The position numbers were made by a program, and so were the translations under genes. The notes under the pieces were generated by a model. That model searched no databases and was not told the DNA's origin. It saw only the letters and a program-made list of their open reading frames with translations. A DNA stretch of 64,000 nt from an uncultured bacterium (GTDB taxonomy: Bacteria; Auribacterota; Tritonobacteria; UBA1439), in contig CAYWRA010000002.1 in assembly GCA_964460305.1 (NCBI GenBank), positions 3,089-67,088 of the forward strand, written 5' to 3'. Shown here piece after piece: positions 1 through 64,000 of the stretch (within the stretch, counting starts at the first letter, position 1; the number at the start of each line of letters is the position of its first letter).

Positions 1-132
1 CATATTTCTGAGATCCTCGCGATCAGGATTATGGATAGATCATACTCTTGGCCAGAATGTTACGCAATATGACAGCGATGTAGATTAAAGTGCCGAATTG
101 CGCAGAGTTTTCTTGGCTTAGCCCACTGGATA

Positions 133-219
133 GGCGGTGGCGCCTTTATACTGCTACACCCCCACCCTCTGCATGTCTCGGGAGTCATGCCCGGCCCCCC
201 GCGTATTGCCCCCGGTCCG
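133..219 (+). ncRNA. Conserved ~90-nt structured motif, copy 1 (candidate cis-regulatory RNA or repeat)
   Basis: The core ggcg..tggcgccttta..ccccaccc..tgcatgtctcggg.g.catgcc.ggcccccgcgt.ttgcc..ccgt recurs at 2886-2974 in the same orientation. Both copies lie in 5' regions of + strand genes. Confidence 0.3.
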
Positions 220-406
220 TGAGGATGGGGATTTGCTCCGTATCGGGTAACGATAGTGCCCCCGCTACCAAAATGAGGGCATTGGATTGATATCTCGGGC
301 CCTTTTTCTTTCATTTTAACCTGGTTCCGCTTCCATCCCTATTTCCATTTGCATATTTTGCGTGTCACCGGTATTCTTTTAGATGACATGGGCCGGGAGG
401 AGTTTT

Positions 407-1186
407 ATGAAAAAACTCGCAGGTGACAAAATGAATATAAGAATTTTAGTGGCAACTTTGGCGGGTATGCTGTTGGGGACGCACGCGTTTTGTGCCGGCG
501 ATGGACCGGCGGTCGGCGTCATCGAATGGCAACCGAATATACCCCGCGAACGCAAAACCGACTACGACAAAACCGACTTCTGGGCGGCAATCGCTTTTTC
601 ACCCTCCACGGGCAAGTACGGTCCCACCTGCTATCATACGAGCCAGGACAATGCGGTCCGCATCGCCCGCGAGAACTGCAATGCCAAAGACGCCCGCCCC
701 ATGGTGCTTTGCTGCAACGGCTGGTGCGCTCTGGCGCTTGGCCAGCCGGCAGGCAAGGGAGAATATGCCTGGGGAGTAGGATGGGGGCCCGACCAGGAGA
801 CAGCCGAGCAATACGCGCTTGAGAACGCGCGCCAGCGGATGAGCGGGGCAAAAGTCGTTTACAGCGTCTTCGCCCGCGACATACAGTCTACAGGAGTGAT
901 CGCCTACTCGCCCACGACGGGCAAATGGGGTTATTCATTCGGCTACGGCCGCGGTGATGTTACCCGGGCGCTTCAGTTCTGCGAAGACCCGCAGGCCAAG
1001 GTCATCGTTTCGCCGACGTCATGCTGCTGGATGGCGCTGGCGCTGGGCGACGACAAGAGCGCGTACGGCTACGGCTACGCCGGCAACCGCGCCGATGCCG
1101 AGCGCAACGCGCTGGATGAATGTCACAAACGGACCAAAAACGCGAAGGTCGCCGTCAGCTTCTGCACCAACGGCGTGGTGCATTGA
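407..1186 (+). CDS. Secreted DUF4189-like repeat protein with three Cys-rich repeats
   Basis: An N-terminal signal peptide, MKKLAGDKMNIRILVATLAGMLLGTHAFCAG, is present. There are three repeats of the pattern G(V/A)IAYSP(S/T)TGK(Y/W)G...C...(L/C)C(N/T)GWCALALG, ending in WMALALG. A GGAGGAG ribosome-binding site lies 5 nt upstream of the ATG at 407. Confidence 0.55.
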   Translation: MKKLAGDKMNIRILVATLAGMLLGTHAFCAGDGPAVGVIEWQPNIPRERKTDYDKTDFWAAIAFSPSTGKYGPTCYHTSQDNAVRIARENCNAKDARPMVLCCNGWCALALGQPAGKGEYAWGVGWGPDQETAEQYALENARQRMSGAKVVYSVFARDIQSTGVIAYSPTTGKWGYSFGYGRGDVTRALQFCEDPQAKVIVSPTSCCWMALALGDDKSAYGYGYAGNRADAERNALDECHKRTKNAKVAVSFCTNGVVH

Positions 1187-1340
1187 AGGGCTCTGGGAGC
1201 AATCCCGGGGCCCTTTTCTCTTCCTGCCAAAATGCAGGGCTCATATGCAAATCTGTCGGTGTATAATAACGGTCTGGCCGTTACCTAAATAGGCGCCCCA
1301 AGGCGGTTCAGGGTCATCCACCGATTAACTGCACAACCAT

Positions 1341-2675
1341 TTATAGTGACCTGGGTGTGATCGTTCTTCCACTCACGGTCCTGTAAGCCCATTCCATGGC
1401 AAAACATACGGGCATGAGCGCGAACATGGTGATAAAAGCAGGCTTGGAATTCTGGTAAATGTAATAGCTCAGGATCGCGGCCATGCCAAAACAGGCCAGG
1501 ATCGACAAAGAGACCAGAGTTTTGTCGGCGCCCGTCTCAGAAATGACCCGCAGATGAGCTATCCCCACGGCGCCATAGATGAGAAGGAAAGCGCCGCTCC
1601 CCATCATCGCCACGCCTGACAGATCAAAGAACAGTATGAAAGATAACACCATGATCGCCGTGATCATCAGTCCGCCGGATCCGCCCTGCCATATATTTCT
1701 TGAGAAAACAGGCGGAAGCTCGCCGTCCCTTGCCAGCATATAGCTCACATTCGCCGATCCGAACAATGTGGCGTTAATGGCGGAAGCCGTAGAGAAAAGC
1801 GCCCCCAGGGCGATCAAGCGGAACCCGAGAGTCCCGAGGAACGGTTTTGCCGCCTCCGCCAGGGCATAGTCTTTGGCGGCGACGATCGCGTTGATGTGCA
1901 GATTTCCGATCACGGCGACGGAAACCAGGATGTAAATGAGGACCACGCTAAAAACACTCAGGTAAAGAGCGCGGGGCAAGAGTTTCCGTGGATCGTCCAT
2001 ATCTTCGGCTGCGTTTGTGATCAGGCCGAACCCTTCATATCCGATAAAGAGGACTCCTGCGCCGAACAAAATCCCCGAGAACTGGGGCCAGCTCGAAGGG
2101 GATAAATAAGCCGGGTGGATAAAAAATAAACCGACGACCGAAAACACCAGGAGGATGGCGATCTTGATCGCCACAATGATGGACTCGGAACGCCCGACCA
2201 GGCCCGCGCCTATGAAATTGACTGCCGTGAAGAGAACGACAATGCCCGTCGCGACGACCTTTCCGAATACGGATGAACCATATTGCGGGAAAAAAGTTTT
2301 GAAGTAGCCGGCGAATCCATGCGCATAGAGCGCCAGGGCGATGATGTATCCGATCCACATGTAAATGTTGATTCCACCGCTTAAAACGCCATCTCCAAAA
2401 CCCTGAACGAGAAATTCGACTGGGCCGCCCGCGGAAGGATAACGCGCTCCCAGTTTGGCGTAAGAATAGGTGGCAAGCAGAGCAACCACGCCTCCGATAA
2501 TAAACGAAAACCACAGGGCCGTCCCCGATGTCTGGGCCACGACACCGAGGATCGAAAATATGCCGGCGCCGACCATGCCGCCTATGCCTATAGACATAGC
2601 GGCGAGTAGGCCGATCTGCCCGCGTTTGGGACTGCCCGGGGATTTTGGCGAAGGTATGGCTGTGGGTTCTGTCAT
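1341..2675 (-). CDS. APC-family amino acid permease
   Basis: The 444-aa product is predicted to have 12 TM helices. The N-terminal GLLAAMSIGIGGMVGAGIF segment is typical of amino-acid/polyamine/organocation transporters. Confidence 0.7.
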   Translation of the reverse strand: MTEPTAIPSPKSPGSPKRGQIGLLAAMSIGIGGMVGAGIFSILGVVAQTSGTALWFSFIIGGVVALLATYSYAKLGARYPSAGGPVEFLVQGFGDGVLSGGINIYMWIGYIIALALYAHGFAGYFKTFFPQYGSSVFGKVVATGIVVLFTAVNFIGAGLVGRSESIIVAIKIAILLVFSVVGLFFIHPAYLSPSSWPQFSGILFGAGVLFIGYEGFGLITNAAEDMDDPRKLLPRALYLSVFSVVLIYILVSVAVIGNLHINAIVAAKDYALAEAAKPFLGTLGFRLIALGALFSTASAINATLFGSANVSYMLARDGELPPVFSRNIWQGGSGGLMITAIMVLSFILFFDLSGVAMMGSGAFLLIYGAVGIAHLRVISETGADKTLVSLSILACFGMAAILSYYIYQNSKPAFITMFALMPVCFAMEWAYRTVSGRTITPRSL

Positions 2676-2766
2676 GTTATCTTTTTCCTCACGGATTCGT
2701 CAAATCAACCATCATACATGTAACAGTCCTAGCGGCGCCAGCATCAATTTCCTACATTATACCTCT

Positions 2767-2848
2767 AGCCCGATCTATTCATCAACTTTGATCGGTCGAT
2801 AAGTGCTTACTGTGGCGCAAATAGTTAATCAAAATTGTCACATTTGAC
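2767..2848 (+). repeat. REP/MITE-like repeat family A, copy A1
   Basis: The element agcccgatctattcatcaactttgatcggtcgataagtgcttactgtggcgcaaatagttaatcaaaattgtcacatttgac is shared with copies at 12551, 24774 (-), 38903, 47437 and 48648 (-). Confidence 0.85.
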
Positions 2849-2885
2849 TTTCCAACACCTGCCGGTAGTATCCCTCCGCATCCAT

Positions 2886-2974
2886 GGGGGCGGTTTGGGC
2901 ATAAGTGGCGCCTTTACCCCACCCGATGCATGTCTCGGGCGCCATGCCTGGCCCCCGCGTTGCCACTGGGCCGT
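2886..2974 (+). ncRNA. Conserved ~90-nt structured motif, copy 2 (candidate cis-regulatory RNA or repeat)
   Basis: This is homologous to 133-219. It lies in the divergent intergenic region upstream of rex. Confidence 0.3.
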
Positions 2975-2999
2975 TTCACTATGCATGGAAATATATTTA

Positions 3000-3017
3000 T
3001 TGTGAATGTTTTCACAA
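3000..3017. promoter_or_regulatory. Candidate Rex operator (TTGTGAATGTTTTCACAA)
   Basis: This is a perfect 18-bp palindrome matching the Rex consensus TTGTGAAnnnnTTCACAA. It lies 64 bp upstream of the rex start codon. Confidence 0.6.
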
Positions 3018-3042
3018 AATAATGTTGCCATTCATGGGGACA

Positions 3043-3058
3043 GTGATATACTTATCAC
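3043..3058. promoter_or_regulatory. Second palindrome GTGATATACTTATCAC with adjacent TTGTGAA half-site
   Basis: The palindrome lies just upstream of the rex ATG. A TTGTGAAAAAAGG half-site sits at 3062-3074. Confidence 0.35.
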
Positions 3059-3080
3059 TTATTGTGAAAAAAGGAACAAT

Positions 3081-3719
3081 ATGCTTGCCAAACGAAATTG
3101 TGTTATCCGGCTTTCTCGATATAAGAGCGTGCTTTATCGCTTGCGTGACCTGGGTTTTGTGCGGGTCTTTTCGGATAATCTGGGCGACGCCATAGGGGTT
3201 ACGGCATCGCAGGTGAGAAAGGATTTCTCCGTCTTCGGCATTACCGGCAACCGCAAAGGCGGTTATGAGGTATCTTATCTGATTGAAAGATTGAACGAGA
3301 TCCTGGGCAAAAACAGGGTCGAGAAGGTGATCATCGTTGGCGCCGGCCATCTCGCTTACGCGCTTATGCACTACGGCGGTTTCGAAAAGGAGGGAATAAA
3401 GATAGAGGCCGCTTTTGACATAGATCCCTCCAAATATGACCGGCAAGCTCCGATCCCCGTCCTGCCGGTGGAGGAGATGAAGGGATTTGTTTCCTCAAGG
3501 AACATAAAGGTGTGCGTCCTGGCCGTCCCCGAGGTTGCGGCCCAGCGCGCGGCCGACAGCATTTTCGCCGCCGGGATCAAGGGGATCCTGAATTTTGCGT
3601 CGATTATGCTGAAGGCGCCGGACGATTGCTCCGTCACCAACGTCAATCTTGAGATGGAGTTGGAGAACCTCATCTATTTCATGAATCTTCTAGGGCAGGA
3701 AAAGAAAAAGGAACAGTGA
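3081..3719 (+). CDS. rex: Redox-sensing transcriptional repressor Rex
   Basis: The product contains an N-terminal winged helix, VIRLSRYKSVLYRLRDLGF, and a Rossmann GxGxxG motif, VIIVGAGHLAYAL. The stop codon overlaps the hydB start. Confidence 0.8.
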   Translation: MLAKRNCVIRLSRYKSVLYRLRDLGFVRVFSDNLGDAIGVTASQVRKDFSVFGITGNRKGGYEVSYLIERLNEILGKNRVEKVIIVGAGHLAYALMHYGGFEKEGIKIEAAFDIDPSKYDRQAPIPVLPVEEMKGFVSSRNIKVCVLAVPEVAAQRAADSIFAAGIKGILNFASIMLKAPDDCSVTNVNLEMELENLIYFMNLLGQEKKKEQ

Positions 3720-5884
3720 TGACGACCCCACTCGACATCGTAAAGAGGAAACGCGCGGAGGCGGTTGACCGCATACACAGCAGGGGTTATCTCGCCCAGA
3801 GGCGCGTGCACGTCGGCATGGCAACGTGCGAGATAGCGGCGGGCTCGCAGGACGTGATGGACGTTTTTCAGGAAGCGATCAAGAAGGGGCTGACCGGCGT
3901 CCACATAAGCCAGAAAGGGTGCGCGGGCCGGTGTAATTACGAGCCGACCGTGGAGGTGATCGAGGACGGCAAGCTCCCGGTGAAATACGGACGGGTCACG
4001 AGCGAGATGGCCCGCCAGATCGTCGAGCGGCACCTGAAAAAGGGCGAGATCATCAAGGAATGGCTGATCGGCTGGACGGGAAAAAGAAAAAGGGCGGCGC
4101 GGGAATACGTCATTACCCTCTGTGAAGGACCTTCCTGCATTCGCCAGAAATTACGGTATTTAAGGACCGCCATCGAAAAAGAGATCGCCGGACTGGGTTT
4201 GTCGGATAAGGTACGCCTCAGCATATCCGGATGTTTGGGCATGTGCAAACATGGGCCGGCGATGATCATTAATCCGCCCCATACCGTCTACGGCAACGTT
4301 AAGGCGGAAGACGTCCCGGAACTCATAAGATCGCACATCCTGAATAAAAAGCCGCTCACCCGCCTTATGGTCGAAGAGGAGCACCTGTGCAACAAATTCC
4401 TGAGGGTATTCGGGGACGTCAATTTTTTCGGCAAGCAGATGCGCATTGTGCTTCGGAATTGCGGAATCATAGATCCGGAGAATATCGATGATTATTTATC
4501 GGTACGGGGATATGAGGCGCTTGCAAAGGTGTTGACAAGGATGTCTCCGCAGCAGGTCATCGCGGCGGTGAAGAAATCGTGCCTGCGCGGAAGGGGCGGG
4601 GCCGGCTATCCCACGGGGGCCAAATGGGAGCTCGCCGCCAGTGGAGAGAGCAAAGAGAGATTCGTCATCTGCAACGCCGATGAGGGCGATCCGGGGGCGT
4701 TCATGGACAGGAGCGCCATAGAAGGGGATCCCCACACGATTATAGAAGGGATGATCATAGGGGGCTATGCGGTGGGGGCATCCAGAGGAATCGTTTACAT
4801 CCGGGCGGAGTATCCGCTGGCGGTCAAGAGGCTGCAGATGGCCATCGCCGACGCGAAGCGCGAGGGCTTCCTCGGGGAAAACATCCTGGGCGCCAATTTT
4901 TCGTTCACCATCGAGATACGGTTGGGAGCGGGCGCTTTTGTATGCGGCGAGGAGACGGCGTTGATCCATTCGATCGAGGGGCATCGCGGCATGCCGCGGC
5001 CGCGCCCGCCTTACCCGTCGGTGCAGGGGCTGTTCGACAAGCCGACGCTGATCAACAACGTCGAGACCTGGGCGAACGTCCCGGTGATCATTATCGAGGG
5101 GGCTGAATGGTTCAGCTCCATCGGCACGCAAAAAAGCAAGGGCACAAAGGTATTCGCCCTGGCGGGCAAAATCAATAATACGGGGCTTGTGGAAGTGCCG
5201 ATGGGGACGACGCTTCGTGAAATCATCTACGATATCGGCGGCGGGATGCCGGATGGAAAGAAATTCAAGGCGGTTCAAACCGGAGGCCCTTCAGGGGGGT
5301 GCCTCTCGGAGGAATATCTGGATACCCCGATCGATTATGAATCGCTGGCCAAGGCGGGCTCGATCATGGGGTCGGGGGGGATGATCATCATCGATGAAGA
5401 TTCGTGCATGGTAAACATCGCAAAATTTTTTTTGGAGTTTACCCAAAATGAATCCTGCGGCAAATGCACCCCCTGCAGGGAGGGGACGAAAAGGATGCTT
5501 GAGATCCTCACCCGCATCACCGAGGGGAAGGGCGAGGAGGGAGACGTCGGGAAGCTGGAGCGGCTCGGCATGATGATCAAGAAGGCGTCCCTCTGCGGCT
5601 TGGGGCAATCGGCGCCGAACCCGGTCTTAAGCACCATCAAAAACTTCCGCGCGGAGTACGAGGAGCACATCAAGGACAAGAGGTGCCGGGCGCATTATTG
5701 CGATGCGCTTCTGGAATACGAAGTGAACGATTCATGCGTCGGATGCGGGGCATGCAGAAAGGCGTGCCCGTCCGGGGCCGTTTCGGGAGCCCCGAAGAGC
5801 AGGCATTCGATCGACAAGGCGAAATGCATCCGGTGCGGCGTTTGTTATAAAAAATGCAAATTCAAAGCGATCGACAGGCGGTAG
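3716..5884 (+). CDS. hydB: [FeFe]-hydrogenase NADH-binding flavoprotein subunit (NuoF-like HydB)
   Basis: The product has N-terminal thioredoxin-like 2Fe-2S domains, a NuoF 51-kDa core with the SLCGLGQ region, and C-terminal 2x[4Fe-4S] ferredoxin motifs, CVGCGACRKACP and CIRCGVCYKKC. Confidence 0.8.
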   Translation: MMTTPLDIVKRKRAEAVDRIHSRGYLAQRRVHVGMATCEIAAGSQDVMDVFQEAIKKGLTGVHISQKGCAGRCNYEPTVEVIEDGKLPVKYGRVTSEMARQIVERHLKKGEIIKEWLIGWTGKRKRAAREYVITLCEGPSCIRQKLRYLRTAIEKEIAGLGLSDKVRLSISGCLGMCKHGPAMIINPPHTVYGNVKAEDVPELIRSHILNKKPLTRLMVEEEHLCNKFLRVFGDVNFFGKQMRIVLRNCGIIDPENIDDYLSVRGYEALAKVLTRMSPQQVIAAVKKSCLRGRGGAGYPTGAKWELAASGESKERFVICNADEGDPGAFMDRSAIEGDPHTIIEGMIIGGYAVGASRGIVYIRAEYPLAVKRLQMAIADAKREGFLGENILGANFSFTIEIRLGAGAFVCGEETALIHSIEGHRGMPRPRPPYPSVQGLFDKPTLINNVETWANVPVIIIEGAEWFSSIGTQKSKGTKVFALAGKINNTGLVEVPMGTTLREIIYDIGGGMPDGKKFKAVQTGGPSGGCLSEEYLDTPIDYESLAKAGSIMGSGGMIIIDEDSCMVNIAKFFLEFTQNESCGKCTPCREGTKRMLEILTRITEGKGEEGDVGKLERLGMMIKKASLCGLGQSAPNPVLSTIKNFRAEYEEHIKDKRCRAHYCDALLEYEVNDSCVGCGACRKACPSGAVSGAPKSRHSIDKAKCIRCGVCYKKCKFKAIDRR

Positions 5885-5893
5885 GAGATCGAC

Positions 5894-7669
5894 ATGTCCA
5901 AGCAGATTACCATATATATAGATAAAAGGCCCTACGTGGTGGAGGACGGGCAAACCATCATGCAGGCCGCCGATAAGCTGGGGTATCACATCCCCAGGCT
6001 TTGTTATCATCCCAAGCTCTCTCTCGAAGGCGCCTGCCGCGTCTGCATCGTGGAAGTGGAGGGGATGAACAATTACGTGGCAAGTTGCGCCTATCCGGTA
6101 ATCGACGGGATGAAAATACGCACCCATACCAAAGAGCTCAGGACCGCGCGGCGCGACATCGTCGAGCTGATCCTCAACAATCATCCCGACGACTGCCATA
6201 CCTGCGAGCGGGACGGCATCTGCGAGCTTCAAAACCTGGCGTATGCCATGGGCCTTCGGCACAGGCATTTTGAGGGGGAGAAAAAGCATTATGACAGAGA
6301 CCTTTCATCGGAAGCGGTCATCAGGGACCCGAATAAATGCATTCTCTGCGGAAGATGCGTGCGCATCTGTTCCGAGATCCAAAAGGTGACCAATCTGGGA
6401 TATGCCTATCGCGGGTTCAAAACGGTGGTTATCCCGGCATATGACATGCCTTTCAGCGAGAGCGTATGCACGGCTTGCGGACAATGCATCAACGTTTGCC
6501 CCACCGCCGCCTTTGTGGAAAAAAACAACTCCCAGGAACTTTTCGAGAAACTGCAGGATGATAGTCTCCTCAAGGTCGTTCAGTTCGCCCCATCGGTGCG
6601 CGCGGCTATCGGCGAGGCTTTCGGCTTCGAGACGGGGACGGGTAAGGAGCGCGAAACAACGGCGGCCCTGCGCCGGTTGGGTTTCGACTACGTCTTTGAC
6701 ACGCAGCTCTCAGCCGACCTGACGATCATGGAAGAGGCGAGCGAATTCTTGGAGCGACTGAAGGGCAATGGGAAGCTGCCCATGCTCACCTCCTGCTCCA
6801 GCGCGTGGATGAAGTGCATGGAACAGTTTTACCCTGACCTCATTGAAAACGTCTCGACCTGTAAATCCCCCATGTCCATGATGGGAACCCTGTTTAAAAC
6901 GTATTTTGCCGACAAGGTCAAGACCGACCCGGCTAAGATTTTGAGCGCAGCGGTCATGTGCTGTACGGCAAAGAAGTTCGAGGCGGCGCGGCCGGAGCTT
7001 AAAGTGAACGGCATGCGAGCGGTGGATATCGTCATCACGACGAGGGAGCTTGCGTGGATGATCCGGTCCGCGGGGATCGATTTCGTCAATATCAAGGGGG
7101 AGGATTTCGATAAGCCGCTCGGTTTCTCGAGCGGCGGCGGCTCGATATTCGGGGCCACAGGCGGCGTTATGGAATCCGCGATACGGACCGCGTACGAGAT
7201 GTCGACGGGCGAGCCCCTGATGGAGATCGAGATCGGGGCGCTCCGCGGCTTCAGCGGGATCAAGGAGGGTGTGATCGATTTCGGCGGCACGGAGATACGC
7301 GTAGCGGTCGCGCACGGTCTAGGCAATGCCCATACGCTTCTCGAAAGGGTCCGCGCGAATCCGGGGCTTTATCACTTTATCGAAATCATGGGCTGCCCCG
7401 GCGGGTGCATCGGCGGGGGAGGACAGCCGTATGCGGATTCGAATTCCCTTCCGCTGGATGAGGAAGTGCTCAAAAAACGCGCACAGGCGCTTTACGATCT
7501 CGACAGGCACAAGACCATCCGCAGGGCCCACAATAATCCGGACATACGCAGGCTATACAAGACGTTTCTCGGAAAGCCGCTCGGAGAGAAAGCGCACGAG
7601 TTATTACATACACATTATAAACCCAGGCTGCCGCGGGGCATCGTGCCGCGTGAGTTGACCAGCCGATGA
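5894..7669 (+). CDS. hydA: [FeFe]-hydrogenase catalytic subunit HydA (M3 type) with a variant L1 motif
   Basis: The N-terminus has a 2Fe-2S ferredoxin, a His-ligated cluster HPDDCHTCERDGIC, and 2x[4Fe-4S] motifs CILCGRCVRIC and CTACGQCINVCP. The H-cluster motifs are L1 TSCSSAW (canonical TSCCPxW), L2 MCCTAKKFE, and L3 EIMGCPGGCIGGGGQP. A TAGGAGA ribosome-binding site is present. Confidence 0.85.
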   Translation: MSKQITIYIDKRPYVVEDGQTIMQAADKLGYHIPRLCYHPKLSLEGACRVCIVEVEGMNNYVASCAYPVIDGMKIRTHTKELRTARRDIVELILNNHPDDCHTCERDGICELQNLAYAMGLRHRHFEGEKKHYDRDLSSEAVIRDPNKCILCGRCVRICSEIQKVTNLGYAYRGFKTVVIPAYDMPFSESVCTACGQCINVCPTAAFVEKNNSQELFEKLQDDSLLKVVQFAPSVRAAIGEAFGFETGTGKERETTAALRRLGFDYVFDTQLSADLTIMEEASEFLERLKGNGKLPMLTSCSSAWMKCMEQFYPDLIENVSTCKSPMSMMGTLFKTYFADKVKTDPAKILSAAVMCCTAKKFEAARPELKVNGMRAVDIVITTRELAWMIRSAGIDFVNIKGEDFDKPLGFSSGGGSIFGATGGVMESAIRTAYEMSTGEPLMEIEIGALRGFSGIKEGVIDFGGTEIRVAVAHGLGNAHTLLERVRANPGLYHFIEIMGCPGGCIGGGGQPYADSNSLPLDEEVLKKRAQALYDLDRHKTIRRAHNNPDIRRLYKTFLGKPLGEKAHELLHTHYKPRLPRGIVPRELTSR

Positions 7670-7691
7670 TGAATTCGGGAGAGTCGTCGCC

Positions 7692-8201
7692 ATGCCATGC
7701 TCCATAAAAACCGAAGACACGCGCAAGACCGAATTAAGGGATTATCTTGGCGGCCTTAAAGGTGTTGAGCGGTCGGAGTCGAACCTGATCGCCGTTTTGC
7801 ATAGGGTCCAGGAGATCTATGGATATCTGAGCAGGGAAGCGCTGGATGAAGTGGCCCTGAACATGAACATTCCGACTGCGCACATCTGGGGGGTCGCCAC
7901 ATTTTACCATTATTTCAAACTCAAGAAGCCGGGGAGGCACGTTATCTCGATCTGCCTGGGGACCGCCTGCTACATCAAAGGTGTTAAAGAAATATTGGAG
8001 AAATTGCGGGAGGAGCTGAACGTCGATATCGGAGGGGTTAGTCCCGACGGTTTGTTCGGCCTGGAGGAGGCGCGCTGCCTCGGGGCATGCGGCCTAGCGC
8101 CGGTGATGATGATCGATGGCAAGATCTTCGGCACACTGACCGCGAAAAGGGTTTCCGAGATCCTTCAGGAATACCGAAAGCGCGCCGAAAAGCAACCATG
8201 A
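7692..8201 (+). CDS. hydC: [FeFe]-hydrogenase NuoE-like 2Fe-2S subunit (HydC)
   Basis: The product has the thioredoxin-like [2Fe-2S] motifs CLGTACYIKG...CLGACGLAPV. Its stop codon overlaps the hydG start (ATGA). Confidence 0.75.
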   Translation: MPCSIKTEDTRKTELRDYLGGLKGVERSESNLIAVLHRVQEIYGYLSREALDEVALNMNIPTAHIWGVATFYHYFKLKKPGRHVISICLGTACYIKGVKEILEKLREELNVDIGGVSPDGLFGLEEARCLGACGLAPVMMIDGKIFGTLTAKRVSEILQEYRKRAEKQP

Positions 8202-9571
8202 AGCACATCGATGAAGCAAGGATAAACGATCTGATTGAATGCGCCGGCAAGACGAGCGAAGCCGGGATCGATCGCATTCTTGCCAAGTCACGTTCGCTGA
8301 AGCGGCTGACGCTTGAAGAGGCGGCCGTTCTCCTTGCGACGGAGGACAGGGCGCTCTCGGCCCGGATTTTCGAAGCGGCGCGTTTTGTCAAAGAGGCGGT
8401 CTACGGAAGGCGCGTCGTGCTTTTCGCTCCGCTTTATATCAGCAACCACTGCGTCAATAAATGCCTTTACTGTGGATTCCGCTCGGACAATAAAGCAACC
8501 AGGCGGCGGAAGCTGGGTATCGAGCAGATACGGCAGCAGGCGCGTTGGCTCCTCGCGCGCGGCCACAAACGCATATTGATGGTCGCCGGAGAGGAGGGCG
8601 GGAGCGCGGACTACTACGTAGAGGCAATGAACGCCATCTATGAAGAACGCGTCGGCGCGCATCGGGTAAGACGAATCAACGTAAACTGCGCGCCGCTTGA
8701 AATAAGTGAATTCAGGAAGTTGAAAGCCGCCGGCATCGGCACGTATCAGGTATTCCAGGAAACGTATCATGAGGCGACATACCGCGCCGTGCATCCGGCG
8801 GGCCCCAAATCCGATCCGGACGGTCGTATTGACGCGATCGACCGCGCCTGCGAGGCGGGAATAGACGATATGGGCATGGGGGTTTTATACGGCCTTTATG
8901 ATTACCGCTTCGAGACGCTGGCGTTGCTTTCTCACGTCGAGTGCCTGGAAAAACGCCATGGTTTCGGCCCGCATACGATTTCTGTCCCGAGGATAGAACA
9001 TGCCGCAGGCACGGAATTCAGGGTTCCTCATCCGGTATCGGATTTTGATTTCAAGAAAATAGTCGCCACTCTCAGGCTCTCCGTTCCATATACGGGGATG
9101 ATACTATCCACTCGCGAGACGCCGGCTTTGCGGGATGAGCTATGTAACCTCGGCATATCGCAGATAAGCGCTGAATCCAGAACGTCTCCGGGAGGATATT
9201 CTTCGGACGACAACAATGCCGATAGCGACGTTCAGTTTTGCGTAGGCGACCAGCGCAGCCTGGATGAGATGGTCGGCATCCTTATAGGCAAGGGGTATAT
9301 ACCCAGTTTTTGCGCCGCATGTTACCGCCGGGAGCGCACCGGGCGCGCTTTCATGAACCTGGCAAAACCGGGATTGATCAAACACAAGTGCAGCTTCAAC
9401 GCGCTGGTGACTTTAAAAGAATACCTGGACGACTTCGCTTCCGCCGGCGTCAAAGAGGCCGGTTATGGCTTAATAGGGAAAGCGCGGGAAAGCCTGAACG
9501 CAGAGGCGCAGTTTGAATTAAGCGCGCTTTTCCGTGAGATTGACGAGGGGGCGAGGGATCGTTATGTCTGA
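8198..9571 (+). CDS. hydG: [FeFe]-hydrogenase maturase HydG (radical SAM)
   Basis: The product has the radical SAM motif CVNKCLYCGF and the C-terminal CxxCx22C motif CAACYRRERTGRAFMNLAKPGLIKHKC. Confidence 0.8.
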   Translation: MKHIDEARINDLIECAGKTSEAGIDRILAKSRSLKRLTLEEAAVLLATEDRALSARIFEAARFVKEAVYGRRVVLFAPLYISNHCVNKCLYCGFRSDNKATRRRKLGIEQIRQQARWLLARGHKRILMVAGEEGGSADYYVEAMNAIYEERVGAHRVRRINVNCAPLEISEFRKLKAAGIGTYQVFQETYHEATYRAVHPAGPKSDPDGRIDAIDRACEAGIDDMGMGVLYGLYDYRFETLALLSHVECLEKRHGFGPHTISVPRIEHAAGTEFRVPHPVSDFDFKKIVATLRLSVPYTGMILSTRETPALRDELCNLGISQISAESRTSPGGYSSDDNNADSDVQFCVGDQRSLDEMVGILIGKGYIPSFCAACYRRERTGRAFMNLAKPGLIKHKCSFNALVTLKEYLDDFASAGVKEAGYGLIGKARESLNAEAQFELSALFREIDEGARDRYV

Positions 9572-10655
9572 GGCGGTTGCGGTGCTTGACGACATAATGA
9601 AGAAGGTTTACGAATTTCCCGGCGAGAGCCGTGAAGAAATCGAGCAACTCCTTTTATTGGAGGATAACGCCAGGATAGAGCGCCTGTTTTCATTCGCCGA
9701 TAAAGTGCGGCGTAAATTCATGGGTGACGGGGTCCTCTTGAGGGGGATAGTGGAATTCTCCAACCGCTGCTCGAACACCTGTTTCTATTGCGGCCTGAAT
9801 GAGAGGAACTCCGGCATCGAGCGTTACGTAATGAGCATCGATGCAATACTCGGAGCCGTCGGCGTCTTGAGCTCGGTGAAAATAAAAACGGTGGTCTTGC
9901 AGTCGGGCGAGGATGAATGCCTCGATCCCCTCTGGCTCGCCCGCCTTATCGGAGAGATAAAGAAAAACCACGGCCTGGCCGTCACCCTTTCCGTCGGCGA
10001 GAAATCCCGCGATGAATATAAGCTATGGCGTGAAGCGGGAGCGGACAGGTATCTGTTGAAAATCGAGACGACAGACCCTCAAGTTTATTCCGCCGCCCAC
10101 GACGGCAGGCGGTTGGCGGCGCGATTAAAATGCCTCGATGACCTCATCGATCTTGGGTACCAGACTGGTTCGGGAATGTTGATCGGGTTAAGGGGGCAGA
10201 CCGTCGGTTCCATAGCCAGGGATATTTTATATCTCAAAGAGAAAGAATTCGACATGATCGGGATAGGCCCTTTCGTTCCTCATTCGGGCACCGTTTTCGC
10301 AAACGATCCCGCAGGGGACGTCAGGTTGACGCTAAAGGCCCTGGCAATAACCCGCCTGGTTACAAAGAATGCGCATATACCGGCGACGGCGGCGATGGGG
10401 AGCATCGGCGGGCACGATTACAGGGTGGACGGGCTTAAAGCCGGCGCTAACGTCCTGATGCCGAATTTCACTCCCATGAAGTATAGGAAATTGTATGAGA
10501 TATACCCGGGGAGGATTTGCATAAACGAAGCCCACGGGGCGTGTGTATCGTGTATGGGCGCAAAAGCGGCATCAGCCGGGCGGTTTATAGATTATTCGGC
10601 GGGCCATTCGCTTAAAAAACACCGGGCGCTGAACCCTGGAGGAGAAAATGAATAG
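9564..10655 (+). CDS. hydE: [FeFe]-hydrogenase maturase HydE (radical SAM)
   Basis: The product has the radical SAM motif CSNTCFYCGLN. The start overlaps the hydG stop (ATGTCTGA). Confidence 0.75.
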   Translation: MSEAVAVLDDIMKKVYEFPGESREEIEQLLLLEDNARIERLFSFADKVRRKFMGDGVLLRGIVEFSNRCSNTCFYCGLNERNSGIERYVMSIDAILGAVGVLSSVKIKTVVLQSGEDECLDPLWLARLIGEIKKNHGLAVTLSVGEKSRDEYKLWREAGADRYLLKIETTDPQVYSAAHDGRRLAARLKCLDDLIDLGYQTGSGMLIGLRGQTVGSIARDILYLKEKEFDMIGIGPFVPHSGTVFANDPAGDVRLTLKALAITRLVTKNAHIPATAAMGSIGGHDYRVDGLKAGANVLMPNFTPMKYRKLYEIYPGRICINEAHGACVSCMGAKAASAGRFIDYSAGHSLKKHRALNPGGENE

Positions 10656-11871
10656 CACACCTCTTAGCAACAGATTGCACATAGGCATTTTCGGCAGAAG
10701 GAACGTCGGCAAGTCTTCTCTCATAAACGCCCTCACCGGCCAGGCGGTGGCTATAGTTTCCGAACTCCCTGGTACTACGACGGACCCCGTTCATAAGGCC
10801 ATGGAGATACACGAGATAGGCCCGGTGGTGGTGATAGATACCGGCGGGCTTGACGACGCCGGCGCGGTCGGGGCAATGCGCGTCAAGAGCGCGTACAAGG
10901 TGCTTGCCAAAACGGACGTTGCGCTACTCGTCGCGGACAGGAGCGAGCCACTTGGGCCGTGCGAGCGCGATTTTATAAACGAAATTGAAGCGAGGCGGAT
11001 CCCGGTAATCATAGTCGTAAACAAAACGGACGAGGGAAGCCCCGATAACCGGCTGATGAGCGAAATTAGTTCGCTGAAGCTTCACCATGTATGTACAAGC
11101 GCGCTCACGGGTAAAGGCATGGCGGAGCTGCGCGGCAAGATAGTCGAGTGTACGCCCAATGATTACGAGAGGAAAACCATCTTAAGCGATCTTCTGTCTC
11201 CCGGGAGCCTTGTGCTTATGGTGGCGCCTCTCGACATGGAAGCCCCGAAAGGGCGTCTCAAGCTTCCACAGGTCCAGACCATCAGGGACATTCTCGACAA
11301 TAATTGCTCCGTCCTTATGACCAAAGAAACCGGGCTGGAAAGGGAGCTCAACACCCTCCGGAAACCGCCGGATCTCGTTATCACCGAGTCACAGGTTCTT
11401 AGCGCCGTCGGGGCGGTTCTTCCCCCCGACATTCCCCTTACGACATTTTCCATTTTATACGCCAGGTACAAATGCGAGTTGGATACGCTCCTCCGCGGGG
11501 CCGAGGTAATAGACGAGCTGACCCCGGCTTCGAAAGTTCTTGTCGCCGAAGCCTGCACGCATCACCCCATTGGGGATGATATCGGGAAAGTCGTTATCCC
11601 AGGGCTACTTAATTCCAGGTTCCCAGGGATCAGTATCGAGCATGTTTCCGGCTTTGATTTTCCGGCTTCTCTGGACGGTTATTCCCTCGTTATCCACTGC
11701 GGCGGTTGCATGATAAACCGGAGGGAGATGATGGGAAGGATGGCCGCCGCCGCGGGGGCTTCCGTCCCGATTACGAATTACGGGCTCTTTCTCGCCCATA
11801 TGCACGGCATGCTCGACCGGGTCACAGCGCCATTCGGTCGCTTAGCCGGCATGACGAAATCGATTGCATGA
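10648..11871 (+). CDS. hydF: [FeFe]-hydrogenase maturation GTPase HydF
   Basis: The product has a P-loop, GRRNVGKSSLINALTG, and the C-terminal cluster-binding motifs CTHHP and HCGGC. The start overlaps the hydE stop. Confidence 0.8.
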   Translation: MNSTPLSNRLHIGIFGRRNVGKSSLINALTGQAVAIVSELPGTTTDPVHKAMEIHEIGPVVVIDTGGLDDAGAVGAMRVKSAYKVLAKTDVALLVADRSEPLGPCERDFINEIEARRIPVIIVVNKTDEGSPDNRLMSEISSLKLHHVCTSALTGKGMAELRGKIVECTPNDYERKTILSDLLSPGSLVLMVAPLDMEAPKGRLKLPQVQTIRDILDNNCSVLMTKETGLERELNTLRKPPDLVITESQVLSAVGAVLPPDIPLTTFSILYARYKCELDTLLRGAEVIDELTPASKVLVAEACTHHPIGDDIGKVVIPGLLNSRFPGISIEHVSGFDFPASLDGYSLVIHCGGCMINRREMMGRMAAAAGASVPITNYGLFLAHMHGMLDRVTAPFGRLAGMTKSIA

Positions 11872-12295
11872 CTGCCTATCCGCCAGCCGCTGATGGTATA
11901 CCTGGCCTACAAGCAGGCAAGGTTTCTTATGCTTCGTTCATGAATGATCCAGGTTAAAAAGATCCCGGGGCCCGTCTTTTTCATCAAAATGTTCCGGGCT
12001 GTTCTTTGCGGAACAATAAATTGGGCTGGTCGAGTATGATGCGCCTGAATGCTACGGCGCATAGATCAGATATTCGTCGGGGGCCGTAATGAGGCTCCCG
12101 GCCACAGGGCCCTTGTCCCATTCGGCAAGTCTCCCGGCGGTTATGTGCGCGCCGGCGGCGGAACCCTGCGTGATGGAGTTGGAGGCCGACAGTCGCGGAT
12201 TTTTTGCTAAGTAGGGTGAGTTTTTTCGGACCCATGACGCCGGCGGTGTGAGTCCCCACTCGGTCGCAAGAAAATTCGATGGATCAGCCAGATAA

Positions 12296-12472
12296 GACTC
12301 TCCTAGGAGCCTGTCCGAGTAATGCCTAAAACAGCCTATTTTGGGTATTACTTAGACAGAGGCCAATTTTAGGCTTTGTAACCTATTGCATATGAGACAG
12401 TTGTAATGTTGATTTTTGTGTGTTGTCCAAGTAATAGGAAAAAATGTATTACTCAGACACTCTCCTAGAGAG
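12296..12472 (+). mobile_element. ~175-bp MITE-like element with two internal hairpins, copy 1
   Basis: The element begins with the palindromic CTCCTAGGAG. It contains the hairpins ctgtccgagtaat...attacttagacag and tgtccaagtaata...tattactcagaca. A reverse-complement copy lies at 60074-60245. Confidence 0.6.
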
Positions 12473-12550
12473 GCGAGCACTACACCGGTATTGTACGTCC
12501 ATTATCGATCGCCCTCCCCCTATTTCTCCCATCCGAACAATCGCTGATTT

Positions 12551-12652
12551 AGCCTGATCTATTCATCAACTTTGCTCGGTTGATGAATATCCTACCGTAG
12601 CGCAAATAGTCACGCAAAACTGCCACATTCCGCGCCAGACTAGTCGGTGCGG
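12551..12652 (+). repeat. Repeat family A, copy A2, with ccgcgccagactagtcggtgcgg palindromic extension
   Basis: agcctgatctattcatcaactttgctcggttgatgaatatcctaccgtagcgcaaatagtcacgcaaaactgccacattccgcgccagactagtcggtgcgg. Confidence 0.8.
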
Positions 12653-12690
12653 GGCTTAACTACAAGTCAAGACCGCCCCTGCCGTCATAC

Positions 12691-14088
12691 TTAATTACTT
12701 GCCTTCCAGGATGAAACGCAACTCACCCGGCGATCGTATTCCCTTGAAAGGAGGAGTGCGACGAAGAACCAGCAAACAAGAAGCACCCCGGAAAATACAC
12801 TTGCAAAAGTGACATACAGAGCAAAACCGACAGCCGCATCGCCGGCGCGCGTCTGAAAAACTTTAAGCAAAGCGTTGACGCCCGAGCCGCCCGCCTTGGC
12901 GCTGCGCGCGCCGAACATTTCAATCCACGCCTGGGTTTTGTACTTGGCGGCCGGAGAAGTGGGAATATAGAGTTGTTTTAAGGAGGGGGAGTTAAGGGCG
13001 TAATTGAGCGCTTTGCCGGCCACCATGATCCAGAAAAGCAGAACGAGCGAGGGAGTCAATTTGAAACCTATTACCATTATCCCGATCACGAATGGCATCG
13101 CGCACATGGCCGTTTTCATCCCGAGGCGGCGCTGCACGTTGCCGATACCCAGTGCAAGGCACAAAAACGTTACCGTATTCACCGCAGTGCCGTAGTCACC
13201 AAGCAATGACGCCGTAGCCTGATGACCGACGGCGTTTTGAAACACAAGCCGCTTGAAATTGAAATCAAATATTGTAACGATCACTTCGTAAAAAGCTATG
13301 ACCAGAAATATACCGAGCAGATAGCGGTCCCTGACCAACAGCCGCAGCCCTTCGGTAAGACCGGCTCCGCCCTCTCCGCTGGTTTGCGGCAAACGCGCCT
13401 CTTTTACGGGCGCTGGAACGGATTGCCGCGCTAATCTCATGGCGAACTGGCGAATTATCATCACTATGGCCAGCGTGCTGACTGCGCATATTGCCACCAG
13501 AGGCGCACAACTGTGGAAACCCAGCAGTGCCGGCAAATCAGTCGACTGCGGGCCCAAAATCCCGCCGACCTGGCCGAACATGACGATCAACGGGAAGGCT
13601 TTTTTCGCGCATTCGGCGTCGATTGAATCCGAGGCATATGCCCAGAACAACGCGATCATCAGCGACCCGTAAAGCTCAACAAAGACATACCACGCCCAGC
13701 CGATCCACCGGTCCGTAGCGGCCATCGTATTAGCCAGCCCCAGCGTCGGATGGACGAACAAAAAACTGAAAACAAGCAGACCGCATGCCAGAAATCCGCC
13801 GATCACGTTAAAAAGCGACTGCCTCTTGACCCGGTCCACCAGACGGCTATAAAGCATTATCATGGGAATCAATACGCAAACGGAGAGTATCTTTGCCCAT
13901 GCCAGCGGCGAAGCATCCTTATGCCGGCCGTCACCGATTATAAACGCCTTGAATAACGCGTCCTTTAACGGCCGCAACGTCCAGTAAGTGCCGATGATCA
14001 GGGCGAAGGCCGCTCCCAGCAGCAGGGCGCGGATGATTTCTTCGCGCGTAAAATCTCCATACCATTTTGCCAGTAATCGCTTAATCAA
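12691..14088 (-). CDS. TLC-family (ATP/ADP translocase, Npt-like) nucleotide transporter homologue
   Basis: The product has the TLC N-terminal motif YWTLRPLKDALF (compare Rickettsia Tlc YSTLRSIKDSLV). It also has IGWAWYVFVELYGSLMIALFWAYASDSIDAECAKKAFPLIVMFGQVGGILGP, matching the TLC FAELWGS...LFWxFAN...EAKRFY core. About 12 TM helices are predicted. Confidence 0.65.
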   Translation of the reverse strand: MIKRLLAKWYGDFTREEIIRALLLGAAFALIIGTYWTLRPLKDALFKAFIIGDGRHKDASPLAWAKILSVCVLIPMIMLYSRLVDRVKRQSLFNVIGGFLACGLLVFSFLFVHPTLGLANTMAATDRWIGWAWYVFVELYGSLMIALFWAYASDSIDAECAKKAFPLIVMFGQVGGILGPQSTDLPALLGFHSCAPLVAICAVSTLAIVMIIRQFAMRLARQSVPAPVKEARLPQTSGEGGAGLTEGLRLLVRDRYLLGIFLVIAFYEVIVTIFDFNFKRLVFQNAVGHQATASLLGDYGTAVNTVTFLCLALGIGNVQRRLGMKTAMCAMPFVIGIMVIGFKLTPSLVLLFWIMVAGKALNYALNSPSLKQLYIPTSPAAKYKTQAWIEMFGARSAKAGGSGVNALLKVFQTRAGDAAVGFALYVTFASVFSGVLLVCWFFVALLLSREYDRRVSCVSSWKASN

Positions 14089-15278
14089 GGCATCCTTCCT
14101 TTTTTAAATTTCCGTATCTCATTTTTGATTTCTTCCCATTTATAAACCAAAACCAGATACGAGCCTTGATCCGCGACCGCTATCAACGGTTGCGGATGCT
14201 CCGCGCTGCCGGGAAAGACCGCCACCGAGTCGGGAGACAAATAGGATCCGAACCATCCCACCAATCCATCCGAGATGCCATCAGTCAACCTTTTCCGGCA
14301 CTTCTCCGCATCCGTTTCATGCAAAACGGTACTGCGCAAATCGAAAATCAACAGGTGCCCATAACAATTTTCGGGCGGGGAATCTCCGCCTTCATCGACT
14401 GCAAGAAGATAGCCATCAATTATGGCAAGCCCCTCTACCGATGCCGAAAACACCGATTGCCCGATCGGTTTGCCTGTCATAGCATCCGTTCCCCTTCCGA
14501 TTGATTTGCCCGTCCATTTCCCTGTCGCAAGATTGAACGCCTGAATCATGCCGTCCCATTCGCTGGCCAGGAAAAGCACTCCTTTCGATTCGTCAATGGC
14601 AATTCCCTCGGCTCTATTCAAGATACGCCCATTGTCCGGGCGTGTTGATTGAAATTTCCAATTTAAATCCGGCCTGAAGTCCGGAAGGTATCGGCGTACT
14701 TCCCCTGAAAGACCGTCGACAACATATATGCGCTTCTTTGAGTCACAGGCCATTCCGCAGAGATGTTTGAACCCTTCTCTGTTCAAAATCGGCGGACCCA
14801 TCGCCTTGAACGTCGCCGGTGAATCCGCCGATCGTCCGAACCGGTAAATCTGATTGGCCTTTGCATCGCTTACCAGGAAGCATTTGTCCGACAGGGTAAC
14901 GATATCTACGACTTCACCATTCAAAAGGCCGGGATCACCCGCCGCCCCCAGGTGTTTGCCGGAATAGGGATCGAAAATCTGCACCCTGTGATTCATCGCA
15001 TCCGTGGCCAGCAGCAATCCATCCCCGGTAAACGCCAAACCGTCGGGGGGATTGATGGCGGATAAGGAAGCATCTGCCTTGCCTGTTCCAATCTTGCGGA
15101 AAGGGCGGACTTGCAGCTCACGCGCCGGGGGTTTGCATTGTTCCATCGATTGTGGGGCGGAACTTTTTTCTGACAGGCCGACGGATAGACCCATGATCAA
15201 AAAGGCCTGCATCAGTCCAAAACAAACCGCCGTTTTAACGCCGGCGTTACGCAGGGATCTGCGCATCAGTTTTTTCAT
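14085..15278 (-). CDS. Secreted NHL-repeat beta-propeller protein
   Basis: A signal peptide is present. The product has repeated NHL-type segments (HRVQIFD, GIAIDESKGVLFLAS). Its stop overlaps the start of the TLC gene. Confidence 0.55.
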   Translation of the reverse strand: MKKLMRRSLRNAGVKTAVCFGLMQAFLIMGLSVGLSEKSSAPQSMEQCKPPARELQVRPFRKIGTGKADASLSAINPPDGLAFTGDGLLLATDAMNHRVQIFDPYSGKHLGAAGDPGLLNGEVVDIVTLSDKCFLVSDAKANQIYRFGRSADSPATFKAMGPPILNREGFKHLCGMACDSKKRIYVVDGLSGEVRRYLPDFRPDLNWKFQSTRPDNGRILNRAEGIAIDESKGVLFLASEWDGMIQAFNLATGKWTGKSIGRGTDAMTGKPIGQSVFSASVEGLAIIDGYLLAVDEGGDSPPENCYGHLLIFDLRSTVLHETDAEKCRKRLTDGISDGLVGWFGSYLSPDSVAVFPGSAEHPQPLIAVADQGSYLVLVYKWEEIKNEIRKFKKGRMP

Positions 15279-15545
15279 TTTCCGAAATTCGCTATCTCAA
15301 TGCATGGGCAACAAGTAACATGCGAATTTACTTTTAACAGCCTTGCAATCTCATAGTTTAGCATGACGAGTTGCTTTATATTATTCCATTTTTGCATCAT
15401 CAATAAATGATCCCATCCAACGACATATCGCAGATCATCGCATGTTTTCAGCCGATTATAGTGCACGGGCGGGTCCTTATAGCGCCTTTATCATACTTCC
15501 AGGTTGCGACCCATTTATAACGCATCCTTGTGACTTTCCTAACCT

Positions 15546-15584
15546 GGATTATTCATCTCGTTTGAAATGCGAGATGAATAATCC
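15546..15584. terminator. Perfect 14-15 bp stem hairpin (ggattattcatctcg/cgagatgaataatcc)
   Basis: This inverted repeat lies between two minus-strand genes. Confidence 0.4.
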
Positions 15585-15696
15585 ACCCTACGGGCCGCAC
15601 CAGGCCCCGAGGGGGCCCCGTTGGGGCGTACCTGCTCGGTGGTCCACTCAGTGTATACTAACCCTGAACTACACCGGGTGAGCCAACACACATGAT

Positions 15697-16386
15697 TTAT
15701 TCGTCTTCATCTTCATCAAATACCCATTCTCCGAACAATGTACGATTCCACGCGTCGTCCCTCGCGGCCAAGCTAACCCTCGGCAACGACCACGCGCGCC
15801 AAATTGCCACAACTCGGATGACAATCGTAATGGTCATTCCAAGGAAAAAGCCGGTGAGCTCACCGAATCCCAGGAATTGTCTGGAGATCCACAAGGCGGC
15901 CGCACCAAAAGCCACAGCGGTAATATATATCTCCTTATAAAGAACAAGGGGCATCTCGCCCAACAGCACGTCACGCACTACCCCGCCGCCGGCCCCGCTT
16001 ATGCCCGCGACGAACATCGCCCATAGAAAGCCGAGGCCGCTCTGCAATGCTATTGTCGCACCGATGGCGGAGAATATGCCAAGGCCCAGAGCGTCAAAGT
16101 ATCTGAAAAAGGCCCCCTTTTCAGCCAGCTTCCTGGGAAATACGGCCGCGACCAGCGCGCTCGCGAGTATCACGACAGGGTAGCGCCAGTTGCGCAGCAT
16201 CGCCGTCCCGCCGCCGAGGAGCGCGTCACGGATCATCCCGCCGCCGATTGCTGTAGCCCCGGCCAGAATGGTGATGCCCACCAGGTCGAGCCGGCGGCGG
16301 ATCGCCCGTAGCGCCCCCGAAAATGCAAAACTGGCGATGCCTATAAGATCGAGCGCGCGAATTATGCCGTTTGGGGTTATGTACAT
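15697..16386 (-). CDS. UPF0126 (YicG/YadS-like) duplicated-domain membrane protein
   Basis: The product has two Gly-rich TM repeats, GITILAGATAIGGGMIRDALLG and GMFVAGISGAGGGVVRDVLLG. Confidence 0.5.
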   Translation of the reverse strand: MYITPNGIIRALDLIGIASFAFSGALRAIRRRLDLVGITILAGATAIGGGMIRDALLGGGTAMLRNWRYPVVILASALVAAVFPRKLAEKGAFFRYFDALGLGIFSAIGATIALQSGLGFLWAMFVAGISGAGGGVVRDVLLGEMPLVLYKEIYITAVAFGAAALWISRQFLGFGELTGFFLGMTITIVIRVVAIWRAWSLPRVSLAARDDAWNRTLFGEWVFDEDEDE

Positions 16387-16703
16387 AAAATAAGTGTCCT
16401 TTCCCGTTTATTGACCTGATCTATTCACTAACCACTTTATCCACGGATTGTAACCACAGCGAAAAGTTGAAAGCAAAAAGTTCAAAGCGCAGTTACATTT
16501 CCGGACTCTTGGCTTTAAACCTTAGGCTGTTTTTACATCCCCCCGAAGGGGCCCCCCGTTGGGGCGCACTATCCGCGGATCCCTCTCTTCGTTCGTGGAC
16601 CAACCGATTCACCAGCCGAGAACGGCACTGGCCATTTGTAAATCATCAGAACCGCACAAGCCAAATTTATAAGAAATCCATATGGAAATCTATAAGAAAA
16701 GCG

Positions 16704-16732
16704 TTGACATGGCTTGCCTAAGTGCTACTATT
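16704..16732 (+). promoter_or_regulatory. Sigma70-like promoter TTGACA-N17-TACTAT upstream of nikR
   Basis: The sequence is gcgTTGACAtggcttgcctaagtgcTACTATtatc. The -10 element is ~38 nt upstream of the nikR ATG. Confidence 0.4.
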
Positions 16733-16769
16733 ATCAAAATTGTACTACCGTTTAATCGTGGGGATTGCC

Positions 16770-17183
16770 ATGACGCACGTAGCGAGGGTCGGTGTTTCGT
16801 TGGAGGAAGATCTCCTGCGCAAATTCGACGAAAGCATAAAAAGAAAGAAGTATACCAATCGCTCGGAGGCCATCCGTGATTTGATCCGCGACGATCTGGT
16901 AAAGGCCGAATGGCGTGAAAATAAGGAGATCGCAGGCGCGATAACCCTTATCTACGATCATCATAAAAGAGAACTGGTGAACAAACTCATGGACATTCAG
17001 CACGATTTTGGGAGCGTGATAATCTCCGCCCAACACATCCATCTCGATCACGACAACTGCCTTGAGATTATCGCGGTGCGAGGCAACCCCAGGAAGGCCA
17101 AAGAGCTGGCCGATAATTTGAAATCGGCAAAGGGGGTAAAGCACGCAACCTTGAGCATGGCGACCGCGGGGAAGGATATCTAG
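16770..17183 (+). CDS. nikR: Nickel-responsive regulator NikR
   Basis: The N-terminus has a ribbon-helix-helix, VGVSLEEDLLRKFDESIKRKKYTNRSEAIRDLIR. The C-terminal metal-binding domain carries the high-affinity Ni-site residues HIHLDHDNC. Confidence 0.8.
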   Translation: MTHVARVGVSLEEDLLRKFDESIKRKKYTNRSEAIRDLIRDDLVKAEWRENKEIAGAITLIYDHHKRELVNKLMDIQHDFGSVIISAQHIHLDHDNCLEIIAVRGNPRKAKELADNLKSAKGVKHATLSMATAGKDI

Positions 17184-17209
17184 CCGGGATATATTTTTTG
17201 CCCGGCTAG
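17181..17209 (+). terminator. Hairpin tagccggg-atatattttttg-cccggcta after nikR
   Basis: An 8-bp perfect stem with a T-rich loop lies immediately downstream of the nikR stop. Confidence 0.4.
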
Positions 17210-17433
17210 TAACACTAAAATTACATTGGTAGCAACATTCAAGGATTTTCCGGATTAAGGCTATGAGGGGGCGGCATAAAGTCTGAAATAGTTATTATAA
17301 ACGGCGACCCCGCCGTCTCCTTTGAAAGAATGCGGCGGGGCGCCTGAACCTGGAGGCTGTTACATCCCCAAGTTCGGAGCCATTTTACCATATCCTCCGG
17401 CTTGCCGGGTGTAAAGATCGGAGGTATGGCGAG

Positions 17434-18342
17434 ATGTGGAAAAAAGTCATATGGATGTTGGCATTGTGCGTTGCAAGAGGATGGATTTTTCTCATACCTT
17501 CTCTTATGTATGCGCAGGAGTTTGATGCTGAGCCGCGCGAAGCGGAGGTCAAGGAGGAGATTGCGAAGGCCACAGAGCCCAAAGAACAATTATTTTGGAT
17601 GGATCAGATCCCTCCCCTTGAGCGGGCTAATCGCGGCCTTGACCGCATCGAGGAGGTGAGCCCCCTCAAATTCGGAGCCGAGAGTCAATTCCTGAGCAAC
17701 TGGCTGAATGAGGGTGGGGACTGGGCCAAGAACGGCGTCCAGATTGAGCAGGCATATTTTACGGAGTGGACTCACAAGCTGGGCGATTTCGAGGGCGGCG
17801 CGGGCTTTCAATATTTTCAGATCGACAGCACATGGAAGGGGATAAAGCCAAGCACCATGGAGCGGGACTTCGTTGCCTACTCGCCGCTTTCGTGGAAGAT
17901 ATTCTCGCTCCAGCCGTACTGGAAGTACATCTACATCGATGGCATGGGGAATCCCGACTACACCGAAATCGGGAGCGAGTTCACTCTCGATGTGCCGCTC
18001 AAACCAACATTTACATGGAACCATGATTTCAGCATTTATACGGGCACCTATTATGAATGGTCCATCTCCCACGACGTCAATATATCCGCAAACGGCGAAC
18101 GGATTGCCATCTTCACACCCTCCATGGCAATGGGTATGGATGCCCACAAATACCAGGCCCACACCACGCTGACACACATCGACTGGGGGCTTGAGTTGTC
18201 TGTGCCGCTTAACCGGCACTTTATTGTCACGGGGATGCTCCACTTCACTAAAAGCCTTGCTCATGGCGACTACTCGGAGGAAAACGATGTCTTCCACGAC
18301 ATCCTTCCCTGGGCGGGGCTTAAGTTATCGATGGAGTTTTAA
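17434..18342 (+). CDS. Secreted putative outer-membrane beta-barrel protein (candidate metal-uptake porin)
   Basis: A signal peptide, MWKKVIWMLALCVARGWIFLIPSLMYAQE, is present. The product shows alternating hydrophobic beta-strand periodicity and a C-terminal ...LKLSMEF ending in Phe. It lies between nikR and cbiM on the same strand. Confidence 0.45.
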   Translation: MWKKVIWMLALCVARGWIFLIPSLMYAQEFDAEPREAEVKEEIAKATEPKEQLFWMDQIPPLERANRGLDRIEEVSPLKFGAESQFLSNWLNEGGDWAKNGVQIEQAYFTEWTHKLGDFEGGAGFQYFQIDSTWKGIKPSTMERDFVAYSPLSWKIFSLQPYWKYIYIDGMGNPDYTEIGSEFTLDVPLKPTFTWNHDFSIYTGTYYEWSISHDVNISANGERIAIFTPSMAMGMDAHKYQAHTTLTHIDWGLELSVPLNRHFIVTGMLHFTKSLAHGDYSEENDVFHDILPWAGLKLSMEF

Positions 18343-18385
18343 ACTGTCCCAGGTAATAACGGAGCGCCTTAAGGAAGGAGAACAA

Positions 18386-19072
18386 ATGCACATACCGGAC
18401 GGTTATCTCGGCCCAGCGACATGCGGGATCTTTTACGTGGTAATGGCGCCGATATGGTTGGCGGCGTCGCGCATGGTTAAAAAGACACTCAAGGCAAAGC
18501 AGGCGCCTCTCCTCGGCATAGGCGCCGCATTCAGCTTTGTCATCATGATGTTCAACATCCCCATCCCCGGGGGAACGACGGGACACGCCGTTGGAGCGGT
18601 TTTAGTGGCGATATTGATCGGGCCGTGGGCGGCGTGCATTGCGGTCACCGTCGCTTTGGTCGTACAGGCCCTGCTCTTCGGAGACGGCGGCATCACGGCC
18701 ATCGGGGCGAATTGCTTCAATATGGCATTCATCGAAGTCTTCGCAGGCTATTACCTTTATAGACTTATCAGCGCAGGGTCCCCCGTTGCGTCGGGCAGGC
18801 GCGTAATCGCCGCAGGGGTCGCCGGCTACGCGGCTTTGAATATCGCCGCGCTATTCGCCGCGATAATGTTCGGCACCCAGCCGTTGTTATACAAAACGGC
18901 AAGCGGCCAATCGCTGTATTGCCCTTACGGCCTGGGGGTGGCGATCCCGGCGATGCTGGGCGAACATCTATTGGTATTCGGGTGGATTGAGGCAATCATC
19001 ACGGCGCTGGTCGTGAAATATCTACAGAAACAGGATCCATCCCTACTGGCAATCGGAGAGGAGGGTGCTTAA
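18386..19072 (+). CDS. cbiM: ECF transporter substrate-capture component CbiM/NikM
   Basis: The product has the diagnostic N-terminus MHIPDGYL. A strong AAGGAAGGAG ribosome-binding site is present. Confidence 0.8.
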   Translation: MHIPDGYLGPATCGIFYVVMAPIWLAASRMVKKTLKAKQAPLLGIGAAFSFVIMMFNIPIPGGTTGHAVGAVLVAILIGPWAACIAVTVALVVQALLFGDGGITAIGANCFNMAFIEVFAGYYLYRLISAGSPVASGRRVIAAGVAGYAALNIAALFAAIMFGTQPLLYKTASGQSLYCPYGLGVAIPAMLGEHLLVFGWIEAIITALVVKYLQKQDPSLLAIGEEGA

Positions 19073-19408
19073 GTGAAAACCGCTACGAAACTATGGCTGG
19101 GAATTTTAATTTTGGCGCTGATTTCTCCGCTGGGACTCTTGTTGCCGGAGTGTTTCAAGGCCGGAGACGCATGGGGCGAGTGGGGCGCTGACAGTTTCAA
19201 GGCAATGGTGGGATACGTCCCGCAAGGGCTTGAAAAACTCTCGACCCTCTGGAGCGCTCCGATCCCCGATTATGCCTTCAAGGGATGGGAGGAAAAGGGA
19301 TTGTCGCACTTGAGCATGGCGTACGTATTCTCCGCAATTCTCGGAATTACAGTGACCGCGTTGGTGGTAACCCTTATCGGAAAACTGTTGGCCGGAAGGA
19401 GTGATTGA
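19073..19408 (+). CDS. PDGLE-domain small membrane protein (CbiN-like accessory component)
   Basis: The product has VPQGLEKL, matching the PDGLE motif. It has two TM helices and is immediately adjacent to cbiM. Confidence 0.55.
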   Translation: MKTATKLWLGILILALISPLGLLLPECFKAGDAWGEWGADSFKAMVGYVPQGLEKLSTLWSAPIPDYAFKGWEEKGLSHLSMAYVFSAILGITVTALVVTLIGKLLAGRSD

Positions 19409-20255
19409 TTTGGGAAAAAAGAACGGCCGGTTTATAGCGCGCTCTACCCTGGGCGCTCTATCGTTTCTCAAGGAATCGATCTTCGCGGATGAATATGCCT
19501 CGCGGAGAGGCTTTCTGCAAGCCAGGGATCCGCGCATCAAGGCAATGGCGATCCTTGCGTTGCTCCTGTCCGTCCTTGTCGCTAAGAGCATTTTGTTCAT
19601 CGGGGGCATCTATTTGCTTTGCCTGTTTTTTGCGGCTGTTTCCTCGATCGATCCATGGTATTTTCTAAAGCGCACATGGCTCTTTATCCCCATATTCGCG
19701 CTCTTTATCGCCCTGCCCGCCCTCTTGAACGTATTCAATCCAGGAGAGCCCCTGTTGAGCTTCGGAATCGCCGGTTTCAACCTGAGCATAACCAGGCAAG
19801 GGGCGGCCGGCGCAGCCATTTTCTTCATGCGTGTCTTGACGTCGGTCTCTCTATGCGTGCTCCTGACTCTCACCACGAGACGTGACACATTACTGAAGGT
19901 CCTGCGCCTGTTCGGCATACCACAGGTTTTCGTAATGACCATGGGCATGTGCTATCGATACATCTTCCTTTTTATCGAAATAGTTCAAAATACGCATACC
20001 GCAATCAAAAGCCGGGCCGGCCATCTCATGTCTTCCGCAAAGGCGCGGAGGATGGTGGCATGGAACATCACAAGCTTGTGGCAACGTTCTTATGCCTTGC
20101 ACAATCAGGTGTATGGAGCGATGCTTTCCCGTGGATATGCCGGCGAACCGAAGGTCATGGAAGCATTCTCCATCACGGCCAAGGATATAGCGTGCCTGGG
20201 ATTTGCGGTTTTCTTACTCTTGGGGAGCATATGGCAAACCCATTATTTGAATTAA
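19401..20255 (+). CDS. cbiQ: ECF transporter transmembrane T component CbiQ
   Basis: This is a polytopic membrane protein positioned between cbiM/N and cbiO. A GGAAGGA ribosome-binding site is present. The start site is uncertain. Confidence 0.6.
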   Translation: MIDLGKKNGRFIARSTLGALSFLKESIFADEYASRRGFLQARDPRIKAMAILALLLSVLVAKSILFIGGIYLLCLFFAAVSSIDPWYFLKRTWLFIPIFALFIALPALLNVFNPGEPLLSFGIAGFNLSITRQGAAGAAIFFMRVLTSVSLCVLLTLTTRRDTLLKVLRLFGIPQVFVMTMGMCYRYIFLFIEIVQNTHTAIKSRAGHLMSSAKARRMVAWNITSLWQRSYALHNQVYGAMLSRGYAGEPKVMEAFSITAKDIACLGFAVFLLLGSIWQTHYLN

Positions 20256-21040
20256 GCCGGGTGCATTATTCATACCTCGGCAGAATTCCCGCGTTGTGCG
20301 GCGTGGACCTGACGATCGAAAAGGGATCCAAGGTCGCCGTGATCGGAGCAAACGGAACCGGCAAATCCACGCTTCTTGCGATGCTCGACGCCTTGATATT
20401 CCCCGATAAGGGCACGGTTAAAGCATTTGGAGAAGCGCTGACGGAAAAGGTCTTAAACGAGACCGGCCCTGCGAGGGTTTTTCGAAGCAGGGTAGGATTC
20501 GTATTTCAGAACCCGGACGTGCAGCTATTCTGTCCGACCGTTAGGGAAGACATTGTTTTCGGGCCTCTGCAACTAGGGGTATCGCCGGTGGAGGCGGAGA
20601 GTCGTCTCGACGTATTGGCGAGAGATTTCAAGATCGCCCACCTCCTGGACCGTTCTCCGCATCAGTTAAGCATCGGCGAAAAGAGAAAAGCGGCCATCGC
20701 TTCCGTCCTGGCGGCACGGCCCGAGGCGCTGCTCCTGGATGAGCCGACGGCCGGTCTCGATCCGCGGACGACAAGGGATATCATCGATATCATTCTCGCC
20801 GAGAACGCAGCCGGAAAAACGATCGTTACCGCAACGCATGACATGCACATCGTCGAAGAGATCGCCGACACGGTGCACGTTTTCAGCGCGGAGAGAAAGG
20901 TAATCCGCAGCGCCCATTCGGGAATGGTTTTATCGGATCAAGCCTTGCTGCAGGAGCATAACCTCGTGCATGTTCACAGCCACCGCCACAACGATAAGAT
21001 ACATACCCACATGCATAAGCATTCGCAGCATCATGCATGA
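20231..21040 (+). CDS. cbiO: ECF transporter ATPase CbiO/NikO with His-rich C-terminal tail
   Basis: The product has Walker A GANGTGKST, the ABC signature LSIGEKRK, and Walker B LLLDEPTAGLD. The C-terminus is HVHSHRHNDKIHTHMHKHSQHHA. Confidence 0.8.
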   Translation: MANPLFELSRVHYSYLGRIPALCGVDLTIEKGSKVAVIGANGTGKSTLLAMLDALIFPDKGTVKAFGEALTEKVLNETGPARVFRSRVGFVFQNPDVQLFCPTVREDIVFGPLQLGVSPVEAESRLDVLARDFKIAHLLDRSPHQLSIGEKRKAAIASVLAARPEALLLDEPTAGLDPRTTRDIIDIILAENAAGKTIVTATHDMHIVEEIADTVHVFSAERKVIRSAHSGMVLSDQALLQEHNLVHVHSHRHNDKIHTHMHKHSQHHA

Positions 21041-21215
21041 ATTTATCTTTTGCCTTTTATTCACCGATGATATACCCACCAGAAGATACTCACCCTAATT
21101 TTTCTAATCGCTTATAATAAGCGGTGACCGGCGACGATATAACCGTGCAATAGCGGCGCCGGTGGCAACCATCAGGCTTATCGCGAGGCGGATTGTTCGC
21201 AGAGGAGCAAGCTGG

Positions 21216-21965
21216 ATGAAGCGATTTTTCAACAATTGGCAGATGTCTTTTGCCTTGGCGCTGATCTCGCTGTCAGTGATCTTCTACCTCATTCACTATG
21301 CGATTTTCAGGGACGCGCACCATATATTCATATACCTTATTGGAGACATAGCCTTTCTGTTCCTGGACGTGTTGATAGTGATGCTGATCCTCCATCGCCT
21401 GCTTGTGTACAGAGAAAAGCAGTCGATGCTGAAAAAACTAAACATGGTGATAGGATCTTTTTTCAGCGAGGTAGGCACCACACTGCTAAAAGACTCTTCT
21501 CAATTCGATCCGGGGCTAGTCCGTATCGGCCGACAGTTGGTCATAACGAAGGATTGGTCTGACAGGGATTTCGCCCTAGCGCGCAAAAGCGTACGGGGAT
21601 ACGAAAGCGGCATTGATAGCCGTAGCGGCGATCTTGGAGAGATGAAGAAGTTATTGGCCGATAAAAAGCAGTTCCTGCTTAATTTATTGGGCAATCCCAA
21701 CCTGCTCGAACACGAATCATTCACGAATCTGCTATGGGCGGTCTTCCATCTTACGGATGAGTTGACGCACCGGGCCGATTTGAAAAGCCTGCCGGATGCG
21801 GACTATCGGCATTTATCCGGCGACATACAAAGAGCATATCAGCAACTGATTTTACAGTGGTTGGATTACATGCAGCACTTGCAGAAGGATTACCCATATC
21901 TTTTTTCTCTGGCAATCAGGACGAATCCCTTCGACGCCTCCGCCTCCGTCGAAATAAAGGCCTGA
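21216..21965 (+). CDS. Hypothetical membrane-anchored protein
   Basis: An N-terminal TM region is followed by a soluble domain. No motif was recognised. Confidence 0.35.
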   Translation: MKRFFNNWQMSFALALISLSVIFYLIHYAIFRDAHHIFIYLIGDIAFLFLDVLIVMLILHRLLVYREKQSMLKKLNMVIGSFFSEVGTTLLKDSSQFDPGLVRIGRQLVITKDWSDRDFALARKSVRGYESGIDSRSGDLGEMKKLLADKKQFLLNLLGNPNLLEHESFTNLLWAVFHLTDELTHRADLKSLPDADYRHLSGDIQRAYQQLILQWLDYMQHLQKDYPYLFSLAIRTNPFDASASVEIKA

Positions 21966-22063
21966 GGTGGGGCAAACCTTAAATCATCTGTCAATAGATG
22001 AGGTCTGACCCGAAGGGCGTTACAATCCGCGATTCTTTATTCTTCGTCCATGAATAATCCAGC

Positions 22064-22327
22064 TTAAGCCAAGCCTTCGACTTTTTGGTTAAGTCGGCGA
22101 AGCTCATCGTCAAAACGGAATTCTGCGCGCCGATCATAACCTATTTCACCTTTTCCCAAGCCATATTTTTCCAGCGTTTTCACATCCTCTTCTGGATTTA
22201 TCGGCTTTGTCCAGCATTCCCTGAGGGCTTTCACATATTTCTTTTGATACACGGCAATTTTTTCATGCAACTCATTATAAGCCCGCAATCGCGCAGCAGC
22301 CTTTTTTAATCTCTTCTGTTTACTCAC
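22064..22327 (-). CDS. Small hypothetical protein (87 aa)
   Basis: The ORF starts with GTG, and a GGAGAT ribosome-binding site lies upstream. Confidence 0.3.
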   Translation of the reverse strand: MSKQKRLKKAAARLRAYNELHEKIAVYQKKYVKALRECWTKPINPEEDVKTLEKYGLGKGEIGYDRRAEFRFDDELRRLNQKVEGLA

Positions 22328-22452
22328 TTTCTATATCTCCGTATCGTCGCTATTTCTTATAGTTGGGGGTGTCTGTCGCAATCCATCGGCGGGCACATTA
22401 TCATGTCCTCTGAGAGCGGGCGGGACCTCCGTTCATAAATAACCCAGGCCAA

Positions 22453-23094
22453 TCACACCCCACGTGTTCCCGGGGACCAGATGTATTTATGCGCCTGTAG
22501 TTGGAACCTGGCCTTCAAATTATCCCGAAGCATCCAGGTGATTATTTCCCTGGGCTCGATGCGGCCGAACGCCGCGCTCAGGAGGATTTCGCACCTTCCT
22601 TCAAGCCCTAGGCTCAAGATCCGGTCTTTTGCCCAGTCATAATCCCCGCGCGAACCGATGACGAACTTGACCTGATCCAGAGCGGTAAGATGACCGGCGT
22701 TGCCGAGCAACATCTTTTCGCTCTCGCCAGAAGAGGGGCATTTCAGGTCCATTATGCGCACAACCCTTTTATCCAAGACCGAAATGTCCAGAGAGCCGTT
22801 GGTCTCGACGAGCACGGTGTGCCCCCTCTCGCAAAGGAGCCTCGCCAGCTCCGGCGTCTCCCGCTGCAGAAGGGGCTCTCCGCCAGTGATCTCTATGAGA
22901 TGAGCGCGCATCTCCCCCACCCGCCCGAGAACGTCGCCGAGTTCCATGTCCCGGCCGTTCTCCCAGGCGTCAGGCGTGTCACAATAAGAGCAGCGCAGGT
23001 TACATCCCGCGAGCCGGATAAATACACAGGGGAGACCGACGTACGTCGATTCCCCCTGGATGCTCTTGAATATCTCTTTGATTTTGAGGCTCAT
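22453..23094 (-). CDS. queE: 7-carboxy-7-deazaguanine synthase QueE (radical SAM)
   Basis: The product has the QueE N-terminus IFKSIQGESTYVGLPCVFIRLAGCNLRCSYCDTP. Confidence 0.75.
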   Translation of the reverse strand: MSLKIKEIFKSIQGESTYVGLPCVFIRLAGCNLRCSYCDTPDAWENGRDMELGDVLGRVGEMRAHLIEITGGEPLLQRETPELARLLCERGHTVLVETNGSLDISVLDKRVVRIMDLKCPSSGESEKMLLGNAGHLTALDQVKFVIGSRGDYDWAKDRILSLGLEGRCEILLSAAFGRIEPREIITWMLRDNLKARFQLQAHKYIWSPGTRGV

Positions 23095-23283
23095 TAGCCC
23101 GATCTATTCACCAAGGGACGAAAGACCAAGTCGGCGAATGGGAGAGACGGTGAAGGGGCGATTTTGAATCTCCAGAGTCGCCCCCGAAGGGGTCCCTTCG
23201 GGACGACTCGCCCATTCCCCGATTCACCGGTTCGTATAGCGGTTAGGGAATCACCCGGCCCGCTATCCCGCGCCACGATTTCC

Positions 23284-24372
23284 CTACTCGCGGCTTCGTC
23301 GATAACCCGCCCGCTTCGCCTCTTCCTCCGTCGCGAAATAGCGGCGTGATCCCGGAGGGACCTTGTTGTAATACGCCCCGCCGGGGACGTGGTAGATCAT
23401 GCTCTTCTGGTCGCCGACGATCTTCCCACTCCGTCCGGGCTGGGCTGCGTAATCCGGATATGCATTCTGTCCGAGGGTTTTCACGGTATAGTCCTTACCG
23501 TCGCTCTCAACGAGAATCGTTCCATTGACGTCCGTCCTGTATACCTTCACCCCCTGCCTGCGGAGCTTACCCTCCGCATCGGGGGCATAGCCGGTCTCTT
23601 TGGTTCCACAGCTTATGACCGCCACCCTCGGCGCCACCGCGCGCAAGAACGTGGGTGAGGACGAGGTGCTGCTTCCGTGGTGACCAACTTTTAGTATCGT
23701 ACTCTTTATACTCAGATTCCTTCTCATGATCGCCTTTTCAACCTCGACCTCCGCGTCACCAGTGAGCATGAAGCTTACGTTTCCGTAGACCAGCCTGCTC
23801 ACAATCGAGCAATTATTGGGGTTCTTCGGGAGCGGATCCGTCGGACTGAGGATGGAAAGCGTCACGCCGTCATATCGGTACACCTGGCCGGCCCTCCCGA
23901 GCGCATATTTGATCTTCGGCCGCGACTTGACGGCCTCCAGGAACTTCTGGTACGTCACGCTGGTGTACGGCTTGCCCGAATCGAGCACCATCTTGACCGG
24001 GATGCGGGATATCACCGCAGCCAATCCCCCCACATGGTCGGAATGTGGGTGAGTCGCTATCACAAGGTCGATTTCCTTGACTCCCGCCTTTTTGATGTAG
24101 TCCACCACGTCGTCCGCGACGTCCCAGTATCCAGCATCGATGAGGATCGTGTGGCCGCCCGGCGTCTGGATGAGACACGAGTCGCCGTGCCCGACGTCGA
24201 TGAAATGCGCCCTCAGAAGATCGTTCGCCTTCGGCGTTTCCGCGGGGGTATGCACTGTCGCCGTTGCCACAGGTTGCGCGGGAGTGGCGCCGGGGGAGGG
24301 CTGTGGAGTAGCCGCAGATGAGGCGTTCAGTAGAAGCCCGATGAGCAAGAGGGGGGCGAGGAAAGACATCTT
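23284..24372 (-). CDS. Secreted MBL-fold (ComEC-like beta-lactamase domain) hydrolase with C-terminal extension
   Basis: A signal peptide, MSFLAPLLLIGLLLNASSAA, is present. The product has the MBL motifs HFIDVGHGDSCLI and ATHPHSDHVGGL. Confidence 0.6.
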   Translation of the reverse strand, partial: KMSFLAPLLLIGLLLNASSAATPQPSPGATPAQPVATATVHTPAETPKANDLLRAHFIDVGHGDSCLIQTPGGHTILIDAGYWDVADDVVDYIKKAGVKEIDLVIATHPHSDHVGGLAAVISRIPVKMVLDSGKPYTSVTYQKFLEAVKSRPKIKYALGRAGQVYRYDGVTLSILSPTDPLPKNPNNCSIVSRLVYGNVSFMLTGDAEVEVEKAIMRRNLSIKSTILKVGHHGSSTSSSPTFLRAVAPRVAVISCGTKETGYAPDAEGKLRRQGVKVYRTDVNGTILVESDGKDYTVKTLGQNAYPDYAAQPGRSGKIVGDQKSMIYHVPGGAYYNKVPPGSRRYFATEEEAKRAGYRRSRE

Positions 24373-24773
24373 TCTATAACATGCACTCATGACGGCAGTC
24401 GATCTCCGAAGGTGGGATTGTATCATAGCCTTCCACAACAGAGGAAGGCAGGATACGGGAATCCACCCGGAGAGTGGGAAAATAGTGATGTTTACCACAG
24501 ATTAACGCAGATGGATAAACGGACGACAGGGAGCACAGCGACACTGGTTCTCACGAAGAGTAAAAGAGGGAAAGAGAAGAGCATAAATTCTTGCCCTCTT
24601 TTACTCTGTGTGAAAAATTGCACGGAGGATCAGGACAATCAGGTGCTCAAGAACCTCCCCCGAAGGGGCCCCTTCGGGGTGCGCAAATCTCGTGTAATCT
24701 CGTGGTTTCAAATTGAACAGTCCCGATTTGTAGCTGAAAACCAGCGACAAGAAACTGTTGTTGCTGCTTTAAC

Positions 24774-24873
24774 CCCGCACCGACTAGTCTGGTGCGGAAT
24801 GTTGGCAGTTTTGCATAACTATTTACGCTACAGTAAGTATTTATCGGCCGATCAAAGTTGATGAATAGATCAG
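24774..24873 (-). repeat. Repeat family A, copy A3 (reverse orientation)
   Basis: This is the reverse complement of the A2 copy, including the ccgcaccgactagtctggtgcgg palindrome. Confidence 0.8.
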
Positions 24874-25177
24874 GTTAACAGCCTTTGTGGTGAGGCTCGG
24901 CGTGAGATGCTTCGTCGTCCCACACAACGGGACTCCTCGCAATGACATGTGCAACATCTTCTGCTCCCCGTGATGCCTTTTTTCTCTTTTACTCTTTGTA
25001 AAGACAGGGGGTTCTTATAATCTGCGTTCATCCTCGGCAAATAACTTCTTCTCTGTGAATTCTCTCCATGCTCTCCGTGCCTCCGTGGTGAAATATGGAA
25101 GCCACAGTTCCCGTCCGCAAGAAACCGTTTTTGCCGCCCCAGCGGCCTTTGTGTTACAATCGCCGACAGGCAATGGA

Positions 25178-26137
25178 ATGGTCATGACAACGCAAAAGAA
25201 ACGGAGGATGGTTTTCGGGCCGGTGCCATCGCGCAGGTTGGGTTTTTCCCTGGGCGTGGATCTGGTCCCTTTCAAAACCTGCCCGCTTGATTGCATCTAC
25301 TGCCAGCTCGGGCGGACGACCGACAGGACGGTCAGGCGGAAGAAATACGTTCCCTCCGGGGAGATACTGAGGCAGCTCAGGGCCGCGTTGAAACAAGGCG
25401 GGAGGATCGACTGGATCACCCTATCCGGATCGGGAGAGCCGACGTTGCATTCGGAGATAGGAAAGATCATCCGGGAAATAAAAAAAATGACCCCCATCCC
25501 CGTTGCCGTGCTCACGAGCGGCACGCTCCTGCATAACGCCTCCGTTAAGGCCGCGCTGAGCAACGCGGACCTGGTGGTCCCCGACCTCGACGCCGGCTCG
25601 GCGAGGGTATTCCGAAAGATCAACAGGCCCCATCCCTCACTTGCCTTCGCTGCGATGGTGTCAGGCATCAAGGACTTCGTCTCTCATTTTCAGGGGAGGG
25701 TATGGCTTGAAGTGGTGCTGGTGAAAGGCGTCAACGATACGCCGGCCGAGCTGAGGAGGATAGGCGCGCTCGCAAGCTCGATACGGCCCGAGCGCGTGCA
25801 GTTGAACACCGTCGTGCGCCCACCGGCGGAGAAAGAAGCGCAACCGCTCACCGCGAGTGAAATGCGGCATGCGCGGGCCTCCATGGCGAAAATCCTCGAC
25901 GGAATTCCGATCGATATCGTTTCCCAAGCCCAGGGCGCCAGGACGCGGCATCCCATCGGCGACATCGAGGAGAGAATCATTTCCTGGCTCAAGAGGCGGC
26001 CGGCAACCGTCCACGATCTCGCCGCCGGAACGGGCACGGCCAGGGGCGAGATCGCGAAGCGCATCGCGCGCTTGGTGCGGACGGGAAAGGCGAGAGAGAC
26101 TCGCTTCGGTGGAACAACCTACTACACAGCACCTTGA
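25178..26137 (+). CDS. Radical SAM protein (unassigned family) with C-terminal winged-helix-like tail
   Basis: The product has the CxxxCxxC motif CPLDCIYCQ, preceded by GPVPSRRLGFSLGVDLVPFK. The C-terminal ~70 aa, with TVHDLAAGTGTARGEIAKRIARLV, are HTH-like. Confidence 0.55.
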   Translation: MVMTTQKKRRMVFGPVPSRRLGFSLGVDLVPFKTCPLDCIYCQLGRTTDRTVRRKKYVPSGEILRQLRAALKQGGRIDWITLSGSGEPTLHSEIGKIIREIKKMTPIPVAVLTSGTLLHNASVKAALSNADLVVPDLDAGSARVFRKINRPHPSLAFAAMVSGIKDFVSHFQGRVWLEVVLVKGVNDTPAELRRIGALASSIRPERVQLNTVVRPPAEKEAQPLTASEMRHARASMAKILDGIPIDIVSQAQGARTRHPIGDIEERIISWLKRRPATVHDLAAGTGTARGEIAKRIARLVRTGKARETRFGGTTYYTAP

Positions 26138-26154
26138 ACCGCTTCGGGCAGCGG

Positions 26155-26832
26155 TTACTTCAGCACTTCCTCAAACGATGCGAAGGCCTCGATGACTCCC
26201 TTCTCGTCCTTCGCATTGCAGAGCGCGACCCGCATCTCAAGATTTCTCAGGAGACGGCTTAGGCGGGCGAGGAGCTGGAGATGCAGATCGAGTTTCGGCG
26301 TGCAAAGCAACACCACCACATGGGTAAGCTTACCGTCAAAAGACTCGAAGTCGATGCCCCTCCATGACAAACCCATCACGAGTCGGGGCTTCTTGATGAT
26401 TCCGGCGAGCGGTTCCCTCGGATGCGGGATGGCCACGCCATCCGCAAGGGCGGTGCTGCACATGCGCTCCCTCTCGATGATGTCGTTCCTGATCTTCTTC
26501 CTATAAGTGCGGTCCACTCCGCCATGCTCGATCAGGAGATCGATGAGCTCATCGATGACGGCCATTTTGCTCCTCCCGACGATCTTTTTCTTGATGCACT
26601 TCGGGTCGAGGAGCGGATGGATTGCGATGATGTGCTCGCCGTAGTCTTTCTCCAGTGTGTTCAATTGATTGAGGTTAAAATCTTTTATCCCGCGGTGTAG
26701 CCAATCCCTGATCTCCGAAGTCTTGACCAAAAGCCTTCCGTCCTTGTCCTCCTTTGCATACCCCTTTTCCACGAGAAGGCTCACCGCTTTCGGACTCATA
26801 TTGAGAAACTTCGCAGCTTCTTTAAGCGTCAT
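26155..26832 (-). CDS. HTH-domain protein fused to PTS EIIA (fructose/nitrogen type, PtsN-like) domain
   Basis: The N-terminus has MTLKEAAKFLNMSPKAVSLLVEKG, a MerR/excisionase-type HTH. The C-terminal EIIA-2 fold has the conserved His region ALADGVAIPHPR. Confidence 0.5.
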   Translation of the reverse strand: MTLKEAAKFLNMSPKAVSLLVEKGYAKEDKDGRLLVKTSEIRDWLHRGIKDFNLNQLNTLEKDYGEHIIAIHPLLDPKCIKKKIVGRSKMAVIDELIDLLIEHGGVDRTYRKKIRNDIIERERMCSTALADGVAIPHPREPLAGIIKKPRLVMGLSWRGIDFESFDGKLTHVVVLLCTPKLDLHLQLLARLSRLLRNLEMRVALCNAKDEKGVIEAFASFEEVLK

Positions 26833-26984
26833 GAATTCGCCAGGCATAAGCACTCCTTATAAATGACAAATCCCAAATTCCGGACCCCAAACGACAAACA
26901 ACAAAACGTCACTGATTACGACTGACACAGCTACCCCGGCGCTTTGTCATTTGAAATTTGGTATTTAGTATGTGTCATTTGGAA

Positions 26985-27350
26985 TCAGTGTTTTTCCTCC
27001 AACACCTCAACCCACGTCACCGTGGGAAATTCCTCCCCAGCCGCCAGGCGATGATCGATCTCCATCCGCATCCCCGGACGCAACTCTTCGATTCGCAACG
27101 GGCGCATACCCCGAAAAACCAGCGTCGCGTCATCATCGAGGTGAAACGCGCCGACGGCGCCCGACGACTTTTCGATCGTGCAGATCCGCTTTTCTCGATC
27201 GATCGAAAGAAGCGTGCCCGTGCACGTCTTCATTGCCGCCGATCGGCCTTGATCCTGGCCCGAGTAGAGAACAACTGCAGGAAAGGTCAGAAACAGCAAC
27301 GCACCCATCTCCACGGGGAGGCGCCAACGGCCGGGAATTATCCTCATGCC
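26985..27350 (-). CDS. Hypothetical signal-anchored small protein
   Basis: The ORF is downstream of the DksA-like gene, with a 7-bp overlap. Confidence 0.3.
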   Translation of the reverse strand, partial: GMRIIPGRWRLPVEMGALLFLTFPAVVLYSGQDQGRSAAMKTCTGTLLSIDREKRICTIEKSSGAVGAFHLDDDATLVFRGMRPLRIEELRPGMRMEIDHRLAAGEEFPTVTWVEVLEEKH

Positions 27351-27721
27351 TTGTTTTTTTCCTGGCGCTCCTTGCACAGCAGGCACAACTTCGCATAGGG
27401 AACCGCATCGAGGCGGGCTTCGTCTATCGGATGATCGCACTGCTCACAGTTACCATACTCGCCACTGTCTATTTTTGCAAGCGCTGCGTCGACGTCATTG
27501 AGCGCGCTTTGCTCGCGCGACGCGAGGGAGAGCGCGAATTCACGATCGTATGAATCGGATGCCAAGTCCGCAAGGTGGATTGCGTAACCGGAGAGATCCC
27601 CAGATTGGTCCTTGAGCGACTGGCTGAGCGTCCCCTTCTGCAGCGCGGTGACCTCGCCCACGATTTTTTCCCTGAGCGCCAGCAGTTGATGCCTCATCTC
27701 ACTAATCTTCTGAGCATCCAT
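27344..27721 (-). CDS. DksA/TraR-family C4 zinc-finger protein
   Basis: The product has an N-terminal coiled coil and the C4 finger CEQCDHPIDEARLDAVPYAKLCLLC. Confidence 0.65.
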   Translation of the reverse strand: MDAQKISEMRHQLLALREKIVGEVTALQKGTLSQSLKDQSGDLSGYAIHLADLASDSYDREFALSLASREQSALNDVDAALAKIDSGEYGNCEQCDHPIDEARLDAVPYAKLCLLCKERQEKNKA

Positions 27722-27957
27722 ATCAGCGTACCGCCCCCCCTACAATACGTGCACTCTTGTTTACATAATAGCACTACTTCCGGCTGAAAGCAAATTGTTT
27801 TCGGTCTTCGTTATGCACCTGATTCTTCTGATTTTATCCGATAGCCGGGGATAATCGGGTAAATCAGGCGCCGAAATGGAACCCCTTCCCGATTTTCTTC
27901 TTGCATCTATCCGATCGCAGAATATAATAGGCCTGTGAACGGCCGTGAGACCGCGTT

Positions 27958-28986
27958 ATGATTTCAATGAGCGAGAGAGAGAAACGGGTTGCGATCGTCT
28001 ATAACGCGTTTCACCCCCATAATCCGCACGGGGAATGCGACGACGACTCATCGGAGAACATCATCAACGACGTCCTGCGCGTCAGGGATATCCTCGTGAA
28101 ACTGGGATACCACGTCTCGTGCGTTCCCTTCCTCCGCAGCGCCGGCAACTTCCTCACCAGGCTCACCGCCTCACGCCCGGATTTGGCATTCAACCTGTGC
28201 GAGGGCGCGATGGGGGACAGCCGCCACGAGATGAGCGTTTGCTCTCTCATCCACCTGAGCGGTGTGCCCCATACCGGATGCGGACCGCTCACGCTGGGAA
28301 TCGCCCTCGATAAAGGCCTCACCAAAAAACTACTAATCGCCGACGGCATCCCCACGCCACCCTCATTCGTATGCGGCGAGAACGCCCCGAGGAACCTTCC
28401 CCGCGGTATGCGCTATCCCCTGTTCGTCAAACCGCTCAGAGAGGATGCGAGTCTCGGAATATCCAGGAATGCCTTCGTGACGGATAGGCCCGGGCTGGAG
28501 GAGCGCTGCGGGTTCATCGCCAGGCGGTACCGTCAGCCGGCCCTCGTCGAGGCGTACATCGATGGGCGGGAGCTCAACGTCTCGCTCATCGGCAATCAGA
28601 GACCGATCGTCCTGCCCATCTCCGAAATCGACATGAGCCGGATACCCGAAGGAATGCCGCGCGTGTGCGACTACCGCGCAAAGTGGGTGCCGGAGAGCGA
28701 GGAGTATGCCACAACCGTTCCCTTGTGCCCGGCCCCCCTGACGCGCGCGATCGAGCGCACGGTAAAAGAAACCGCCCTCGCATGCTATCGGCTCCTCTCC
28801 TGCCGCGGCTATGCGCGGGTAGACATCCGCCTGAGCCCGGAGAACGTGCCGTTCGTGCTCGAGGTCAACCCGAATCCATGCATCGGGCTCGACTCCGGCA
28901 TCGTGCGCTCCGCTGCGGCCGCCGGCATCTCCTATCCAGAACTCATCCAGAGGATCGCCGGCCTGGCGCTCGACGGCGAAGCATAA
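27958..28986 (+). CDS. ATP-grasp enzyme of the D-alanine--D-alanine ligase family
   Basis: The N-terminus has RVAIVYNAF. The ATP-grasp C-terminus has YARVDIRLSPENVPFVLEVNPNPC. Confidence 0.55.
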   Translation: MISMSEREKRVAIVYNAFHPHNPHGECDDDSSENIINDVLRVRDILVKLGYHVSCVPFLRSAGNFLTRLTASRPDLAFNLCEGAMGDSRHEMSVCSLIHLSGVPHTGCGPLTLGIALDKGLTKKLLIADGIPTPPSFVCGENAPRNLPRGMRYPLFVKPLREDASLGISRNAFVTDRPGLEERCGFIARRYRQPALVEAYIDGRELNVSLIGNQRPIVLPISEIDMSRIPEGMPRVCDYRAKWVPESEEYATTVPLCPAPLTRAIERTVKETALACYRLLSCRGYARVDIRLSPENVPFVLEVNPNPCIGLDSGIVRSAAAAGISYPELIQRIAGLALDGEA

Positions 28987-29248
28987 CCCGCCGCGGGGAG
29001 GCGAAAATCCCGGTGAAATCCCAAATCCCCCGCCCGCCTCGCAAGCGAGAGCGCTGCGGGCAGGCCCGACTACGCCAAGGCTCCGTCCGGCAGGCAAACC
29101 CCAAATCCCAAAGGCGTAGGGCGTGGGGCGCGACAACAGGTTTTCCATTCTCTTTTCCCCCCCGTGATGATATATTTACCGCTGAAATCCGCTCTTGCGC
29201 AACGTGCGGAGAGCGGCGAATCTTCCAACTTGTACTCGGTCAATACCC

Positions 29249-30520
29249 ATGAAGCTTATCGTCAATCCATCGTCATTACGCGGGGAGGCGGAGATCCCCG
29301 CCTCCAAATCGCACACCATCAGGGCGGTCGTCATCGCGAGCCTGGCAACCGGGAGGTCTCGGATCATCAAGCCGCTCGATTCGGCCGACACCAGATCCGC
29401 GCTCGACATGAGCCGGGCATTCGGCGCCGGCGTCGAAATGGGCGAGGACTGGTTCGTCTCAGGAACCGGCGGCGCTCCCCCCGTGCCCGAAAACGTGATT
29501 GACGTGGGCAACTCGGGGACGTCCCTGAGACTGGGAATGGGCATGGCGGCCCTGAGCCAGGGATACACCGTATTCACCGGCGACCACCAGATAAGACGCC
29601 GCCCCATCCAGGCGCTCATCGAGGCATACCGGTTGCTGGGCGCGGAGGGATTTACCACCAGGGCGAATGGATGCGCCCCCGCCGTGATACGCGGCAGAAT
29701 ACAGGGCGGGCGAACGGAAATAAAGGCTGTGACCTCGCAGTTTCTCTCAAGCCTCCTCATCTCGGCTCCGCTAGCCGAAAAGAACTCAGAGATCCGCGTG
29801 CTCCAGTTGAACGAGGCCCCCTACGTCGAGATGACACTCTCGTGGTTGGATTCGCAGGGCATCACGTACGAGCGCAAGGCATGGTCGCGCTTCTACGTGA
29901 AGGGTGGACAGCAATATGCCGCATTCGAGCGCCGCATCCCGGGGGATTTCTCCTCCGCGACCTTCTTTCTCTGCGCTGCGGCTGTGGCGAGGGGAGAACT
30001 TGTCCTAAAGGGGCTGGACATGAACGACGTCCAGGGAGACAAGGCGGTGGTGAGCATGCTGCAAGAAATGGGCGCCGAAATCGACGTCGTACCAGAGGGC
30101 CTTAAGGTGCGGGGCGGCGATCTGAAGGGCGCCGAGTTCGACCTCAACAGCACGCCGGATGCGCTGCCGGCGTTGGCGGCGACGGCGTGTTTCGCGTCCG
30201 GAGAGACAAAGCTACGGAATGTCCCTCAGGCCCGGCTTAAAGAAACGGACCGTATCGCGGTGATGGCGCAGGAGCTCAAGAAGATGGGTGGCGACTTGGA
30301 GGAGCTCAAAGACGGTTTGGTCATCAGGGGAAAGCAGTTGAAGGGCGCTGCGGTGTCCGGCCATCACGATCACCGCGTGGTGATGGCGCTCGCAGTCGCG
30401 GGCCTTGCGGCGGACGGAGAAACCGCCATAGACACCGCCGAAGCGATGAGCGTCACCTTTCCCAATTTTACTGAACTGATGTCGGGCTGTGGGGCGAGAA
30501 TGAAACTCGTGAACGAGTAA
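29249..30520 (+). CDS. aroA: 3-phosphoshikimate 1-carboxyvinyltransferase (EPSP synthase)
   Basis: The product has the motifs LRGEAEIPASKSHTIRAV and NSGTSLRL, and its length (423 aa) fits. Confidence 0.8.
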   Translation: MKLIVNPSSLRGEAEIPASKSHTIRAVVIASLATGRSRIIKPLDSADTRSALDMSRAFGAGVEMGEDWFVSGTGGAPPVPENVIDVGNSGTSLRLGMGMAALSQGYTVFTGDHQIRRRPIQALIEAYRLLGAEGFTTRANGCAPAVIRGRIQGGRTEIKAVTSQFLSSLLISAPLAEKNSEIRVLQLNEAPYVEMTLSWLDSQGITYERKAWSRFYVKGGQQYAAFERRIPGDFSSATFFLCAAAVARGELVLKGLDMNDVQGDKAVVSMLQEMGAEIDVVPEGLKVRGGDLKGAEFDLNSTPDALPALAATACFASGETKLRNVPQARLKETDRIAVMAQELKKMGGDLEELKDGLVIRGKQLKGAAVSGHHDHRVVMALAVAGLAADGETAIDTAEAMSVTFPNFTELMSGCGARMKLVNE

Positions 30521-30579
30521 ATCCCAAATCCCAAACAATGAACGTTGCTTATCTATTGGGATTTGGGATTTGGGATTTC
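30519..30579. repeat. Heptamer-arm hairpin of family C (AAATCCC/GGGATTT) between aroA and aroC
   Basis: aaatcccaaatcccaaacaatgaacgttgcttatctattgggatttgggatttgggattt. Confidence 0.8.
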
Positions 30580-30599
30580 TAAAAGGGGAGGCTCTACAC

Positions 30600-31739
30600 A
30601 TGCTAGGCAATACATTCGGTCGTATATTCAGGGTCACTACGTGCGGTGAATCGTATGGCGGGGGGCTCGCAACAATCGTGGATGGGGCGCCGGCGGGAAT
30701 AAAACTCACCAACGCCATGGTCCAGGAGGAGCTCGACAAGCGGAAGCCGGGTCAGAGCGAACTCGACTCGCCACGGAAAGAAACCGACATCGCCGAGATC
30801 TTCGCGGGGATCGGCCAGGAGGGGCTCACCACCGGCGCGCCGGTGGGGATCCTGGTGCGCAACGTCGATAAGCAGCCCATCCACGTCGAGCAGTACCGCC
30901 AAGCGAAACACCTATTCAGGCCCGGCCACGCGGAGTATACCTTCTTCGTGAAGTATGGCGAGTATTACGACTGGTGCGGGGCGGGCCGCGCGAGCGGGCG
31001 TGAGACCGTCGGAAGGGTCGCCGGGGGCGCGGTTGCGAAGCAGATCCTGGCGCGCGAGGACATCGAGGTGATCGCCTACGTCAAGGAGAGCTATGGCATC
31101 ACCGCGCGGGAGATGAGCTTCGAGGAGGTCAAAAAAAACTACCGTGTGAACCCTCTCAACTGCCCGGACCGCGATGCGGCGGAAAAAATGATCGCGAAAA
31201 TCCTTGAAATCAAGGACGCGGGGGACACCTGCGGCGGGGTGGTTGAGATCATCGCCCGTGGCGTTCCCGCGGGCCTCGGCGAGCCGGTGTTCGACAAGCT
31301 CTCCGCCACGATCGCCCACGGCCTCATGAGCATCGGGGCCGTGAAGGGCGTCGAGATCGGCGCCGGATTCGCCGTGGCGAAAATGAAAGGCTCCGAGTGC
31401 AACGATCCGCCCTACATGGAGAAGGACAGGGTGCGCTTTCGGACGAACAACGCCGGCGGTTTCATGGGGGGGATCGCCAACGGAGAGGATCTCGTCATCC
31501 GGATGGCAGTGAAGCCGACGCCCACGATATCGATAGAACAGGACTCGATAGACAAGCGCGTGATGAAACCGGCCAAGCTCGCCGCGATCACGCGGCGCGA
31601 CGCCACGATCTGCCCGCGGATTTACCCGGTCGCCGAGGCGATGGTCCGGATCGCCATCCTGGACGCGCTCTACATGTGGCGGGCATGGCAGGGAGTGCAG
31701 AATCTGGAATTGAGAAGACCAACGACGAATGACAAATGA
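30600..31739 (+). CDS. aroC: Chorismate synthase
   Basis: The product begins MLGNTFGRIFRVTTCGESYGG (compare [20 protein letters not shown]). Confidence 0.8.
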   Translation: MLGNTFGRIFRVTTCGESYGGGLATIVDGAPAGIKLTNAMVQEELDKRKPGQSELDSPRKETDIAEIFAGIGQEGLTTGAPVGILVRNVDKQPIHVEQYRQAKHLFRPGHAEYTFFVKYGEYYDWCGAGRASGRETVGRVAGGAVAKQILAREDIEVIAYVKESYGITAREMSFEEVKKNYRVNPLNCPDRDAAEKMIAKILEIKDAGDTCGGVVEIIARGVPAGLGEPVFDKLSATIAHGLMSIGAVKGVEIGAGFAVAKMKGSECNDPPYMEKDRVRFRTNNAGGFMGGIANGEDLVIRMAVKPTPTISIEQDSIDKRVMKPAKLAAITRRDATICPRIYPVAEAMVRIAILDALYMWRAWQGVQNLELRRPTTNDK

Positions 31740-31818
31740 CAAAATTCAAATGACAAAACACAATGAGGTTTTGTCATCTTGCCATTTGTAATTCATTTGT
31801 CATTTGGTATTTGTCATT
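31726..31818 (+). repeat. Repeat family B (AAATGAC/GTCATTT heptamer arms with a gacaaaacacaatgaggttttgtc core hairpin), copy B2
   Basis: Other copies lie at 41704-41790, 46918-46985 (-), 49330-49420 and 53600-53690. A degenerate copy lies at 26868-26975. Confidence 0.8.
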
Positions 31819-31842
31819 GGGGATATAGATCGGGACAACGTC

Positions 31843-32697
31843 ATGCAGGCGGAATATTCGGTCATAGGTTGGCCCCTGGGACATTCCCTGTCGCCCGCAA
31901 TCCACAACGCGTCGTTTGAAGTGCTCGCCCTCCCATGCCGCTTCACGGCGCGGGCGGTGTCCCCGGAACGCTTCGACCGGTTCATGAAATCAGTCCCTTC
32001 CTCGCCGCTCAAGGGACTCGCGGTAACGATCCCCTACAAAACCGAGGTCCTCAAGTATTGCACCGTGCGCGCGGCTGAGGTGGACACAATCGGCGCGGCA
32101 AACACTCTAACCGTTGTCGAGAGAGGCGCGTTGAAGGCCGATAACACGGATGCGGCCGCGGTGGGCCGAACATTGAGAGACGCCGGTATCTCTCCTAGTG
32201 GCAAGCGGGTTGTCGTACTCGGCGCCGGCGGGGCCGCGCGCGCGGCCTGCGCACAGATGCTCCTGGATGGGGCCGTCGCACTGACGATCGCCAATCGGAC
32301 CCTCTCCAGAGCGGAGAGTCTCGGGATAGGCCTGCGCAACGCCTTTCCATCGGCGGAGATAAACGCCATCCCCATCGAAGGCGAAGCGATCGCCCGCGCG
32401 CTGGAGGCATCCCGCATCCTCATCAATACCACGTCGGTTGGGATGTACCCCAACGTGGATGAGACACCCATCCCCGCCAAACTGCTCACGGACAAAATAG
32501 CGGTAATGGATGCCGTTTATAACCCCCTGGAAACGCTCTTGATAAGGCAGGCGAGGGAGAGGGGGGCCATAACGATCACGGGCATGGATATGCTCATCTA
32601 TCAGGCTGCCGAGCAGGAGCGGATCTGGCTGGGTGTGGAGGCGCCGCTGCCGGTGATGCGTGAAGCGCTCCTCAAGGCATTCGGGAGAGGTCTCTAA
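31843..32697 (+). CDS. aroE: Shikimate dehydrogenase
   Basis: The product has the AroE N-terminus YSVIGWPLGHSLSPAIHNASF and GAGGAARA in its Rossmann fold. Confidence 0.75.
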   Translation: MQAEYSVIGWPLGHSLSPAIHNASFEVLALPCRFTARAVSPERFDRFMKSVPSSPLKGLAVTIPYKTEVLKYCTVRAAEVDTIGAANTLTVVERGALKADNTDAAAVGRTLRDAGISPSGKRVVVLGAGGAARAACAQMLLDGAVALTIANRTLSRAESLGIGLRNAFPSAEINAIPIEGEAIARALEASRILINTTSVGMYPNVDETPIPAKLLTDKIAVMDAVYNPLETLLIRQARERGAITITGMDMLIYQAAEQERIWLGVEAPLPVMREALLKAFGRGL

Positions 32698-33784
32698 GAC
32701 GGCTGTCGCAGATGTCGGTCAGCGCCTGGGCTGTCCCCGCCTTCTTCCGGAACGACGGGTTCCACCTTCTTCGATACGCCCCGTAGAGTTTCTTCAGGAA
32801 CGTCTCGCTCAGCCCTTGCCACTGCTTCAATTTGGCCGCCTTGAACTCATCGAATGGCAGACGGTACTCATCCTCCGGCCAGCGTTCGCGCAGCGCATCC
32901 TCGAGGGTCCAGCCGTTCTCGGCCAGATGCCGGAGCTCCCTCCAGTAGGCCTCCAGTTTTCTCATGTAATCCTCGATGTCGAAGGCCCTCGTCCCGGCGT
33001 CGTAGATGACGCAGCGCTCCAGCGGATGGCAGATCGACTCGTATTGTGAGAGCTCGAACTCCGGCGTGAGGAGGGAGGGGTTCCTCATGAGATCGGTTCC
33101 CTGGAGCTTTATTCTAACCGCGGTCTTGGAATCGGCGAGGTGGAACTTGCCCTCGAGATACACCGCGCAGGTCCGCTCGTACTGGGGGAAGAGCCGGCGC
33201 AAGAGGGCATGGTATCCCCTGAGGAGTTTCTCCAGCTTGTGGCAGCCGACGGTAAAAAAGTATATCTGGCGGATCGGCGTCCCGCTGTTCTTGGCTAGAT
33301 TAACGATGATGTCCATGCCGTTGCTGATCGTGATACCCGTGGCGATGACGTCGGCGAAGAAAAGCGTGCCGTCATGGGGGAGGAGAATCTTGCGATATTG
33401 GTTGTCCTGGATGAACCATCGTCCGTACTTGTCTTTTTCCCGCTGGGAGGTGATGAAGGACGACGAGTGGGTGTTGAAGCCGTACGCCCGTGAAAGAGCG
33501 CGGCGCATGCCGAAGTTGAGGCTCCCCCTGAGGAAGTGGATGACCCCTATCGACCGGGGATCGAGCTTGCGGAGCGCAGACGCCAGAGGAAAATTAGTGA
33601 GGACCGAGACGATCGCGGATTCGAGGAGGTCGGTGTACCGGACGCCCACGACCTCCGGCCTGTTACAGACTTCGCGGCTCTCGGGTGTAGAGGCTACATA
33701 CCGCACCAGGCTGTCGCCATACTCACCCTTGAGCTCATAAATGACCGCCTTCGCATTCTTCTTTACAAGCTTGAGGTATTCCAC
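32672..33784 (-). CDS. Phosphoribosyltransferase (PRTase)-fold protein with ~140-aa C-terminal extension
   Basis: The product has the type I PRTase PRPP-binding motif TLFFADVIATGITI. An upstream UPRTase-like loop, VIHFLRGSLNFGMRRAL, is present. The start overlaps the stop of the upstream NTase-like gene. Confidence 0.45.
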   Translation of the reverse strand: MEYLKLVKKNAKAVIYELKGEYGDSLVRYVASTPESREVCNRPEVVGVRYTDLLESAIVSVLTNFPLASALRKLDPRSIGVIHFLRGSLNFGMRRALSRAYGFNTHSSSFITSQREKDKYGRWFIQDNQYRKILLPHDGTLFFADVIATGITISNGMDIIVNLAKNSGTPIRQIYFFTVGCHKLEKLLRGYHALLRRLFPQYERTCAVYLEGKFHLADSKTAVRIKLQGTDLMRNPSLLTPEFELSQYESICHPLERCVIYDAGTRAFDIEDYMRKLEAYWRELRHLAENGWTLEDALRERWPEDEYRLPFDEFKAAKLKQWQGLSETFLKKLYGAYRRRWNPSFRKKAGTAQALTDICDSRLRDLSRMP

Positions 33785-33787
33785 GCT

Positions 33788-34888
33788 TTATCCCTCGCCG
33801 CGGGCTATCTTCTCTATCTCTTGCGGCGCTGTCACGAGTAGCGCATCCCGCTCCTCGCGGTTCTTTACGACCCTGACCAGGCGGCTCACGATCCGCAGCG
33901 CGTCCCCCTTGAAATATTCACCGCGCTGCGCCCCATCGTAGATGATCAGGTCGATCGGCTGCTTCCGCCGCCGGCCGTCGATGGCGACCTGGTCGAGCTT
34001 GAATAGAGCGGGCAGGTATCCCGTGTGCCGGTCGTCGACCACCACACCGCCCGCCGAAACCGATTCCTTGACGACCTCCATGTGGAAATTTCTCAATGGG
34101 ATCTCATCAACGTCGGAATATTTGAAAAACGGACATACGACCGTCCCCAGGTGCTTGAATCGAAGAGGCCAGGTCTTCCCGAGTTCCACGCACTCGCGGT
34201 CCGGGCTTTCCTTCTTGAGCTGCCGGATGCGCTTGATGACCTCGAAATTCTGCTCCACGCTCCCGAAGAAAACGACGTCGACGTCCTCTTGGGGCTCTTC
34301 AAAATAGCCATAAGCGAGCGAGCCGTTGCAGCCGACCCGTTCCCTCGGCACGCCGAGGAGCTCATCGAGGGAGTCGACGACCTCCGCGAGGCGCGGCATG
34401 GATTCCATGAGGATTTTGAGAGATCGCTTGCCGTCAAAAAAACCCCGCATCTCGCTGAGGAGGAAATGATTGAAATGGTCCGCGTAGGGAGGGCAGGGGG
34501 GGCGCGTGGCAAGCTCCGGCAGCAACTCGACCTGGCGCCGCACCTGTTCCATGTAGGGGACGATCACCAGTTCTCCGTTTTCGTAACGCCTGTGGGTCCA
34601 ATTGAATTTCTTCCCGAAAATGATTATGTGGCCCTCGGGGTCGGGATATTTGATCAGGCAACCGAATAGCCCCCCCTCTGGATGGGCATACCCCTCGCTG
34701 TATACTACGCCCCCCCTCTTGTGCAGGAAATACATGGCGTCTGAAGGGCCGTCAGCAAGTTTTTCTATCGGAAGGAGATACTCCTGTATCGTCTTTTCAA
34801 AAAGATCGTCCATAACGCATTCTTCCATAAATTGCTCCACAACATGTTGTCCCCCATGGTCAAAAAGGATAGCATAGACCATCCCCAT
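33788..34888 (-). CDS. Pol-beta-superfamily nucleotidyltransferase-like protein (uncharacterised)
   Basis: The product has a GS-x10-DhD motif, GCNGSLAYGYFEEPQEDVDVVFFGS. It is the first gene of a two-gene minus-strand operon with the PRTase-fold gene. Confidence 0.35.
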   Translation of the reverse strand: MGMVYAILFDHGGQHVVEQFMEECVMDDLFEKTIQEYLLPIEKLADGPSDAMYFLHKRGGVVYSEGYAHPEGGLFGCLIKYPDPEGHIIIFGKKFNWTHRRYENGELVIVPYMEQVRRQVELLPELATRPPCPPYADHFNHFLLSEMRGFFDGKRSLKILMESMPRLAEVVDSLDELLGVPRERVGCNGSLAYGYFEEPQEDVDVVFFGSVEQNFEVIKRIRQLKKESPDRECVELGKTWPLRFKHLGTVVCPFFKYSDVDEIPLRNFHMEVVKESVSAGGVVVDDRHTGYLPALFKLDQVAIDGRRRKQPIDLIIYDGAQRGEYFKGDALRIVSRLVRVVKNREERDALLVTAPQEIEKIARGEG

Positions 34889-35112
34889 CCGGCAATATTC
34901 GAATGAGTCCCGAAAAGGCGGATAATGTAGGGGTTGCCCGCCTCAGGCGGGAATCCCGCCCCTCCAGGAATTACGCTCCTGATTTATATGCACCCAGTTG
35001 GTGAAGGTTTCAATCGCTTATCCACGATTTCGGGTAAGGACTGTGTATTCGAATGAGGACCGGAGTGAGGGGTTCATTCCAGGGACGGTGCGGAGCGCGC
35101 CACGGGTGGGCA

Positions 35113-36138
35113 TTACTCTTTGCGGATGTGGAAGTCGGCGTTGCCTATCTTTCGGCCACCCATGAAGTAAGCGGCGCAATACTTGCCGAGACCGCCCTTC
35201 GCAACGAGCGTGGCGATGTCCTCCTTGAAGGGGTGGATATCGTCGTCTTCCCCCCAGGTGTACCGCTCCTCGGAAACGCTTGCGCCCGTATCAGCCTTGT
35301 TTATCTTCATGAGGATCTCTTTCCCGGCGAATTCATTGCCGAGCTCGATGACGACGTAAAGCGAACCGTCCCTGGTGGTGTAGTTGGGACGGATGTCCAC
35401 CGCATGGTTAATGAACGCGCCGCATACAACGATGCTGCCCCGCGGCACCCTGACACGCTGCTCGTGCGGGATGAGGCCGAGGAGCAGTTTCCGTACGGCG
35501 CTGTCCGCCGCCCGGTCCAGGACCTCCGCCTCGCCCATGGCGGGGGGAGCGCCGTAGGATGAGGCGGTGCCGGTGCTCGAGTCGGACCAGATGACCTTCC
35601 CCGTGGAAACGTCGATAAGCCTTATGCCGGCCTCGACCACTGCGTCTACCTTGTACCAGTCAACGGGAACCTCGTCATAGTAGGCCTCATGCATCGATTC
35701 GTCAAAGTCGAATGGTTCTCCATAAAACCGCACCTCGTGATATCGGTCGCTTTTATAGTTCAGGACGGCGCCGGCGAGCAGCGCTTCCGCCCCCGATGAC
35801 CGGCCGAGTTCCATAGCGACGGCGGGTTTCATGCCATCATCAGGAGATAAATAACCCTTTTGGGCATCGACCTTGAGCGCCTTACCCGGAGCTATCTTAT
35901 AAGGGCCCCGCTGAAGGAGGAGGGCGGTGAGCTTATCCGAGACAACCTCCCCTGCGTCCGGAGAGGCCGATTTGTTCTCAAACGGCAATACGGCGATGGT
36001 ATGGATGTTTTGGTAATCGAACCGCGGTCTTACATTGACCCACACCCGCGGCCCGGCGCAGCCGATGGCCGCCGCCGCCATAAAAACGCCTGGAATGAAT
36101 CGTAATTTTGACATACGGCCTTTTGCCATTCTGTTCAT
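35113..36138 (-). CDS. Lipoprotein with CsgG/LpoB-like N-terminal segment
   Basis: A signal peptide plus lipobox-like AIGCAG is present. The N-terminus has IAVLPFENKSASPDAGEVVSDKLTALL. Confidence 0.4.
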   Translation of the reverse strand: MNRMAKGRMSKLRFIPGVFMAAAAIGCAGPRVWVNVRPRFDYQNIHTIAVLPFENKSASPDAGEVVSDKLTALLLQRGPYKIAPGKALKVDAQKGYLSPDDGMKPAVAMELGRSSGAEALLAGAVLNYKSDRYHEVRFYGEPFDFDESMHEAYYDEVPVDWYKVDAVVEAGIRLIDVSTGKVIWSDSSTGTASSYGAPPAMGEAEVLDRAADSAVRKLLLGLIPHEQRVRVPRGSIVVCGAFINHAVDIRPNYTTRDGSLYVVIELGNEFAGKEILMKINKADTGASVSEERYTWGEDDDIHPFKEDIATLVAKGGLGKYCAAYFMGGRKIGNADFHIRKE

Positions 36139-36496
36139 GGCGAGAATTATACACCGGCGGCGGAACTATTCCACCACTTTATCGGCCGAGTGGAAGGGGA
36201 ATGAACAGCCGCGAATTCTCACCGCGGAGATGACGTACCGTATCAAAGAGCACTTGCACCTGATTGCTCTGATTTTCTATGGTGGTGGAGGAATCAGGAT
36301 AATCAGGCGCTCAACTGGTTAAACTTTTTCGCCGCGATCTCGGGGATTGCGGGTGTTCATGCCCTTGTGATAGAGTATCGATGAAGCAGGACAAGGGGGT
36401 GACATGGTCTATTCACCACACCTTCCAGAAAATAGCAGCGGCGATCGTGATGCCGCCGGCTCCCGTGGGGAAGCGGCCCCGACATCGACTGGCGAG

Positions 36497-36862
36497 ATGC
36501 AGCTCGCCTCAGCCCCTGAGAAGAAAAGCGGCTGCGTCATCTACATCAACGGCGGCGCCATCGGCGACGGCAACCATCCCCAGGGGCGCAGCCTCATACA
36601 GAGCTTCCTCTATACCCTCACCGAAATAGCACCCCAGCCCAAGGCTATCGTTCTAGTCGGTTCGGCGGTAAGGCTGGCGTGCGCTGGCTCCGCCGCCCTG
36701 GAGAGCTTGTCGCTCATGCAAGAGCAGGACGTCCAGATTCTTATTGCGGAGAAATCCCTTGAGGAGATCGGAGGCGAGGTGAAGGCCGCGGTGGGGAACC
36801 CGGCGACGATGCACACGATCCTCAACACCCTTCTCCAGGCAGAGAAAGTAATAACCCTCTGA
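36497..36862 (+). CDS. DsrE/DsrF/TusD-like sulfur-relay family small protein
   Basis: The product has CVIYINGGAIGDG...KAIVLVGSAVRLACAGS...EKVITL. The start site is uncertain. Confidence 0.35.
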   Translation: MQLASAPEKKSGCVIYINGGAIGDGNHPQGRSLIQSFLYTLTEIAPQPKAIVLVGSAVRLACAGSAALESLSLMQEQDVQILIAEKSLEEIGGEVKAAVGNPATMHTILNTLLQAEKVITL

Positions 36863-36876
36863 GCAGACGCAGTAGG

Positions 36877-36965
36877 AAAATCCCAAATCCCAAACTCCAA
36901 AACCCAAAGAATCTGGCGCCCTATACGCATCGTTATTGGGTTTTGGAGTTTGGGATTTGGGATTT
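36877..36965. repeat. Family C long perfect hairpin (28-bp stems of AAATCCC-type heptamers)
   Basis: aaaatcccaaatcccaaactccaaaacccaa-N29-ttgggttttggagtttgggatttgggattt. It lies between convergent genes. Confidence 0.85.
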
Positions 36966-36991
36966 ATGCTGCGGTTGATGCATAAATCAGG

Positions 36992-37318
36992 CTAGAGGGA
37001 CAGCCAGTTGAACCAGCCTAGATCGAAGAGCTCGCTATAGGTCGCCAGGCCGAGGAGCGCCACGTACATTAGGATGCCCGCGAGGGAGAGCGCAGCTCCA
37101 TGCGTCCGGCAAAATCCGAGAATCGATTTCTCTTTCAGGAAGCAGAGGGTGATCAGCGCAAAACCGATGGCGCCGCCGAGAAGCACGCTCCCTCCCCCGG
37201 GGGGAATGACGGTCGCCACCCATGCTCCGGCCAGTGTGAACAGCGCCACCAGCAGGAGGCGAAGGGCGACGCCTAGCATTGTGTCGATGGGGCCGCGAGG
37301 CAATGGTGCGGTATTCAT
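36992..37318 (-). CDS. Small hypothetical membrane protein
   Basis: Three predicted TM helices. No motif was recognised. Confidence 0.3.
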   Translation of the reverse strand: MNTAPLPRGPIDTMLGVALRLLLVALFTLAGAWVATVIPPGGGSVLLGGAIGFALITLCFLKEKSILGFCRTHGAALSLAGILMYVALLGLATYSELFDLGWFNWLSL

Positions 37319-37329
37319 TCAGCTCACGC

Positions 37330-37545
37330 CTAGGCAGGCGCGGGGGCTTCCGCCTTCTTCTTTTCTTCTTCCTGCTTTTTTGTGAACTCTTTCCAGCAGC
37401 GCCTGGTGCAGTAATAACCGCCGTCCCGATAGTACCATTTGACGCGGCTCAACGCCTTGCTGCAATGTTCGCACTTATCGGGTTTTTCCTTTTTCGGGGG
37501 AGGGGCGTTCTTCTGTGCCCCCTCTTTTTTCACTTCATCAGTCAT
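37330..37545 (-). CDS. Small Lys-rich zinc-ribbon-like protein
   Basis: The product has CEHC...C...C in a 71-aa basic protein. Confidence 0.35.
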   Translation of the reverse strand: MTDEVKKEGAQKNAPPPKKEKPDKCEHCSKALSRVKWYYRDGGYYCTRRCWKEFTKKQEEEKKKAEAPAPA

Positions 37546-37817
37546 AAGCTTGCCGTTCCTCCATCTTGGACGATCTTAAAAACCTTGTCATGCGGCCGCA
37601 CCCTCTCCGCGACCCTGATGCCTATGGAATCCCCTGCCTTGGCCTGGGTGACGCTCTGGTGCTCGATTTGCATCGATCCTACCGTCTCCTGACAGTCCGT
37701 GGTGCGGCCGACGATACGGATCCGATCACCGACGCTGAGCGGGGCGCTCAGCTCAATGGCCGCAACCTGGACATGGCCGAAGTAATGCGTAATTTTCCCA
37801 ATCTCGATCTCGGGCAT
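37542..37817 (-). CDS. Small beta-barrel protein resembling EF-Tu domain 2
   Basis: The product has MPEIEIGKITHYFGHVQVAAIELSAPLSVGDRIRIVG. The longer upstream ORF extension runs across a family D repeat and was trimmed. Confidence 0.35.
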   Translation of the reverse strand: MPEIEIGKITHYFGHVQVAAIELSAPLSVGDRIRIVGRTTDCQETVGSMQIEHQSVTQAKAGDSIGIRVAERVRPHDKVFKIVQDGGTASL

Positions 37818-38145
37818 TATCACCACCTCCTCGAACGGATAAACCCGCAACCGGTAGTATTGTGGTACGCCTCCCCCGCGCCAACGGTTCAACTCCGTTC
37901 CAGCATTGTTATCATTGTACGGCAGGGACCTCCTTCCGCGCAAGAGCGAACTTCGGGGGGTGTAGCCCCATTTTGTCTCCAATGAAACCACATCCCGTCC
38001 CAAAGGGATCCCTTCGGGAAAGGGACCCCTTTGGAGGAGGCCACTGAGAAGGATAAATCCAAGATCAATTTCAACCACGCCCCACGCCTAACGCCGTCAC
38101 GCCCATTCGCCGCTTGGGATTTGGGATTTGCCTTACGCATTCAGG

Positions 38146-38358
38146 CTAATCCGCCGAGCCCTCTATCTGGCCCCAACTCAACTTCCGCACCCCCGCGACC
38201 TTGGAGAGGGTTTTCACCGTTTCGACGCCCAGCCCCTGCCCCTTGAACTTGACGATAAAATCCACAACGGTGCCGCCATCGGGGGAGCGGATCTCGATGC
38301 CGTAGTCCTTGATGTTCAAGCCTAGGGCCTCTATCTTCGATCGTACCCTCTCGTACAA
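38146..38358 (-). CDS. Small hypothetical protein (70 aa) co-oriented with the MgtC-like gene
   Basis: The ORF abuts the MgtC-family gene end to start. Confidence 0.3.
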   Translation of the reverse strand: MYERVRSKIEALGLNIKDYGIEIRSPDGGTVVDFIVKFKGQGLGVETVKTLSKVAGVRKLSWGQIEGSAD

Positions 38359-38862
38359 TCAGATTCCTCCCTCGCCCTCGATCCGTATCTCCCTGTAGCG
38401 ATCCGGATTGATGCGGTGGCTCAGACCCTCGAGCGCCATAAGCGTCAAAAGGGCAAGGGCGGTTACCTCCGTCGAGATAAGGTAATGCCCCAAGCCCAGC
38501 GTAATGCCTATGGCCGACACGATCCATATGGAAGCCGCCGTCGTCAGCCCCAGGACGAAATTCCTCCCCTTTATAATGGTGCCCGCGCCGAGGAACCCGA
38601 TGCCGGTGATGATGCCGGCGGCGGCCCGCGCGGGGTCCATCCGTATAGCGGATTCGGCCCCTGGTTGCATCGTCGCATAGAGCTTCTGGAATGCAAGGAT
38701 GATGGCCGCCGAACCCATGCATACCAGTATATTGGTCCTGGTGCCAGCGGCCCTCCCGTGAGCTTCCCGCTCGGTGCCGATAAGCCCGCCGAAAATCAGG
38801 GCAAGGACGAGTCTCAGCAGCGTTTCCCATTCGCTTATTATCATAGTGCTCACATTGGTCAT
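38359..38862 (-). CDS. MgtC/SapB-family membrane protein
   Basis: The product has the motif LIFGGLIGTEREAHGRAAGTRT. Confidence 0.6.
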   Translation of the reverse strand: MTNVSTMIISEWETLLRLVLALIFGGLIGTEREAHGRAAGTRTNILVCMGSAAIILAFQKLYATMQPGAESAIRMDPARAAAGIITGIGFLGAGTIIKGRNFVLGLTTAASIWIVSAIGITLGLGHYLISTEVTALALLTLMALEGLSHRINPDRYREIRIEGEGGI

Positions 38863-38902
38863 AATCTCACCTCCCAAATTCCAGTCCCTTCAGGGATAAC
38901 CT

Positions 38903-38978
38903 TAGCCCGATCTATTCATCAACTTTGATCGGCCGATAAATACTTACTGTAGCGCAAATAGTTAATCAAAATCGTCGC
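38903..38978 (+). repeat. Repeat family A, copy A4
   Basis: agcccgatctattcatcaactttgatcggccgataaatacttactgtagcgcaaatagttaatcaaaatcgtcgcatt. Confidence 0.8.
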
Positions 38979-38979
38979 A

Positions 38980-41556
38980 TTATCGCTCGGTCTGCACAGA
39001 GGGGTTTGACCGTTTTGACGACCTAACTCCCGCGAAAAATCTCTCCATCTCCGCGAGCGTTCCACGCGCGTCGAGGCGGCAGATGGAAGTGGCGGGGAGC
39101 GAGTCCAAAAAGAGTTTCCCATACCTCCTGCTGTGTACGCGGGAATCAAGGATGAGCACCGCGCCGATATCCTCCCGGTGCCGTATCAATCGACCGAATC
39201 CCTGCCTGAATTTAATCACCGCCTGGGGGACGCTGTATTCCAGGAACGGATCCCCGCCGGCAAGCTCTAGCGCCTCCACCCGCGCCTGCTGGATCGGTTC
39301 GTCCGGGACCCTGAACGGCAGCCGCGTCAGGATCACGCACTGCAACGCCTCTCCCCGCACGTCAACGCCCTCCCAGAAGCTGTCGGTGGCGAAAAGGACC
39401 GATCCCTTCTCCCTCCTGAAACGGTTGAGTAGCGCGGTGCGGTTATCGGTCCCCTGCTTGAGCACGGTGAGCCCCGCACCCTCAAGATCGTTCGCCAGCC
39501 GCGCATACAGCTTCTCGAGCAATCTGTAAGATGTGAAAAGCACAAACGCGCTCCCCCGGCTGATCGCCACCGCCTGCCCAACCAACTCCGCCAGCATGTC
39601 TTCATAGCCTTCACTACCCGGTTCGGCAATTCCCCTCGGGGCGGCTACAAACGCCTGGGCGCCGTAGTCGAAGGGTGAGGGAAGGATGCAGCACTCCAGC
39701 TTGTCCTTCTCCGCCTCGCCCAGCCCCACGCGCGAGCGAAAATAATCGAACGCGCCCCCCACGGTGAGCGTCGCCGAGGTCATGATCACCGTGTCAAACC
39801 GTTCGTAGATTGCCTCGCGCATTCCCGCCGAGACATCAAGGGGGGCGGCGCAGAAGTTCAGCCTCTCCCACGCACCTTTGCCTTTGAGCTCAAGCCAGCG
39901 GCAGACTCCATCCCCTCCCTTCATAAAAAAGGTGAGGCACTCGACGTAATGCTCGACCCGTTGCCGCATCGAGCCGATTTCGACCATGGCGGACTCGACC
40001 ATTTTCTTGCGGCGCTCGGGAAGCGCGCCGAGAAGTTTCAGGAGATCCGCGAGTTTTTCCGAGAACGATCTGATGACGCCGAGCAGCTCTTTGAGAACGG
40101 GGCAAAGCGCCCCTTGCCAGAACGGCGAAGCGGCGATGTCCGGCGTAATCCTGAGGCTTCGGCCGTTCTCCCCATCCGCACCCTTGCACGCCATCTTCAA
40201 TTCCGCCGTGAGCCGGTCCATGGCGGCGGCGATCTTTTTCTCCGCGGCGAGCCGCTCGGGGATTATCGTATCCGTGATCGAATCGAGCGCTCCCGATATC
40301 CGCCCGCGATCCTCGCCATCGATCTCGGCGTGCAGCTTCGCACAGAGGAACGGGAGCAGTCCCCTGCCGGTCTCCCTCACGCCCTGAAGGCGACGCAATA
40401 TCCTGAGCAGGCCGTATTTCGAAACCTGGAAGCCGAAATACTCCGTGGCGACGTCCTCGACGTGCTGGGCCTCGTCTATGATAATCCTTTGGAACCGCGG
40501 AAGCACCGCCGGCCGATCATGGCCCTCCATGCGGCTGCGCACCGCAAGATCCGCCATTAGCAAATGGTGGTTTACCACAAGGACGTGGGCGCTTGAGGAT
40601 TCCCTCCTCGCCTTGTAGAAAAAGCATTCCGCGTAATGGGGGCAGTGCAGGCGCGTGCACTGGTCCGCCTCTGAGCAGACGCGCTCCCAGTTCTCCCTGC
40701 GCGGGATGAAGCTCAGGTCGGAAAGGCTCCCGTCTTTGGTTTTCTCCGACCACTGAAAGAGCTCGCACAACTCCTCCTGCCCGCCGGCGGCGAGAAGTAG
40801 CCTGTTCTCTTCTCGCGCAACGGCGAGCTTCCGCAGGCAGAGGTAGTTGCTCCGCCCCTTCACCAACACCGCCTTGCACTGGAGCCCCTTCAGCTTCTGT
40901 AGGAGCGGCAAGTCTTTCCCGATGAGCTGCTCCTGGAGATTGATGGTTTTTGTCGATATCACCACCCGCTCGTCGTTGTTGAGGCTCCACGCTATCGCGG
41001 GGATGAGATAGGCGAGGGATTTGCCCGTACCCGTGCCAGCCTCGATCAAGGCGATGCGGTCCTCGTTGAAGGCCTTCGCCACTTTCGCCAACATCGTCTG
41101 CTGCTCTTCACGGCACTCGAAGTCGGGAAGCTCCCTGCTTACGGGGCCGCCGGGACGGATATACGCGGCGAGCGCCTCGACGTCAAGCGGGGTTAGCTCC
41201 TCCTCCCGTGAGGGTTCCACGACGGGGTATACCCGCTCGACGTCATTATCGACGATGTAAAAACCACAGCCCCCGCCCCCCAGCTCGGACGCGACCGCGA
41301 GGTCGGCATTGGAAGGGGAGAGCGGCCCATCGGGATGGTTATGGATGACAACGTCGCCTAGTTCGACGCTTCTCGTAATGGCGGGAACGCACTCGCGGTC
41401 GCCCCTCGCGAGCACGGAAACGGTCCTTACGATAAGCCGGTCATCCGTCTTACCGAGGAAAAACACCTCGTTGCCGTCAGCCGCCTCTATCGACGACCGC
41501 ATTTCATCGACCGCGTCTGGATGGATGTACTCCGTGACCTCGATTGATTTCTTCAT
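38980..41556 (-). CDS. JAB/MPN-domain protein fused to an Fe-S Rad3/DinG-family DNA helicase
   Basis: The N-terminus carries the JAMM motif HNHPDGPLSPSNAD. The helicase part has Walker A TGTGKSLAY, the DEAH box IIDEAQH, and an Fe-S Cys cluster (C...CTRLHCPHYAEC). A C-terminal helicase domain follows. Confidence 0.65.
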   Translation of the reverse strand: MKKSIEVTEYIHPDAVDEMRSSIEAADGNEVFFLGKTDDRLIVRTVSVLARGDRECVPAITRSVELGDVVIHNHPDGPLSPSNADLAVASELGGGGCGFYIVDNDVERVYPVVEPSREEELTPLDVEALAAYIRPGGPVSRELPDFECREEQQTMLAKVAKAFNEDRIALIEAGTGTGKSLAYLIPAIAWSLNNDERVVISTKTINLQEQLIGKDLPLLQKLKGLQCKAVLVKGRSNYLCLRKLAVAREENRLLLAAGGQEELCELFQWSEKTKDGSLSDLSFIPRRENWERVCSEADQCTRLHCPHYAECFFYKARRESSSAHVLVVNHHLLMADLAVRSRMEGHDRPAVLPRFQRIIIDEAQHVEDVATEYFGFQVSKYGLLRILRRLQGVRETGRGLLPFLCAKLHAEIDGEDRGRISGALDSITDTIIPERLAAEKKIAAAMDRLTAELKMACKGADGENGRSLRITPDIAASPFWQGALCPVLKELLGVIRSFSEKLADLLKLLGALPERRKKMVESAMVEIGSMRQRVEHYVECLTFFMKGGDGVCRWLELKGKGAWERLNFCAAPLDVSAGMREAIYERFDTVIMTSATLTVGGAFDYFRSRVGLGEAEKDKLECCILPSPFDYGAQAFVAAPRGIAEPGSEGYEDMLAELVGQAVAISRGSAFVLFTSYRLLEKLYARLANDLEGAGLTVLKQGTDNRTALLNRFRREKGSVLFATDSFWEGVDVRGEALQCVILTRLPFRVPDEPIQQARVEALELAGGDPFLEYSVPQAVIKFRQGFGRLIRHREDIGAVLILDSRVHSRRYGKLFLDSLPATSICRLDARGTLAEMERFFAGVRSSKRSNPSVQTER

Positions 41557-41739
41557 GTTGTGGGAGCATTATAACACAACGTGCGCATGCGCCCGCCCGC
41601 GTTGGGAATTTGAACCATCTCTGGAAATGACGAATACCCCGCCTAACAACCGGCCTCGTCCCAAAGGGATCCCTTCGGGAAAGAGGCCCCTTTGGGGCGG
41701 GCAGGCAAATGACAAATGTCAAAACACAATGAGGTTTTG

Positions 41740-43344
41740 TCATTTGGTCATTTGTAATTCATTTGTCATTTGCGCTTTGGTATTTGTCATTATTTTGCCC
41801 CTGCACGCATCGCGATGCTGGACGAGCAGCGAATCGTCCAGGTATACCGGGTTCAGGCGCGCGGCCTTCTCATACGCCTCGATCGCCCTGCCGTACTCCC
41901 CCCTGGCCTCATAGACCATGCCGATGCCTATATACACGTTGGCCGAGTAAACGGCGTCGCGGGTCAGGCCCATCGCCCGATTGAATTCCCGGAGCGCCTC
42001 GTCATACCTGCCGGTCATGCGGTAGACGTTTGCAAGATTGTTGCGGGCGGAGGGAAAATCAGATCTGAGATTCACCGCCTGCATCAGCATCTCCTCCGCC
42101 TCCTCGTAACGGCCCCGTCGCATGTATACGATCCCAAGATTGTTGTAGGCATCGGCGCTTTCAGGGCTGTGTGCGATGACCGCCTCCCACAGCGTCGCGC
42201 TGTCACGCCAAACGGTATTCCGCGCCATCGTAAGGACGGCAAAAAGTGTGACGACCGCGCAGACAGCGGCAGCCCCCAGGCGGAAGCGAGGCCGCAGGAG
42301 ACCCGCCGCCGCGGCGTGCCCGCAGAGGAGACAAAGGGCGGCGCTTGGGAGATAGAGATACCGGTCGGCCTTTATCATGTTCACCGGGATGATCTGGAGC
42401 ACGGGTATGAGCGATACCGCGCCCCAGAAAAAGCAGAATGAGAACAGTCCCTTGCCCCGGCGCCTCGCGACCGCCGCAATGCACAGAGTAATTATCGCAA
42501 CAAGCGGGAAAAGGCACCGGATCTCCGTCGCCCGGGAGGGTAACTCCACCAGATAGAGAGAGGAGAGGTCGACGGGAAGGACAAGCATCCTGATGTAATC
42601 GCCCAGCACGACGCACATCGCGCGCATCGTGCCGTAGATGCTCCCGCCATGGTAGACAAAGCGCAAGTCTCTATGCGGATCCAGGAATATGGTGGCGATT
42701 GCGATGGGCAGAAGTGGCAGCGCGTAGGGGAACTTGTGCGGTATACTCCGCCCCAGGCCGATCCGCCGGCCATTACCGAGAACGTCGTATAGGATGAGCG
42801 CCAGAGGGAGTGTGATCATCAACGGTTTGGAACAGATGGTACAGAGGTAGAAACAGACGCTCAGGGAGAATAGCCCTCCCCCCCGTCTCTCCCGGCTTCG
42901 GACGTATGCCAGGAACGAGAGGAGATAAAAGAGCATTCCCAGGCCGTCCTTTCTGCTCGAGAGCCAGGCGACCGATTCCGCGTGCAACGGGTGTACCGCA
43001 AAGAGCGCCGCTGCCGCAAGGGCCGCCTCCACCTTGCCTATCATCTCTCCGCAGAGGAGGAAAAAGACGAGCACGACGAGCGCATAGATGAGCAGATCGG
43101 TTATGTGATACCCCACCGGGTTGAGTCTCCAGAAGAGATAATCGAGGCTATGGGAGATCACCGGCAGGGGGGGATAGCTTAAGTGATAATTCTTGATGAC
43201 GTGGGGGATGTCGAGCGTGCGGATGGCCTTGTTCCTGACGATGAGATGCTCATCGTCCCAATTGGTAAAATGATTGCCGAGAATGTTGGCGTAGACCACC
43301 AGTACCAGGGCAATCAGGCATAAAATCGCTATCCATGTCCTCAC
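41740..43344 (-). CDS. Polytopic membrane protein (PMT/TMTC-like glycosyltransferase fold) with C-terminal TPR repeats
   Basis: About 11 TM helices are predicted. The product has the TPR segments AEAYNNLGIVYMRRGRYEEAEEM and RNNLANVYRMTGRYDEA. The last ~15 codons read through a family B repeat. Confidence 0.5.
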   Translation of the reverse strand: MRTWIAILCLIALVLVVYANILGNHFTNWDDEHLIVRNKAIRTLDIPHVIKNYHLSYPPLPVISHSLDYLFWRLNPVGYHITDLLIYALVVLVFFLLCGEMIGKVEAALAAAALFAVHPLHAESVAWLSSRKDGLGMLFYLLSFLAYVRSRERRGGGLFSLSVCFYLCTICSKPLMITLPLALILYDVLGNGRRIGLGRSIPHKFPYALPLLPIAIATIFLDPHRDLRFVYHGGSIYGTMRAMCVVLGDYIRMLVLPVDLSSLYLVELPSRATEIRCLFPLVAIITLCIAAVARRRGKGLFSFCFFWGAVSLIPVLQIIPVNMIKADRYLYLPSAALCLLCGHAAAAGLLRPRFRLGAAAVCAVVTLFAVLTMARNTVWRDSATLWEAVIAHSPESADAYNNLGIVYMRRGRYEEAEEMLMQAVNLRSDFPSARNNLANVYRMTGRYDEALREFNRAMGLTRDAVYSANVYIGIGMVYEARGEYGRAIEAYEKAARLNPVYLDDSLLVQHRDACRGKIMTNTKAQMTNELQMTK

Positions 43345-43401
43345 GGGCCTATGATCCTACCTGCTCTATGGTTGGCGTGACTTTGACAGGATAGCAAAAA
43401 G

Positions 43402-43445
43402 GGCCCCGCTATCATGACCAAATATTATGGCCACGATAGCGGGGG
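43402..43445. terminator. 10-bp stem hairpin gccccgctatc...gatagcggggg
   Basis: This inverted repeat lies downstream of the minus-strand beta-propeller gene. Confidence 0.35.
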
Positions 43446-43495
43446 AAGGCTTCACGCCGCAGTCGCTGAATACCTGATGCAGGCGTCGGCGGTTT

Positions 43496-44836
43496 CTACT
43501 CGATGGCTATTTCGATGGAATCAAGCGCGAGCGCATTCGCCGGCGAGGGAGCGGTCCCCTCCGGCATGAGGCCCGCATAGACCGTCCATGTCCCTGCCGG
43601 AACGTTCGCGGGCATGGACATATCGATAAGATCTTTCGTCACCGCCTGCTTCAAGCCGGGCACTCCCGCGACAAAAGCGCTGAGCCCCTTCACAAGCCCT
43701 TTCTGTGTGAGCGAGTAGACTACGCCAGGCCCCTTGAGTACGACGTAAGCGTCGAACGGCTGCGTGGTCGGCTGCACCGCAACAGAGAGGACGAACCTAT
43801 CGCCGGCGCCGAACGATGCGGCGTTTGCCACGATCCCGATCGCAGGCTGGACCGGGGCGATCTGGTATATGTCAGCCGGGGTCGGCCCTCCGAACTCATC
43901 TGCATAGGCCGCGGCGAGCTTCGCGGAAGTCCACGTGTCAGGCGCAAACGATTGCTCGCGCTTGTAGATCGCGAGGATGCTGAATCCGCCCGCGATGTCC
44001 GTGCTCAACGTGGCAAAACCCGTGAGGGGGGAGAGCCGGTATATCTTCCCGTGGTGATTGTCCGAGACATACAGGTCGCCGCTCGAATGCCAAGCCACGT
44101 CGACGCCCCCGTCAAGGATCGCGATCTGCTGGGCCTCTGAGGGAGTGAGCGCCGCGCCATGTGCGAGTGCGGACTCGAGATCCGTATGACCGAACTTGAA
44201 CAGCGTGAACGCGCCCGTATCGGGGATGGGCCACGTGTCGGTATTGCGCAGATAGTAGAGGTTCCCTTCGTCGTCAACGTCTATGCCGCCCGAATAGGTG
44301 TGATCGACCGATACCACCTCCGTGAGCGAGCGCGCCGCAACGTCGAGATAGTAGATCTTGTTGGTCGCGCCGGCCGGATTGGCGCTCACGTAGCAATGCG
44401 TCGAGTCGATGAACGCGAGGTCGTACGCGCCGTCGAAGCTGCCGGAAGCCGGGGTGAGCTCGGTTACGGCATACGGGCTGGAGAGATCCATGCGCCTCAC
44501 CTTGTAGGTGGAGCTCTCGCCGAAAAGCGCAAACGAGCCGTCGGGGCTCACCTTCACGAACGCCCCCCATACGTTCCCGCCGAAGTCATACTTTTTCTCC
44601 ACGCCGGCGGGGGCGCCGTCGTCATCGGCGTCGACTACTCCGATGTAGCTGTTCACGGCGCCGGTCGTATCCACGTACATCCCGATGATGTCGCCGTTCG
44701 GCAGATAATCGAAACCCCCGGCGAAATTCTGGCCGAGCGTCTCCGCCTCGTACCCCGAGGGCATCTGGATCGCCCCCTCGGTCATCGTCGCTGCCATTAC
44801 GCACGCTAGTGCGCCGCCAATCAAACATCTTCTCAT
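43496..44836 (-). CDS. Secreted beta-propeller-like hypothetical protein
   Basis: The product has the signal peptide MRRCLIGGALACVMAATMTEGA. Its beta-rich segments are repeated. Confidence 0.4.
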   Translation of the reverse strand: MRRCLIGGALACVMAATMTEGAIQMPSGYEAETLGQNFAGGFDYLPNGDIIGMYVDTTGAVNSYIGVVDADDDGAPAGVEKKYDFGGNVWGAFVKVSPDGSFALFGESSTYKVRRMDLSSPYAVTELTPASGSFDGAYDLAFIDSTHCYVSANPAGATNKIYYLDVAARSLTEVVSVDHTYSGGIDVDDEGNLYYLRNTDTWPIPDTGAFTLFKFGHTDLESALAHGAALTPSEAQQIAILDGGVDVAWHSSGDLYVSDNHHGKIYRLSPLTGFATLSTDIAGGFSILAIYKREQSFAPDTWTSAKLAAAYADEFGGPTPADIYQIAPVQPAIGIVANAASFGAGDRFVLSVAVQPTTQPFDAYVVLKGPGVVYSLTQKGLVKGLSAFVAGVPGLKQAVTKDLIDMSMPANVPAGTWTVYAGLMPEGTAPSPANALALDSIEIAIE

Positions 44837-45364
44837 TCCGTTCTCCTCTCTTTTCGTTTTTTCCAGGGTGTCTATGTGAACCCCGGAGCGGTCGGCCGCA
44901 GACAACAAAAAAGCCAGCTCCTCAAGGTTTAAGAAGAACTGGCTTCATCCATACCGGCTTCTCCCACCCCGAAGAAGATTCTCCCTGAGGTGTCCTGGCT
45001 TGTGGCATTAAATGATCAGCGGCCTTCCCAGAGCAGCGACCCTTCGATCCACTGATCCAGTGACCGGCTTACTACGGCAAAAAGTTTAAGGTATAAAGGA
45101 ACCGGCTTTAAACTTTAACTTTAAGCTGTTTTTTCCGCCACTTACAGTTGCGGGGGCAGCAGCGGTTTTTCACCGCTTTCCCTCATAAGACGTATTTCAA
45201 AGATCGGCGCTATTATACGCTCCCCCGGAGGGGTGTCAAATGAATTATGCATAAAACATCAAAGTACGCGATAAACCGTAACCCATAAGCCGTAAGTGCT
45301 TTGATCCTATAGCATAAGGCTTACAATTTAAGGCATTCAGCGCCCTCGATCTGCCCTCGCAACT

Positions 45365-45393
45365 TTGACAATCGTGTTCAATAATGCTATACT
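45365..45393 (+). promoter_or_regulatory. Near-consensus sigma70 promoter TTGACA-N17-TATACT
   Basis: The sequence is TTGACAatcgtgttcaataatgcTATACT, ~35 nt upstream of the peptidase ATG. The upstream region is AT-rich. Confidence 0.55.
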
Positions 45394-45427
45394 TAATACG
45401 GCGGAGGGAGACAATCGGAGACGGCGT

Positions 45428-46858
45428 ATGCGACGCCTATTGAAACGTGTTTTTTACATCGCTGGGGTTCTTGGCCTGACGTTGATTCTGACCGCCGCCA
45501 AGGCGGAGGAGCGCCAGATTCTCGAATTCAAGAGCGACGACTCGCTCGAGGCAGTCAGGGCGAAGATCGCGAATAACGGCTATAGTTTCGAAGTCGGGCA
45601 TAACTGGGTCTTTGATATGCCCACCGAGATGAAGCGCGAGTTCTTCAGCCGCCACCGGGGTCAATTCCCCACTATTGTGTCAGACGCTACCGGACCGCTT
45701 GAGGAACACCTTGGGAAAGTCGATCTCCCATCGAGTTTCGATTGGAGGAACTATAACGGCCATTCATATATCGGCCCAATCAGAAACCAGGGCAATTGCG
45801 GATCTTGCTACGCCTTCGGCGCCTGCGCCGCGGCGGAGGGTGTATACAATGTAGCATTCGGCCTATACGATTCGAGTTGTGTGGATTTCTCCGAATCGTT
45901 CATCATCTGGTGCCTGGCAAGGCTTCCCGGTTATGGCGACCATTTTTACGGCTGCGACGGCGCAGACTACGACTACATGGAGCTTCAAGCGCTCACCACG
46001 GACGGCGTGTGCACCGAGAGCAGTTTTCCCTATACCACAAGCGATCCACAAACATGCACGCACTGGGGTGCCCCCCGCGCCAGCTTCTCGTCCTGGTACA
46101 GGGTTCCGTGTGGCGACATCGACGCGATAAAGACGGCGATAATGACCTATGGCGCGGTGGATGCCGCGGTATATTCAAGTACTTCGGCCTTCACGGGGTA
46201 CATGAGCGGTATTTACAATGATTCAAACAACACGTGTCAAACGGATCCCTGTTACTACGCGGACACGGACCATGCGATAGCGCTCGTGGGCTGGAATGAC
46301 GCCGATGGCGGTTACTGGATACTGAGGAATTCCTGGGGCGCCAGCTGGGGCGAGAACGGTTATATGCGGATCCAGTACAACGCCGCTCACGTCGCGTGCG
46401 AAGTGGCATATCTCGCTGGGGCACAGCCTATGCCTACCCTCACACCAACGCCCATATCGACACCCACACCGACGCCGACGATGAATATAGAATCGAGCCC
46501 GCTGACGGCGGGTCAGTATTTCACGCTGGACTTTTTGCTGACACAGCAGATACTCCAGTCGTTCGACTTTTACATGCTTGCCGATACGCCGTACGGCATA
46601 TACACCATCTTCCCGAACGGATCGGTGAAAGCGGGAGTCAGACCGGTTTACTCCGGCGCCGACGGGTATCTGAACACGGTTACAATGCTAATACGACCCG
46701 CAGTCGCCATCCCGGATTCGATGTACGGAAGCACGGTGACATTTTATGCCGCGGTCGTGCAAGCCGGCAAGCAGCCGGTCGTGAGAAGCCTCTCGGAAGT
46801 CGGGCCCGCGACCCCATATGTGATCCTGCTCTCCAAGGATGCTGAGGTAGTTAATTAG
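45428..46858 (+). CDS. Secreted papain-family (C1A) cysteine peptidase with Thr/Pro linker and C-terminal domain
   Basis: A signal peptide is present. The catalytic-Cys motif is QGNCGSCYAFGA. The His motif HAIALVGW and the Asn-Trp motif ILRNSWGASWGENGY are present. The linker is PTLTPTPISTPTPTPT. Confidence 0.8.
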   Translation: MRRLLKRVFYIAGVLGLTLILTAAKAEERQILEFKSDDSLEAVRAKIANNGYSFEVGHNWVFDMPTEMKREFFSRHRGQFPTIVSDATGPLEEHLGKVDLPSSFDWRNYNGHSYIGPIRNQGNCGSCYAFGACAAAEGVYNVAFGLYDSSCVDFSESFIIWCLARLPGYGDHFYGCDGADYDYMELQALTTDGVCTESSFPYTTSDPQTCTHWGAPRASFSSWYRVPCGDIDAIKTAIMTYGAVDAAVYSSTSAFTGYMSGIYNDSNNTCQTDPCYYADTDHAIALVGWNDADGGYWILRNSWGASWGENGYMRIQYNAAHVACEVAYLAGAQPMPTLTPTPISTPTPTPTMNIESSPLTAGQYFTLDFLLTQQILQSFDFYMLADTPYGIYTIFPNGSVKAGVRPVYSGADGYLNTVTMLIRPAVAIPDSMYGSTVTFYAAVVQAGKQPVVRSLSEVGPATPYVILLSKDAEVVN

Positions 46859-46917
46859 CTGTAGGAAAATCCCAAATCCTCCGCCGAAGGCGGACAAACC
46901 CCCAATCCCAATATCGA

Positions 46918-46985
46918 GAATGCCAAATACCAAAATGACAAAACCTCATTGTGTTTTGCCATTTGACATTTGGTATTTGCCATTG
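46918..46985 (-). repeat. Repeat family B, copy B4 (reverse orientation)
   Basis: gacaaaacctcattgtgttttgcc is the reverse complement of the family B core. Confidence 0.7.
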
Positions 46986-47274
46986 CGGTCTTACCAACGC
47001 ACTACTTCGGTGAGCACATAGCGTTTGCAGTCGTCGAATTTTTGACGCACCGAGCTGCATCCGCTGACGGCAAGGAGGGATTGGATGAGGATCAAGATGA
47101 GCAGCAACGTCGGAACAGTTCTTCTCGTTTTCACGTTTTTAGCCTCTTGCCGAGAGTAGCAAAGGAGTTCCCTCAAGACAATCCCGAAATGGCGGACGAA
47201 TTTACCAGGAGTCGCGGAGAAGATTTTTTGCCGCGGATGGACGCTGATTATAGCTTACTGCTTACCACTGCTCT

Positions 47275-47395
47275 TGTTGGGATTTTGGATTTGGGGGTTG
47301 CCTGCCCGCCCCAAAGGGGCCTCTTTCCCAAAGGGATCCCTTTGGGAAAGAGGCCGGTTGTCAGGCGGGGGATTTGGGATTTTCCAATAATATTG
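47275..47395. repeat. Composite repeat: family C heptamers flanking a family D nested palindrome
   Basis: gggattttggatttggg...ccccaaaggggcctctttcccaaagggatccctttgggaaagaggcc...gggggatttgggatttt. This is the reverse complement of 41655-41700. Confidence 0.8.
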
Positions 47396-47436
47396 CTTGT
47401 CATACCGGGGTAGTATACAATAAATTATTGCATATT

Positions 47437-47510
47437 AGCCTGATCTATTCATCAACTTTGATCGGCCGATAAATACTTGCTGTAGCGCAAATAGTTAATC
47501 AAAATTGTCA
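47437..47510 (+). repeat. Repeat family A, copy A5
   Basis: agcctgatctattcatcaactttgatcggccgataaatacttgctgtagcgcaaatagttaatcaaaattgtca. Confidence 0.8.
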
Positions 47511-47521
47511 GAGCCGCCCCA

Positions 47522-48094
47522 ATGCAAACAGACAACCATACGATATTCCGTATTCTAAGTGAAGCAGCCGCGGTGGTAGTCATCGGTTTCCTCGTCGGTT
47601 TCGCCAACAACGCCCTTTCCTCGCGGAGTATCCCGATCGTCGGCAACTGGAACAAGGCCTACGGTGTGCCATCGCCGGGGGGGGCCAACGACGCCACGCG
47701 CGGAAACGTGGAGATCGGCGCGGAGGAGGCTCTGCGCTTCTTTCGGGAGAACGCCCTCTTTCTCGACGCCCGGCCGGCTGAAGCATACGCGGAGCGCCAC
47801 GTCCGCGGCGCATACGCGCTCCCCGAAAACGGGGCAGCGGCCCGAATGGAAGAGGTCTTTGCGATGGCCGAGAGACACAAAAAGATCGTGGTCTATTGCC
47901 AGAGCATGGACTGCGACGAGGCCCATCTCCTAGCGGGGACGTTGCATGGAGCCGGCATCAAAGAGGTTTTTGTTTTTGCCGGGGGCTTGAAGGAATGGGA
48001 GGCGGCGGGTTATCCCATGGAGAGTTCCGTCACGACCCCGGCGCCGCCCGATCAGCCGGCCGCGCCCTCCGAGCCGTCAAGGGGGCTGCCGTGA
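47522..48094 (+). CDS. Membrane-anchored rhodanese-domain sulfurtransferase
   Basis: The product has an N-terminal TM and a rhodanese fold with catalytic-loop Cys in VVYCQSMDCDEAH. Confidence 0.6.
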   Translation: MQTDNHTIFRILSEAAAVVVIGFLVGFANNALSSRSIPIVGNWNKAYGVPSPGGANDATRGNVEIGAEEALRFFRENALFLDARPAEAYAERHVRGAYALPENGAAARMEEVFAMAERHKKIVVYCQSMDCDEAHLLAGTLHGAGIKEVFVFAGGLKEWEAAGYPMESSVTTPAPPDQPAAPSEPSRGLP

Positions 48095-48106
48095 AACACG
48101 GAAGAA

Positions 48107-48576
48107 TGCAATTCATCCATCATTCGACGGTCCTGATCATGCGCCTGTTCCTCGGCGGGCTGTTCATCTACGCAAGCCTGCACAAGCTGGGCGACCCGGC
48201 GTCGTTCGGCAAGATCATCTACGGGTATAAGATACTTCCATCCTGGGCGATCAACCTCCTTGCAATTACTCTTCCGGGCGTGGAGCTTGTCTCGGGCACA
48301 CTTCTTGTCCTCGGCCTCTTCAGCAGGGGGGCGTCGTTTATCATCACGCTCAGCCTCGGCGTTTTTATCTGCGCGATCAGCTACAACCTTTGGAGAGGGC
48401 TTGAGTTCGACTGCGGCTGTTTCTCCTTCGCGCATTCATCGCAGGGGGCCGCCGCCGATCTCCTGATCCGCGATCTCGTCCTCATCGCACTGAGTCTCCG
48501 GGTATTGCTCGCCAAGCGCTATCCCTGCTCGCTGGACTGGCTCTTCGGCCTCGAACGCGGGGGGGGGGCCTCGTAG
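48107..48576 (+). CDS. DoxX/MauE-family membrane protein
   Basis: The product has 4 TM helices and the MauE-type DCGCFS motif. Confidence 0.6.
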
Positions 48577-48647
48577 AGAAACAGCCTAGCCTGCCATAGT
48601 CCCGGATTTTGCCTCGAAGAGATCGAGAAAAAAGGGACGGTTCTGGC

Positions 48648-48749
48648 CCCGCACCGACTAGTCTGGTGCGGAATGTTACAATGTTGATTAACTATTTGCG
48701 CTACAGTAAATATTTATCGGCCGATCAAAGTTGATGAATAGATCAGGCT
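48648..48749 (-). repeat. Repeat family A, copy A6 (reverse orientation, with the ccgcaccgactagtctggtgcgg palindrome)
   Basis: Together with A5, this is an inverted pair bracketing the rhodanese-DoxX pair. Confidence 0.8.
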
Positions 48750-49026
48750 GGAGAGCCGACAGTTGTTTCTTGTTCCGCTTTCCCTCTCTTTTACTCTTTG
48801 TGAAAAATTATTCCTCCCCCAAAGGGCCCCTTTCGGGGCGCGGCAAACAACTTTCTCTCTGTGAATTCCTCTCCCAAGGGGGTCCCTTCTCGATATTGGG
48901 ATTTCAGTTTGATCCCCTTGCCCATCACGTTGGAATAGTGTACAGTAGAATTATGGCGGGCACATTGATGCGCCGGGATAGCGTTATTAGGCAGAGGGCG
49001 AGGATTGCATCAAGGGAAGGAGGGTT

Positions 49027-49332
49027 ATGATGAAAGAGTTTTTGAAGAAGGGGTTGCTCGTGGGGCTCGGTGCGGCGGAGTTCACGCGGGAGACGCTCGC
49101 GAAAACCATTGTAGAGCTCGAGAAGAAAGGCGAGGTCAGCAAGGACGAGGCCAAGAAAATCATGGCTTCGTTCTCGAAGGTTGCCCGGAAGAGGCGCAAG
49201 GAGCTTGAGACGGGCCTGGAAAAGGCATTCGCGTCGCTCCTCGGGAAAACCCGCATCGCCACCGCCGACAGGCTCGAAGAGGTCGAGAAGCGGCTTAAGA
49301 ATCTGGAGAAAAAACTCAAGACCAAGAAATAA
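49027..49332 (+). CDS. Phasin-family (PHA granule-associated) small protein
   Basis: The product has MMKEFLKKGLLVGLGAAEFTRETLAKTIVELEKKGEVS and a Lys/Glu-rich coiled coil. A strong GGAAGGAGGG ribosome-binding site is present. Confidence 0.55.
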   Translation: MMKEFLKKGLLVGLGAAEFTRETLAKTIVELEKKGEVSKDEAKKIMASFSKVARKRRKELETGLEKAFASLLGKTRIATADRLEEVEKRLKNLEKKLKTKK

Positions 49333-49420
49333 TGACAATGTCAAATGACAGATGACAAAACACAATGAGTTTTTGTCATCGGGGCATTTGTAATTCATTT
49401 GTCATTGGGTATTTGTCATT
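49330..49420 (+). repeat. Repeat family B, copy B5
   Basis: aatgacaatgtcaaatgacagatgacaaaacacaatgagtttttgtcat...tttgtcattgggtatttgtcattt. Confidence 0.8.
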
Positions 49421-49429
49421 TATGCAACG

Positions 49430-51112
49430 GTGATGAGATACCTTTCCCTGATCAGACGGCGGGATGAGCTGGCCCGATTCCGGTACGCCATGGGCGTGCT
49501 CTTCCGCTACGGCTTCGGTTATCTCCTCTACGAGCTCAAGCTCGGCGAGCACCTCCCGGTCCTCAATCGTTTCATGAAGGAACGGGAGGCGATGAGGCCG
49601 CTTAGTGTGGGAGAACGCCTACGGCTGGTCTGTGAGGAGCTCGGCCCCACCTTCATCAAATTCGGCCAGTTACTCAGCACACGCATCGACATCATTCCAC
49701 CCGAGGTCATCCGCGAGCTCACGAAACTCCAGGACCACGCCCCGTCGTTCCCATCGGATACAGCCCGGAAGATCGTCGAAGAGGAGCTGGGCAAGCCAGT
49801 GAATGAGCTCTTCGCTCAATTCTCCACCGAGCCGATCGCCGCGGCCTCGATCGCGCAGGTCCACCAGGCTACGCTACCCTCGGGAGAGAAGGTGGTCGTC
49901 AAGGTGCAGCGCCCCAACATCCACGCGCAGGTGGCCGTAGATCTCAACATCCTGGATGCGCTCGCTGGAGGTCTCGAACGCTACGTCCCGGAAAGCCGGG
50001 CCTTCTATCCATCCGACCTGGTCACGTTTTTCCGCAAGTCGATTACGAGGGAGCTCGACTTCCTTTCCGAGGCGCGTAACACCGAGCGGTTCAGGCGCAA
50101 CTTCGCCGATTCCCCCGATATCTGCATCCCAAAGGTCCACTGGCCGCTCACCGCAAGCCGGGTGCTTGTGATGGACGATCTGGAGGGCATACGGGTGGAC
50201 GACGCGACGCGCCTAAAAGAAGCGGGGATCGACCTTAAGGAGACGGCTCTTAAAGGAGCGAAGGCGTTCTTAAAACAGGTTTTCGTCGACAGGTTTTTCC
50301 ATGCCGATCCCCATCCTGGAAATTTCAGCATTCTCCCCGACGGCCGCCTCGTCCTCATCGATTTCGGCATGGTGGGGAGGCTGGACAGCGATCTCCTCGA
50401 GGAGACGGCCAACGTGCTGCTTGCGGTGGCGGACTGGGATTCCGCACGCGCTGCCCGGCATCTCTTGAGGATGCGTGTATCGGAAGACGAAATCGACGAG
50501 GAGTCGTTCAAATCGGACCTCGCCTATCTCATCGAGGGATACGCGGGCCGGCCGCTGAAGGAGATCAGCCTCGGCCACGTGCTCAACGATACGATCCGCA
50601 TCGCGGCCCATTACAAGATGAGGATGCCTCACGACTGCCTGCTCCTGGGAAAAGCGATCGTCACCATCGAGGGGGTGGGCCGCCATCTCGATCCGGATTT
50701 CGACATGGTCAGCGTCGCACGCGAGTACGCCAAACAATACGTCCTATCCCAGTTCAAACCCGCCCACATCAAGGGGCGCATCGAGGACATTGCCAGCGAT
50801 ATGGCCTACCTGCTCAGGGATCTCCCGGGCGATCTCCAACTCATACTCAAAAAAGCGACCAAGGGCCGCCTCAAGCTGGAGTTTCAACACCGGGGGCTCG
50901 ACACGTTCATCGGCGAGATGGATAAGTCAAGCAACCGGCTCTCATTCGGCCTCATTGTAGCCGCGCTCATCATCGGCTCCTCCCTCATGACCCTGAGCGA
51001 CAGGGGGCCGCATCTGCTCGGCCTCCCCCTCTTCGGAATGGCCGGGTTCCTCCTCGCGGGGCTCCTCGGCCTCTGGCTCATCTTCGGCATCGTGCGCTCC
51101 GGGCGGCTCTAA
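49430..51112 (+). CDS. ubiB: UbiB/ABC1-family atypical kinase
   Basis: The product has the motifs AASIAQVHQATL...KVQRPNI and HADPHPGN, plus a C-terminal TM. Confidence 0.75.
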   Translation: MMRYLSLIRRRDELARFRYAMGVLFRYGFGYLLYELKLGEHLPVLNRFMKEREAMRPLSVGERLRLVCEELGPTFIKFGQLLSTRIDIIPPEVIRELTKLQDHAPSFPSDTARKIVEEELGKPVNELFAQFSTEPIAAASIAQVHQATLPSGEKVVVKVQRPNIHAQVAVDLNILDALAGGLERYVPESRAFYPSDLVTFFRKSITRELDFLSEARNTERFRRNFADSPDICIPKVHWPLTASRVLVMDDLEGIRVDDATRLKEAGIDLKETALKGAKAFLKQVFVDRFFHADPHPGNFSILPDGRLVLIDFGMVGRLDSDLLEETANVLLAVADWDSARAARHLLRMRVSEDEIDEESFKSDLAYLIEGYAGRPLKEISLGHVLNDTIRIAAHYKMRMPHDCLLLGKAIVTIEGVGRHLDPDFDMVSVAREYAKQYVLSQFKPAHIKGRIEDIASDMAYLLRDLPGDLQLILKKATKGRLKLEFQHRGLDTFIGEMDKSSNRLSFGLIVAALIIGSSLMTLSDRGPHLLGLPLFGMAGFLLAGLLGLWLIFGIVRSGRL

Positions 51113-51306
51113 CCACAGCCGAAATCTTTCAAACCACGGATTACACAAGATTAACACATGATTTATTTCGATCGAATTCTCGTGCGAATCTTGTGTATTC
51201 TCGTGGTTGCATTTCTTTTACTCTTTGTAACGACAATGTTACCTTTGGTACTCTTTGTGAACCTGTCAGACTTGACGTTTATGCTCGTGGCAAAGGGGGT
51301 GGTCTG

Positions 51307-52209
51307 ATGCGAACGATGGCGATAGGCGATTTATTTTTTCATGCCGCATGCGCCGCGCTCATCGCCTTCGGCATTGTCGCGTTCTCGATCGCTTCGCTCC
51401 ATCCAGCATGGGGGGTGCTCGCAGTGCCGGCGCTCGCCGTGTATGCCGCGTTGGCATTGCGGCGTCCCATGAGGCGGAAAAGACTCGCACAACAGCCCAT
51501 GCCCCTTCCGTGGAGGGATGTGTTGTTCAGGGAGGTGCGTTTCTACCGCGACCTCGATCTCAAGGGCCGCGAGCGCTTCGAACGGAACGCGCGCTATTTC
51601 CTCGCCGAGCATGAGATCGAAGGAGTGGCGGGGGTGGAGATTACCGATGAGATCCGCCTGCTGATTGCCGCCGGGGCCGCGGTGCTTCTTCATGGGCAGC
51701 CGGAGTGGGAGCTGCCGCGGCGGCACACAATTCTCGTGTATCCCGGCGGATTCGACGATAAATTCAGGTGCACGAAACGCGGACCGTTCCTCGGCCGCAC
51801 CTACGGGCAAGGGCCGGTCATCATTGCGCTGGACGCGCTACTCAATGGCTGGCGCGTTCCGGGCGGCGACAACGTCGCCCTGCATGAATTCGCCCATCTG
51901 CTGGACCTGCGGTGCGCCCGCGCCGATGGAGTGCCGCGGATGTTGAACCCGGCGGCCACTGGAGCATGGCTCGCGCTGATCCATCGCGAGATGATGAAGG
52001 TTGAGGCGCATCGCTCGGTGCTGCGCGCCTACGCCTCCGAGAACGAGGCCGAGTTCTTCGCGGTGGCGGTCGAGCATTTTTTCGAGCGGCCGGTCGAGCT
52101 GAAAGAACGCCACCCCGAGCTCTACGCGGCGCTGGCGCAGTTTTTCAATCAAGACCCCGCGGCAGGGCAGCAAATGGTCAGTCTCGGTAGGGTAGCCCCC
52201 CCTCCCTAA
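51307..52209 (+). CDS. M90-family (MtfA-like) zinc metallopeptidase with N-terminal TM segments
   Basis: The product has the HExxH motif NVALHEFAHLLD and an MtfA-like downstream region. An AAGGGGG ribosome-binding site is present. Confidence 0.6.
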   Translation: MRTMAIGDLFFHAACAALIAFGIVAFSIASLHPAWGVLAVPALAVYAALALRRPMRRKRLAQQPMPLPWRDVLFREVRFYRDLDLKGRERFERNARYFLAEHEIEGVAGVEITDEIRLLIAAGAAVLLHGQPEWELPRRHTILVYPGGFDDKFRCTKRGPFLGRTYGQGPVIIALDALLNGWRVPGGDNVALHEFAHLLDLRCARADGVPRMLNPAATGAWLALIHREMMKVEAHRSVLRAYASENEAEFFAVAVEHFFERPVELKERHPELYAALAQFFNQDPAAGQQMVSLGRVAPPP

Positions 52210-52257
52210 CCCTCCCCCACAAGGGGGGAGGAAAGTAACGAGGAGATAGCGATACCA

Positions 52258-53604
52258 ATGCGAAAGATCAAAATTCCAGCATGCATGCTAGTTTTTGTGA
52301 TGCTTCTTGTTGAGTCTCTACAGGCCGAGTGGGTCACGGACAAGAAGGTGGATGAGACGCTCAAACGCGTGGCGGCCTTCGCTCGCTGCGAGAAGGAACT
52401 CGCGACGTCAAAATCCGAAAGCCAGCGGCAGGCGCTCCGGGGACAGCTCGATCGGATGAAGAGAGATCTCACGCGCGAACGGATCGACTACGGGAGCTTC
52501 ATCGGCATCCGCGGCCAGGCTGAGGACATCCAGGGAGACTGGTTCTTCGATGGGCAGTGGATCGCGAACAGCGTCTACTGGAGGATATTCCGCCTCTTCA
52601 ACCTGCCGAGGAACCTGCGCCGCCTAGTGGGCCGTCCCGCTCGCGCGAGCGATCTGACGGCAAATGGCGGAATCCCCGACTCGGCGTTCTTCTTCAATAC
52701 CGACTTACGCGCCATCACGCCCGGCATCTTAAGGGAGCAGGACGAGGCCATACGCCCGCGCGGGAAAATCACGATCACACGCAAGAAGCAGGAGGGCCAG
52801 TCCAAGGGCTTCTATGGCATGGACAGCCGCGGCGTCGAGTACATCATTATCGTCGATCCGCCGGGGATGGAAGAGCAGGTCACGTCAGCGGAAGTGATCG
52901 GCTCCACGCTAATGCGGATGGCAGGCTATAACGTCGCCGGGAGCGCCATCGTCACGATAGAAGGGACTGCCAATCCCGAGTTCGACGGCCGGCGCGGAGT
53001 GGCCACGAAACTCGTCAAGGGGTATAAGGGCCACTGGACTTACCGCGCGTTCGAGGACCGGCGGGAGATGCGCGCGGGCATGGTCTTCGCCGCCTGGATC
53101 CACAACACCGACTGGCTGGACCACAACACCGGGATCAGCGTGATCGAGGTTGACGGAATCCCTCTCACCCGCTACTACGTCTTCGACTTCGGTGGATCGC
53201 TCGGTAGCTGGAACATACGCACCAAGGAGCCGCGGGACGGCTGGGAGCATTACGTCAGCTTCCACGAGTTTTTCCTCTGGCCGATTGCGCGTCCCCTCGA
53301 ACTTGCTGGGCTTGTCAGGAAACCGTACGCCGCCAGCGGCGCTCAGTACAGCGAGGCCGTGGGTTACTTCGACAGCAACTTCCGCCCTGACCGCTACAGG
53401 CCGAACTATCCTAACATGGCCTGGGCGGAGATGACGGCCGAGGACGGCCGCTGGGCCGCGGGCGTGATCGCCGGCTACAGCGAGGAGCAGATCCGGACCG
53501 CCGTGGATCTCGCCCGCTACACTCGCGCCGAGGACGCTGATTACGTATATAAGACGCTGCTCGCAAGACGGCAGAGGATACTGGATCATTATAACCCGAA
53601 ATGA
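52258..53604 (+). CDS. Secreted hypothetical protein with protein-kinase-like catalytic signature
   Basis: A signal peptide is present. The product has WIHNTDWLDHN (an HxD...N catalytic-loop-like motif), followed ~25 aa later by DFGGS (a DFG-like motif). Confidence 0.35.
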   Translation: MRKIKIPACMLVFVMLLVESLQAEWVTDKKVDETLKRVAAFARCEKELATSKSESQRQALRGQLDRMKRDLTRERIDYGSFIGIRGQAEDIQGDWFFDGQWIANSVYWRIFRLFNLPRNLRRLVGRPARASDLTANGGIPDSAFFFNTDLRAITPGILREQDEAIRPRGKITITRKKQEGQSKGFYGMDSRGVEYIIIVDPPGMEEQVTSAEVIGSTLMRMAGYNVAGSAIVTIEGTANPEFDGRRGVATKLVKGYKGHWTYRAFEDRREMRAGMVFAAWIHNTDWLDHNTGISVIEVDGIPLTRYYVFDFGGSLGSWNIRTKEPRDGWEHYVSFHEFFLWPIARPLELAGLVRKPYAASGAQYSEAVGYFDSNFRPDRYRPNYPNMAWAEMTAEDGRWAAGVIAGYSEEQIRTAVDLARYTRAEDADYVYKTLLARRQRILDHYNPK

Positions 53605-53690
53605 CAAATGACGAAACACTATGAGGTTTTGACATTTGGTCATTTGTAATTCATTTGTCATTTGTGCTTTGTCATTTGTCATTTGTCATT
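53600..53690 (+). repeat. Repeat family B, copy B6, with four tandem TGTCATT heptamers
   Basis: aatgacaaatgacgaaacactatgaggttttgacat...tttgtcatttgtgctttgtcatttgtcatttgtcatt. Confidence 0.8.
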
Positions 53691-53718
53691 CCTGCTGTGG
53701 TTCATTTATGGTGAAAAA

Positions 53719-56700
53719 GTGAGCCTTTCGCTGGAAAAGCTCCTCAAGGTGCGACGGGCGGAGCAGCCGCTGCTCATGCTCATGGTCGGGACCATCTGCC
53801 TCTTCCAGTTCTGCCAGATTATCAACGAGAACTTCTCGGAGACGGTGTTCCTCAAGCGCTATGGCGGCGTGCGCTACCTCCCCACCACGTTTTTTTTCAA
53901 CTCCATCGTCTTCCTGGCCATCCTCACCATGCTCAACCGGGTGGTCGACCGCACCGCGCGGACCAAGCTCGTGTCGAACCTCCTGCTCGTATTCGCGGGA
54001 CTGCTCATCTGCATGAGATTCCTCATCCTCGTGCGCGCGCCCCTCACCTACCCCATCATCTACATCATGGTCAAGCAGATGAAGTACGTCTTCTTCATCG
54101 TCTTCTGGACGCTCACCACCGACGTCTATTCGACCCGCAAGGCGCGAAGAATATTCCCCATCATCGGCGGCGGCGCGGTCATGGGTACCATCGCCGGGAG
54201 CCTCCTCAACCGCCGGATCGCCGCCCTCACAGGGACCGACAATCTGGTGCTCTTTTCGAGCGCCGGCATGATCGTCTCATACGCGCTTGTGGGGCTCGGG
54301 AGGCGCCAGGTGGGCAGGCTCTCGCCCATAAGCTTCGCGCCGGCGGAAAGCGTCACGATGGCCTCGCTCGGAAAATTCCTCAAGCGGGAACTCGTTCAAC
54401 TCCGCGGCTCTTCGTTGCTAGGCTATCTCATGGCCCTCGCATTTCTACCCGGTATCGTCGCGCCGATGTTCGACTATATATTCGATTATCTCGCCAACGA
54501 GACTTACGGGTCCGAGGCGTCGCTGCTCGGCTTCTTCGGTGTCTTCAAGGGATCGTTCAACATACTCATCCTCGCTTGTCAGGTCGTCCTGGTGGGCGGC
54601 GTGTTCCGCCGATTCGGGATCGTCAACGTGCTCTTTTCGTATCCCATCGGATATCTGTTCGCGTTCGGCGGGCTCTATTTCGGTTTCCGGATGCCGTCTG
54701 CGGTCATCGGGAGGTCGGCCCTCGAGGTGATCGACGCCGCCTTCTACAAACCGGGCTCGCAGATGCTCTACAGCATTATCCCCGTGGAACTCCGCGGCCG
54801 GGTGAGCGCCCTCGTCCAGGGGGCTGTCCGCAGGTTGGGAGAGCTCGCGGGGAGCGGGCTGCTGGTGGTGCTGAAGGCGTTCGTTTCGCCGCTGAACCTC
54901 AACCTGGTCGGCCCGTTCTTCGCCATTATATGGGCTTTCTGCGACTACCGGTTGAAGCGCTCCTACTCCACGATCCTCTACCGGAGCCTGAGCGAAAAAC
55001 ACGTGAACTTTGCGGAGCTCGAGGGCCACGACCTCCGCTCTCTCATGACGGCCCGGACGGCCGACGTTCTCGCGAAAAACCTCGCAAGCCGGAAGGCGGC
55101 GACCGCGCTCATGGCGGCGAGGTTGCTCAGCCAATCGGGGATCAGCGGCTGGCCCGAGATGGTGTGCGCAGAGTCGGCCCGCAGGGAGCCGGCCCTACAG
55201 ATCGAAATGCTTAGAATTGTGGGGACGGGTCCGCCAGCCGAGGTGGTGCCGGCGTTGCTAGGGGTGTGCGACAGGATCCATGAGTCTGCGCGCGTGGAAC
55301 TCGCGATGCTCGTGAGGCGCATGGCGCCCGAGAAGGGAGTCGAGCTGTTTAGGAAGGGCTTGAAGAGCGGTGACCGCCGCCTCGTCGCCGAGTCCGTGCT
55401 CGGCCTCATGGCGGCGGGGGAACGGATCGATGCGGGATGGGTTCATGAGAAGCTCGATTCGGAACAGCCGGAGGAAGTGTGCTGCGCCCTCTATCTCCTG
55501 GGAGGGATCGGAGACCGTTCCGGGCTCGATCGGGTACGCGCCTTCGCGCGCGCGGTCGACCCTGCCGTGAGAGCGGAGTGCGCCCTGGCCCTCGGTAAGC
55601 TGGGGCTCAACGCCTCTTCGGACCATTGGCCCGCCCTCCTCGCCGACGGCGACACACGAGTCCGGCTCAAAGCGGTCGAGGGGCTGTCCGCGCTCCGCGC
55701 TCCCCAGGCGGTCTCCCTCGCGATCCCGCTCCTCGGCGACGAGGACAGGGCTGTGCGTGAGGCGGCGCGCGCGCTCATCGACAGCCAGGGAGAAACCGCA
55801 ATCCCAGTCCTTACACACGCGCTCCCGGAGGCCGGGTTTTTCGCGAGGAGGGCGCTGATCGGAATCCTCGACAACCTTGGCGTAAAAGAGCAGACCCTCC
55901 TCACGTTCATCGATACGAAGGTTCGCGATGGGTACCAGGCAGTCGCGAGAATGCGCGCGGTGGAGGGGATGCCGCCGGGCCGCTCCCGGGATGCGCTATC
56001 GCTCCTTCTCCGGGACCGATTGAGCGAGGCAACCGACGCCATCCTCCGGTTGCTCGCCGTGCTACTGAAGGGGAGTCGGGTGCAGTTCATCCTCGATAGC
56101 TCACACGATCGCGAGGAAGCGGTGCGGGAGCAGGCGCTCGAGGCGTTGGAGAACGTGCTCACAGCCGATCTCGCCAGGAGGCTCCTGCCACTCCTCGAAG
56201 ACCTCCCCCTGGAACTCAAGCTCGCCGCCGGTTCGCGATTCTATCCGCTTGACGAAATCGACCCATGCGGCATTTTTGAGGAAATGTTGGATTCCGGCAG
56301 CCGCCCCGATGCGCTATGCGGCCTCATGTGCATCGCCGAAGCGCATGAGCGGGGACAACCGCCCATCACCCCCGCTCTTGGGGACCGGGCCGCCAGGGAG
56401 ACCGAGAAGAGGAATATACAAGGAGATACGTCCGTGGAAAACCTAATGGAAAAAGTGCTAACCTTAAAAGGCGTCCCCATCTTCTCTAATCTGCGATTCA
56501 AGGAACTGCTCGCGATCGCCTCGATATCGAAGGAGGAGACCTTCCATGCCGGCGACGCCATCATCAAGCAAGGGGAACGCGGTTATACAATGTATATTAT
56601 CACCGCAGGGAGCGTGCGCATCGTCTCCTATGCCGGGAAGGAAGAAGTGCCGCTTGCGAAACTTGGCGCCAATGATTATTTCGGCGAAATGGCGCTCTTC

Positions 56701-56871
56701 GACGATTCCCCCCGTTCCGCCACCGCCATCGCCGATGGGGACGTTCGGGTGCTCGCGATACACAAGCGCGAATTCAGGGACATGCTCCGCGAATACCCGG
56801 GGGTCGCTATCATGATGTGCGAGGAGTTCTGCCGCCGCCTCCGAGTTACAATTGAGAAAGTTGGGGCATAG
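53719..56871 (+). CDS. Multidomain membrane protein with an N-terminal TLC/Npt-like 12-TM transporter domain, central HEAT/PBS-lyase repeats and a C-terminal cyclic-nucleotide-binding domain
   Basis: The TLC-like core is VFFIVFWTLTTDVYSTRKARRIFPIIGGGAVMGTIAGS. HEAT-like repeats include VRLKAVEGLSALRAPQAVSLAIPLLGDEDRAVREAA. The cNMP-binding signature is FGEMALFDDSPRSATAIA. The start site is uncertain because the ORF begins inside a family B repeat. It could be the GTG at 53719 or the ATG at 53776. Confidence 0.6.
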   Translation: MSLSLEKLLKVRRAEQPLLMLMVGTICLFQFCQIINENFSETVFLKRYGGVRYLPTTFFFNSIVFLAILTMLNRVVDRTARTKLVSNLLLVFAGLLICMRFLILVRAPLTYPIIYIMVKQMKYVFFIVFWTLTTDVYSTRKARRIFPIIGGGAVMGTIAGSLLNRRIAALTGTDNLVLFSSAGMIVSYALVGLGRRQVGRLSPISFAPAESVTMASLGKFLKRELVQLRGSSLLGYLMALAFLPGIVAPMFDYIFDYLANETYGSEASLLGFFGVFKGSFNILILACQVVLVGGVFRRFGIVNVLFSYPIGYLFAFGGLYFGFRMPSAVIGRSALEVIDAAFYKPGSQMLYSIIPVELRGRVSALVQGAVRRLGELAGSGLLVVLKAFVSPLNLNLVGPFFAIIWAFCDYRLKRSYSTILYRSLSEKHVNFAELEGHDLRSLMTARTADVLAKNLASRKAATALMAARLLSQSGISGWPEMVCAESARREPALQIEMLRIVGTGPPAEVVPALLGVCDRIHESARVELAMLVRRMAPEKGVELFRKGLKSGDRRLVAESVLGLMAAGERIDAGWVHEKLDSEQPEEVCCALYLLGGIGDRSGLDRVRAFARAVDPAVRAECALALGKLGLNASSDHWPALLADGDTRVRLKAVEGLSALRAPQAVSLAIPLLGDEDRAVREAARALIDSQGETAIPVLTHALPEAGFFARRALIGILDNLGVKEQTLLTFIDTKVRDGYQAVARMRAVEGMPPGRSRDALSLLLRDRLSEATDAILRLLAVLLKGSRVQFILDSSHDREEAVREQALEALENVLTADLARRLLPLLEDLPLELKLAAGSRFYPLDEIDPCGIFEEMLDSGSRPDALCGLMCIAEAHERGQPPITPALGDRAARETEKRNIQGDTSVENLMEKVLTLKGVPIFSNLRFKELLAIASISKEETFHAGDAIIKQGERGYTMYIITAGSVRIVSYAGKEEVPLAKLGANDYFGEMALFDDSPRSATAIADGDVRVLAIHKREFRDMLREYPGVAIMMCEEFCRRLRVTIEKVGA

Positions 56872-56873
56872 TG

Positions 56874-57827
56874 CTACGGGGCGCCTAACAGAAAATAGGT
56901 CAGGCGGATGAGAGCGTCCCTGGAGGGAGAGTCCGGCAACTGCGCGAGATCATCCCTGGCCCGGCCGAGTAGCCGCCCGGCATCACCGCAGCATGCGGCG
57001 ATCGCTCCGGCCGCGGAGATGGTGCGCAGACACTCCTTCACGTCGCCTTCGTGGAAGGCGCGCACAAGCCCGTCACGTTCCTTGCCGGAGAGCGCGGCGA
57101 GCGCTTTGATGAGGAGGAGCGTGACCCGCCCGCCCTTGATATCCTTGAACTGGTCCTTTTCCTTGTTCTCGTCGCTGACATCGATACAGTCATCCACGAT
57201 CTGGTACGCCGTGCCGAAGCATCCACCGAAGCGCGAGAGCGCCTCCTGGACGGGCCGGGACGCCCCCGCAAGCAGCGCGCTCAACCGGCAGCAAGTGGAG
57301 AAGAGCGATGCGGTCTTCTTGGAAACGGCATTCCGGTACTCCTCTTCCGTCATGGAAGTATCGTGTCTCCGGCGCAGTTGATATATCTCCCCTTCGCACA
57401 CTTCTCTAGTCATCTGTATCATCTGGGGAAGAATGCCGTTATCATGGAAGCGGCAGAGTATCCCGAATGCCTGGGAGAGGAGATGGTCGCCAAGGATCAC
57501 GGCGACCTGATTCCCCCACAAGGCACTGACCGTTGCTTTCCCGCGCCGCACCGCGGCCTCGTCGAGCACGTCGTCGTGAATCATCGTCGCCATGTGGATA
57601 AGCTCTGACGCCGCGGCAAAATGGCAATGCGCCTCGCTGAGACGGCCGGCGGCGGCCCCTGAAAGGAGGGACACGATAGGCCTGATCCGTTTCCCCTTGC
57701 TTTCGAGAACGCAACGCGCCAACTCGCCTAGTCTCTCCTCGGTAGAAGAAAGGCTTGATAGGATGATCTCATCCACCGTCCTCAATTCTTTTTCTACGGG
57801 CCGCAAGATTTCAGAAAGGGATTCCAT
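56874..57827 (-). CDS. Polyprenyl diphosphate synthase
   Basis: The first DDxxD motif is MIHDDVLDE. The second is GTAYQIVDDCIDVS. Confidence 0.7.
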   Translation of the reverse strand: MESLSEILRPVEKELRTVDEIILSSLSSTEERLGELARCVLESKGKRIRPIVSLLSGAAAGRLSEAHCHFAAASELIHMATMIHDDVLDEAAVRRGKATVSALWGNQVAVILGDHLLSQAFGILCRFHDNGILPQMIQMTREVCEGEIYQLRRRHDTSMTEEEYRNAVSKKTASLFSTCCRLSALLAGASRPVQEALSRFGGCFGTAYQIVDDCIDVSDENKEKDQFKDIKGGRVTLLLIKALAALSGKERDGLVRAFHEGDVKECLRTISAAGAIAACCGDAGRLLGRARDDLAQLPDSPSRDALIRLTYFLLGAP

Positions 57828-58047
57828 AATGTTTATTGCTTAGCTTCCATTCTGCATGGATGAAGCGGGAGATTTACCTCCCCCCCTGATGCCTGTCCGC
57901 CTGTGGCGGAGGGGAGATACGGTGGGGGTGAACCACGGTTCGAAGTCGAAGGCCAAATGTTCAAAGAGAGCATACCTTACGCTTTCCGCTTTGAACTTCG
58001 GGCTGTATTTTCCCCTCACCCTGTCTTTCCCATGGGATAAAATCCCA

Positions 58048-59037
58048 TCATTCGATCAACTTCAGGTCGGTTTCCATCTTCATCTGCGTCGAGCTGGTGA
58101 ACGGCTCGACCTCTTCCCTCGCCACTTTCATGGTCATCGCCGCGTCCTGGGTGGTGGTAAGGTGAACGCTCAGTACCCGGCCCCGCTGCTGATCGAAATA
58201 GACGTTCCCCTCCAGGCGCTGCTTGAGATGGTCCATCATCACCGACATGGGAACGTCGGAACTCGCAGGCTCGCTGAGTTCCAAGTTCTTCGCCGCTATC
58301 TCGCCGCGCACGGCGATGTCAGCGCATTGCCGACCTCCCCGGTCGACCATGCCGGTGAGGGTGTATGTCGTGTCGAGCTTGAGGGCCTTCGTCCCAGGGA
58401 GCCTTTCCTCCATGCCTCCTCCCAGGACAATGTCTCTCTTCTCCGTCCATGAGCGTCCGACGGCAATCGGGCCGGCCGGGAGCACTATTTTATTCTGTTT
58501 AAGGAAATTGTAGACGTTCACATGGGGCAGGAGCCCGCCGACACCGCTCGGCGGCGTAACGGACAGAATGTTCCCCCGTTTGTCTACTTTTATTAGAGTC
58601 GGGGTTTTGCAGAGCGCCCGCAAGCCATCGAGGCCGGGGGCGTCGCTAAGCATCACCTCGCCCTGTGTCACCTTCGCTCCGCTCTCATCCGCTTCCGTCT
58701 GTATCTTCAACGACCCGCTCTGTGTCATCGATCTGAAGCGCTGGAAGCTATATTCCATGTCGGCGCTCCCGTTTGTATCGACGTCCCCGACCTTCATGGT
58801 ATAGGCAAGGTCCATCTGCAAATTCACCGCCGCCTTGGTCCCCGACTTCTGCCCCGGGAGGCCGGTGATGCTCATGGTCCCCTCTCCCTTCGTCGTCAGC
58901 AGATAGCGGAGCTCCTCGCCCTTTGTGAATCGGTTCTCAAGAACTATCGTTTTTTGCCCGCACGCGCCGAAGCCGAGCGTGAGGGCCGCGATGCAACAAT
59001 ATACGAGCGTTCTGGTTTTGCGCATAGCTACCTCCAT
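58048..59037 (-). CDS. Hypothetical lipoprotein
   Basis: A signal peptide with lipobox LGFGAC is present. The product is beta-rich and no motif was recognised. Confidence 0.4.
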   Translation of the reverse strand: MEVAMRKTRTLVYCCIAALTLGFGACGQKTIVLENRFTKGEELRYLLTTKGEGTMSITGLPGQKSGTKAAVNLQMDLAYTMKVGDVDTNGSADMEYSFQRFRSMTQSGSLKIQTEADESGAKVTQGEVMLSDAPGLDGLRALCKTPTLIKVDKRGNILSVTPPSGVGGLLPHVNVYNFLKQNKIVLPAGPIAVGRSWTEKRDIVLGGGMEERLPGTKALKLDTTYTLTGMVDRGGRQCADIAVRGEIAAKNLELSEPASSDVPMSVMMDHLKQRLEGNVYFDQQRGRVLSVHLTTTQDAAMTMKVAREEVEPFTSSTQMKMETDLKLIE

Positions 59038-60073
59038 GACTCACATTCTAACACATTCCGCCGCGGGCCTGGTCAGCGAGTAGGTCAAATTAGATTATTC
59101 AGTAATGGCTCTTGCCGGATTTTTGTGCATATGTTGATAGAGGGACAATGCGCAACATATTATCAGGGGAAGAAATATCACCGAGCATGCTCTCCACATC
59201 TCCTCTCCCCTCCGATGGGGAGAGGCTGGGTGAGGGGTGATTTGAAAAAGACTGCATCTACACCCTCACCCGATAATTGTGAAGGTGTGAAATATCAACA
59301 CACTGTCAATTGCGAGCGGGGCGAAGCAATCTCGCTTCCGAGCAGTTGCGCACCTGCCGATTGGAAAAGGGGGGCTTCCGGGACGGCTATGCAGTTTTAT
59401 CTTGCGCGCGTCAAGGAAGATGGGTTTGGCTTTTGATGTTTTATCCCGCCGCAGTTTTGCTTCGACTGCATTTCCTGCCTTCCGAGATTCGTAGAATGAT
59501 GCGGATAATAGTGCGTACTTTCGTGAATAGTGCCCCCCCGCTCCACCCTTAACCCGGATTATTCACCTGATGGTCAGGAACAAGTATTCATCTGATGCGT
59601 AAAGCATGTCATTCCGGCGCAAGCCGGAATACAGATCCATAAGCCTTGACGCTGGATCCCTGCTTCCGCAAGGATGACAGGTTGTGAGTTTGATAAATAG
59701 ATCAGTTTACGGATGCGCTATGCCCGTGGATAACTCAAACAAGCCCCTATAGGAACCAATCTCCGTTAGAAAGCCCTTCTTAAGGTCTAACCCACCGAAA
59801 GGCGTCTAATTCTTTGTTTTGCAAGCCATTACGCAGGTCCGCTCCCAATTTTAGGCATGCCCAACATCCATTTTATATGGATGAAATGTGGATGATTTTC
59901 GAGGGTTGTGAAAATCAGGTGGTTGTCGGATAATATTGGTTTTTCTGAACAAAGGGGGATTCGTCGTATCATTGGCACAACACTCCTTATCCTCAGTGCG
60001 GTAATCTTAAGAGAGGGTGTTATTTCGATTGTTGTTTTGCTTCACGATGCAATCCAAAGGTGTCGTACAGAAT

Positions 60074-60245
60074 CGCTAGGAGTGTGTCCGAGTAATACGT
60101 TTTTTTGCCATTACTCGGACAGCACACAAAAATGGCCCATGTAACAAACTGCCGTACAGCATATTGCAAACATCAAATTTTGACTCTGTCTGAGTAATAC
60201 CCAAAATAGGCTGGTTTTAGCATTTCTCGGACAGGCTCCTAGGGT
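60074..60245 (-). mobile_element. ~175-bp MITE-like element, copy 2 (reverse complement of 12296-12472)
   Basis: The arms gctaggagtgtgtccgagtaatacg...attactcggacag and gtctgagtaataccc...ctcggacaggctcctagg are shared with copy 1. Confidence 0.6.
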
Positions 60246-60363
60246 GACATAAAAGTTGTAAAGTAAACATCATCTACTGGGGCGAAAAGGCAAGGTTAAC
60301 TAAGTGGCCTCGCTGCCATTGTATTTGCAACTAACCACAACATCTATTGATGGAGGTTAAATC

Positions 60364-60945
60364 GTGAAAAAAAAAGAATGGATAAAACTAGAAAATAGAA
60401 AAGAAGTGGTTGACAAAGTTGCAGAAATGGTCAAAACCGCACAAAGTGAAGTATACATCATTGGCCATAGTGCAAGATGGTTGAAGGAAAAATCATTTCA
60501 GGAAGCTATGGAGAGTGCTCGGAATGTGGCTGATGCAAAATTTTTGATTACATGTCCCGAAGATATTACAGATGCTATCTTAATCTCTTTAAAAGAGTTA
60601 AAGCAAAAAGGCATTGTCGACAAAATATTAAAAAGATCTTATGGGCGTATGAGAATTTGTCTGGTCGACGGGCGCAAAATTTTATTAGCACACACCTTAG
60701 ATTATAAAGATAAGAAAGGCAACACTTCTTTTGGTTTATATTTTGAAGATGATAATTTTGGACATTGGTTGTCAACAAGATTCACCGAGCTAGCTCAGGA
60801 TGCATATGATATAGACGACAGCAAATTTATTATTATGATAAAAAGCATTTACTATTCCATTAGGGCTCATTGGCTCGAATGGATAATCATTGCGGCAATA
60901 GGTGCAGCATTATCAAGTGGTTTCTCCAGCTTATTCAAATTATGA
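60364..60945 (+). CDS. Low-GC island gene 1: uncharacterised protein with C-terminal TM anchor
   Basis: The ORF has a GTG start with a GGAGG ribosome-binding site. Its AT-rich codon usage contrasts with the rest of the window. The C-terminus is HWLEWIIIAAIGAALSSGFSSLF. It shares the pattern ...hIIxxSxxhL...GxxxhxLxxGRxxhL with island gene 2. Confidence 0.45.
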   Translation: MKKKEWIKLENRKEVVDKVAEMVKTAQSEVYIIGHSARWLKEKSFQEAMESARNVADAKFLITCPEDITDAILISLKELKQKGIVDKILKRSYGRMRICLVDGRKILLAHTLDYKDKKGNTSFGLYFEDDNFGHWLSTRFTELAQDAYDIDDSKFIIMIKSIYYSIRAHWLEWIIIAAIGAALSSGFSSLFKL

Positions 60946-60990
60946 AAAGTGAATAGATTATATCCAATGTGATAACCAGACGGTATTATC

Positions 60991-61554
60991 ATGAACTTAA
61001 AAATCATTAATAAAAAAAATACTATCTACTTGGATGCAATTGAAATCATAAAGAACAGCGAGAATAAACTTTTTATAATCGAAAGGAGTTCAAGCCTATT
61101 ATTAGGGGCGAGGAAAAATCCAATTGAAAAAAGCTATTTAACCTCACTAAGCAAATACATTCATGAATTACAAAATGGCTCCGGGAAGATGTTATTCTAC
61201 CTTTACAATTGCGTAGAAACGAAAGGCGAAATGTTCAAAAGAAACATTTCTTTTAACAAAGTCACTGATAATTTTTACAATCTTCAAAAAATACAGGAAA
61301 AGTGCGATGGAAGTTTCATAATAAAATCATTCAAAGAACCGGGTAATCCCTTGGTGATAGGAGACCGTGAGTTCAGCCTATGGTTATCCAATCCACTCGG
61401 CAATATTCTATGCATTAATATCGAAAATAAAAAATACACGGATGGTATTTTCGAATCATACAAACATTACGCGTTACATTTACCCACCAAGTCAATAGAA
61501 GCATTAACCTGTGAACTTAAACCTAAAGAAGCACATACGCATTTCTTTGATTAA
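60991..61554 (+). CDS. Low-GC island gene 2: uncharacterised soluble protein, distant paralogue of gene 1
   Basis: The ORF is AT-rich. The segments LFIIERSSSLLLG and PLVIGDREFSLWLSNP parallel gene 1. Confidence 0.45.
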   Translation: MNLKIINKKNTIYLDAIEIIKNSENKLFIIERSSSLLLGARKNPIEKSYLTSLSKYIHELQNGSGKMLFYLYNCVETKGEMFKRNISFNKVTDNFYNLQKIQEKCDGSFIIKSFKEPGNPLVIGDREFSLWLSNPLGNILCINIENKKYTDGIFESYKHYALHLPTKSIEALTCELKPKEAHTHFFD

Positions 61555-61605
61555 CTAAGAGCCATCCCTAAATGACGATAGTCCGCCTAAAAATAATCAA
61601 GGTAC

Positions 61606-62139
61606 ATGCCAACTCCAGAAAAAATGATCGACCTCAATGAACTAAACAGTGGTTTGCCTGCGATATCCCCTGCATTCGGAAGTTGTCTAGCTGAGGCGGG
61701 TGGCGTCTGCCTTGAATCTCAGGGCCATCAATTTGACAAGGAAATGTTGGTCCAAGGTACGCACCAGAAATCGTTCAGGCTCCGTTGGCCTCAGATCACG
61801 CAACAAGTGCTCAATTGTTGGAACGATCTTGAAAGCGCGACAGAACATGGCGCTATGGGCGTTGCTATTTTACTGATACGCAAACTCGCCGGTTATTCAG
61901 TAGTGCAACGTTCCCGCAAGGGGACGGGATTCGACTACTGGCTTGGACACGATGATGGCATTCCATTTCAAAATATGGCACGATTGGAGGTATCTGGCAT
62001 CCGTAAGGGAGACGAACGGACGATCAAGACAAGAGTCCGTCAAAAACTTAAGCAGGTCGCGAAGTCCGATGGCTCTCTTCCTGCATACATAGTGGTCGTC
62101 GAGTTCGGAACACCTATTTCAGAGGTAGCTGAGAAATGA
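61606..62139 (+). CDS. Island gene 3: uncharacterised protein with possible nuclease-like core
   Basis: The product has GFDYWLGHDDG...ARLEVSGIRKGDE, which loosely resembles a D...(D/E)xK-type signature. Its stop overlaps the gene 4 start (ATGA). Confidence 0.4.
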   Translation: MPTPEKMIDLNELNSGLPAISPAFGSCLAEAGGVCLESQGHQFDKEMLVQGTHQKSFRLRWPQITQQVLNCWNDLESATEHGAMGVAILLIRKLAGYSVVQRSRKGTGFDYWLGHDDGIPFQNMARLEVSGIRKGDERTIKTRVRQKLKQVAKSDGSLPAYIVVVEFGTPISEVAEK

Positions 62140-63251
62140 CCTTGCTCCAAGAACTACACAACGAGGCGATGAATTTTGCCGAGCTCGCCGTCTCTGAGCG
62201 CATCCGGGGGAAATATGACCATGCCGAAACCTTATTTCGCTCAGCACTTGAGAAGGAGCTCGCCGCAGTTAAAGCTTGCTCTGACCTTGGCAATCCCGAG
62301 CCGACGTTTTCAGTACTTCATCGCAGTGCTGCAACGCTGGCACTTGACTGTGGAAACCCGCGATTAGCAGAGCAATTGGCAACACGTGCTCTTTCCGCCA
62401 CTCCCCCACCAGAGATGGCCGACGAATTACGGGACCTTCTAGAAACGATCAACTTCCAAAGGCATTTGCAATTACGCGGCGTCTCACTCTCCGACGACGA
62501 ACTCCAAATGTCCATCGCTGGGAACGCGGTGGGATTCGGGATGGTTCACGGCAATGAATTTCTTGAGCGAATTAGCCATGCATCGAAGATCTTCTATCGC
62601 ATCGTGGAACGGAGGGAGCGAAAGCCGTTCCGGGAGAAGGGCCGATTGAAAAAAGGAGTGAAAGATGAGTACGAGCTTTACATGTCCGTACCGCGCGCAG
62701 CTAGCTTCGCTGTAACACTCAAAGTTGGAAGGCCAACTGGGCAGATGAAAAGCGCCGGACTCCTAGGGACGACGGACATCATTGACGAATTCATGAGCCT
62801 GATCGACTTGGTTAACCGTAAAAAGGAAGAGGAGATCCACAAGCGCATCGGGGATCAAGCTTACTACAGGAATTTTATCGCGCTCTCGCGCCTCCTAGCT
62901 CCTGACGGAGAGAATGTCAATCTTGTCGGCTTCACGACATTCCGGGGGAATAAAGAGGTTCGCATCTCGATGACGCGATCCCGAGATGAGATTCCTCCTC
63001 CAAAACCTCCTGCAACCGAGGAGTTGACCAATGTTGTCACAGTCGAAGGGCAGCTCCTCTTTGCTGACGCAACACATGGTAGAAGCGGAGAAATCAAAGT
63101 TGTAAACGAGGCAAGTAATGCATCCTACCTCGTCAAGGTCCCAGAAGGAATGATGGCGGACATTGTGAAGCCACTGTGGGGTTCAAAGGTGATAGTTTCG
63201 GGGGTGCAACACGGGCGCCATATCGAACTAGAAGATATCCGTGAAACATGA
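62136..63251 (+). CDS. Island gene 4: uncharacterised protein (helical N-terminal half, beta-rich C-terminal half)
   Basis: The ORF is translationally coupled to gene 3. No motif was recognised. Confidence 0.4.
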   Translation: MTLLQELHNEAMNFAELAVSERIRGKYDHAETLFRSALEKELAAVKACSDLGNPEPTFSVLHRSAATLALDCGNPRLAEQLATRALSATPPPEMADELRDLLETINFQRHLQLRGVSLSDDELQMSIAGNAVGFGMVHGNEFLERISHASKIFYRIVERRERKPFREKGRLKKGVKDEYELYMSVPRAASFAVTLKVGRPTGQMKSAGLLGTTDIIDEFMSLIDLVNRKKEEEIHKRIGDQAYYRNFIALSRLLAPDGENVNLVGFTTFRGNKEVRISMTRSRDEIPPPKPPATEELTNVVTVEGQLLFADATHGRSGEIKVVNEASNASYLVKVPEGMMADIVKPLWGSKVIVSGVQHGRHIELEDIRET

Positions 63252-63729
63252 GATCGATGATCCCCCATATAGACGACAATCAAGAGTAAAGATACGATAC
63301 CTGTCGGGCAACCCTCTCCATTCCCTTGTTTAGCATACTACGCTACGCATCTCACCAGCCGGGCTCAGTATTCCAAGAAGCACTGGATTTCAACCTACCA
63401 GCCATCGGTTGCCTTGACCTTGATATTCCATTCTGGAACATCAAGATGAGGCGGTACTCGCAAGGCACCGCGCGTATTTACTGCGAGCCTCTTTTACTCT
63501 TTGTAAAACAACCGGGAGCCTGTTGAAGGATATTAATGCCTACAATCATGAGATGGATAATTCCGGTTTGGAACAGCAAATTCCACAACTTGAGGTGCCG
63601 CATCGGATTCCATACGGAGCCATAAACTTCCGTCGTAAACAACCGCATCAAGTCAGACCGGCGTCTGGCAGAAGCGATAGAGTACGTAGCAACCAGAAAT
63701 TCGACCGGAAATTAATCGCAATCCTCTCT

Positions 63730-64000
63730 CTACCAAGCAGATATCGAGAACCGTCCCCTTGCCGAGATAGTTGCTTCGGAGGAGTAGATAGCTTTGGAGC
63801 GCCAGTTGGCGAGCGTGATCCGGTCGCTCGTATGGAAGACAGCCGCGGCAAACCAATAATCGCCACTGGCTAGGGAAGCGGCGATCTTTGTATCGAGAAC
63901 CGGCATGCGAAGAGAGGGGATCGTCGCCGAACTCACTGCGGGTTTTAACCCGCGCTTCATGACAAAGCCGCCGCGCTTCCATGCAAACGAGGACCACGCC
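63730..64000 (-). CDS. Partial ORF, open at the window edge, of unknown function
   Basis: There is an internal ATG at 63960, but the reading frame stays open upstream to the end of the window. Confidence 0.2.
   Translation of the reverse strand, partial: AWSSFAWKRGGFVMKRGLKPAVSSATIPSLRMPVLDTKIAASLASGDYWFAAAVFHTSDRITLANWRSKAIYSSEATISARGRFSISAW

Follow-up and report, generated by a model that had tools for sequence, protein, structure and literature searches.

Two copies of a short element occur in the 64-kb window, by which we mean the whole stretch of DNA that was analysed. Copy 1 (133-254, + strand) sits between two divergent genes, a Metallophos gene on the - strand, which lies just left of the window and was seen from locus L017, and a DUF4189 gene on the + strand (407-1186). 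An inverted amino-acid permease gene follows the DUF4189 gene. Copy 2 (2886-2974, + strand) has a D3-family repeat, which adjoins the start of the permease gene, on one side and the rex control region on the other. A weak terminator-like hairpin with a T-run is found directly after copy 1 (275-312, + strand; stems 275-280/299-304 and 284-287/292-295 in the MFE fold of 65-310), which was not called as a terminator by a simple scan. A possible DUF4189 promoter lies 3' of this hairpin (349-377, + strand), with TTGCAT at 349-354, a 17-nt spacer and TATTCT at 372-377; since it was read from the sequence by eye, at 7 of 12 matches, it is a candidate only. The 64-kb window is rich in other dispersed intergenic repeat families. 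A search with ARAGORN revealed no tRNA or tmRNA genes in it.

An earlier sequence-only reading of this DNA had described two similar stretches of about 90 nt in the same orientation. These are real and not due to chance. A 40-nt core (160-199 versus 2917-2956, 88% identity) was reported by the repeat finder as family D13, and the similarity was stretched to about 133-219 versus 2886-2974 with three or four indels by MAFFT and blastn; the blastn match of the two copies comprised 61 nt at 82% identity (E 1e-10). Moreover, the core pattern GCATGTCTCGGGNGNCATGCC had exactly two matches in the 64-kb window, both on the + strand, at an expected count of 0.01, and two or more matches were reached in 0 of 100 shuffles. 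No further copies were found in the remaining ~61 kb of the window. Checked on the window sequence, the consensus string and the coordinates of that reading were accurate. Its extent of copy 1, 133-219, applies to the portion common to copy 2, but copies in other genomes showed that copy 1 truly extends to about 254 and represents the full-length family core. Copy 2 is shortened: it comprises no more than the initial ~90 nt of the core and lacks the last third. Besides, about 10 nt of copy 1 (TATACTGCTA) are missing from copy 2, which has about 12 additional nt further upstream plus small indels of 1 and 2 nt. The motif is not just the end of the adjoining D3 repeat, since it does not follow the other D3 copies.

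The comparison of the family covers four genomes. Its core of about 120 nt was found only beside DUF4189 genes in related Omnitrophota contigs, and all five copies lie on the DUF4189 strand, which extends the common orientation seen in the window to the related genomes. Copies are present on both sides of DUF4189 in two of three genomes, namely in the window (copy 1 - DUF4189 - permease - copy 2) and at locus L027 (copy 350-540, DUF4189 645-1400, a 537-aa gene, copy 3595-3780). The third, L034, has a clear downstream copy only (DUF4189 1494-2258, copy 2353-2490) and at most a degenerate trace of the repeat upstream of DUF4189. Copy 1 matches the position of the copy upstream of DUF4189 in the genome with an 82%-identical DUF4189 protein. 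Three of the five copies end shortly 5' of a promoter-like -10 or a gene start, and the second L027 copy (3659-3775 within 3595-3780) lies between convergent genes, 3' of a terminator, and is not followed by a co-oriented gene. In a reciprocal, non-circular test, a profile from the L027 copies alone was searched against about 110 kb; its top three matches were window 133-254 (E 1e-5), window 2875-2974 (E 0.0035) and L034 2361-2473, all on the + strand. Copy 1 alone found L027 420-541 (E 4e-5), and profiles of the window copies recovered the L027 copies. The window-specific core TGCATGTCTCGGGNNNCATGCC was also searched in public collections and gave one match in 185,579 species genomes and five JGI metagenome matches, which all lay in unrelated coding DNA without flank similarity; this pattern proved too specific for a family-wide scan. 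A family-level degenerate pattern had no match in viral contigs, and the element had no blastn match among plasmids and phages.

The surroundings of the DUF4189 unit vary. Its outer neighbours differ in all three genomes, and at L028 the DUF4189 gene adjoins AbiE and toxin-antitoxin genes, that is, an accessory region. At L026, where Rex is 92% identical, the Metallophos gene and rex are direct divergent neighbours, and both the DUF4189-permease segment and the motif are missing. This 'empty' site is not clean, as about 270 nt of unrelated repeats are located there. An ATATTTC/GAAATAT inverted pair at the edges of the DUF4189-permease segment was considered as an empty-site junction and is not diagnostic, because it lies partly within sequence that is also present in L026. 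Since rex synteny is poor in the clade, the varying neighbours are nothing special in themselves. Regarding selection, copy 1 and the upstream L027 copy (L027up) are 66% identical over their best 101 nt, and the four-fold degenerate sites of the adjoining DUF4189 genes are 70% identical. As the repeat does no better than these sites, there is no sign of purifying selection. The L027 pair has mismatches at 33% of 185 positions and zero indels, which hints at a length constraint.

Copy 2 had been described as lying upstream of rex-hyd. This is correct for the rex promoter, but the copy would not lie within the rex leader. In an alignment of five rex upstream regions the invariant columns begin only at about 2993, and the blastn conservation with L025 and L026 begins at 2993. 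The block conserved in five genomes (2993-3080, + strand) is separate from the repeat and is predicted to be the true rex control region. It contains the Rex box TTGTGAATGTTTTCACAA (3000-3017, + strand), a putative rex promoter on the + strand with 10 of 12 matches in the promoter scan (-35 TTGCCA at 3025-3030, TG-extended -10 TATACT at 3047-3052) and a second Rex-like box overlapping the ribosome-binding site (3059-3080, + strand). Copy 2 is located 51-139 nt upstream of the rex -35 box, and the Rex box begins 26 nt downstream of copy 2 and has no sequence in common with the motif. In relatives that share 92-95% identity in Rex, the rex upstream region has no counterpart of copy 2, and the ~32 kb around rex in five relatives contain no copy of the repeat family. 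Judged by this conservation, copy 2 would lie outside the rex transcription unit. Directly 5' of copy 2, ending 15 nt before it, we identified the promoter-like sequence TTGACT-16-TAGTAT (2842-2871, + strand; 9 of 12 in the promoter scan). L027 1445-1470, just downstream of the L027 DUF4189 gene, matches the first 26 nt of this sequence (blastn, 85%, E 0.001 in a small database). Activity of this promoter would lead to transcription of copy 2. In sigma-54 promoters the GG and GC elements are exactly 10 nt apart. A candidate within copy 2 (TGGCCC-N5-TTGC, 2948-2962) fits this spacing and was rejected on copy 1, where the counterpart CGGCCC-N8-TTGC has a spacer 3 nt longer; the GG and GC elements are missing from the remaining family copies.

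The suggestion of the sequence-only reading that the motif is a structured RNA or a 5' leader was not borne out by the RNA analyses, in view of the missing Rfam family, folding at the level of shuffles, a weak consensus fold and the predicted place of copy 2 outside the rex leader. A search of the whole window against Rfam 15 at the gathering score gave only a cobalamin riboswitch (44970-45216) and no family match for either copy. When the region 1-3200 was searched at E<=10, nothing was obtained over copy 1, and copy 2 matched only sX13, a Xanthomonas sRNA with a C-rich loop, with 19.4 bits (E 1.3), where the gathering score is 50. The same holds for L027, L028 and L034, where Rfam gave nothing over their copies. 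Neither strand folded more stably than shuffles, both for RNA and for DNA: the z-scores of single sequences were -0.31, +1.41, -1.33 and +0.43, those of the full-length copies +1.35, -0.07 and +0.22, and those of the DNA folds of both strands of both window copies +0.65, +0.27, -0.10 and -0.01. The RNAalifold consensus fold of four diverged copies, in which many pairs are broken, reached -3.3 (+ strand), -4.3 (- strand) and -5.3 (full length) kcal/mol. The two window copies have a GCATG...CATGC hairpin that all other copies lack, and a long-range closing helix of the two L027 copies was discarded, being unsupported by RNAalifold or by the other copies. No inverted pair of at least 9 nt is present in window 40-330, and 2845-3000 has only an internal palindrome; 10-nt inverted pairs in the L027 copies are at chance level, and their right-hand positions are not homologous. 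Nothing points to a folded regulatory RNA in either copy.

The substitutions between copies show a codon-like three-base periodicity, and no copy has an intact ORF. Between L027up and the second L027 copy (L027c3) the mismatches are distributed over the three phases as 30/18/13, and 17 of 44 changed codons are synonymous in one + frame (p ~0.001); in the - frame that shares the third positions these are 16 of 44 (p ~0.003). For copy 2 versus L027up 9 of 14 changed codons are synonymous, which was reached by 0 of 1000 shuffles; the codon-phased pattern was thus significant within the L027 pair and between copy 2 and the L027 copies. In tblastx the two candidate frames scored 68-78 bits and other frames 29-38 bits. 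Moreover, the - frame has a stop (TAA, TGA or TAG) at the same place in four of the five copies. Comparisons with the downstream L034 copy (L034dn) showed no periodicity, and that of copy 1 with copy 2 favours another frame than the L027 comparisons. When the two candidate frames were followed from stop to stop, no start was shared by the five copies, and no reading frame combines a start codon, a ribosome-binding site and an open stretch in all copies. The + frame is interrupted by a +1 shift in copy 1 and a TAG in L027up, and the - frame has stops within the conserved stretch of both L027 copies. The source pipelines called no gene over any copy. The predicted peptides contain much Arg, Pro, Ala and Gly, which is typical of GC-rich non-coding DNA, and those derived from the element in the window comprise 17-38 aa. 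Pfam, NCBIfam and PHROGs contained no match to the element, tblastn against plasmids gave only hits with E>=2, and a word-indexed search of 5.8 billion proteins, with a different + frame of copy 1 as the query, found no match. A + frame peptide of copies 1 and 2, PHP[LM]HVSG[VA]MPGP..., was dropped as a candidate, as it had no protein match and the other copies favour a different frame. Among the loci compared by tblastx no parent gene was found for the element; a 13-nt identity with the upstream 380-aa gene in L028 lies in another frame and was put down to chance.

Several known systems resemble this element in part. REP/BIME, ERIC and MITE-like repeats are likewise short, apparently non-coding and intergenic, with diverged and shortened copies within and between related genomes. 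However, the element is not palindromic and has no hairpin character, it is very low in copy number (two in 64 kb) and it is tied to one gene and orientation. Accordingly, it is not the short palindromic unit in many copies that defines REP/BIME, and the window copies lack the terminal inverted repeats and target-site duplications of MITE or IS-derived elements. The attC sites of integrons and CALINs share with it the direct repeats of about 60-140 nt around a gene, diverged copies, no adjoining integrase and a variable neighbourhood. These sites are imperfect inverted repeats that fold as single-stranded DNA, with RYYYAAC (R'') and GTTRRRY (R') end boxes. Neither box was found at the ends of either copy, and no fold of single-stranded DNA was observed; in contrast to integron cassettes, the bracketed genes would have their own promoters and the permease is inverted. 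Direct repeats at the ends of an accessory segment that is missing in a close relative are also known from attL/attR and integrase-less cis-mobilisable elements, where coding-like substitutions could stem from the 3' end of a target gene. The cores of att sites are short and identical, whereas the repeats here are long and 67-89% identical (82-89% with indels between the window copies), with the DUF4189 and permease genes between them, no adjoining tRNA, tmRNA or intact target gene, and no integrase seen beside the copies. With leader RNAs and riboswitches the element has in common a C-rich core and, for two of the five copies, a place 5' of a co-oriented gene, but it lacks a conserved structure and would lie outside the rex transcription unit. 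The Rex operator (TTGTGAA-N4-TTCACAA), a conserved protein-binding site, shares its intergenic region with copy 2; the motif is a separate element, missing where the operator is conserved.

Four other explanations have to be weighed against a passive repeat. The element could be coding now or recently, as a tiny gene or as the relic of a gene end duplicated with the DUF4189 segment. The codon-phased synonymous excess of L027up with L027c3 and of copy 2 with L027up, the tblastx frame scores and the shared stop in the - frame argue for this, but the frames are broken by stops or a shift, no gene was called, no database match was obtained and L034dn shows no periodicity, and we consider it rather unlikely. 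A protein-bound upstream DNA site, at which an activator, a repressor or a nucleoid protein acts on the adjoining promoters, is likewise doubtful; the target of copy 1 would be DUF4189, that of copy 2 rex and that of the L034 copy a BrkB-family gene. This explanation is consistent with the end of copy 2 only 51 nt 5' of the rex -35 box, with the end of the upstream L027 copy about 20 nt before a perfect TATAAT, which itself lies 77 nt ahead of the DUF4189 start, with the constant orientation and with sequence blocks that are conserved without a conserved fold; the indels of ~10 and ~12 nt are close to one helical turn and would leave the blocks on the same helix face. However, in relatives with a Rex of 92-95% identity the Rex boxes and the promoter are retained and nothing stands at the position of copy 2, and L027 3595-3780 has no co-oriented gene downstream. 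Furthermore, the final third of the core is missing from copy 2, the divergence is about neutral, and no obvious dyad or direct-repeat half-sites recur in every copy. Copy 1 has a near-palindrome (GCATGTCTCG/GGAGTCATGC), of which copy 2 retains a degraded form and the other copies nothing.

A structured cis-regulatory RNA or a small RNA from the + strand is very improbable, given the missing Rfam match, stability not above that of shuffles, consensus energies of -3 to -5 kcal/mol, no recognisable promoter ahead of copy 1 or the L027 copies and the predicted place of copy 2 outside the conserved rex transcription unit. What speaks for it is the constant strand, two copies 5' of co-oriented genes, the promoter-like TTGACT-16-TAGTAT before copy 2 that is partly conserved in L027, and terminator-like hairpins with U-runs after copy 1 and the L034 copy. 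In addition, the core is C-rich, with a GC skew of -0.23 to -0.28 in two copies, and therefore an unstructured C-rich RNA is conceivable. The copies may also be recombination sites, attC-like or att-like, that bound a mobile DUF4189 cassette with the recombinase encoded elsewhere, which we regard as quite unlikely. Direct repeats bracket DUF4189, alone or with one further gene, in two genomes, and a downstream copy exists in three of three; the differing outer neighbours, the site without the segment in a close relative and the accessory context in L028 fit as well. Nevertheless, there is no hairpin-forming imperfect palindrome and there are no R''/R' boxes, and the copies are therefore not attC-like. 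Besides, the repeats are merely 67-89% identical, copy 2 is shortened, no integrase or tRNA was seen nearby, and the 'empty' L026 site holds its unrelated repeats. A previously undescribed small cassette 'repeat - DUF4189 - repeat', whose direct repeats of about 120-190 nt are kept by recombination and are under codon-phased constraint while it moves between Omnitrophota sites, would be a long shot. Its constraint could reflect a tiny gene, encoded or ancestral, or a reading in three-base register by a recombinase or another protein.

We favour, at a probability of roughly 0.45, a passive, lineage-specific flanking repeat that arose by duplication or insertion and is kept similar by gene conversion. 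The repeat of about 120 nt would be non-coding and would stand beside DUF4189 in direct orientation in related Omnitrophota, presumably from an ancestral 'repeat - DUF4189 - repeat' layout. Copy 1 would be the intact upstream copy, and copy 2 the shortened downstream copy, now at the far edge of the DUF4189-permease segment beside the rex promoter region. The two window copies are about 89% identical over 70 aligned nt and copy 2 is only 71% identical to the L027 copies. As the core of copy 2 (40-70 nt) is thus much closer to copy 1 than to copies elsewhere, gene conversion or partial duplication between direct repeats would be the simplest cause of their likeness. The shortening of copy 2 and the degenerate upstream trace in L034 are as expected for unselected DNA. 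The element would then be inactive as RNA and without control of rex, a passive flank that remained when the DUF4189 segment was duplicated or inserted, and the pair might be usable as a substrate for homologous recombination. The existence of the family, the positions and orientation of its copies, the absence of structure and the place outside the rex control region are observed in the compared genomes. Some observations run counter to a passive repeat: the three-base phase of the substitutions is unpredicted by plain neutral decay, the indel-free divergence of the L027 pair hints at a length constraint, and the constant DUF4189 strand with nearby -10 sequences and gene starts also fits a regulatory DNA site.

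As it stands, the element is of small importance. The analysis removes one riboswitch or leader RNA candidate from the rex-hydrogenase and DUF4189 loci. Omnitrophota genomes of this clade are poorly known and repeat-rich. The repeat is seemingly tied to the accessory DUF4189 gene, in a segment missing in a close relative, which is the footprint expected of a cassette-like unit. If the link to a cassette or the codon-like divergence were confirmed on many copies, this would give new insight into genome rearrangement in Omnitrophota.

The sequence-only reading had described a motif of about 90 nt present twice in the same orientation, and the repeat finder, MAFFT, blastn and shuffled sequences agreed on this pair. 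In the window, 160-199 and 2917-2956 formed the two-copy family D13 (40 nt, 88% identity), and the similarity widened with MAFFT and blastn to about 133-219 versus 2886-2974 (82% over 61 nt, E 1e-10, few indels). In the window the core GCATGTCTCGGGNGNCATGCC had two matches and no more, both of them + strand, against an expected count of 0.01; 0 of 100 shuffles yielded two. Identical copies on 15 contigs from the PRJEB14718 groundwater-trench metagenomes belong to the same strain and are therefore uninformative on variation. Contig L017, which reaches left of the window, shows copy 1 in a divergent gap of 705 nt, with a Metallophos gene (- strand) on one side and the DUF4189 secreted-protein gene (+ strand, 407-1186) on the other. 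Copy 2 lies in a 405-nt divergent gap between an amino-acid permease gene (- strand, 1341-2675) and rex (+ strand, 3081-3719). The organism-named Rex homologues nearest to the window Rex are from Candidatus Omnitrophota.

Diverged copies were found on contigs encoding DUF4189 proteins 82% and 71% identical to that of the window. On contig L027 one copy, L027up (350-540, also in L028-L033), is located upstream of DUF4189 and another, L027c3 (3595-3780), 2.2 kb downstream, where it follows the next gene's terminator between convergent genes. The copy on contig L034, L034dn (2353-2490), lies 95 nt downstream of DUF4189, directly before a BrkB-family gene. To avoid the circularity of searching a profile against its own members, membership was retested with disjoint sets. 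A profile of the L027 copies only recovered window 133-254 (E 1e-5), window 2875-2974 (E 0.0035) and L034 2361-2473 (E 0.007) as the top three matches in about 110 kb, all on the + strand. Reciprocally, the remaining copies were recovered with window-copy profiles and with a profile of L034dn by itself. The family core comprises about 120 nt; copy 1 (133-254) is complete and copy 2 (2886-2974) holds only the first ~90 nt. Elsewhere in the window, and in about 32 kb around rex in five relatives, there were no further copies.

The shared orientation extends to the relatives: each of the five copies has the same strand as DUF4189. Two of the three genomes carry a copy on either side of DUF4189, the bracketed segment holding this gene by itself or one further gene as well; L034 has a clear downstream copy only and upstream at most a degenerate trace. 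The outer neighbours differ among all three genomes. In L026, a contig whose Rex is 92% identical, Metallophos and rex adjoin divergently, and both the DUF4189-permease segment and the motif are missing. Other repeats take up about 270 nt at the corresponding position, which is therefore no clean empty site. These repeats in the Metallophos-rex gap (L026 1367-1890), e.g. two copies of a TTCC..TTGTTTCTT..CTCTATT unit, indicate that intergenic regions turn over quickly in this clade. Besides, on L028 (1-5025, likewise L029-L033) from the 82%-identity relative, DUF4189 adjoins an AbiEi-family gene, a Gp49/HTH toxin-antitoxin-like pair and an HATPase gene, which is a defence or accessory neighbourhood. 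A 61-nt inverted repeat (L027 592-652 and 1400-1460, 72% complementary) flanks the L027 DUF4189 coding sequence exactly from start to stop codon; it is absent from the window and L034.

The pair is thus not due to chance, as the shuffles and the relatives' copies show, but the proposed structured 5' RNA failed every available test. The motif belongs to no Rfam family: no copy matched one at the gathering score, and at E<=10 copy 1 remained uncovered and copy 2 matched only sX13 (19 bits versus a gathering score of 50, E 1.3). Single-sequence folds were no more stable than dinucleotide shuffles on either strand, as RNA or DNA, in 90-nt and full-length versions. RNAalifold consensus energies reached only -3.3, -4.3 and -5.3 kcal/mol with many broken pairs, in GC-rich alignments of 150-240 nt including diverged relatives, and the GCATG...CATGC stem of the window copies is absent from the others. 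These results leave the structured 5' RNA unsupported. The sole Rfam family at gathering score within the window was a cobalamin riboswitch (RF00174, 44970-45216, - strand, 57 bits, E 1.5e-11) upstream of a - strand ORF at 43496-44908. Sub-threshold matches to BjrC68 (26 bits versus 39) and ctRNA_p42d at the terminator hairpin behind DUF4189 (1154-1224, + strand) reflect generic terminator resemblance and are not sRNA genes.

A protein-bound upstream site is a possible but less probable reading. Copy 2 is indeed 5' of rex, as had been noted, but it lies outside the conserved control region. We aligned five rex upstream regions, from the window, two relatives with Rex 92-95% identical and two with ~75%. 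Conservation began at about 2993, the control region spanning 2993-3080, and four elements were invariant: a Rex box TTGTGAA-N4-TTCACAA (3000-3017), a -35 box TTGCCA/TTGACA (3025-3030), a TG-extended -10 box TATACT/TATAAT (3047-3052) and a second Rex box over the ribosome-binding site (3059-3080). The two Rex boxes bracket the TTGCCA-16-TG-TATACT promoter, which implies a probable autoregulation of the rex-hydrogenase operon. As no relative compared had a counterpart of 2886-2974 upstream of rex, copy 2 is, on this alignment, lineage-specific and outside the predicted rex regulatory region. Conservation supports a single promoter here, and copy 2 sits 51-139 nt 5' of its -35 box. A weaker promoter-like TTGACT-16-TAGTAT (2844-2871) ends 15 nt before copy 2 and partly recurs in L027, so copy 2 may be transcribed from there.

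Substitutions in the family raised the possibility of a coding ancestry. L027up and L027c3 aligned over 185 nt without a gap (67% identity), with mismatches by phase of 30/18/13. One + frame had 17 synonymous among 44 changed codons (p ~0.001, position shuffling), and the - frame with common third positions gave 16 (p ~0.003). Between copy 2 and L027up, 9 of 14 were synonymous, equalled in 0 of 1000 shuffles, and a - frame stop codon (TAA, TGA or TAG) is aligned in four of five copies. However, a start conserved among the copies is missing from every frame, stops or a frameshift interrupt several copies, gene-calling pipelines left all copies unannotated and database searches returned no related protein. 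Moreover, comparisons with the L034 copy showed no phase, and copy 1 versus copy 2 favours yet another frame. The phasing may be a remnant of coding ancestry or may result from the small sample; it is no evidence of a gene.

We consider a passive repeat flanking DUF4189, with recombination keeping the two window copies alike, the best explanation, at a probability of about 0.45. Copy 1 and copy 2 are ~89% identical across 70 aligned nt, whereas copy 2 reaches only ~71% with either L027 copy. L027up, which occupies the equivalent position, matches copy 1 at 66%. The 26-nt block immediately 5' of copy 2 matches that immediately 3' of DUF4189 in L027, and the L034 copy is directly behind DUF4189. 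The simplest history would start from an ancestral layout repeat-DUF4189-repeat, in which insertions of other genes subsequently separated DUF4189 from the repeat behind it. The lineage of the window would then have lost part of its downstream copy, with gene conversion or partial re-duplication making the cores of its two direct repeats alike. The best-aligned 101 nt are 66% identical between copy 1 and L027up, versus 70% for the neighbouring DUF4189 genes at four-fold degenerate sites (window versus L027). This and the truncated or degenerate copies (copy 2; L034 upstream of DUF4189) are in keeping with unselected DNA, and the element appears to be under no obvious selection.

The motif behaves most like a low-copy, lineage-specific intergenic repeat. 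Unlike REP/BIME elements it lacks palindromes, and unlike MITEs terminal inverted repeats. Integron attC sites and att sites of integrated elements share direct repeats bracketing a gene; the motif showed neither the single-stranded DNA hairpin nor the R''/R' boxes of attC, and it has no identical core or tRNA as in att sites. Intergenic repeat families were unusually plentiful in the window. Each gap with a motif copy also holds one copy of the unrelated D3 repeat; no motif followed the other D3 copies inspected, and the two families are otherwise independent. D3 (~85-105 nt, 80-92% identical, often ending in the hairpin CCGCACCAGACTAGTCGGTGCGG, with a -35-like TTGATG on the reverse strand) occurs at 2759-2844, 12549-12659, 38896-38981 and 47429-47514 (+), at 24773-24874 and 48647-48747 (-) and at L017 3793-3890. 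Several of these are positioned 20-90 nt from where a gene begins (permease, Metallophos, those at 38830 and 25055), unlike that at 12549 in a convergent gap. The D2 and D1 families (TTTGTCA/TTTGGTA heptamers, 80-92% identical over 85 nt) are found at 31741-31825, 41707-41791, 49343-49427 and 53599-53683, each at a gene boundary, with related short units at 26943-26993, 46948-46984 and elsewhere. For the DUF4189-flanking motif, only the cassette-like layout and the phased substitutions would warrant a genome-wide scan of the clade.

Follow-up and report, generated by a model that had tools for sequence, protein, structure and literature searches.

The window (the whole stretch of 64,000 nucleotides analysed here) carries an [FeFe]-hydrogenase operon that is preceded by the gene of a redox-sensing repressor and followed by the three genes for H-cluster maturation (Table 1). 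Pfam and NCBIfam confirm the gene order hydB-hydA-hydC-hydG-hydE-hydF, which the preliminary description of the locus had recognised as a classical context. Several phyla share the order Rex, HydB, HydA, HydC (then HydG, HydE, HydF); hydB and hydA are syntenic in nearly all related loci, and hydG, hydE and hydF come directly after the hydABC genes here as well as in 20 or more related loci. A second hydrogenase as an alternative client of HydGEF was not found among the large open reading frames of the window.

Table 1 Features of the hydrogenase locus (positions refer to the window)
Feature	Position	Strand	Evidence
Putative Rex operator, perfect palindrome TTGTGAATGTTTTCACAA	3000..3017	+	Pattern search, 0 mismatches
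rex, redox-sensing (NADH/NAD+) transcriptional repressor	3006..3719	+	NCBIfam Rex models, 222 bits (cut-off 138)
hydB, NuoF-like flavoprotein subunit	3716..5884	+	Pfam Complex1_51K, NADH_4Fe-4S, 2Fe-2S_thioredx, SLBB, Fer4
hydA, M3-type [FeFe]-hydrogenase catalytic subunit, 591 aa	5894..7669	+	Pfam, NCBIfam, AF2 model
L1 motif TSCSSAW	6788..6808	+	Translation and ungapped alignment
L2 motif MCCTAKKFE	6956..6982	+	Translation
L3 motif EIMGCPGGCIGGGGQP	7382..7429	+	Translation
hydC, NuoE-like [2Fe-2S] subunit	7692..8201	+	Pfam 2Fe-2S_thioredx, 160.8 bits
hydG, radical-SAM H-cluster maturase	8087..9571	+	TIGR03955, 476 bits (cut-off 312)
hydE, radical-SAM H-cluster maturase	9534..10655	+	TIGR03956, 309 bits (cut-off 255)
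hydF, H-cluster maturation GTPase and scaffold	10648..11871	+	TIGR03918, 510 bits (cut-off 326); Pfam HydF_dimer, HydF_tetramer

Rex consists of the Pfam domains Put_DNA-bind_N and CoA_binding. Its family match starts at residue 30 of the listed open reading frame, and translation probably begins with the ATG at position 3081. A search of the window for the Rex pattern with up to three mismatches yielded four matches (1.6 expected from shuffled sequences); the only perfect one is the palindrome upstream of this probable start. HydB combines an N-terminal thioredoxin-like [2Fe-2S] domain (residues 128–205) with an FMN/NADH module and a C-terminal 2×[4Fe-4S] ferredoxin domain (Fer4, residues 671–718), a predicted domain content that resembles that of bifurcating enzymes. 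The matches of HydC to HoxE/NuoE-type models of NCBIfam all lie below the curated cut-offs. The match of HydG to TIGR03955 starts at residue 37 and the listed start overlaps hydC; the true hydG start is probably located further downstream.

HydA matches the Pfam models Fe_hyd_lg_C (PF02906; 292 bits) and Fe_hyd_SSU (PF02256; 87 bits) and possesses the Fer2_4, NADH-G_4Fe-4S_3 and Fer4 domains of an M3-type enzyme. It scores above the cut-offs of NF040763 (813.9; cut-off 765) and TIGR02512 (485 bits; cut-off 406), and the adjoining genes for a NuoF-like HydB and a NuoE-like HydC identify it as a HydABC-type subunit (group A3, or ‘A6’ in NCBIfam). An assignment to group B, which is characterised by TSCCCP, is contradicted by the L1 motif and by a score of 157 bits against TIGR04105 (B1; cut-off 450). 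The presence of Cys301 and the partners HydB, HydC and the maturases are at odds with the sensory groups C/D (HydS), and Pfam detected no PAS or other sensory domain in HydA. The AF2 model superimposes on 8A6T_A and 7Q4W_A with TM-scores of 0.91–0.95, with a pLDDT of 85–94 around L1 and L2.

Motifs at the H-cluster

The L1 codons ACC TCC TGC TCC AGC GCG TGG encode T299 S300 C301 S302 S303 A304 W305, and the reading frame runs through them without frameshift or stop. The translation aligns without gaps to the L1 motifs of HydA1 from Thermoanaerobacter kivui (TSCCPSW), CpI of Clostridium pasteurianum (TSCCPGW) and HydA1 from Acetobacterium woodii (TSCSPGW) in phmmer comparisons with the PDB sequences (E-values 7e-175 to 1e-126). 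Numbering in the H-domain is that of CpI plus 2, which makes Ser302 the equivalent of the cubane ligand Cys300 and Cys301 that of the proton relay Cys299; the canonical Pro-Gly is replaced by Ser303-Ala304. The strict consensus TSCCPxW is thus not matched at the ligand position and at the proline. Since the active enzyme of A. woodii shows the same deviation at the ligand, however, this consensus is not strictly defining for group A HydA.

L2 agrees with the pattern MPCxxKxxE at Met355, Cys357, Lys360 and Glu363. Only the proline (CpI P354) is replaced, by Cys356, which forms a tandem pair with the cubane ligand Cys357 (CpI C355). L3 conforms to ExMxCxxGCxxGGGQP, with the ligand Cys501 and the bridging Cys505, and has Gly500 in place of the usual alanine (CpI A498). 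The preliminary description had read L1, the intact frame, the retained relay cysteine and the ligand cysteines of L2 and L3 correctly, and the ungapped alignment to three solved structures disposes of its concern that a misalignment might hide a cysteine at the ligand position. It had copied L2 as MCC without remark, thereby overlooking the departure from MPC.

The serine itself, which the same description considered unusual, turned out to be widespread and documented in an active group. In HydA1 of A. woodii (PDB 7Q4V), Ser301 replaces the cysteine ligand of the H-cluster cubane (cluster A1); the HydABC complex is active, and the serine has no apparent effect on its FTIR signature (Katsyv et al. 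2023; PMC10021017). A serine at this position was reported for approximately 20% of putative hydrogenase sequences in a mutagenesis paper of 2017 (Kertess et al.; PMC5855289), and it is present in 15 of the 118 neighbouring clusters at 50% identity. In the engineered variant C115S of CrHydA1, the same exchange leads to the loss of most of the cubane and abolishes uptake of the [2Fe] cofactor and activity (PMC5855289). A Melainabacteria genome paper of 2013 recorded TSCSPGW and regarded it as departing from the motifs that a functional enzyme requires (PMC3787301). A full-text literature search located TSCSP only in that paper, TSCSS in no hydrogenase paper, and the combination of ‘serine ligand’ and ‘H-cluster’, among hydrogenase papers, only in Katsyv et al. 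(2023); a search on S357T/G302S returned nothing useful.

The exchange of cysteine for serine is a known and common feature and is active in one studied enzyme, and should be flagged neither as novel nor as evidence of an inactive enzyme. To judge from both the cluster count and the literature value, a considerable fraction of HydABC enzymes will be misjudged wherever TSCCP is required for a functional hydrogenase, be it in annotation pipelines or in genome papers.

Linked changes in L1 and L2

The new element is a set of linked changes next to the serine, including an extra cysteine, that is common to a large group of uncultured bacteria. About 267 sequences combine the replacement of Pro-Gly in L1 by Ser/Ala-Ala with the change of MPC to MCC in L2, and there are no hybrids; the TSCSS variant thus belongs to a clade defined by TSCS[SA]AW/MCC, a possibility that the preliminary description had put forward for checking. 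Its carriers include Omnitrophota, Planctomycetota, Endomicrobiia and others. Ser302, Ala304 and Cys356 are invariant in 173 of 173 clade members, with position 303 occupied by serine (158) or alanine (15). Both Ser302 and Cys356 are invariant throughout the approximately 267 members in spite of a divergence down to about 57% identity, as would be expected if Ser302 still does ligand-level work. An earlier description of this coupled signature was not found in the literature searched, nor was a biochemical study of any clade member.

Cultured carriers of the signature are Anaerobaca lacustris, an isolate of Anaerohalosphaeraceae, and an enrichment of Ca. Velamenicoccus archaeovorus. For Anaerobaca lacustris, physiological evidence for H2 production was not found in the literature searched.

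Among more than 300 sequences there is no exception to the covariation of PG/[SA]A with P354/C354 (CpI numbering), and the two switch jointly in a nested subclade. This subclade apparently reverted stepwise, first to TSCSPGW/MPC and then to the fully canonical TSCCPGW/MPC. The 28 relatives with TSCSPGW have a proline rather than a cysteine at the position of Cys356. Close relatives of HydA (about 76–92% identical) consequently exist in three discrete states: TSCCPGW/MPC/MAC, TSCSPGW/MPC/MGC and TSCSSAW/MCC/MGC. Within the close subclade, a glycine at position 500 accompanies Ser302 and an alanine accompanies Cys302. The link holds only there; a strict general one between Ser300 and Gly498 (CpI numbering) was rejected, because A. 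woodii and several cluster representatives pair the serine with Ala, Thr, Cys or Ser at position 498.

An import of the canonical motifs of the nested subclade from a distant paralogue was likewise rejected. In sliding-window comparisons, its representative P0393 is 57–92% identical to its MCC-type neighbour, as opposed to 28–65% to canonical HydAs of the outgroup. Divergence is highest at residues 281–380, so a short conversion tract around L1 may have been involved.

Extra cysteines directly before another ligand cysteine are present in 4 of 15 Ser-type representatives of the 50%-identity clusters, versus 1 of the 103 others (Fisher p = 8e-4, a value that ignores kinship). In a large clade of Clostridia around P0127, TSCSPGW is paired with an ‘MCC’ in L3 in 115 of 120 sequences. 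Such an L3 is found also beside a normal TSCCP motif, namely in P0262 and in one of the 120 relatives of P0127. Two other cysteines of HydA had been proposed as substitute ligands, and neither qualifies. Cys308 (in WMKC) varies within the clade (121 Cys, 29 Tyr, 15 Phe, 3 Ala, 3 Asn), and Cys323 (in STCKSP) is replaced by Ala or Thr in 11 of 173 members and is present also in relatives without SSAW/MCC, including A. woodii. This leaves Cys356 as the sole invariant extra cysteine specific to the clade.

Ligation of the cubane

Sequence, alignment, family membership, gene context, covariation and selection of HydA are direct observations. The reading that we consider fairly probable on this basis is that of a working HydABC-type HydA with a cubane ligated by Ser302, a second-sphere Cys356, and coupled remodelling in the clade. 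HydA would be the catalytic subunit of an NADH- and probably ferredoxin-linked [FeFe]-hydrogenase, matured by HydG, HydE and HydF and transcriptionally controlled by Rex. It belongs to the large natural lineage with a serine instead of a cysteine at the L1 ligand position, like HydA1 of A. woodii with its Ser301. By analogy with that enzyme, the [4Fe-4S] cluster would be held by Cys357, Cys501, Cys505 and the oxygen of Ser302, and Cys301 would still relay protons to the diiron site.

In a second, coupled change that sets this clade apart, the Pro-Gly that presumably caps the L1 helix has been replaced by Ser/Ala-Ala, and the proline before the L2 ligand by Cys356. We infer that the changed residues form one packing and hydrogen-bonding unit. 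Two backbone N-H groups would thereby become free, and a thiol would come to lie beside the Ser-bound iron. The unit would stabilise or tune the Ser-ligated cubane rather than replace the serine. Serine alone can suffice, because A. woodii and the close relatives with TSCSPGW/MPC carry it without an extra cysteine, but it seems to need a permissive background, because CrHydA1 C115S loses both its cubane and its activity (PMC5855289).

What counts against ligation by serine is that the invariant Cys356 could be an iron-ligating compensation for the serine background. Cys356 would then be the fourth ligand of an all-Cys cluster held by Cys356-Cys357, Cys501 and Cys505, with Ser302 as a mere hydrogen-bond partner and with the loss of Pro-Gly loosening L1 to permit the relocation. 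We regard this as the less likely arrangement. Cys356 is gained and lost in lockstep with the L1 change beside the serine, and CrHydA1 C115S cannot hold its cubane. Extra cysteines beside a ligand cysteine recur among Ser-type proteins, both in L2 (this clade) and in L3 (the relatives of P0127), which hints at a compensation for the cysteine that was lost. Ligation by a tandem cysteine pair is chemically possible, since cluster N2 of complex I is a [4Fe-4S] cluster bound by two consecutive cysteines. Yet Ser302 is as invariant as Cys356, whereas a residue that had given up its ligand role should have drifted to some extent, to Ala, Gly or Thr, across this divergence. Moreover, a serine without an extra cysteine is compatible with function in A. 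woodii and has been conserved in the nearest relatives with TSCSPGW/MPC, and the coexistence of an L3 ‘MCC’ with a normal TSCCP motif indicates that a cysteine added beside a ligand need not bind the cluster itself. If relocation were true, this lineage and the Clostridia with Ser-type L1 and tandem-Cys L3 would indicate that the choice of loops holding the cubane has been rewired repeatedly among [FeFe]-hydrogenases, and the nested revertants would form a natural three-state series on a scaffold of about 80% identity.

An improbable option is a protective or regulatory loop, in which the loss of Pro-Gly makes the TSCS loop flexible and allows Cys301 or Cys356 to bind reversibly to the diiron site or the cubane. 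The outcome would be an inactive form with oxygen or redox protection, comparable to Hinact of CbA5H from Clostridium beijerinckii. The changes do lie in the loop of the proton-relay cysteine and remove its only proline, and the position has been targeted experimentally in the CpI variant G302S, which was made and crystallised (7QHF). The literature ties this loop and extra cysteines (TSCCCP of group B) to O2 stability. The carriers, however, are strict anaerobes from anoxic habitats, and alanine at position 304 is less flexible than glycine.

There is much less reason to view HydA as a degenerate, non-catalytic sensor or pure electron-transfer subunit without normal H-cluster assembly. Such a view, highly improbable in our estimate, could invoke the missing canonical ligand cysteine, the inactivity of the equivalent mutant of CrHydA1 (PMC5855289) and the treatment of TSCSPGW as a deviation from functional motifs (PMC3787301). 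All other residues of the H-cluster and the proton pathway are conserved: C301, E281, E284, R288, K360, E363, M499, C357, C501, C505, A232 and P233 are invariant across the alignments, S321 and M355 nearly so (≥90%), and the proton-transfer pathway of CpI (C299, E279, S319, E282, R286) is retained as C301, E281, S321, E284 and R288. Purifying selection on hydA is strong (pN 0.088 vs pS 0.855 against L001, with pS saturated), the maturase genes lie directly downstream, sensory domains are lacking, and the Ser-type enzyme of A. woodii is active. A Rex-controlled hydB-hydA-hydC-hydGEF operon under purifying selection, together with a fully conserved proton pathway and H-cluster pocket, argues that HydA is most likely an active HydABC hydrogenase, as the preliminary description had predicted. 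A misalignment, frameshift or sequencing error behind the apparent serine is practically out of the question, given the continuous frame, the ungapped alignment and the invariance of Ser302 in 173 related sequences and 94 more, which stem from independent assemblies and include isolates and a complete genome (L048).

The three-state relatives of HydA are a natural experiment on the surroundings of the cubane. As the same exchange destroys CrHydA1, the coupled residues are candidates for the features that render a Ser-type H-cluster viable and tune its potential or catalytic bias, which is directly testable because cultured carriers exist.

Comparison with known [FeFe]-hydrogenases

The best match among solved proteins is HydA1 of T. 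kivui (8A6T; E = 7e-175, TM-scores 0.91/0.95, 46% identity), which stems from the same type of complex but differs from HydA in that all its motifs are canonical (TSCCPSW and MPC); its cubane ligand is Cys299. HydA1 of A. woodii (electron-bifurcating HydABC; PDB 7Q4V, 7Q4W, 8A5E) is the closest counterpart with respect to the serine: it shares the M3 architecture, the partners HydB and HydC, the serine at the L1 ligand position, the relay cysteine, and a cysteine at CpI position 321 (TM-scores 0.92–0.93, phmmer E = 2.8e-157), although only 43% of the residues are identical in the structural alignment. It differs in the Pro-Gly after the serine, MPC in L2 and MAC in L3, where HydA has Ser-Ala, MCC and MGC. 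HydA thus lacks the remaining ligand surroundings of the A. woodii type (Pro-Gly and MPC), a difference that is fixed in the approximately 267 sequences of its clade.

The ‘group A6’ HydA of Bacillota (Dorea, Faecalimonas, Mobilisporobacter, Thermoanaerobacteraceae; L054–L080) has the motifs TSCSPGW/MPC/MGC. It resembles HydA in the serine of L1, the glycine before the first cysteine of L3, the neighbouring HydB and HydC and the name of the NCBIfam model, but retains the Pro-Gly of L1 and the proline of L2, is 48–54% identical, and is often encoded in the order hydC-hydB-hydA. The Clostridia around P0127 (TSCSPGW, MPC and an L3 with E-x-M-C-C) also combine a Ser-type L1 with a tandem cysteine pair at a cubane ligand. 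Their extra cysteine is located in L3 (CpI A498C) instead of L2, Pro-Gly is kept, and identity to HydA is approximately 44–49%.

Group B [FeFe]-hydrogenases with TSCCCP (CpIII, ToHydA) share with HydA an extra cysteine near the H-cluster that defines a subgroup. Theirs is an insertion in L1 that leaves the full set of four ligand cysteines in place, whereas HydA has lost a cysteine in L1 and gained one in L2. CrHydA1 C115S of Chlamydomonas reinhardtii carries the same exchange at the L1 cubane ligand as HydA, but was engineered in a canonical background and is inactive; Ser-type enzymes found in nature are, by contrast, conserved, with activity in at least one case.

The hydrogenase and its operon

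The hydA gene encodes a protein with the full architecture of M3-type [FeFe]-hydrogenases (Pfam domains Fer2_4, NADH-G_4Fe-4S_3, two Fer4, Fe_hyd_lg_C, and Fe_hyd_SSU). It is flanked by genes for a NuoF-like HydB (N-terminal [2Fe-2S], C-terminal 2x[4Fe-4S]) and a NuoE-like HydC, followed by those for HydG, HydE, and HydF, each scoring over its NCBIfam cut-off. The same arrangement, with rex in front, is present in many related loci of several phyla. The perfect Rex operator upstream of rex and the overlap between the stop of rex and the start of hydB suggest an autoregulated, NADH-responsive rex-hydBAC-hydGEF operon.

Coordinates of features in the window
Feature	Position	Strand	Remarks
Rex operator, TTGTGAATGTTTTCACAA	3000-3017		palindromic, zero mismatches, just upstream of probable rex start
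Weaker Rex site	3062-3079
rex start (probable)	3081		ATG
rex stop/hydB start	3716-3719		overlap
hydA	5894-7669	+	591-aa protein
HydA residue 234	6593-6595		CpI Ser232
HydA L1, TSCSSAW	6788-6808	+	ACC TCC TGC TCC AGC GCG TGG, frame unbroken
HydA L2, MCCTAKKFE	6956-6982	+	translated DNA
HydA L3, EIMGCPGGCIGGGGQP	7382-7429	+	translated DNA
hydC	7692-8201
hydG ORF	8087-9571		as mechanically listed
hydE	9534-10655
hydF	10648-11871
Transporter ORF	12691-14088	-	465 aa

As mechanically listed, the hydG ORF shares 115 bases with hydC; because the match to the HydG family begins only at residue 37, translation probably starts further downstream. The slight overlaps of hydG with hydE and of hydE with hydF are consistent with translational coupling. 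The ORF directly after the operon matches the family of TLC ATP/ADP transporters (PF03219, E = 2e-19), nucleotide importers of a type typical of host-dependent bacteria; the genome is probably that of a member of Omnitrophota.

A degenerate or sensory role of HydA is unlikely, because the remaining residues of the H-cluster pocket and the proton pathway are all conserved, the operon includes the maturases, and the large ORFs of the window include no second hydrogenase. Moreover, pN is 0.088 with pS saturated at 0.855 in comparison with L001, the nearest genome locus (85% identical at the amino-acid level). The AF2 model (pLDDT 84, pTM 0.85) confidently puts each of the three loops L1, L2, and L3 at a turn from strand to helix and matches the structures 8A6T and 7Q4W (TM-scores 0.91-0.95).

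Serine at the L1 ligand position

The TSCSSAW motif noted in the preliminary description is genuine: the DNA reads in an unbroken frame, and a phmmer search of all PDB sequences aligned the L1 region without gaps to HydA1 of T. kivui (8A6T, TSCCPSW; E = 7e-175), HydA1 of A. woodii (7Q4V; E = 2.8e-157), which itself carries TSCSPGW, and the Clostridium pasteurianum hydrogenase CpI (TSCCPGW; E about 1e-126). In the H-domain, where residue numbers equal those of CpI + 2, Cys301 corresponds to the proton-relay Cys299, Ser302 occupies the position of the cubane ligand Cys300, and Ser303-Ala304 replaces Pro301-Gly302.

The Cys-to-Ser change had been considered unusual, but it is a natural variant that is already known, widely distributed, and functional; it is common and has been described in an active group. 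TSCSPGW was pointed out in Melainabacteria by a 2013 genome paper, and the A. woodii enzyme with this motif is active (Katsyv et al. 2023, PMC10021017); its authors describe Ser301 as standing in for a Cys ligand of the cubane, with no apparent effect on the FTIR signature. Kertess et al. 2017 (PMC5855289) put the share of putative hydrogenase sequences with Ser here at about 20%. Our own sampling agrees with the literature: the best 150 representatives of 50%-identity clusters include 118 that are complete and retain the relay Cys as well as the remaining three ligand cysteines, and the residue in question is Ser in 15 of these and Cys in 103.

What remains new is a sub-variant, tightly coupled and shared by a whole clade, that combines TSCS[SA]AW with MCC in L2; literature searches found no published description of it. 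The closest 120 homologues, which are at least 73% identical and in many cases labelled Omnitrophota, carry TSCS[SA]AW without exception, with [M/I]CC in place of MPC. Together with 80 genome loci, they yielded 173 members of this type, distributed over Omnitrophota (among them the complete genome of Ca. Velamenicoccus archaeovorus LiM), Planctomycetota, Endomicrobiia, Raymondbacteria, Fibrobacterota, Spirochaetales, and Marinamargulisbacteria; the same collection held 28 TSCSPGW/MPC sequences, mostly from Bacillota. A further search added 94 TSCSSAW/MCC sequences (total about 267).

Ser302, Ala304, and Cys356 are invariant within the clade; position 303 varies between Ser (158) and Ala (15). 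The extra cysteine that is genuinely specific to the clade is Cys356, which adjoins the L2 ligand Cys357. The substitute ligands proposed previously fail: Cys308 is variable (C121, Y29, F15, A3, N3), and Cys323 is replaced by Ala or Thr in 11 clade sequences and also present in TSCSPGW relatives and A. woodii. The best-scoring representative (P0121; 2064 bits) is a predicted protein of 4122 aa with seven separate HydA-like stretches; possible origins are a fusion, a repeat, and an artefact of assembly or gene calling.

Coupling of L1 and L2

Among more than 300 sequences, Pro-Gly in L1 is always accompanied by Pro in L2 and [Ser/Ala]-Ala always by Cys, with no hybrids. A search seeded with L041, a TSCSPGW/MPC locus 73% identical to the query, returned sequences 76-92% identical to the seed in three states of L1/L2/L3: TSCSSAW/MCC/MGC (94), TSCSPGW/MPC/MGC (4-5), and TSCCP[GA]W/MPC/MAC (10). 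In a neighbour-joining tree computed without the motif columns (100 bootstrap replicates), the latter two form a single subclade (P0393, P0406, P0417, P0432, P0434, P0448, P0452, P0459, P0473, P0493; L041, L043) nested among MCC-type sequences of Phycisphaerae. Bootstrap support is 94% for the monophyly of this subclade, 100% for a core clade uniting it with MCC-type sequences to the exclusion of the deeper MCC-type L049 and P0122 and the outgroups, and 75% for its falling inside the core MCC-type sequences instead of next to them.

The most parsimonious explanation is apparently a stepwise reversion from SSA/C/G via SPG/P/G to CPG/P/A. A wholesale import from some distant canonical paralogue is disfavoured by sliding-window identity; a short conversion tract may nevertheless be involved, since divergence peaks at residues 281-380. 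Only few, clustered positions separate the MCC type from its nested relatives (234, 302-304, 306, 307, 311, 356, and 500). Residue 234 covaries with the L1/L2 state: it is Ser in all TSCSSAW/MCC sequences, but the nested relatives with TSCSPGW or TSCCPGW have Ala there, as do most TSCSPGW sequences of Bacillota. Its counterpart in CpI, Ser232, hydrogen-bonds the proximal CN ligand. In three loci, a second HydA is encoded within a few kb of the MCC-type protein (L009, 18164-19924; L022, 6046-7767; L044, 1782-3557). Its motifs are the Ser-type TSCSPGW/MPC in two cases and canonical TSCCPGW in the third, so that a single genome can combine different ligand-sphere types. The natural three-state series could show what a Ser-ligated H-cluster needs in order to be viable.

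Cubane ligation and tandem cysteines

As in A. woodii, three cysteines together with Ser302 probably hold the cubane. Support comes from Ser302 itself, which does not vary in about 267 sequences, and from conserved close relatives and the active A. woodii enzyme, all of which have Ser but lack the extra Cys. The PG-to-[SA]A and P-to-C changes would then form one coupled unit in the second sphere of the Ser-bound iron, in which the removal of two prolines would free backbone N-H groups and a thiol would be added.

The main alternative, which is less likely, is that Cys356 has instead become the fourth ligand, forming a tandem pair with Cys357. In its favour, Cys356 is invariant, tandem cysteines recur, and Ser fails in the Chlamydomonas enzyme CrHydA1, where mutation of the equivalent C115 to Ser, Ala, or Asp abolished activity and removed most of the cubane (Kertess et al. 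2017, PMC5855289). A flexible loop with a protective role is speculative and unlikely.

An extra Cys directly before another ligand Cys (P354C or A498C) is present in 4 of the 15 Ser-type representatives versus 1 of the 103 Cys-type (Fisher p = 8e-4, ignoring shared ancestry). A search with one of these, P0127, gave 120 ‘group A6’ HydAs of Clostridia (P0127 and P0271-P0389), of which 115 pair TSCSPGW with MCC in L3 (E-x-M-C-C-x-G-G-C, CpI A498C); this L3 also occurs beside a normal TSCCP in P0262 and one relative of P0127. A tandem cysteine has thus arisen in Ser-type HydAs on at least two occasions, each in a different motif, which is suggestive, but not proof, of compensation for the lost ligand. 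The P0127 clade of Clostridia is a second large Ser-type clade with a Cys added next to a cubane ligand, but there the addition is in L3, whereas in the clade described here it is in L2.

Follow-up and report, generated by a model that had tools for sequence, protein, structure and literature searches.

A nucleotidyltransferase-like gene beside a member of a large uncurated phosphoribosyltransferase-fold family in an Auribacterota-like genome

The type I phosphoribosyltransferases (PRTases), among them HGPRT, APRT and PyrR/UPRTase (PF00156, PF14681), have a canonical PRPP loop of four hydrophobic, two acidic and two hydrophobic residues followed by [ST]-G-x-T. Their genes may be organised with that of a base permease, as in upp-uraA of E. 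coli and pyrR-pyrP of B. subtilis, or with that of a nucleoside phosphorylase. The minimal Pol-beta nucleotidyltransferases (NTases; PF01909), such as MNT, ANT/AadA and the CCA-adding head domain, carry the signature hG-GS-x(9-13)-DxD on a helix-strand-helix-strand unit. In CBASS-type operons, as in second-messenger pairs generally, a CD-NTase is encoded together with an effector.

The locus described here likewise has an NTase-like gene (A) followed by a gene for what would be a nucleotide-metabolising enzyme, a PRTase-fold protein (B). B has in common with the type I PRTases the core fold, an R-containing loop that follows the first strand, and a beta-hairpin where their flexible loop lies; its ribose-5-phosphate loop (...[DE]V[VI]ATGxT) has the same "ATG" as APRT and UPRTase, and its relatives share the PRTase-permease and PRTase-phosphorylase gene arrangements. 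It differs from these enzymes in being about twice as long, with an N-terminal beta unit (~45 aa), an insertion and a C-terminal helical domain, in having only 13–19% identity to them (Foldseek E ~1e-3), in failing all of the curated models and in having a single acidic residue in the PRPP loop; moreover, its invariant residues E211, D231, E256, C258 and D262 have no obvious counterpart there. A has the Pol-beta signature on the expected unit, but it scores below the Pfam cutoff, its putative NTase core is flanked by a unique N-terminal domain and an OB fold, and the third carboxylate is not kept in all members of its superfamily. Unlike the CBASS operons, the A-B pair shows no similarity to the CD-NTase/SMODS models of PADLOC, includes no SAVED, CARF or TIR sensor domain, is not mobile and lies outside defence islands.

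The locus and the limits of its genes

Within the window, by which we mean the whole 64,000-nucleotide stretch of DNA that was analysed, the minus strand of positions 32672-34888 contains two ORFs (Table 1). As a preliminary description of this DNA had supposed, these are genuine genes, here of an Auribacterota-like genome, and not chance ORFs, since both have deep homologue families (A with 33 close matches, B with more than 182). The A ORF (33788..34888) has 366 codons when counted from its first ATG at 34888, which is the length originally given. However, the homologues start at M21 or M26 (ORF numbering), residues 1-21 are modelled with a pLDDT of less than 50, and the ATG at 34828 has a GGAG 6 nt in front of it. 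The probable start is therefore 34828 (346 aa), with 34813 (341 aa) as the alternative in a frame that is open up to 34888. For B (370 aa), the homologues begin with MEYL.. precisely at the GTG start of the window gene.

Instead of the 4-nt overlap first reported, the junction reads GGA TAA AGC GTG, with a 3-nt spacer that leaves A and B in one frame, and the GAGG ribosome-binding site 8 nt upstream of B's GTG lies within the 3' end of A. The gap upstream of A had been described as a promoter-containing 225 bp; it is 224 bp with the first ATG and 284-299 bp with the starts at 34828 and 34813, and we found no sigma-70 consensus promoter in this region. Similarly, there was no Rfam match and no leader terminator upstream of A-B in the window. 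The neighbouring genes are aroA, aroC, aroE, a Ddl-like gene and a lipoprotein gene, the overlap of B with aroE recurs in the related loci L001, L002 and L005, and the locus has no GC anomaly. A and B form a chromosomal, very probably co-transcribed two-gene unit.

Table 1. Features of the A-B locus in window coordinates; residues of A follow ORF numbering from the ATG at 34888
Feature	Coordinates	Strand	Basis and remarks
Gene A, NTase-OB protein	33788..34828	-	ORF; homologue starts; pLDDT; RBS
A N-terminal beta-rich domain, ~36-135	34484..34783	-	AF2 secondary structure; conserved columns in alignments A2 and A4
A putative minimal Pol-beta-type NTase core, ~140-260	34109..34471	-	Invariant motif; model; PF01909; hhalign
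A C-terminal OB-fold domain, ~266-360	33809..34093	-	
Gene B, PRTase-fold protein, 370 aa, large uncurated family	32672..33784	-	ORF; homologues; AF2; Foldseek
B FLRGSLNF motif, residues 84-91, PPi-loop position after first core strand	33512..33535	-	R86, L89 and N90 invariant
B beta-hairpin, residues 107-132 (SSFITSQR...GRW...QYRK), flexible-loop position	33389..33466	-	Strands 107-117 and 123-132 in model
B PRPP / ribose-5-phosphate loop TLFFADVIATGITI, residues 140-153	33326..33367	-	A148, G150 and T152 invariant
B C-terminal all-helical domain, ~263-370, ~108 aa	32675..32998	-	Model helices 263-367; YW and ERWP motifs
A-B junction	33782..33796	-	GAGG RBS, TAA stop of A, AGC spacer, GTG of B; sequence read
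Intergenic region upstream of A, presumably with promoter	34829..35112	-	Between CsgG/LpoB-like lipoprotein gene and A
B/aroE convergent 3'-end overlap, 26 nt	32672..32697	.	aroE at 31804-32697, plus strand; aroE domains detected

Gene B, a branch of the type I PRTase fold

The PRTase fold first proposed for B is borne out by its AF2 model (pLDDT 93). The best structural matches include the type I PRTases APRT, HGPRT, PyrR and PRTFDC1, with Foldseek probabilities of 0.98-1.00 to 4trb, 1r3u, 2jbh and 4p86 over 133-190 residues; target-normalised TM-scores are 0.33-0.50 for these four structures and reach 0.52 for other PyrR chains. The five-stranded parallel-sheet core superimposes on that of solved PRTases, and the profile matches of the PyrR, Pribosyltran and PRTase-CE models all centre on the PRPP loop. 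In a 40-sequence alignment A148, T149, G150 and T152 of this loop are invariant; when the Clostridia branch is added, A148, G150 and T152 remain so and position 149 is either T or S, giving the family consensus [DE]V[VI]A[TS]GxT. The loop reads LFFADVIATGIT, with the hydrophobic run and the invariant ATGxT. What had been called a textbook PRPP loop has one acidic residue (as A-D, G-D or G-E) in place of the canonical two.

Two further elements are at the positions expected of PRTase loops. FLRGSLNF, which hhalign aligns weakly (E 0.042) with the "ILRAGL" of UPRTase, is a putative PPi loop, and the hairpin 107-132, whose S113, R115, Y130 and K132 are invariant even when the Clostridia branch is included, is a putative flexible loop. 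The residues of both are invariant in the 40 B sequences and in the 22-24% identical Clostridia branch, and about 40 residues of B are invariant across phyla. The C-terminal extension, previously put at 140 aa, corresponds in the model to the shorter helical domain of Table 1, which is reduced or missing in the ~330-aa members from Peregrinibacteria.

No model of Pfam, NCBIfam or PADLOC is passed by B, and a Pfam scan of the window protein gave no match at E up to 1; that neither protein maps to a named curated family thus holds for both. The relatives of B score 11.6-13.9 bits on PF00156 (cutoff 26.3) and 11-15 bits, with E 0.014-0.29, on PF14681 (cutoff 27). An hhalign comparison of B with E. 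coli Upp gave E 0.042 and a probability of 1.2%, and there is no UPRTase among the top 50 Foldseek matches. We have accordingly rejected B as an Upp/PF14681-type UPRTase on the basis of the sub-threshold profile scores and the Foldseek result. The nearest Pfam family for several B relatives is PF24390 (PRTase-CE), matched at profile positions ~85-182 of 253, the PRPP-loop region, with E of 1.7e-5 to 6e-4; these scores are all below the cutoff, the best being 25.3 bits (relative P0115) against a gathering threshold of 27, and the window B has no match. In contrast to PRTase-CE, B lies in a housekeeping context with no sensor or NTPase partners, and its identification as a conflict effector of this type is not supported. 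B represents a large uncurated branch of the type I PRTase fold, with 198 confirmed loci in about 10 phyla among the GTDB species genomes. It is also present in reduced CPR and DPANN-labelled genomes, and the gut-Clostridia branch adds 1,517 clusters at 90% identity, some with thousands of members.

The genomic context of B varies between lineages, and it supports nucleotide salvage, the secondary option of the preliminary description. The most frequent partner, immediately downstream of B in 25 of 81 loci from ~10 phyla, is a PNP_UDP_1 gene that often overlaps B by 4 nt; in Myxococcota the two are translationally coupled. The best match of this partner is uridine phosphorylase, at a level (136 bits) that is far below the equivalog cutoff of 280. 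A dCTP deaminase is found in the neighbourhood of 14 B loci, including those of the PVC relatives, in which RNase R and DeoC are also syntenic with B; these deaminases have the size of housekeeping enzymes and satisfy the dCTP_deam equivalog model. Other neighbours are GuaB1, CTP synthase, DHODH and LOG, and in three or four lineages B is part of an allH-fdrA-B-allG cluster. In gut Clostridia a permease gene follows the B-like gene by 22-90 nt in 72 of 75 metagenome loci and in three different flanking contexts. This permease matches the CodB cytosine permease 7qoa with E 1e-99, and no cytosine deaminase gene adjoins the B-like gene. The Clostridia leader has a 12/12 sigma-70 promoter and, after it, a strong intrinsic terminator immediately ahead of the RBS; the terminator stem differs in sequence between L097 and L092 with its pairing kept.

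Gene A and its link to B

The signature of A, G186..G189-S190-x11-D202-V-D204 (34277-34333), fits the pattern hG[GS]-x(9-13)-[DE]h[DE]h. The GS-x10-DVD motif first noticed is thus real, although its spacer is x11. The G, the S and both D residues are invariant in 31 relatives (alignment A2), as are G, D and D in 40 distant superfamily members (alignment A4). A candidate third carboxylate, E235, is invariant in A2, but is replaced in the distant P0198, P0203 and P0215. The core in the model has the order helix-strand-GS-helix-strand(DxD)-helix-strand, as in Pol-beta, and hhalign aligns the motif in register with that of AadA. On PF01909, A has 13.3 bits against a gathering threshold of 21 and its relatives 13.7-18.6 bits (E 0.0026-0.084), six members of the family having sub-cutoff matches at E 0.0026-0.11. 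The Pol-beta assignment made earlier for A hence stands on the invariant signature and falls below the Pfam cutoff. Structure searches with A returned the OB domain alone, a match to solved OB folds with a five-stranded closed beta-barrel, and none for the NTase core; nor was a fold match obtained for the N-terminal domain, which has the conserved motif D..YF...G...EGYxHP.G. The A-like family, for which Pfam has no model, comprises about 215 clusters at 50% identity. A-like genes elsewhere adjoin glycosyltransferase, radical SAM and epimerase genes. One A-like protein is fused to a SAM methyltransferase.

A adjoins B only in the window and in the closest Auribacterota loci (L001, L003, L004 and L005), L002 being cut by a contig end; B stands without A in the remaining 75 of the 80 genome loci. 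Co-conservation of the pair, a check raised in the preliminary description, is therefore found in the closest clade and not beyond it. In these five loci the spacer is 3-18 nt, though the flanking genes differ, and the two genes remain neighbours even as A falls to 57% identity and the genes on either side are exchanged. A break in synteny falls exactly at A, and the genomes with A-B carry three more tandem A paralogues elsewhere. As no PRTase neighbour was found for the A relatives elsewhere, the A-B link may be of recent origin and loose in function.

Competing readings of the pair

With moderate confidence, we consider B to be a nucleobase (probably pyrimidine) salvage PRTase and A a clade-specific NTase-OB accessory. 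B would combine PRPP with a free base, probably a pyrimidine, to give the nucleoside 5'-monophosphate and PPi, a step that in other lineages would be coupled to base import by the CodB-type permease or to base release by the uridine-phosphorylase-like enzyme. A would transfer a nucleotidyl group from an NTP to an acceptor bound by the OB fold, either the end of a single-stranded nucleic acid or a nucleotide-like molecule, and so would use or modify the nucleotide pool that B feeds; any physical or metabolic coupling of the two is conjectural. Counted against this reading are B's scores below every curated PRTase model, the lone acidic residue of its PRPP loop, the name of its relatives' nearest Pfam family (conflict effector), the fold searches with A that returned the OB domain only, the unrelated neighbours of A's relatives elsewhere, none of them a PRTase gene, and the low score of the phosphorylase partner. 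It is also conceivable, if unlikely, that A and B are adjacent yet independent, with A a 3'-end nucleotidyltransferase for RNA or ssDNA that came to lie upstream of the salvage enzyme in one clade. This would fit the restriction of the adjacency to the closest clade, the tandem paralogues, the synteny break at A and the unrelated neighbours of distant A-like genes; the short spacers, the location of B's RBS inside A and the survival of the adjacency through A's divergence and the change of both flanks count against it. That B is mainly a PyrR-like regulator, sensing a nucleotide or PRPP and controlling its operon via an RNA leader, with PRTase activity secondary, seems distinctly unlikely. PyrR is indeed among the best structural matches of B, the Clostridia operon opens with the B-like gene and continues with a base permease gene, just as the PRTase-fold gene precedes the permease gene in pyrR-pyrP, and the Clostridia leader terminator has a variable yet paired stem. 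However, B is double PyrR in size and has retained the invariant loops of catalytic type, its coupling to the phosphorylase in Myxococcota is typical of an enzyme pair, and the region 5' of the window A-B has neither a leader terminator nor an Rfam element.

We think it very unlikely that A and B belong to a pathway for a modified nucleotide, cofactor or nucleoside metabolite, in which B would use PRPP to ribosylate an unusual heterocycle and the product would pass to A for nucleotidylation. A PRTase step followed by nucleotidyl transfer is the logic of the NAD and cobamide lower-ligand pathways, and such a role would suit a PRTase and a phosphorylase partner that are both outside the curated specificity families, the glycosyltransferase, radical SAM, epimerase and methyltransferase associations of A-like genes and the allH-fdrA-B-allG cluster. 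Nevertheless, most lineages have B without A or any second transferase, a Pol-beta NTase with an OB fold would suggest that the acceptor is a nucleic acid and not a small molecule, and no other pathway genes are conserved around A-B. The signalling or defence module originally suggested, in which A would detect infection or produce a nucleotide signal and B would deplete or modify nucleotides as a PRTase-type effector, is not supported and appears highly improbable. Defence systems commonly combine an NTase with an effector, enzymes of the PNP and dCTP-deaminase types are among the known defence effectors, PRTase-CE is the nearest Pfam family of B's relatives, and one distant B match among 50,697 phage records is on an unverified scaffold where it adjoins a MoxR-vWA pair and a serine recombinase. 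On the other side, a search of A and B against PADLOC-DB v2 matched no family at E up to 1, and no defence family recurs among 149 neighbour-cluster representatives of B loci, in which the Pfam matches are to housekeeping families and each PADLOC match is a single one, to a generic domain. A was absent from the same phage records, and both genes from 72,556 plasmids and from IMG/VR. The stable synteny of B with housekeeping genes, its very high conservation, the housekeeping character of its dCTP deaminases and the coupling to a CodB-type permease in Clostridia argue in the same direction.

Reviews describe direct cytosine PRTase activity as missing throughout the tree of life (PMC10221552, PMC8842674). 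It is an unlikely, though specific, version of the salvage reading that the B superfamily is this "missing" enzyme, converting cytosine and PRPP directly to CMP. The pointers to it are circumstantial: the Clostridia operon with a CodB-type permease and no adjacent cytosine deaminase, the presence of B elsewhere beside dCTP deaminase, CTP synthase or the atypical uridine-phosphorylase-like enzyme, and the distinctness of B from every curated family of uracil, orotate and purine PRTases. In that event the A of the window's clade could consume cytidine nucleotides, for instance as an RNA 3'-end C-adding enzyme.

An NTase-plus-PRTase pair alone is no signature of defence. A defines a second uncurated family, of NTase plus OB fold, and B gives entry to a widespread PRTase-fold family outside every curated library, with partners (base permeases, nucleoside phosphorylases and dCTP deaminase) that make its function testable by simple assays. 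If cytosine is the substrate, a long-noted gap in pyrimidine metabolism would be filled, and the fluxes of 5-fluorocytosine and cytosine in gut bacteria would have to be read differently; if it is uracil or another base, B would still represent a new family of salvage enzymes in uncultured phyla and in reduced-genome lineages of the CPR/DPANN type.

The A-B pair in its genomic setting

The two genes, A for the NTase-OB protein and B for the PRTase-fold protein, are consecutive members of the minus strand. The preliminary description had them overlapping by 4 nt, but the junction sequence, GGA-TAA-AGC-GTG, shows instead a 3-nt spacer, with A and B in the same frame. A fusion or stop-codon read-through was rejected: although A and B share a frame in the window, the relatives have other spacings (5-18 nt), and none of the homologues seen is fused. 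Translation of A probably starts at the ATG at 34828 (with GGAG 6 nt upstream) or at the ATG at 34813; in alignments its homologues begin in this region and not at the first ATG, and in the AlphaFold model the pLDDT of residues 1-21 of the 366-aa ORF is below 50. With either of these starts the gap to the upstream lipoprotein gene is therefore 284-299 nt, and not 224-225 bp as at first described. Neither a sigma-70 consensus promoter nor an Rfam element was found in this gap.

Features of the gene pair and of protein A (protein residues in the numbering of the 366-aa ORF)
Feature	Position	Strand	Details
Gene A ORF	33788..34888	minus	366 aa counted from first ATG
Gene B ORF	32672..33784	minus	370 aa, GTG start
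B ribosome-binding site GAGG	8 nt 5' of GTG	minus	inside the end of A
Lipoprotein gene upstream of A	35113..36138		
Protein A, N-domain	residues ~36-135		beta-rich (model)
Protein A, core			helix-helix-strand-helix-strand-helix-strand, carrying G186..G189-S190-x11-D202-V-D204 and E235 (model)
Protein A, C-terminal part			beta-barrel (model)

The gene 5' of A encodes a CsgG/LpoB-like lipoprotein, and farther out lie genes for a DinG-type helicase and a TPR/PMT_2 protein. On the other side, B is followed by aroE, aroC, aroA and a Ddl-like ligase gene, a block that is syntenic in L001 and partly so in L002 to L005 (loci from other genomes). B and aroE are convergent and their 3' ends overlap by 26 nt (window 32672-32697), an arrangement kept in L001, L002 and L005. 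The GC content near the pair is unremarkable. At a distance from it there is a low-GC island (60300-61600; GC 0.38 vs 0.55-0.60 in the rest of the window), which may be foreign DNA; it holds two AT-rich ORFs (60364-60945 and 60991-61554) and then two further ORFs, to none of which a function was assigned. There are no tRNA genes across the entire 64-kb window. The nearest relatives are MAGs labelled Candidatus Auribacterota or Aureabacteria, and the carriers of a window-type B are uncultured organisms in every case.

A stands directly 5' of B, at a spacing of 3-18 nt, in the window, L001, L003, L004 and L005, while in L002 a contig end cuts the region. Across these loci the identity to the window protein stays at 68% or above for B and falls to 57% for A. 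The other 75 B loci examined contain no relative of A, even by profile search. The co-conservation expected of the pair thus holds within one clade and fails outside it: A-B is a conserved operon unit of that clade and not a universal two-component system.

The same genomes have, at another locus, three further A paralogues in tandem (39-49% mutual identity). Near these lie genes for a coiled-coil protein and a bona fide MTA phosphorylase, joined in some cases by GT2, radical SAM and methyltransferase genes. In one such contig (L081:1-2915) the upstream block is that of window 35122-37534, with an EF-Tu-domain-2-like gene, small ORFs and the CsgG-like lipoprotein (~80% amino-acid identity), and it is followed at L081:3074-9172 by the coiled-coil protein, the MTA phosphorylase and the three paralogues in place of A-B. 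Since the triple-A cluster follows the same lipoprotein block as in the window, the synteny breakpoint falls exactly at A. The coiled-coil gene 5' of the MTA phosphorylase is not homologous to B. A triangle of A, B and a phosphorylase fails because the enzyme next to the A paralogues is of the MTA type, another subfamily than the partner of B, and an opposite-strand gene stands between it and the paralogues. A common GT2 and radical SAM link for A-like genes was also discarded. One distant A-like gene runs into the 3' end of a radical SAM gene that is itself preceded by a GT2 gene, and genes of both kinds also lie near the Auribacterota triple-A locus (L088:1165-3890; L084:1121-2747), but the GT2 and radical SAM proteins of L084 and L088 are barely or not at all similar.

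Folds and families of the two proteins

The preliminary description could place neither protein in a named family, and for B this was borne out: no Pfam, NCBIfam or PADLOC model recognises it at E up to 1, nor did searches of PDB sequences give anything significant. The two proteins and their family profiles all remained below threshold against these same four resources. Its assignment of B to the PRTase fold was likewise confirmed. The AlphaFold model, built with 40 homologues as input (pLDDT 93, pTM 0.91), places the core of B on type I PRTases (S. solfataricus APRT, HGPRTs, PyrR and PRTFDC1) with a Foldseek probability of ~1.0, in matches that span only 133-190 residues at 13-19% identity and E ~1e-3. 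In the model this core is preceded by a three-stranded N-terminal unit and followed by ~108 residues that form a helical C-terminal domain. Across phyla the family has a mean column identity of 50% and some 40 invariant positions, among them A148, T149, G150 and T152 of the ribose-5-phosphate loop, which follow a single D or E; R86, L89 and N90, just past the first core strand; and S113, R115, Y130 and K132, in a hairpin at the position of the flexible loop. Fusions of B with other domains were also considered, but in GC-rich loci the long "extended" ORFs owe their length to start-codon artefacts.

Protein A was modelled with a pLDDT of 91 in three parts (see table). The secondary-structure order of its core matches that of the Pol-beta core, and the GS-x11-DxD motif is invariant in the alignments. 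Matches to PF01909, all below the cutoff, recur in six family members (E 0.0026-0.11), and the motif aligns in register with that of AadA by hhalign (E 0.014, with an approximate AadA sequence). An exhaustive profile search gave an A superfamily of 215 clusters at 50% identity, with proteins of ~310-375 aa, that is absent from curated resources. Most likely A would be a nucleotidyltransferase of the Pol-beta type, catalytically active and binding its substrate through an OB-fold domain, with a single-stranded nucleic-acid 3' end as the most likely acceptor. Both A and B have known folds but belong to families without coverage in any curated resource. The literature searched does not describe a combination of NTase-OB and PRTase, and no paper in it mentions "PRTase-CE" or brings PRTase, NTase, OB-fold and nucleoside phosphorylase together.

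Neighbours of B and its relatives in Clostridia

Scanning GTDB with a single genome for each species gave 198 B loci, of which 80 were kept for examination. They come from Auribacterota, other PVC lineages, Myxococcota, "Deltaproteobacteria", Bradymonadales, Peregrinibacteria, Gracilibacteria, Fraserbacteria, Acetothermia, Chloroflexota, Planctomycetota and archaeal-labelled bins. When the surrounding ORFs were clustered and the clusters identified, the most frequent partner proved to be a gene for a ~280-aa protein directly downstream on the same strand (25/81 loci), often with a 4-nt overlap with B. Its product is a PNP_UDP_1 phosphorylase, with uridine phosphorylase as best match (1e-39, far under the equivalog cutoff). 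A second Auribacterota/PVC group has the order PMT_2, RNase R, dCTP deaminase, B, Zn-ribbon and transglutaminase-like protein, with DeoC near, and in Peregrinibacteria a GuaB1-type gene lies 5' of B. The arrangement dcd-allH-fdrA-B-allG occurs in three or four other lineages; at L060:1557-7143, L067, L080 and L022, from unrelated lineages, B stands between fdrA (allF-like) and allG, with allH upstream and dCTP deaminase near, an operon that combines an oxamate-carbamoyltransferase-type complex with a PRTase-fold gene. Among 149 neighbour-cluster representatives lying at most two genes from B, the Pfam matches are housekeeping functions (CTP synthase, DHODH, IMPDH, LOG, enolase, AdoHcyase and aro genes). 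Neither a CodB-like permease nor a canonical Upp is found near B in the window or the 80 genome loci.

A phage collection gave a single match to B, a protein of 26% identity encoded on an 8.5-kb gut scaffold that is itself unverified (L092, GenBank MT837820.1, labelled "UNVERIFIED: Bacteriophage sp."). Here the B-like gene stands at the end of the contig, after genes for a serine recombinase, a DUF1016-like nuclease, a CPBP protease and a MoxR-vWA pair, and the scaffold looks like a fragment of a bacterial chromosome or integrative element rather than a phage. As a query, its B-like protein retrieved 1,517 clusters (90% identity) from gut Clostridia such as Fusicatenibacter, and some of these clusters contain thousands of sequences. 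When this branch is aligned with the window family, R86, L89, N90, S113, R115, Y130, K132, A148, G150, T152, E211, D231, E256, C258, Y261, D262, G264, R266 and W281 are retained; judged by these residues, the two form one superfamily with one architecture.

In the Clostridia an NCS1 permease gene lies 22-90 nt 3' of the B-like gene in three different flanking contexts, and its product is similar over its full length to the Proteus cytosine permease CodB, whose structure is solved (E 1e-99). The adjacency recurs in 72 of the 75 gut metagenome loci with room downstream, which are 88-100% identical to one another and therefore not an independent count. The operon leader (L097:7822-7990, in another Clostridia locus, and L092:7051-7215) has a 12/12 sigma-70 promoter and, ~100 nt past it and immediately 5' of the ribosome-binding site, a 13-14 bp terminator hairpin whose stem sequences are unlike in the two loci while the pairing is kept. 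The leader matches no Rfam family and looks like an attenuator or riboswitch of a novel type. Many independent gut metagenome assemblies (L100-L143) end ~270-310 nt 5' of the B-like gene, which suggests strain-variable or repeated sequence there.

Possible functions of B and of the pair

A rival but improbable reading takes the pair as a defence or signalling module. Below threshold, relatives of B match PF24390 "PRTase-CE" (best 25.3 bits vs a cutoff of 27), where CE stands for conflict effector, together with UPRTase and Pribosyltran. PADLOC gave only single matches to generic domains among the 149 neighbour representatives, B occurs on none of 72,556 plasmids, and IMG/VR scans with the A and B alignments revealed no relatives of either. 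B might also be a PyrR-like regulator; PyrR is one of several type I PRTases that its core resembles, and Rfam scans of the region 5' of A-B, of nine B loci and of three Clostridia loci found no riboswitch. (The sole Rfam match, a T-box leader of 129 bits at L097:15783-16016, lies 5' of a leuA-like gene and is unrelated to the B-like operon.)

Two other readings concern the pair as such. A and B might form a small biosynthetic pathway; one A superfamily member is fused to a SAM methyltransferase. Or the two may be unrelated genes, merely adjacent, a reading to be weighed with the lack of A at most B loci on the one side and the close spacing kept throughout the clade on the other. The neighbours of the distant A-like genes are unrelated, with a PRTase never among them.

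The best-supported reading is that B would act as a nucleobase-salvage PRTase. It combines the PRTase fold with a ribose-5-phosphate loop, several phyla couple its translation to that of a nucleoside phosphorylase, and in Clostridia a base permease belongs to its operon. Elsewhere it is surrounded by pyrimidine and nucleotide genes, and it occurs in reduced, salvage-dependent genomes. The substrate we infer is most likely a pyrimidine base, given the partners: a uridine-phosphorylase-like enzyme, dCTP deaminase, the CodB-type permease, CTP synthase and DHODH. Cytosine PRTase activity has been reported only from Giardia extracts (PMC2187579); with a CodB-type permease as partner, the B superfamily would be a concrete, if rather improbable, candidate for it.
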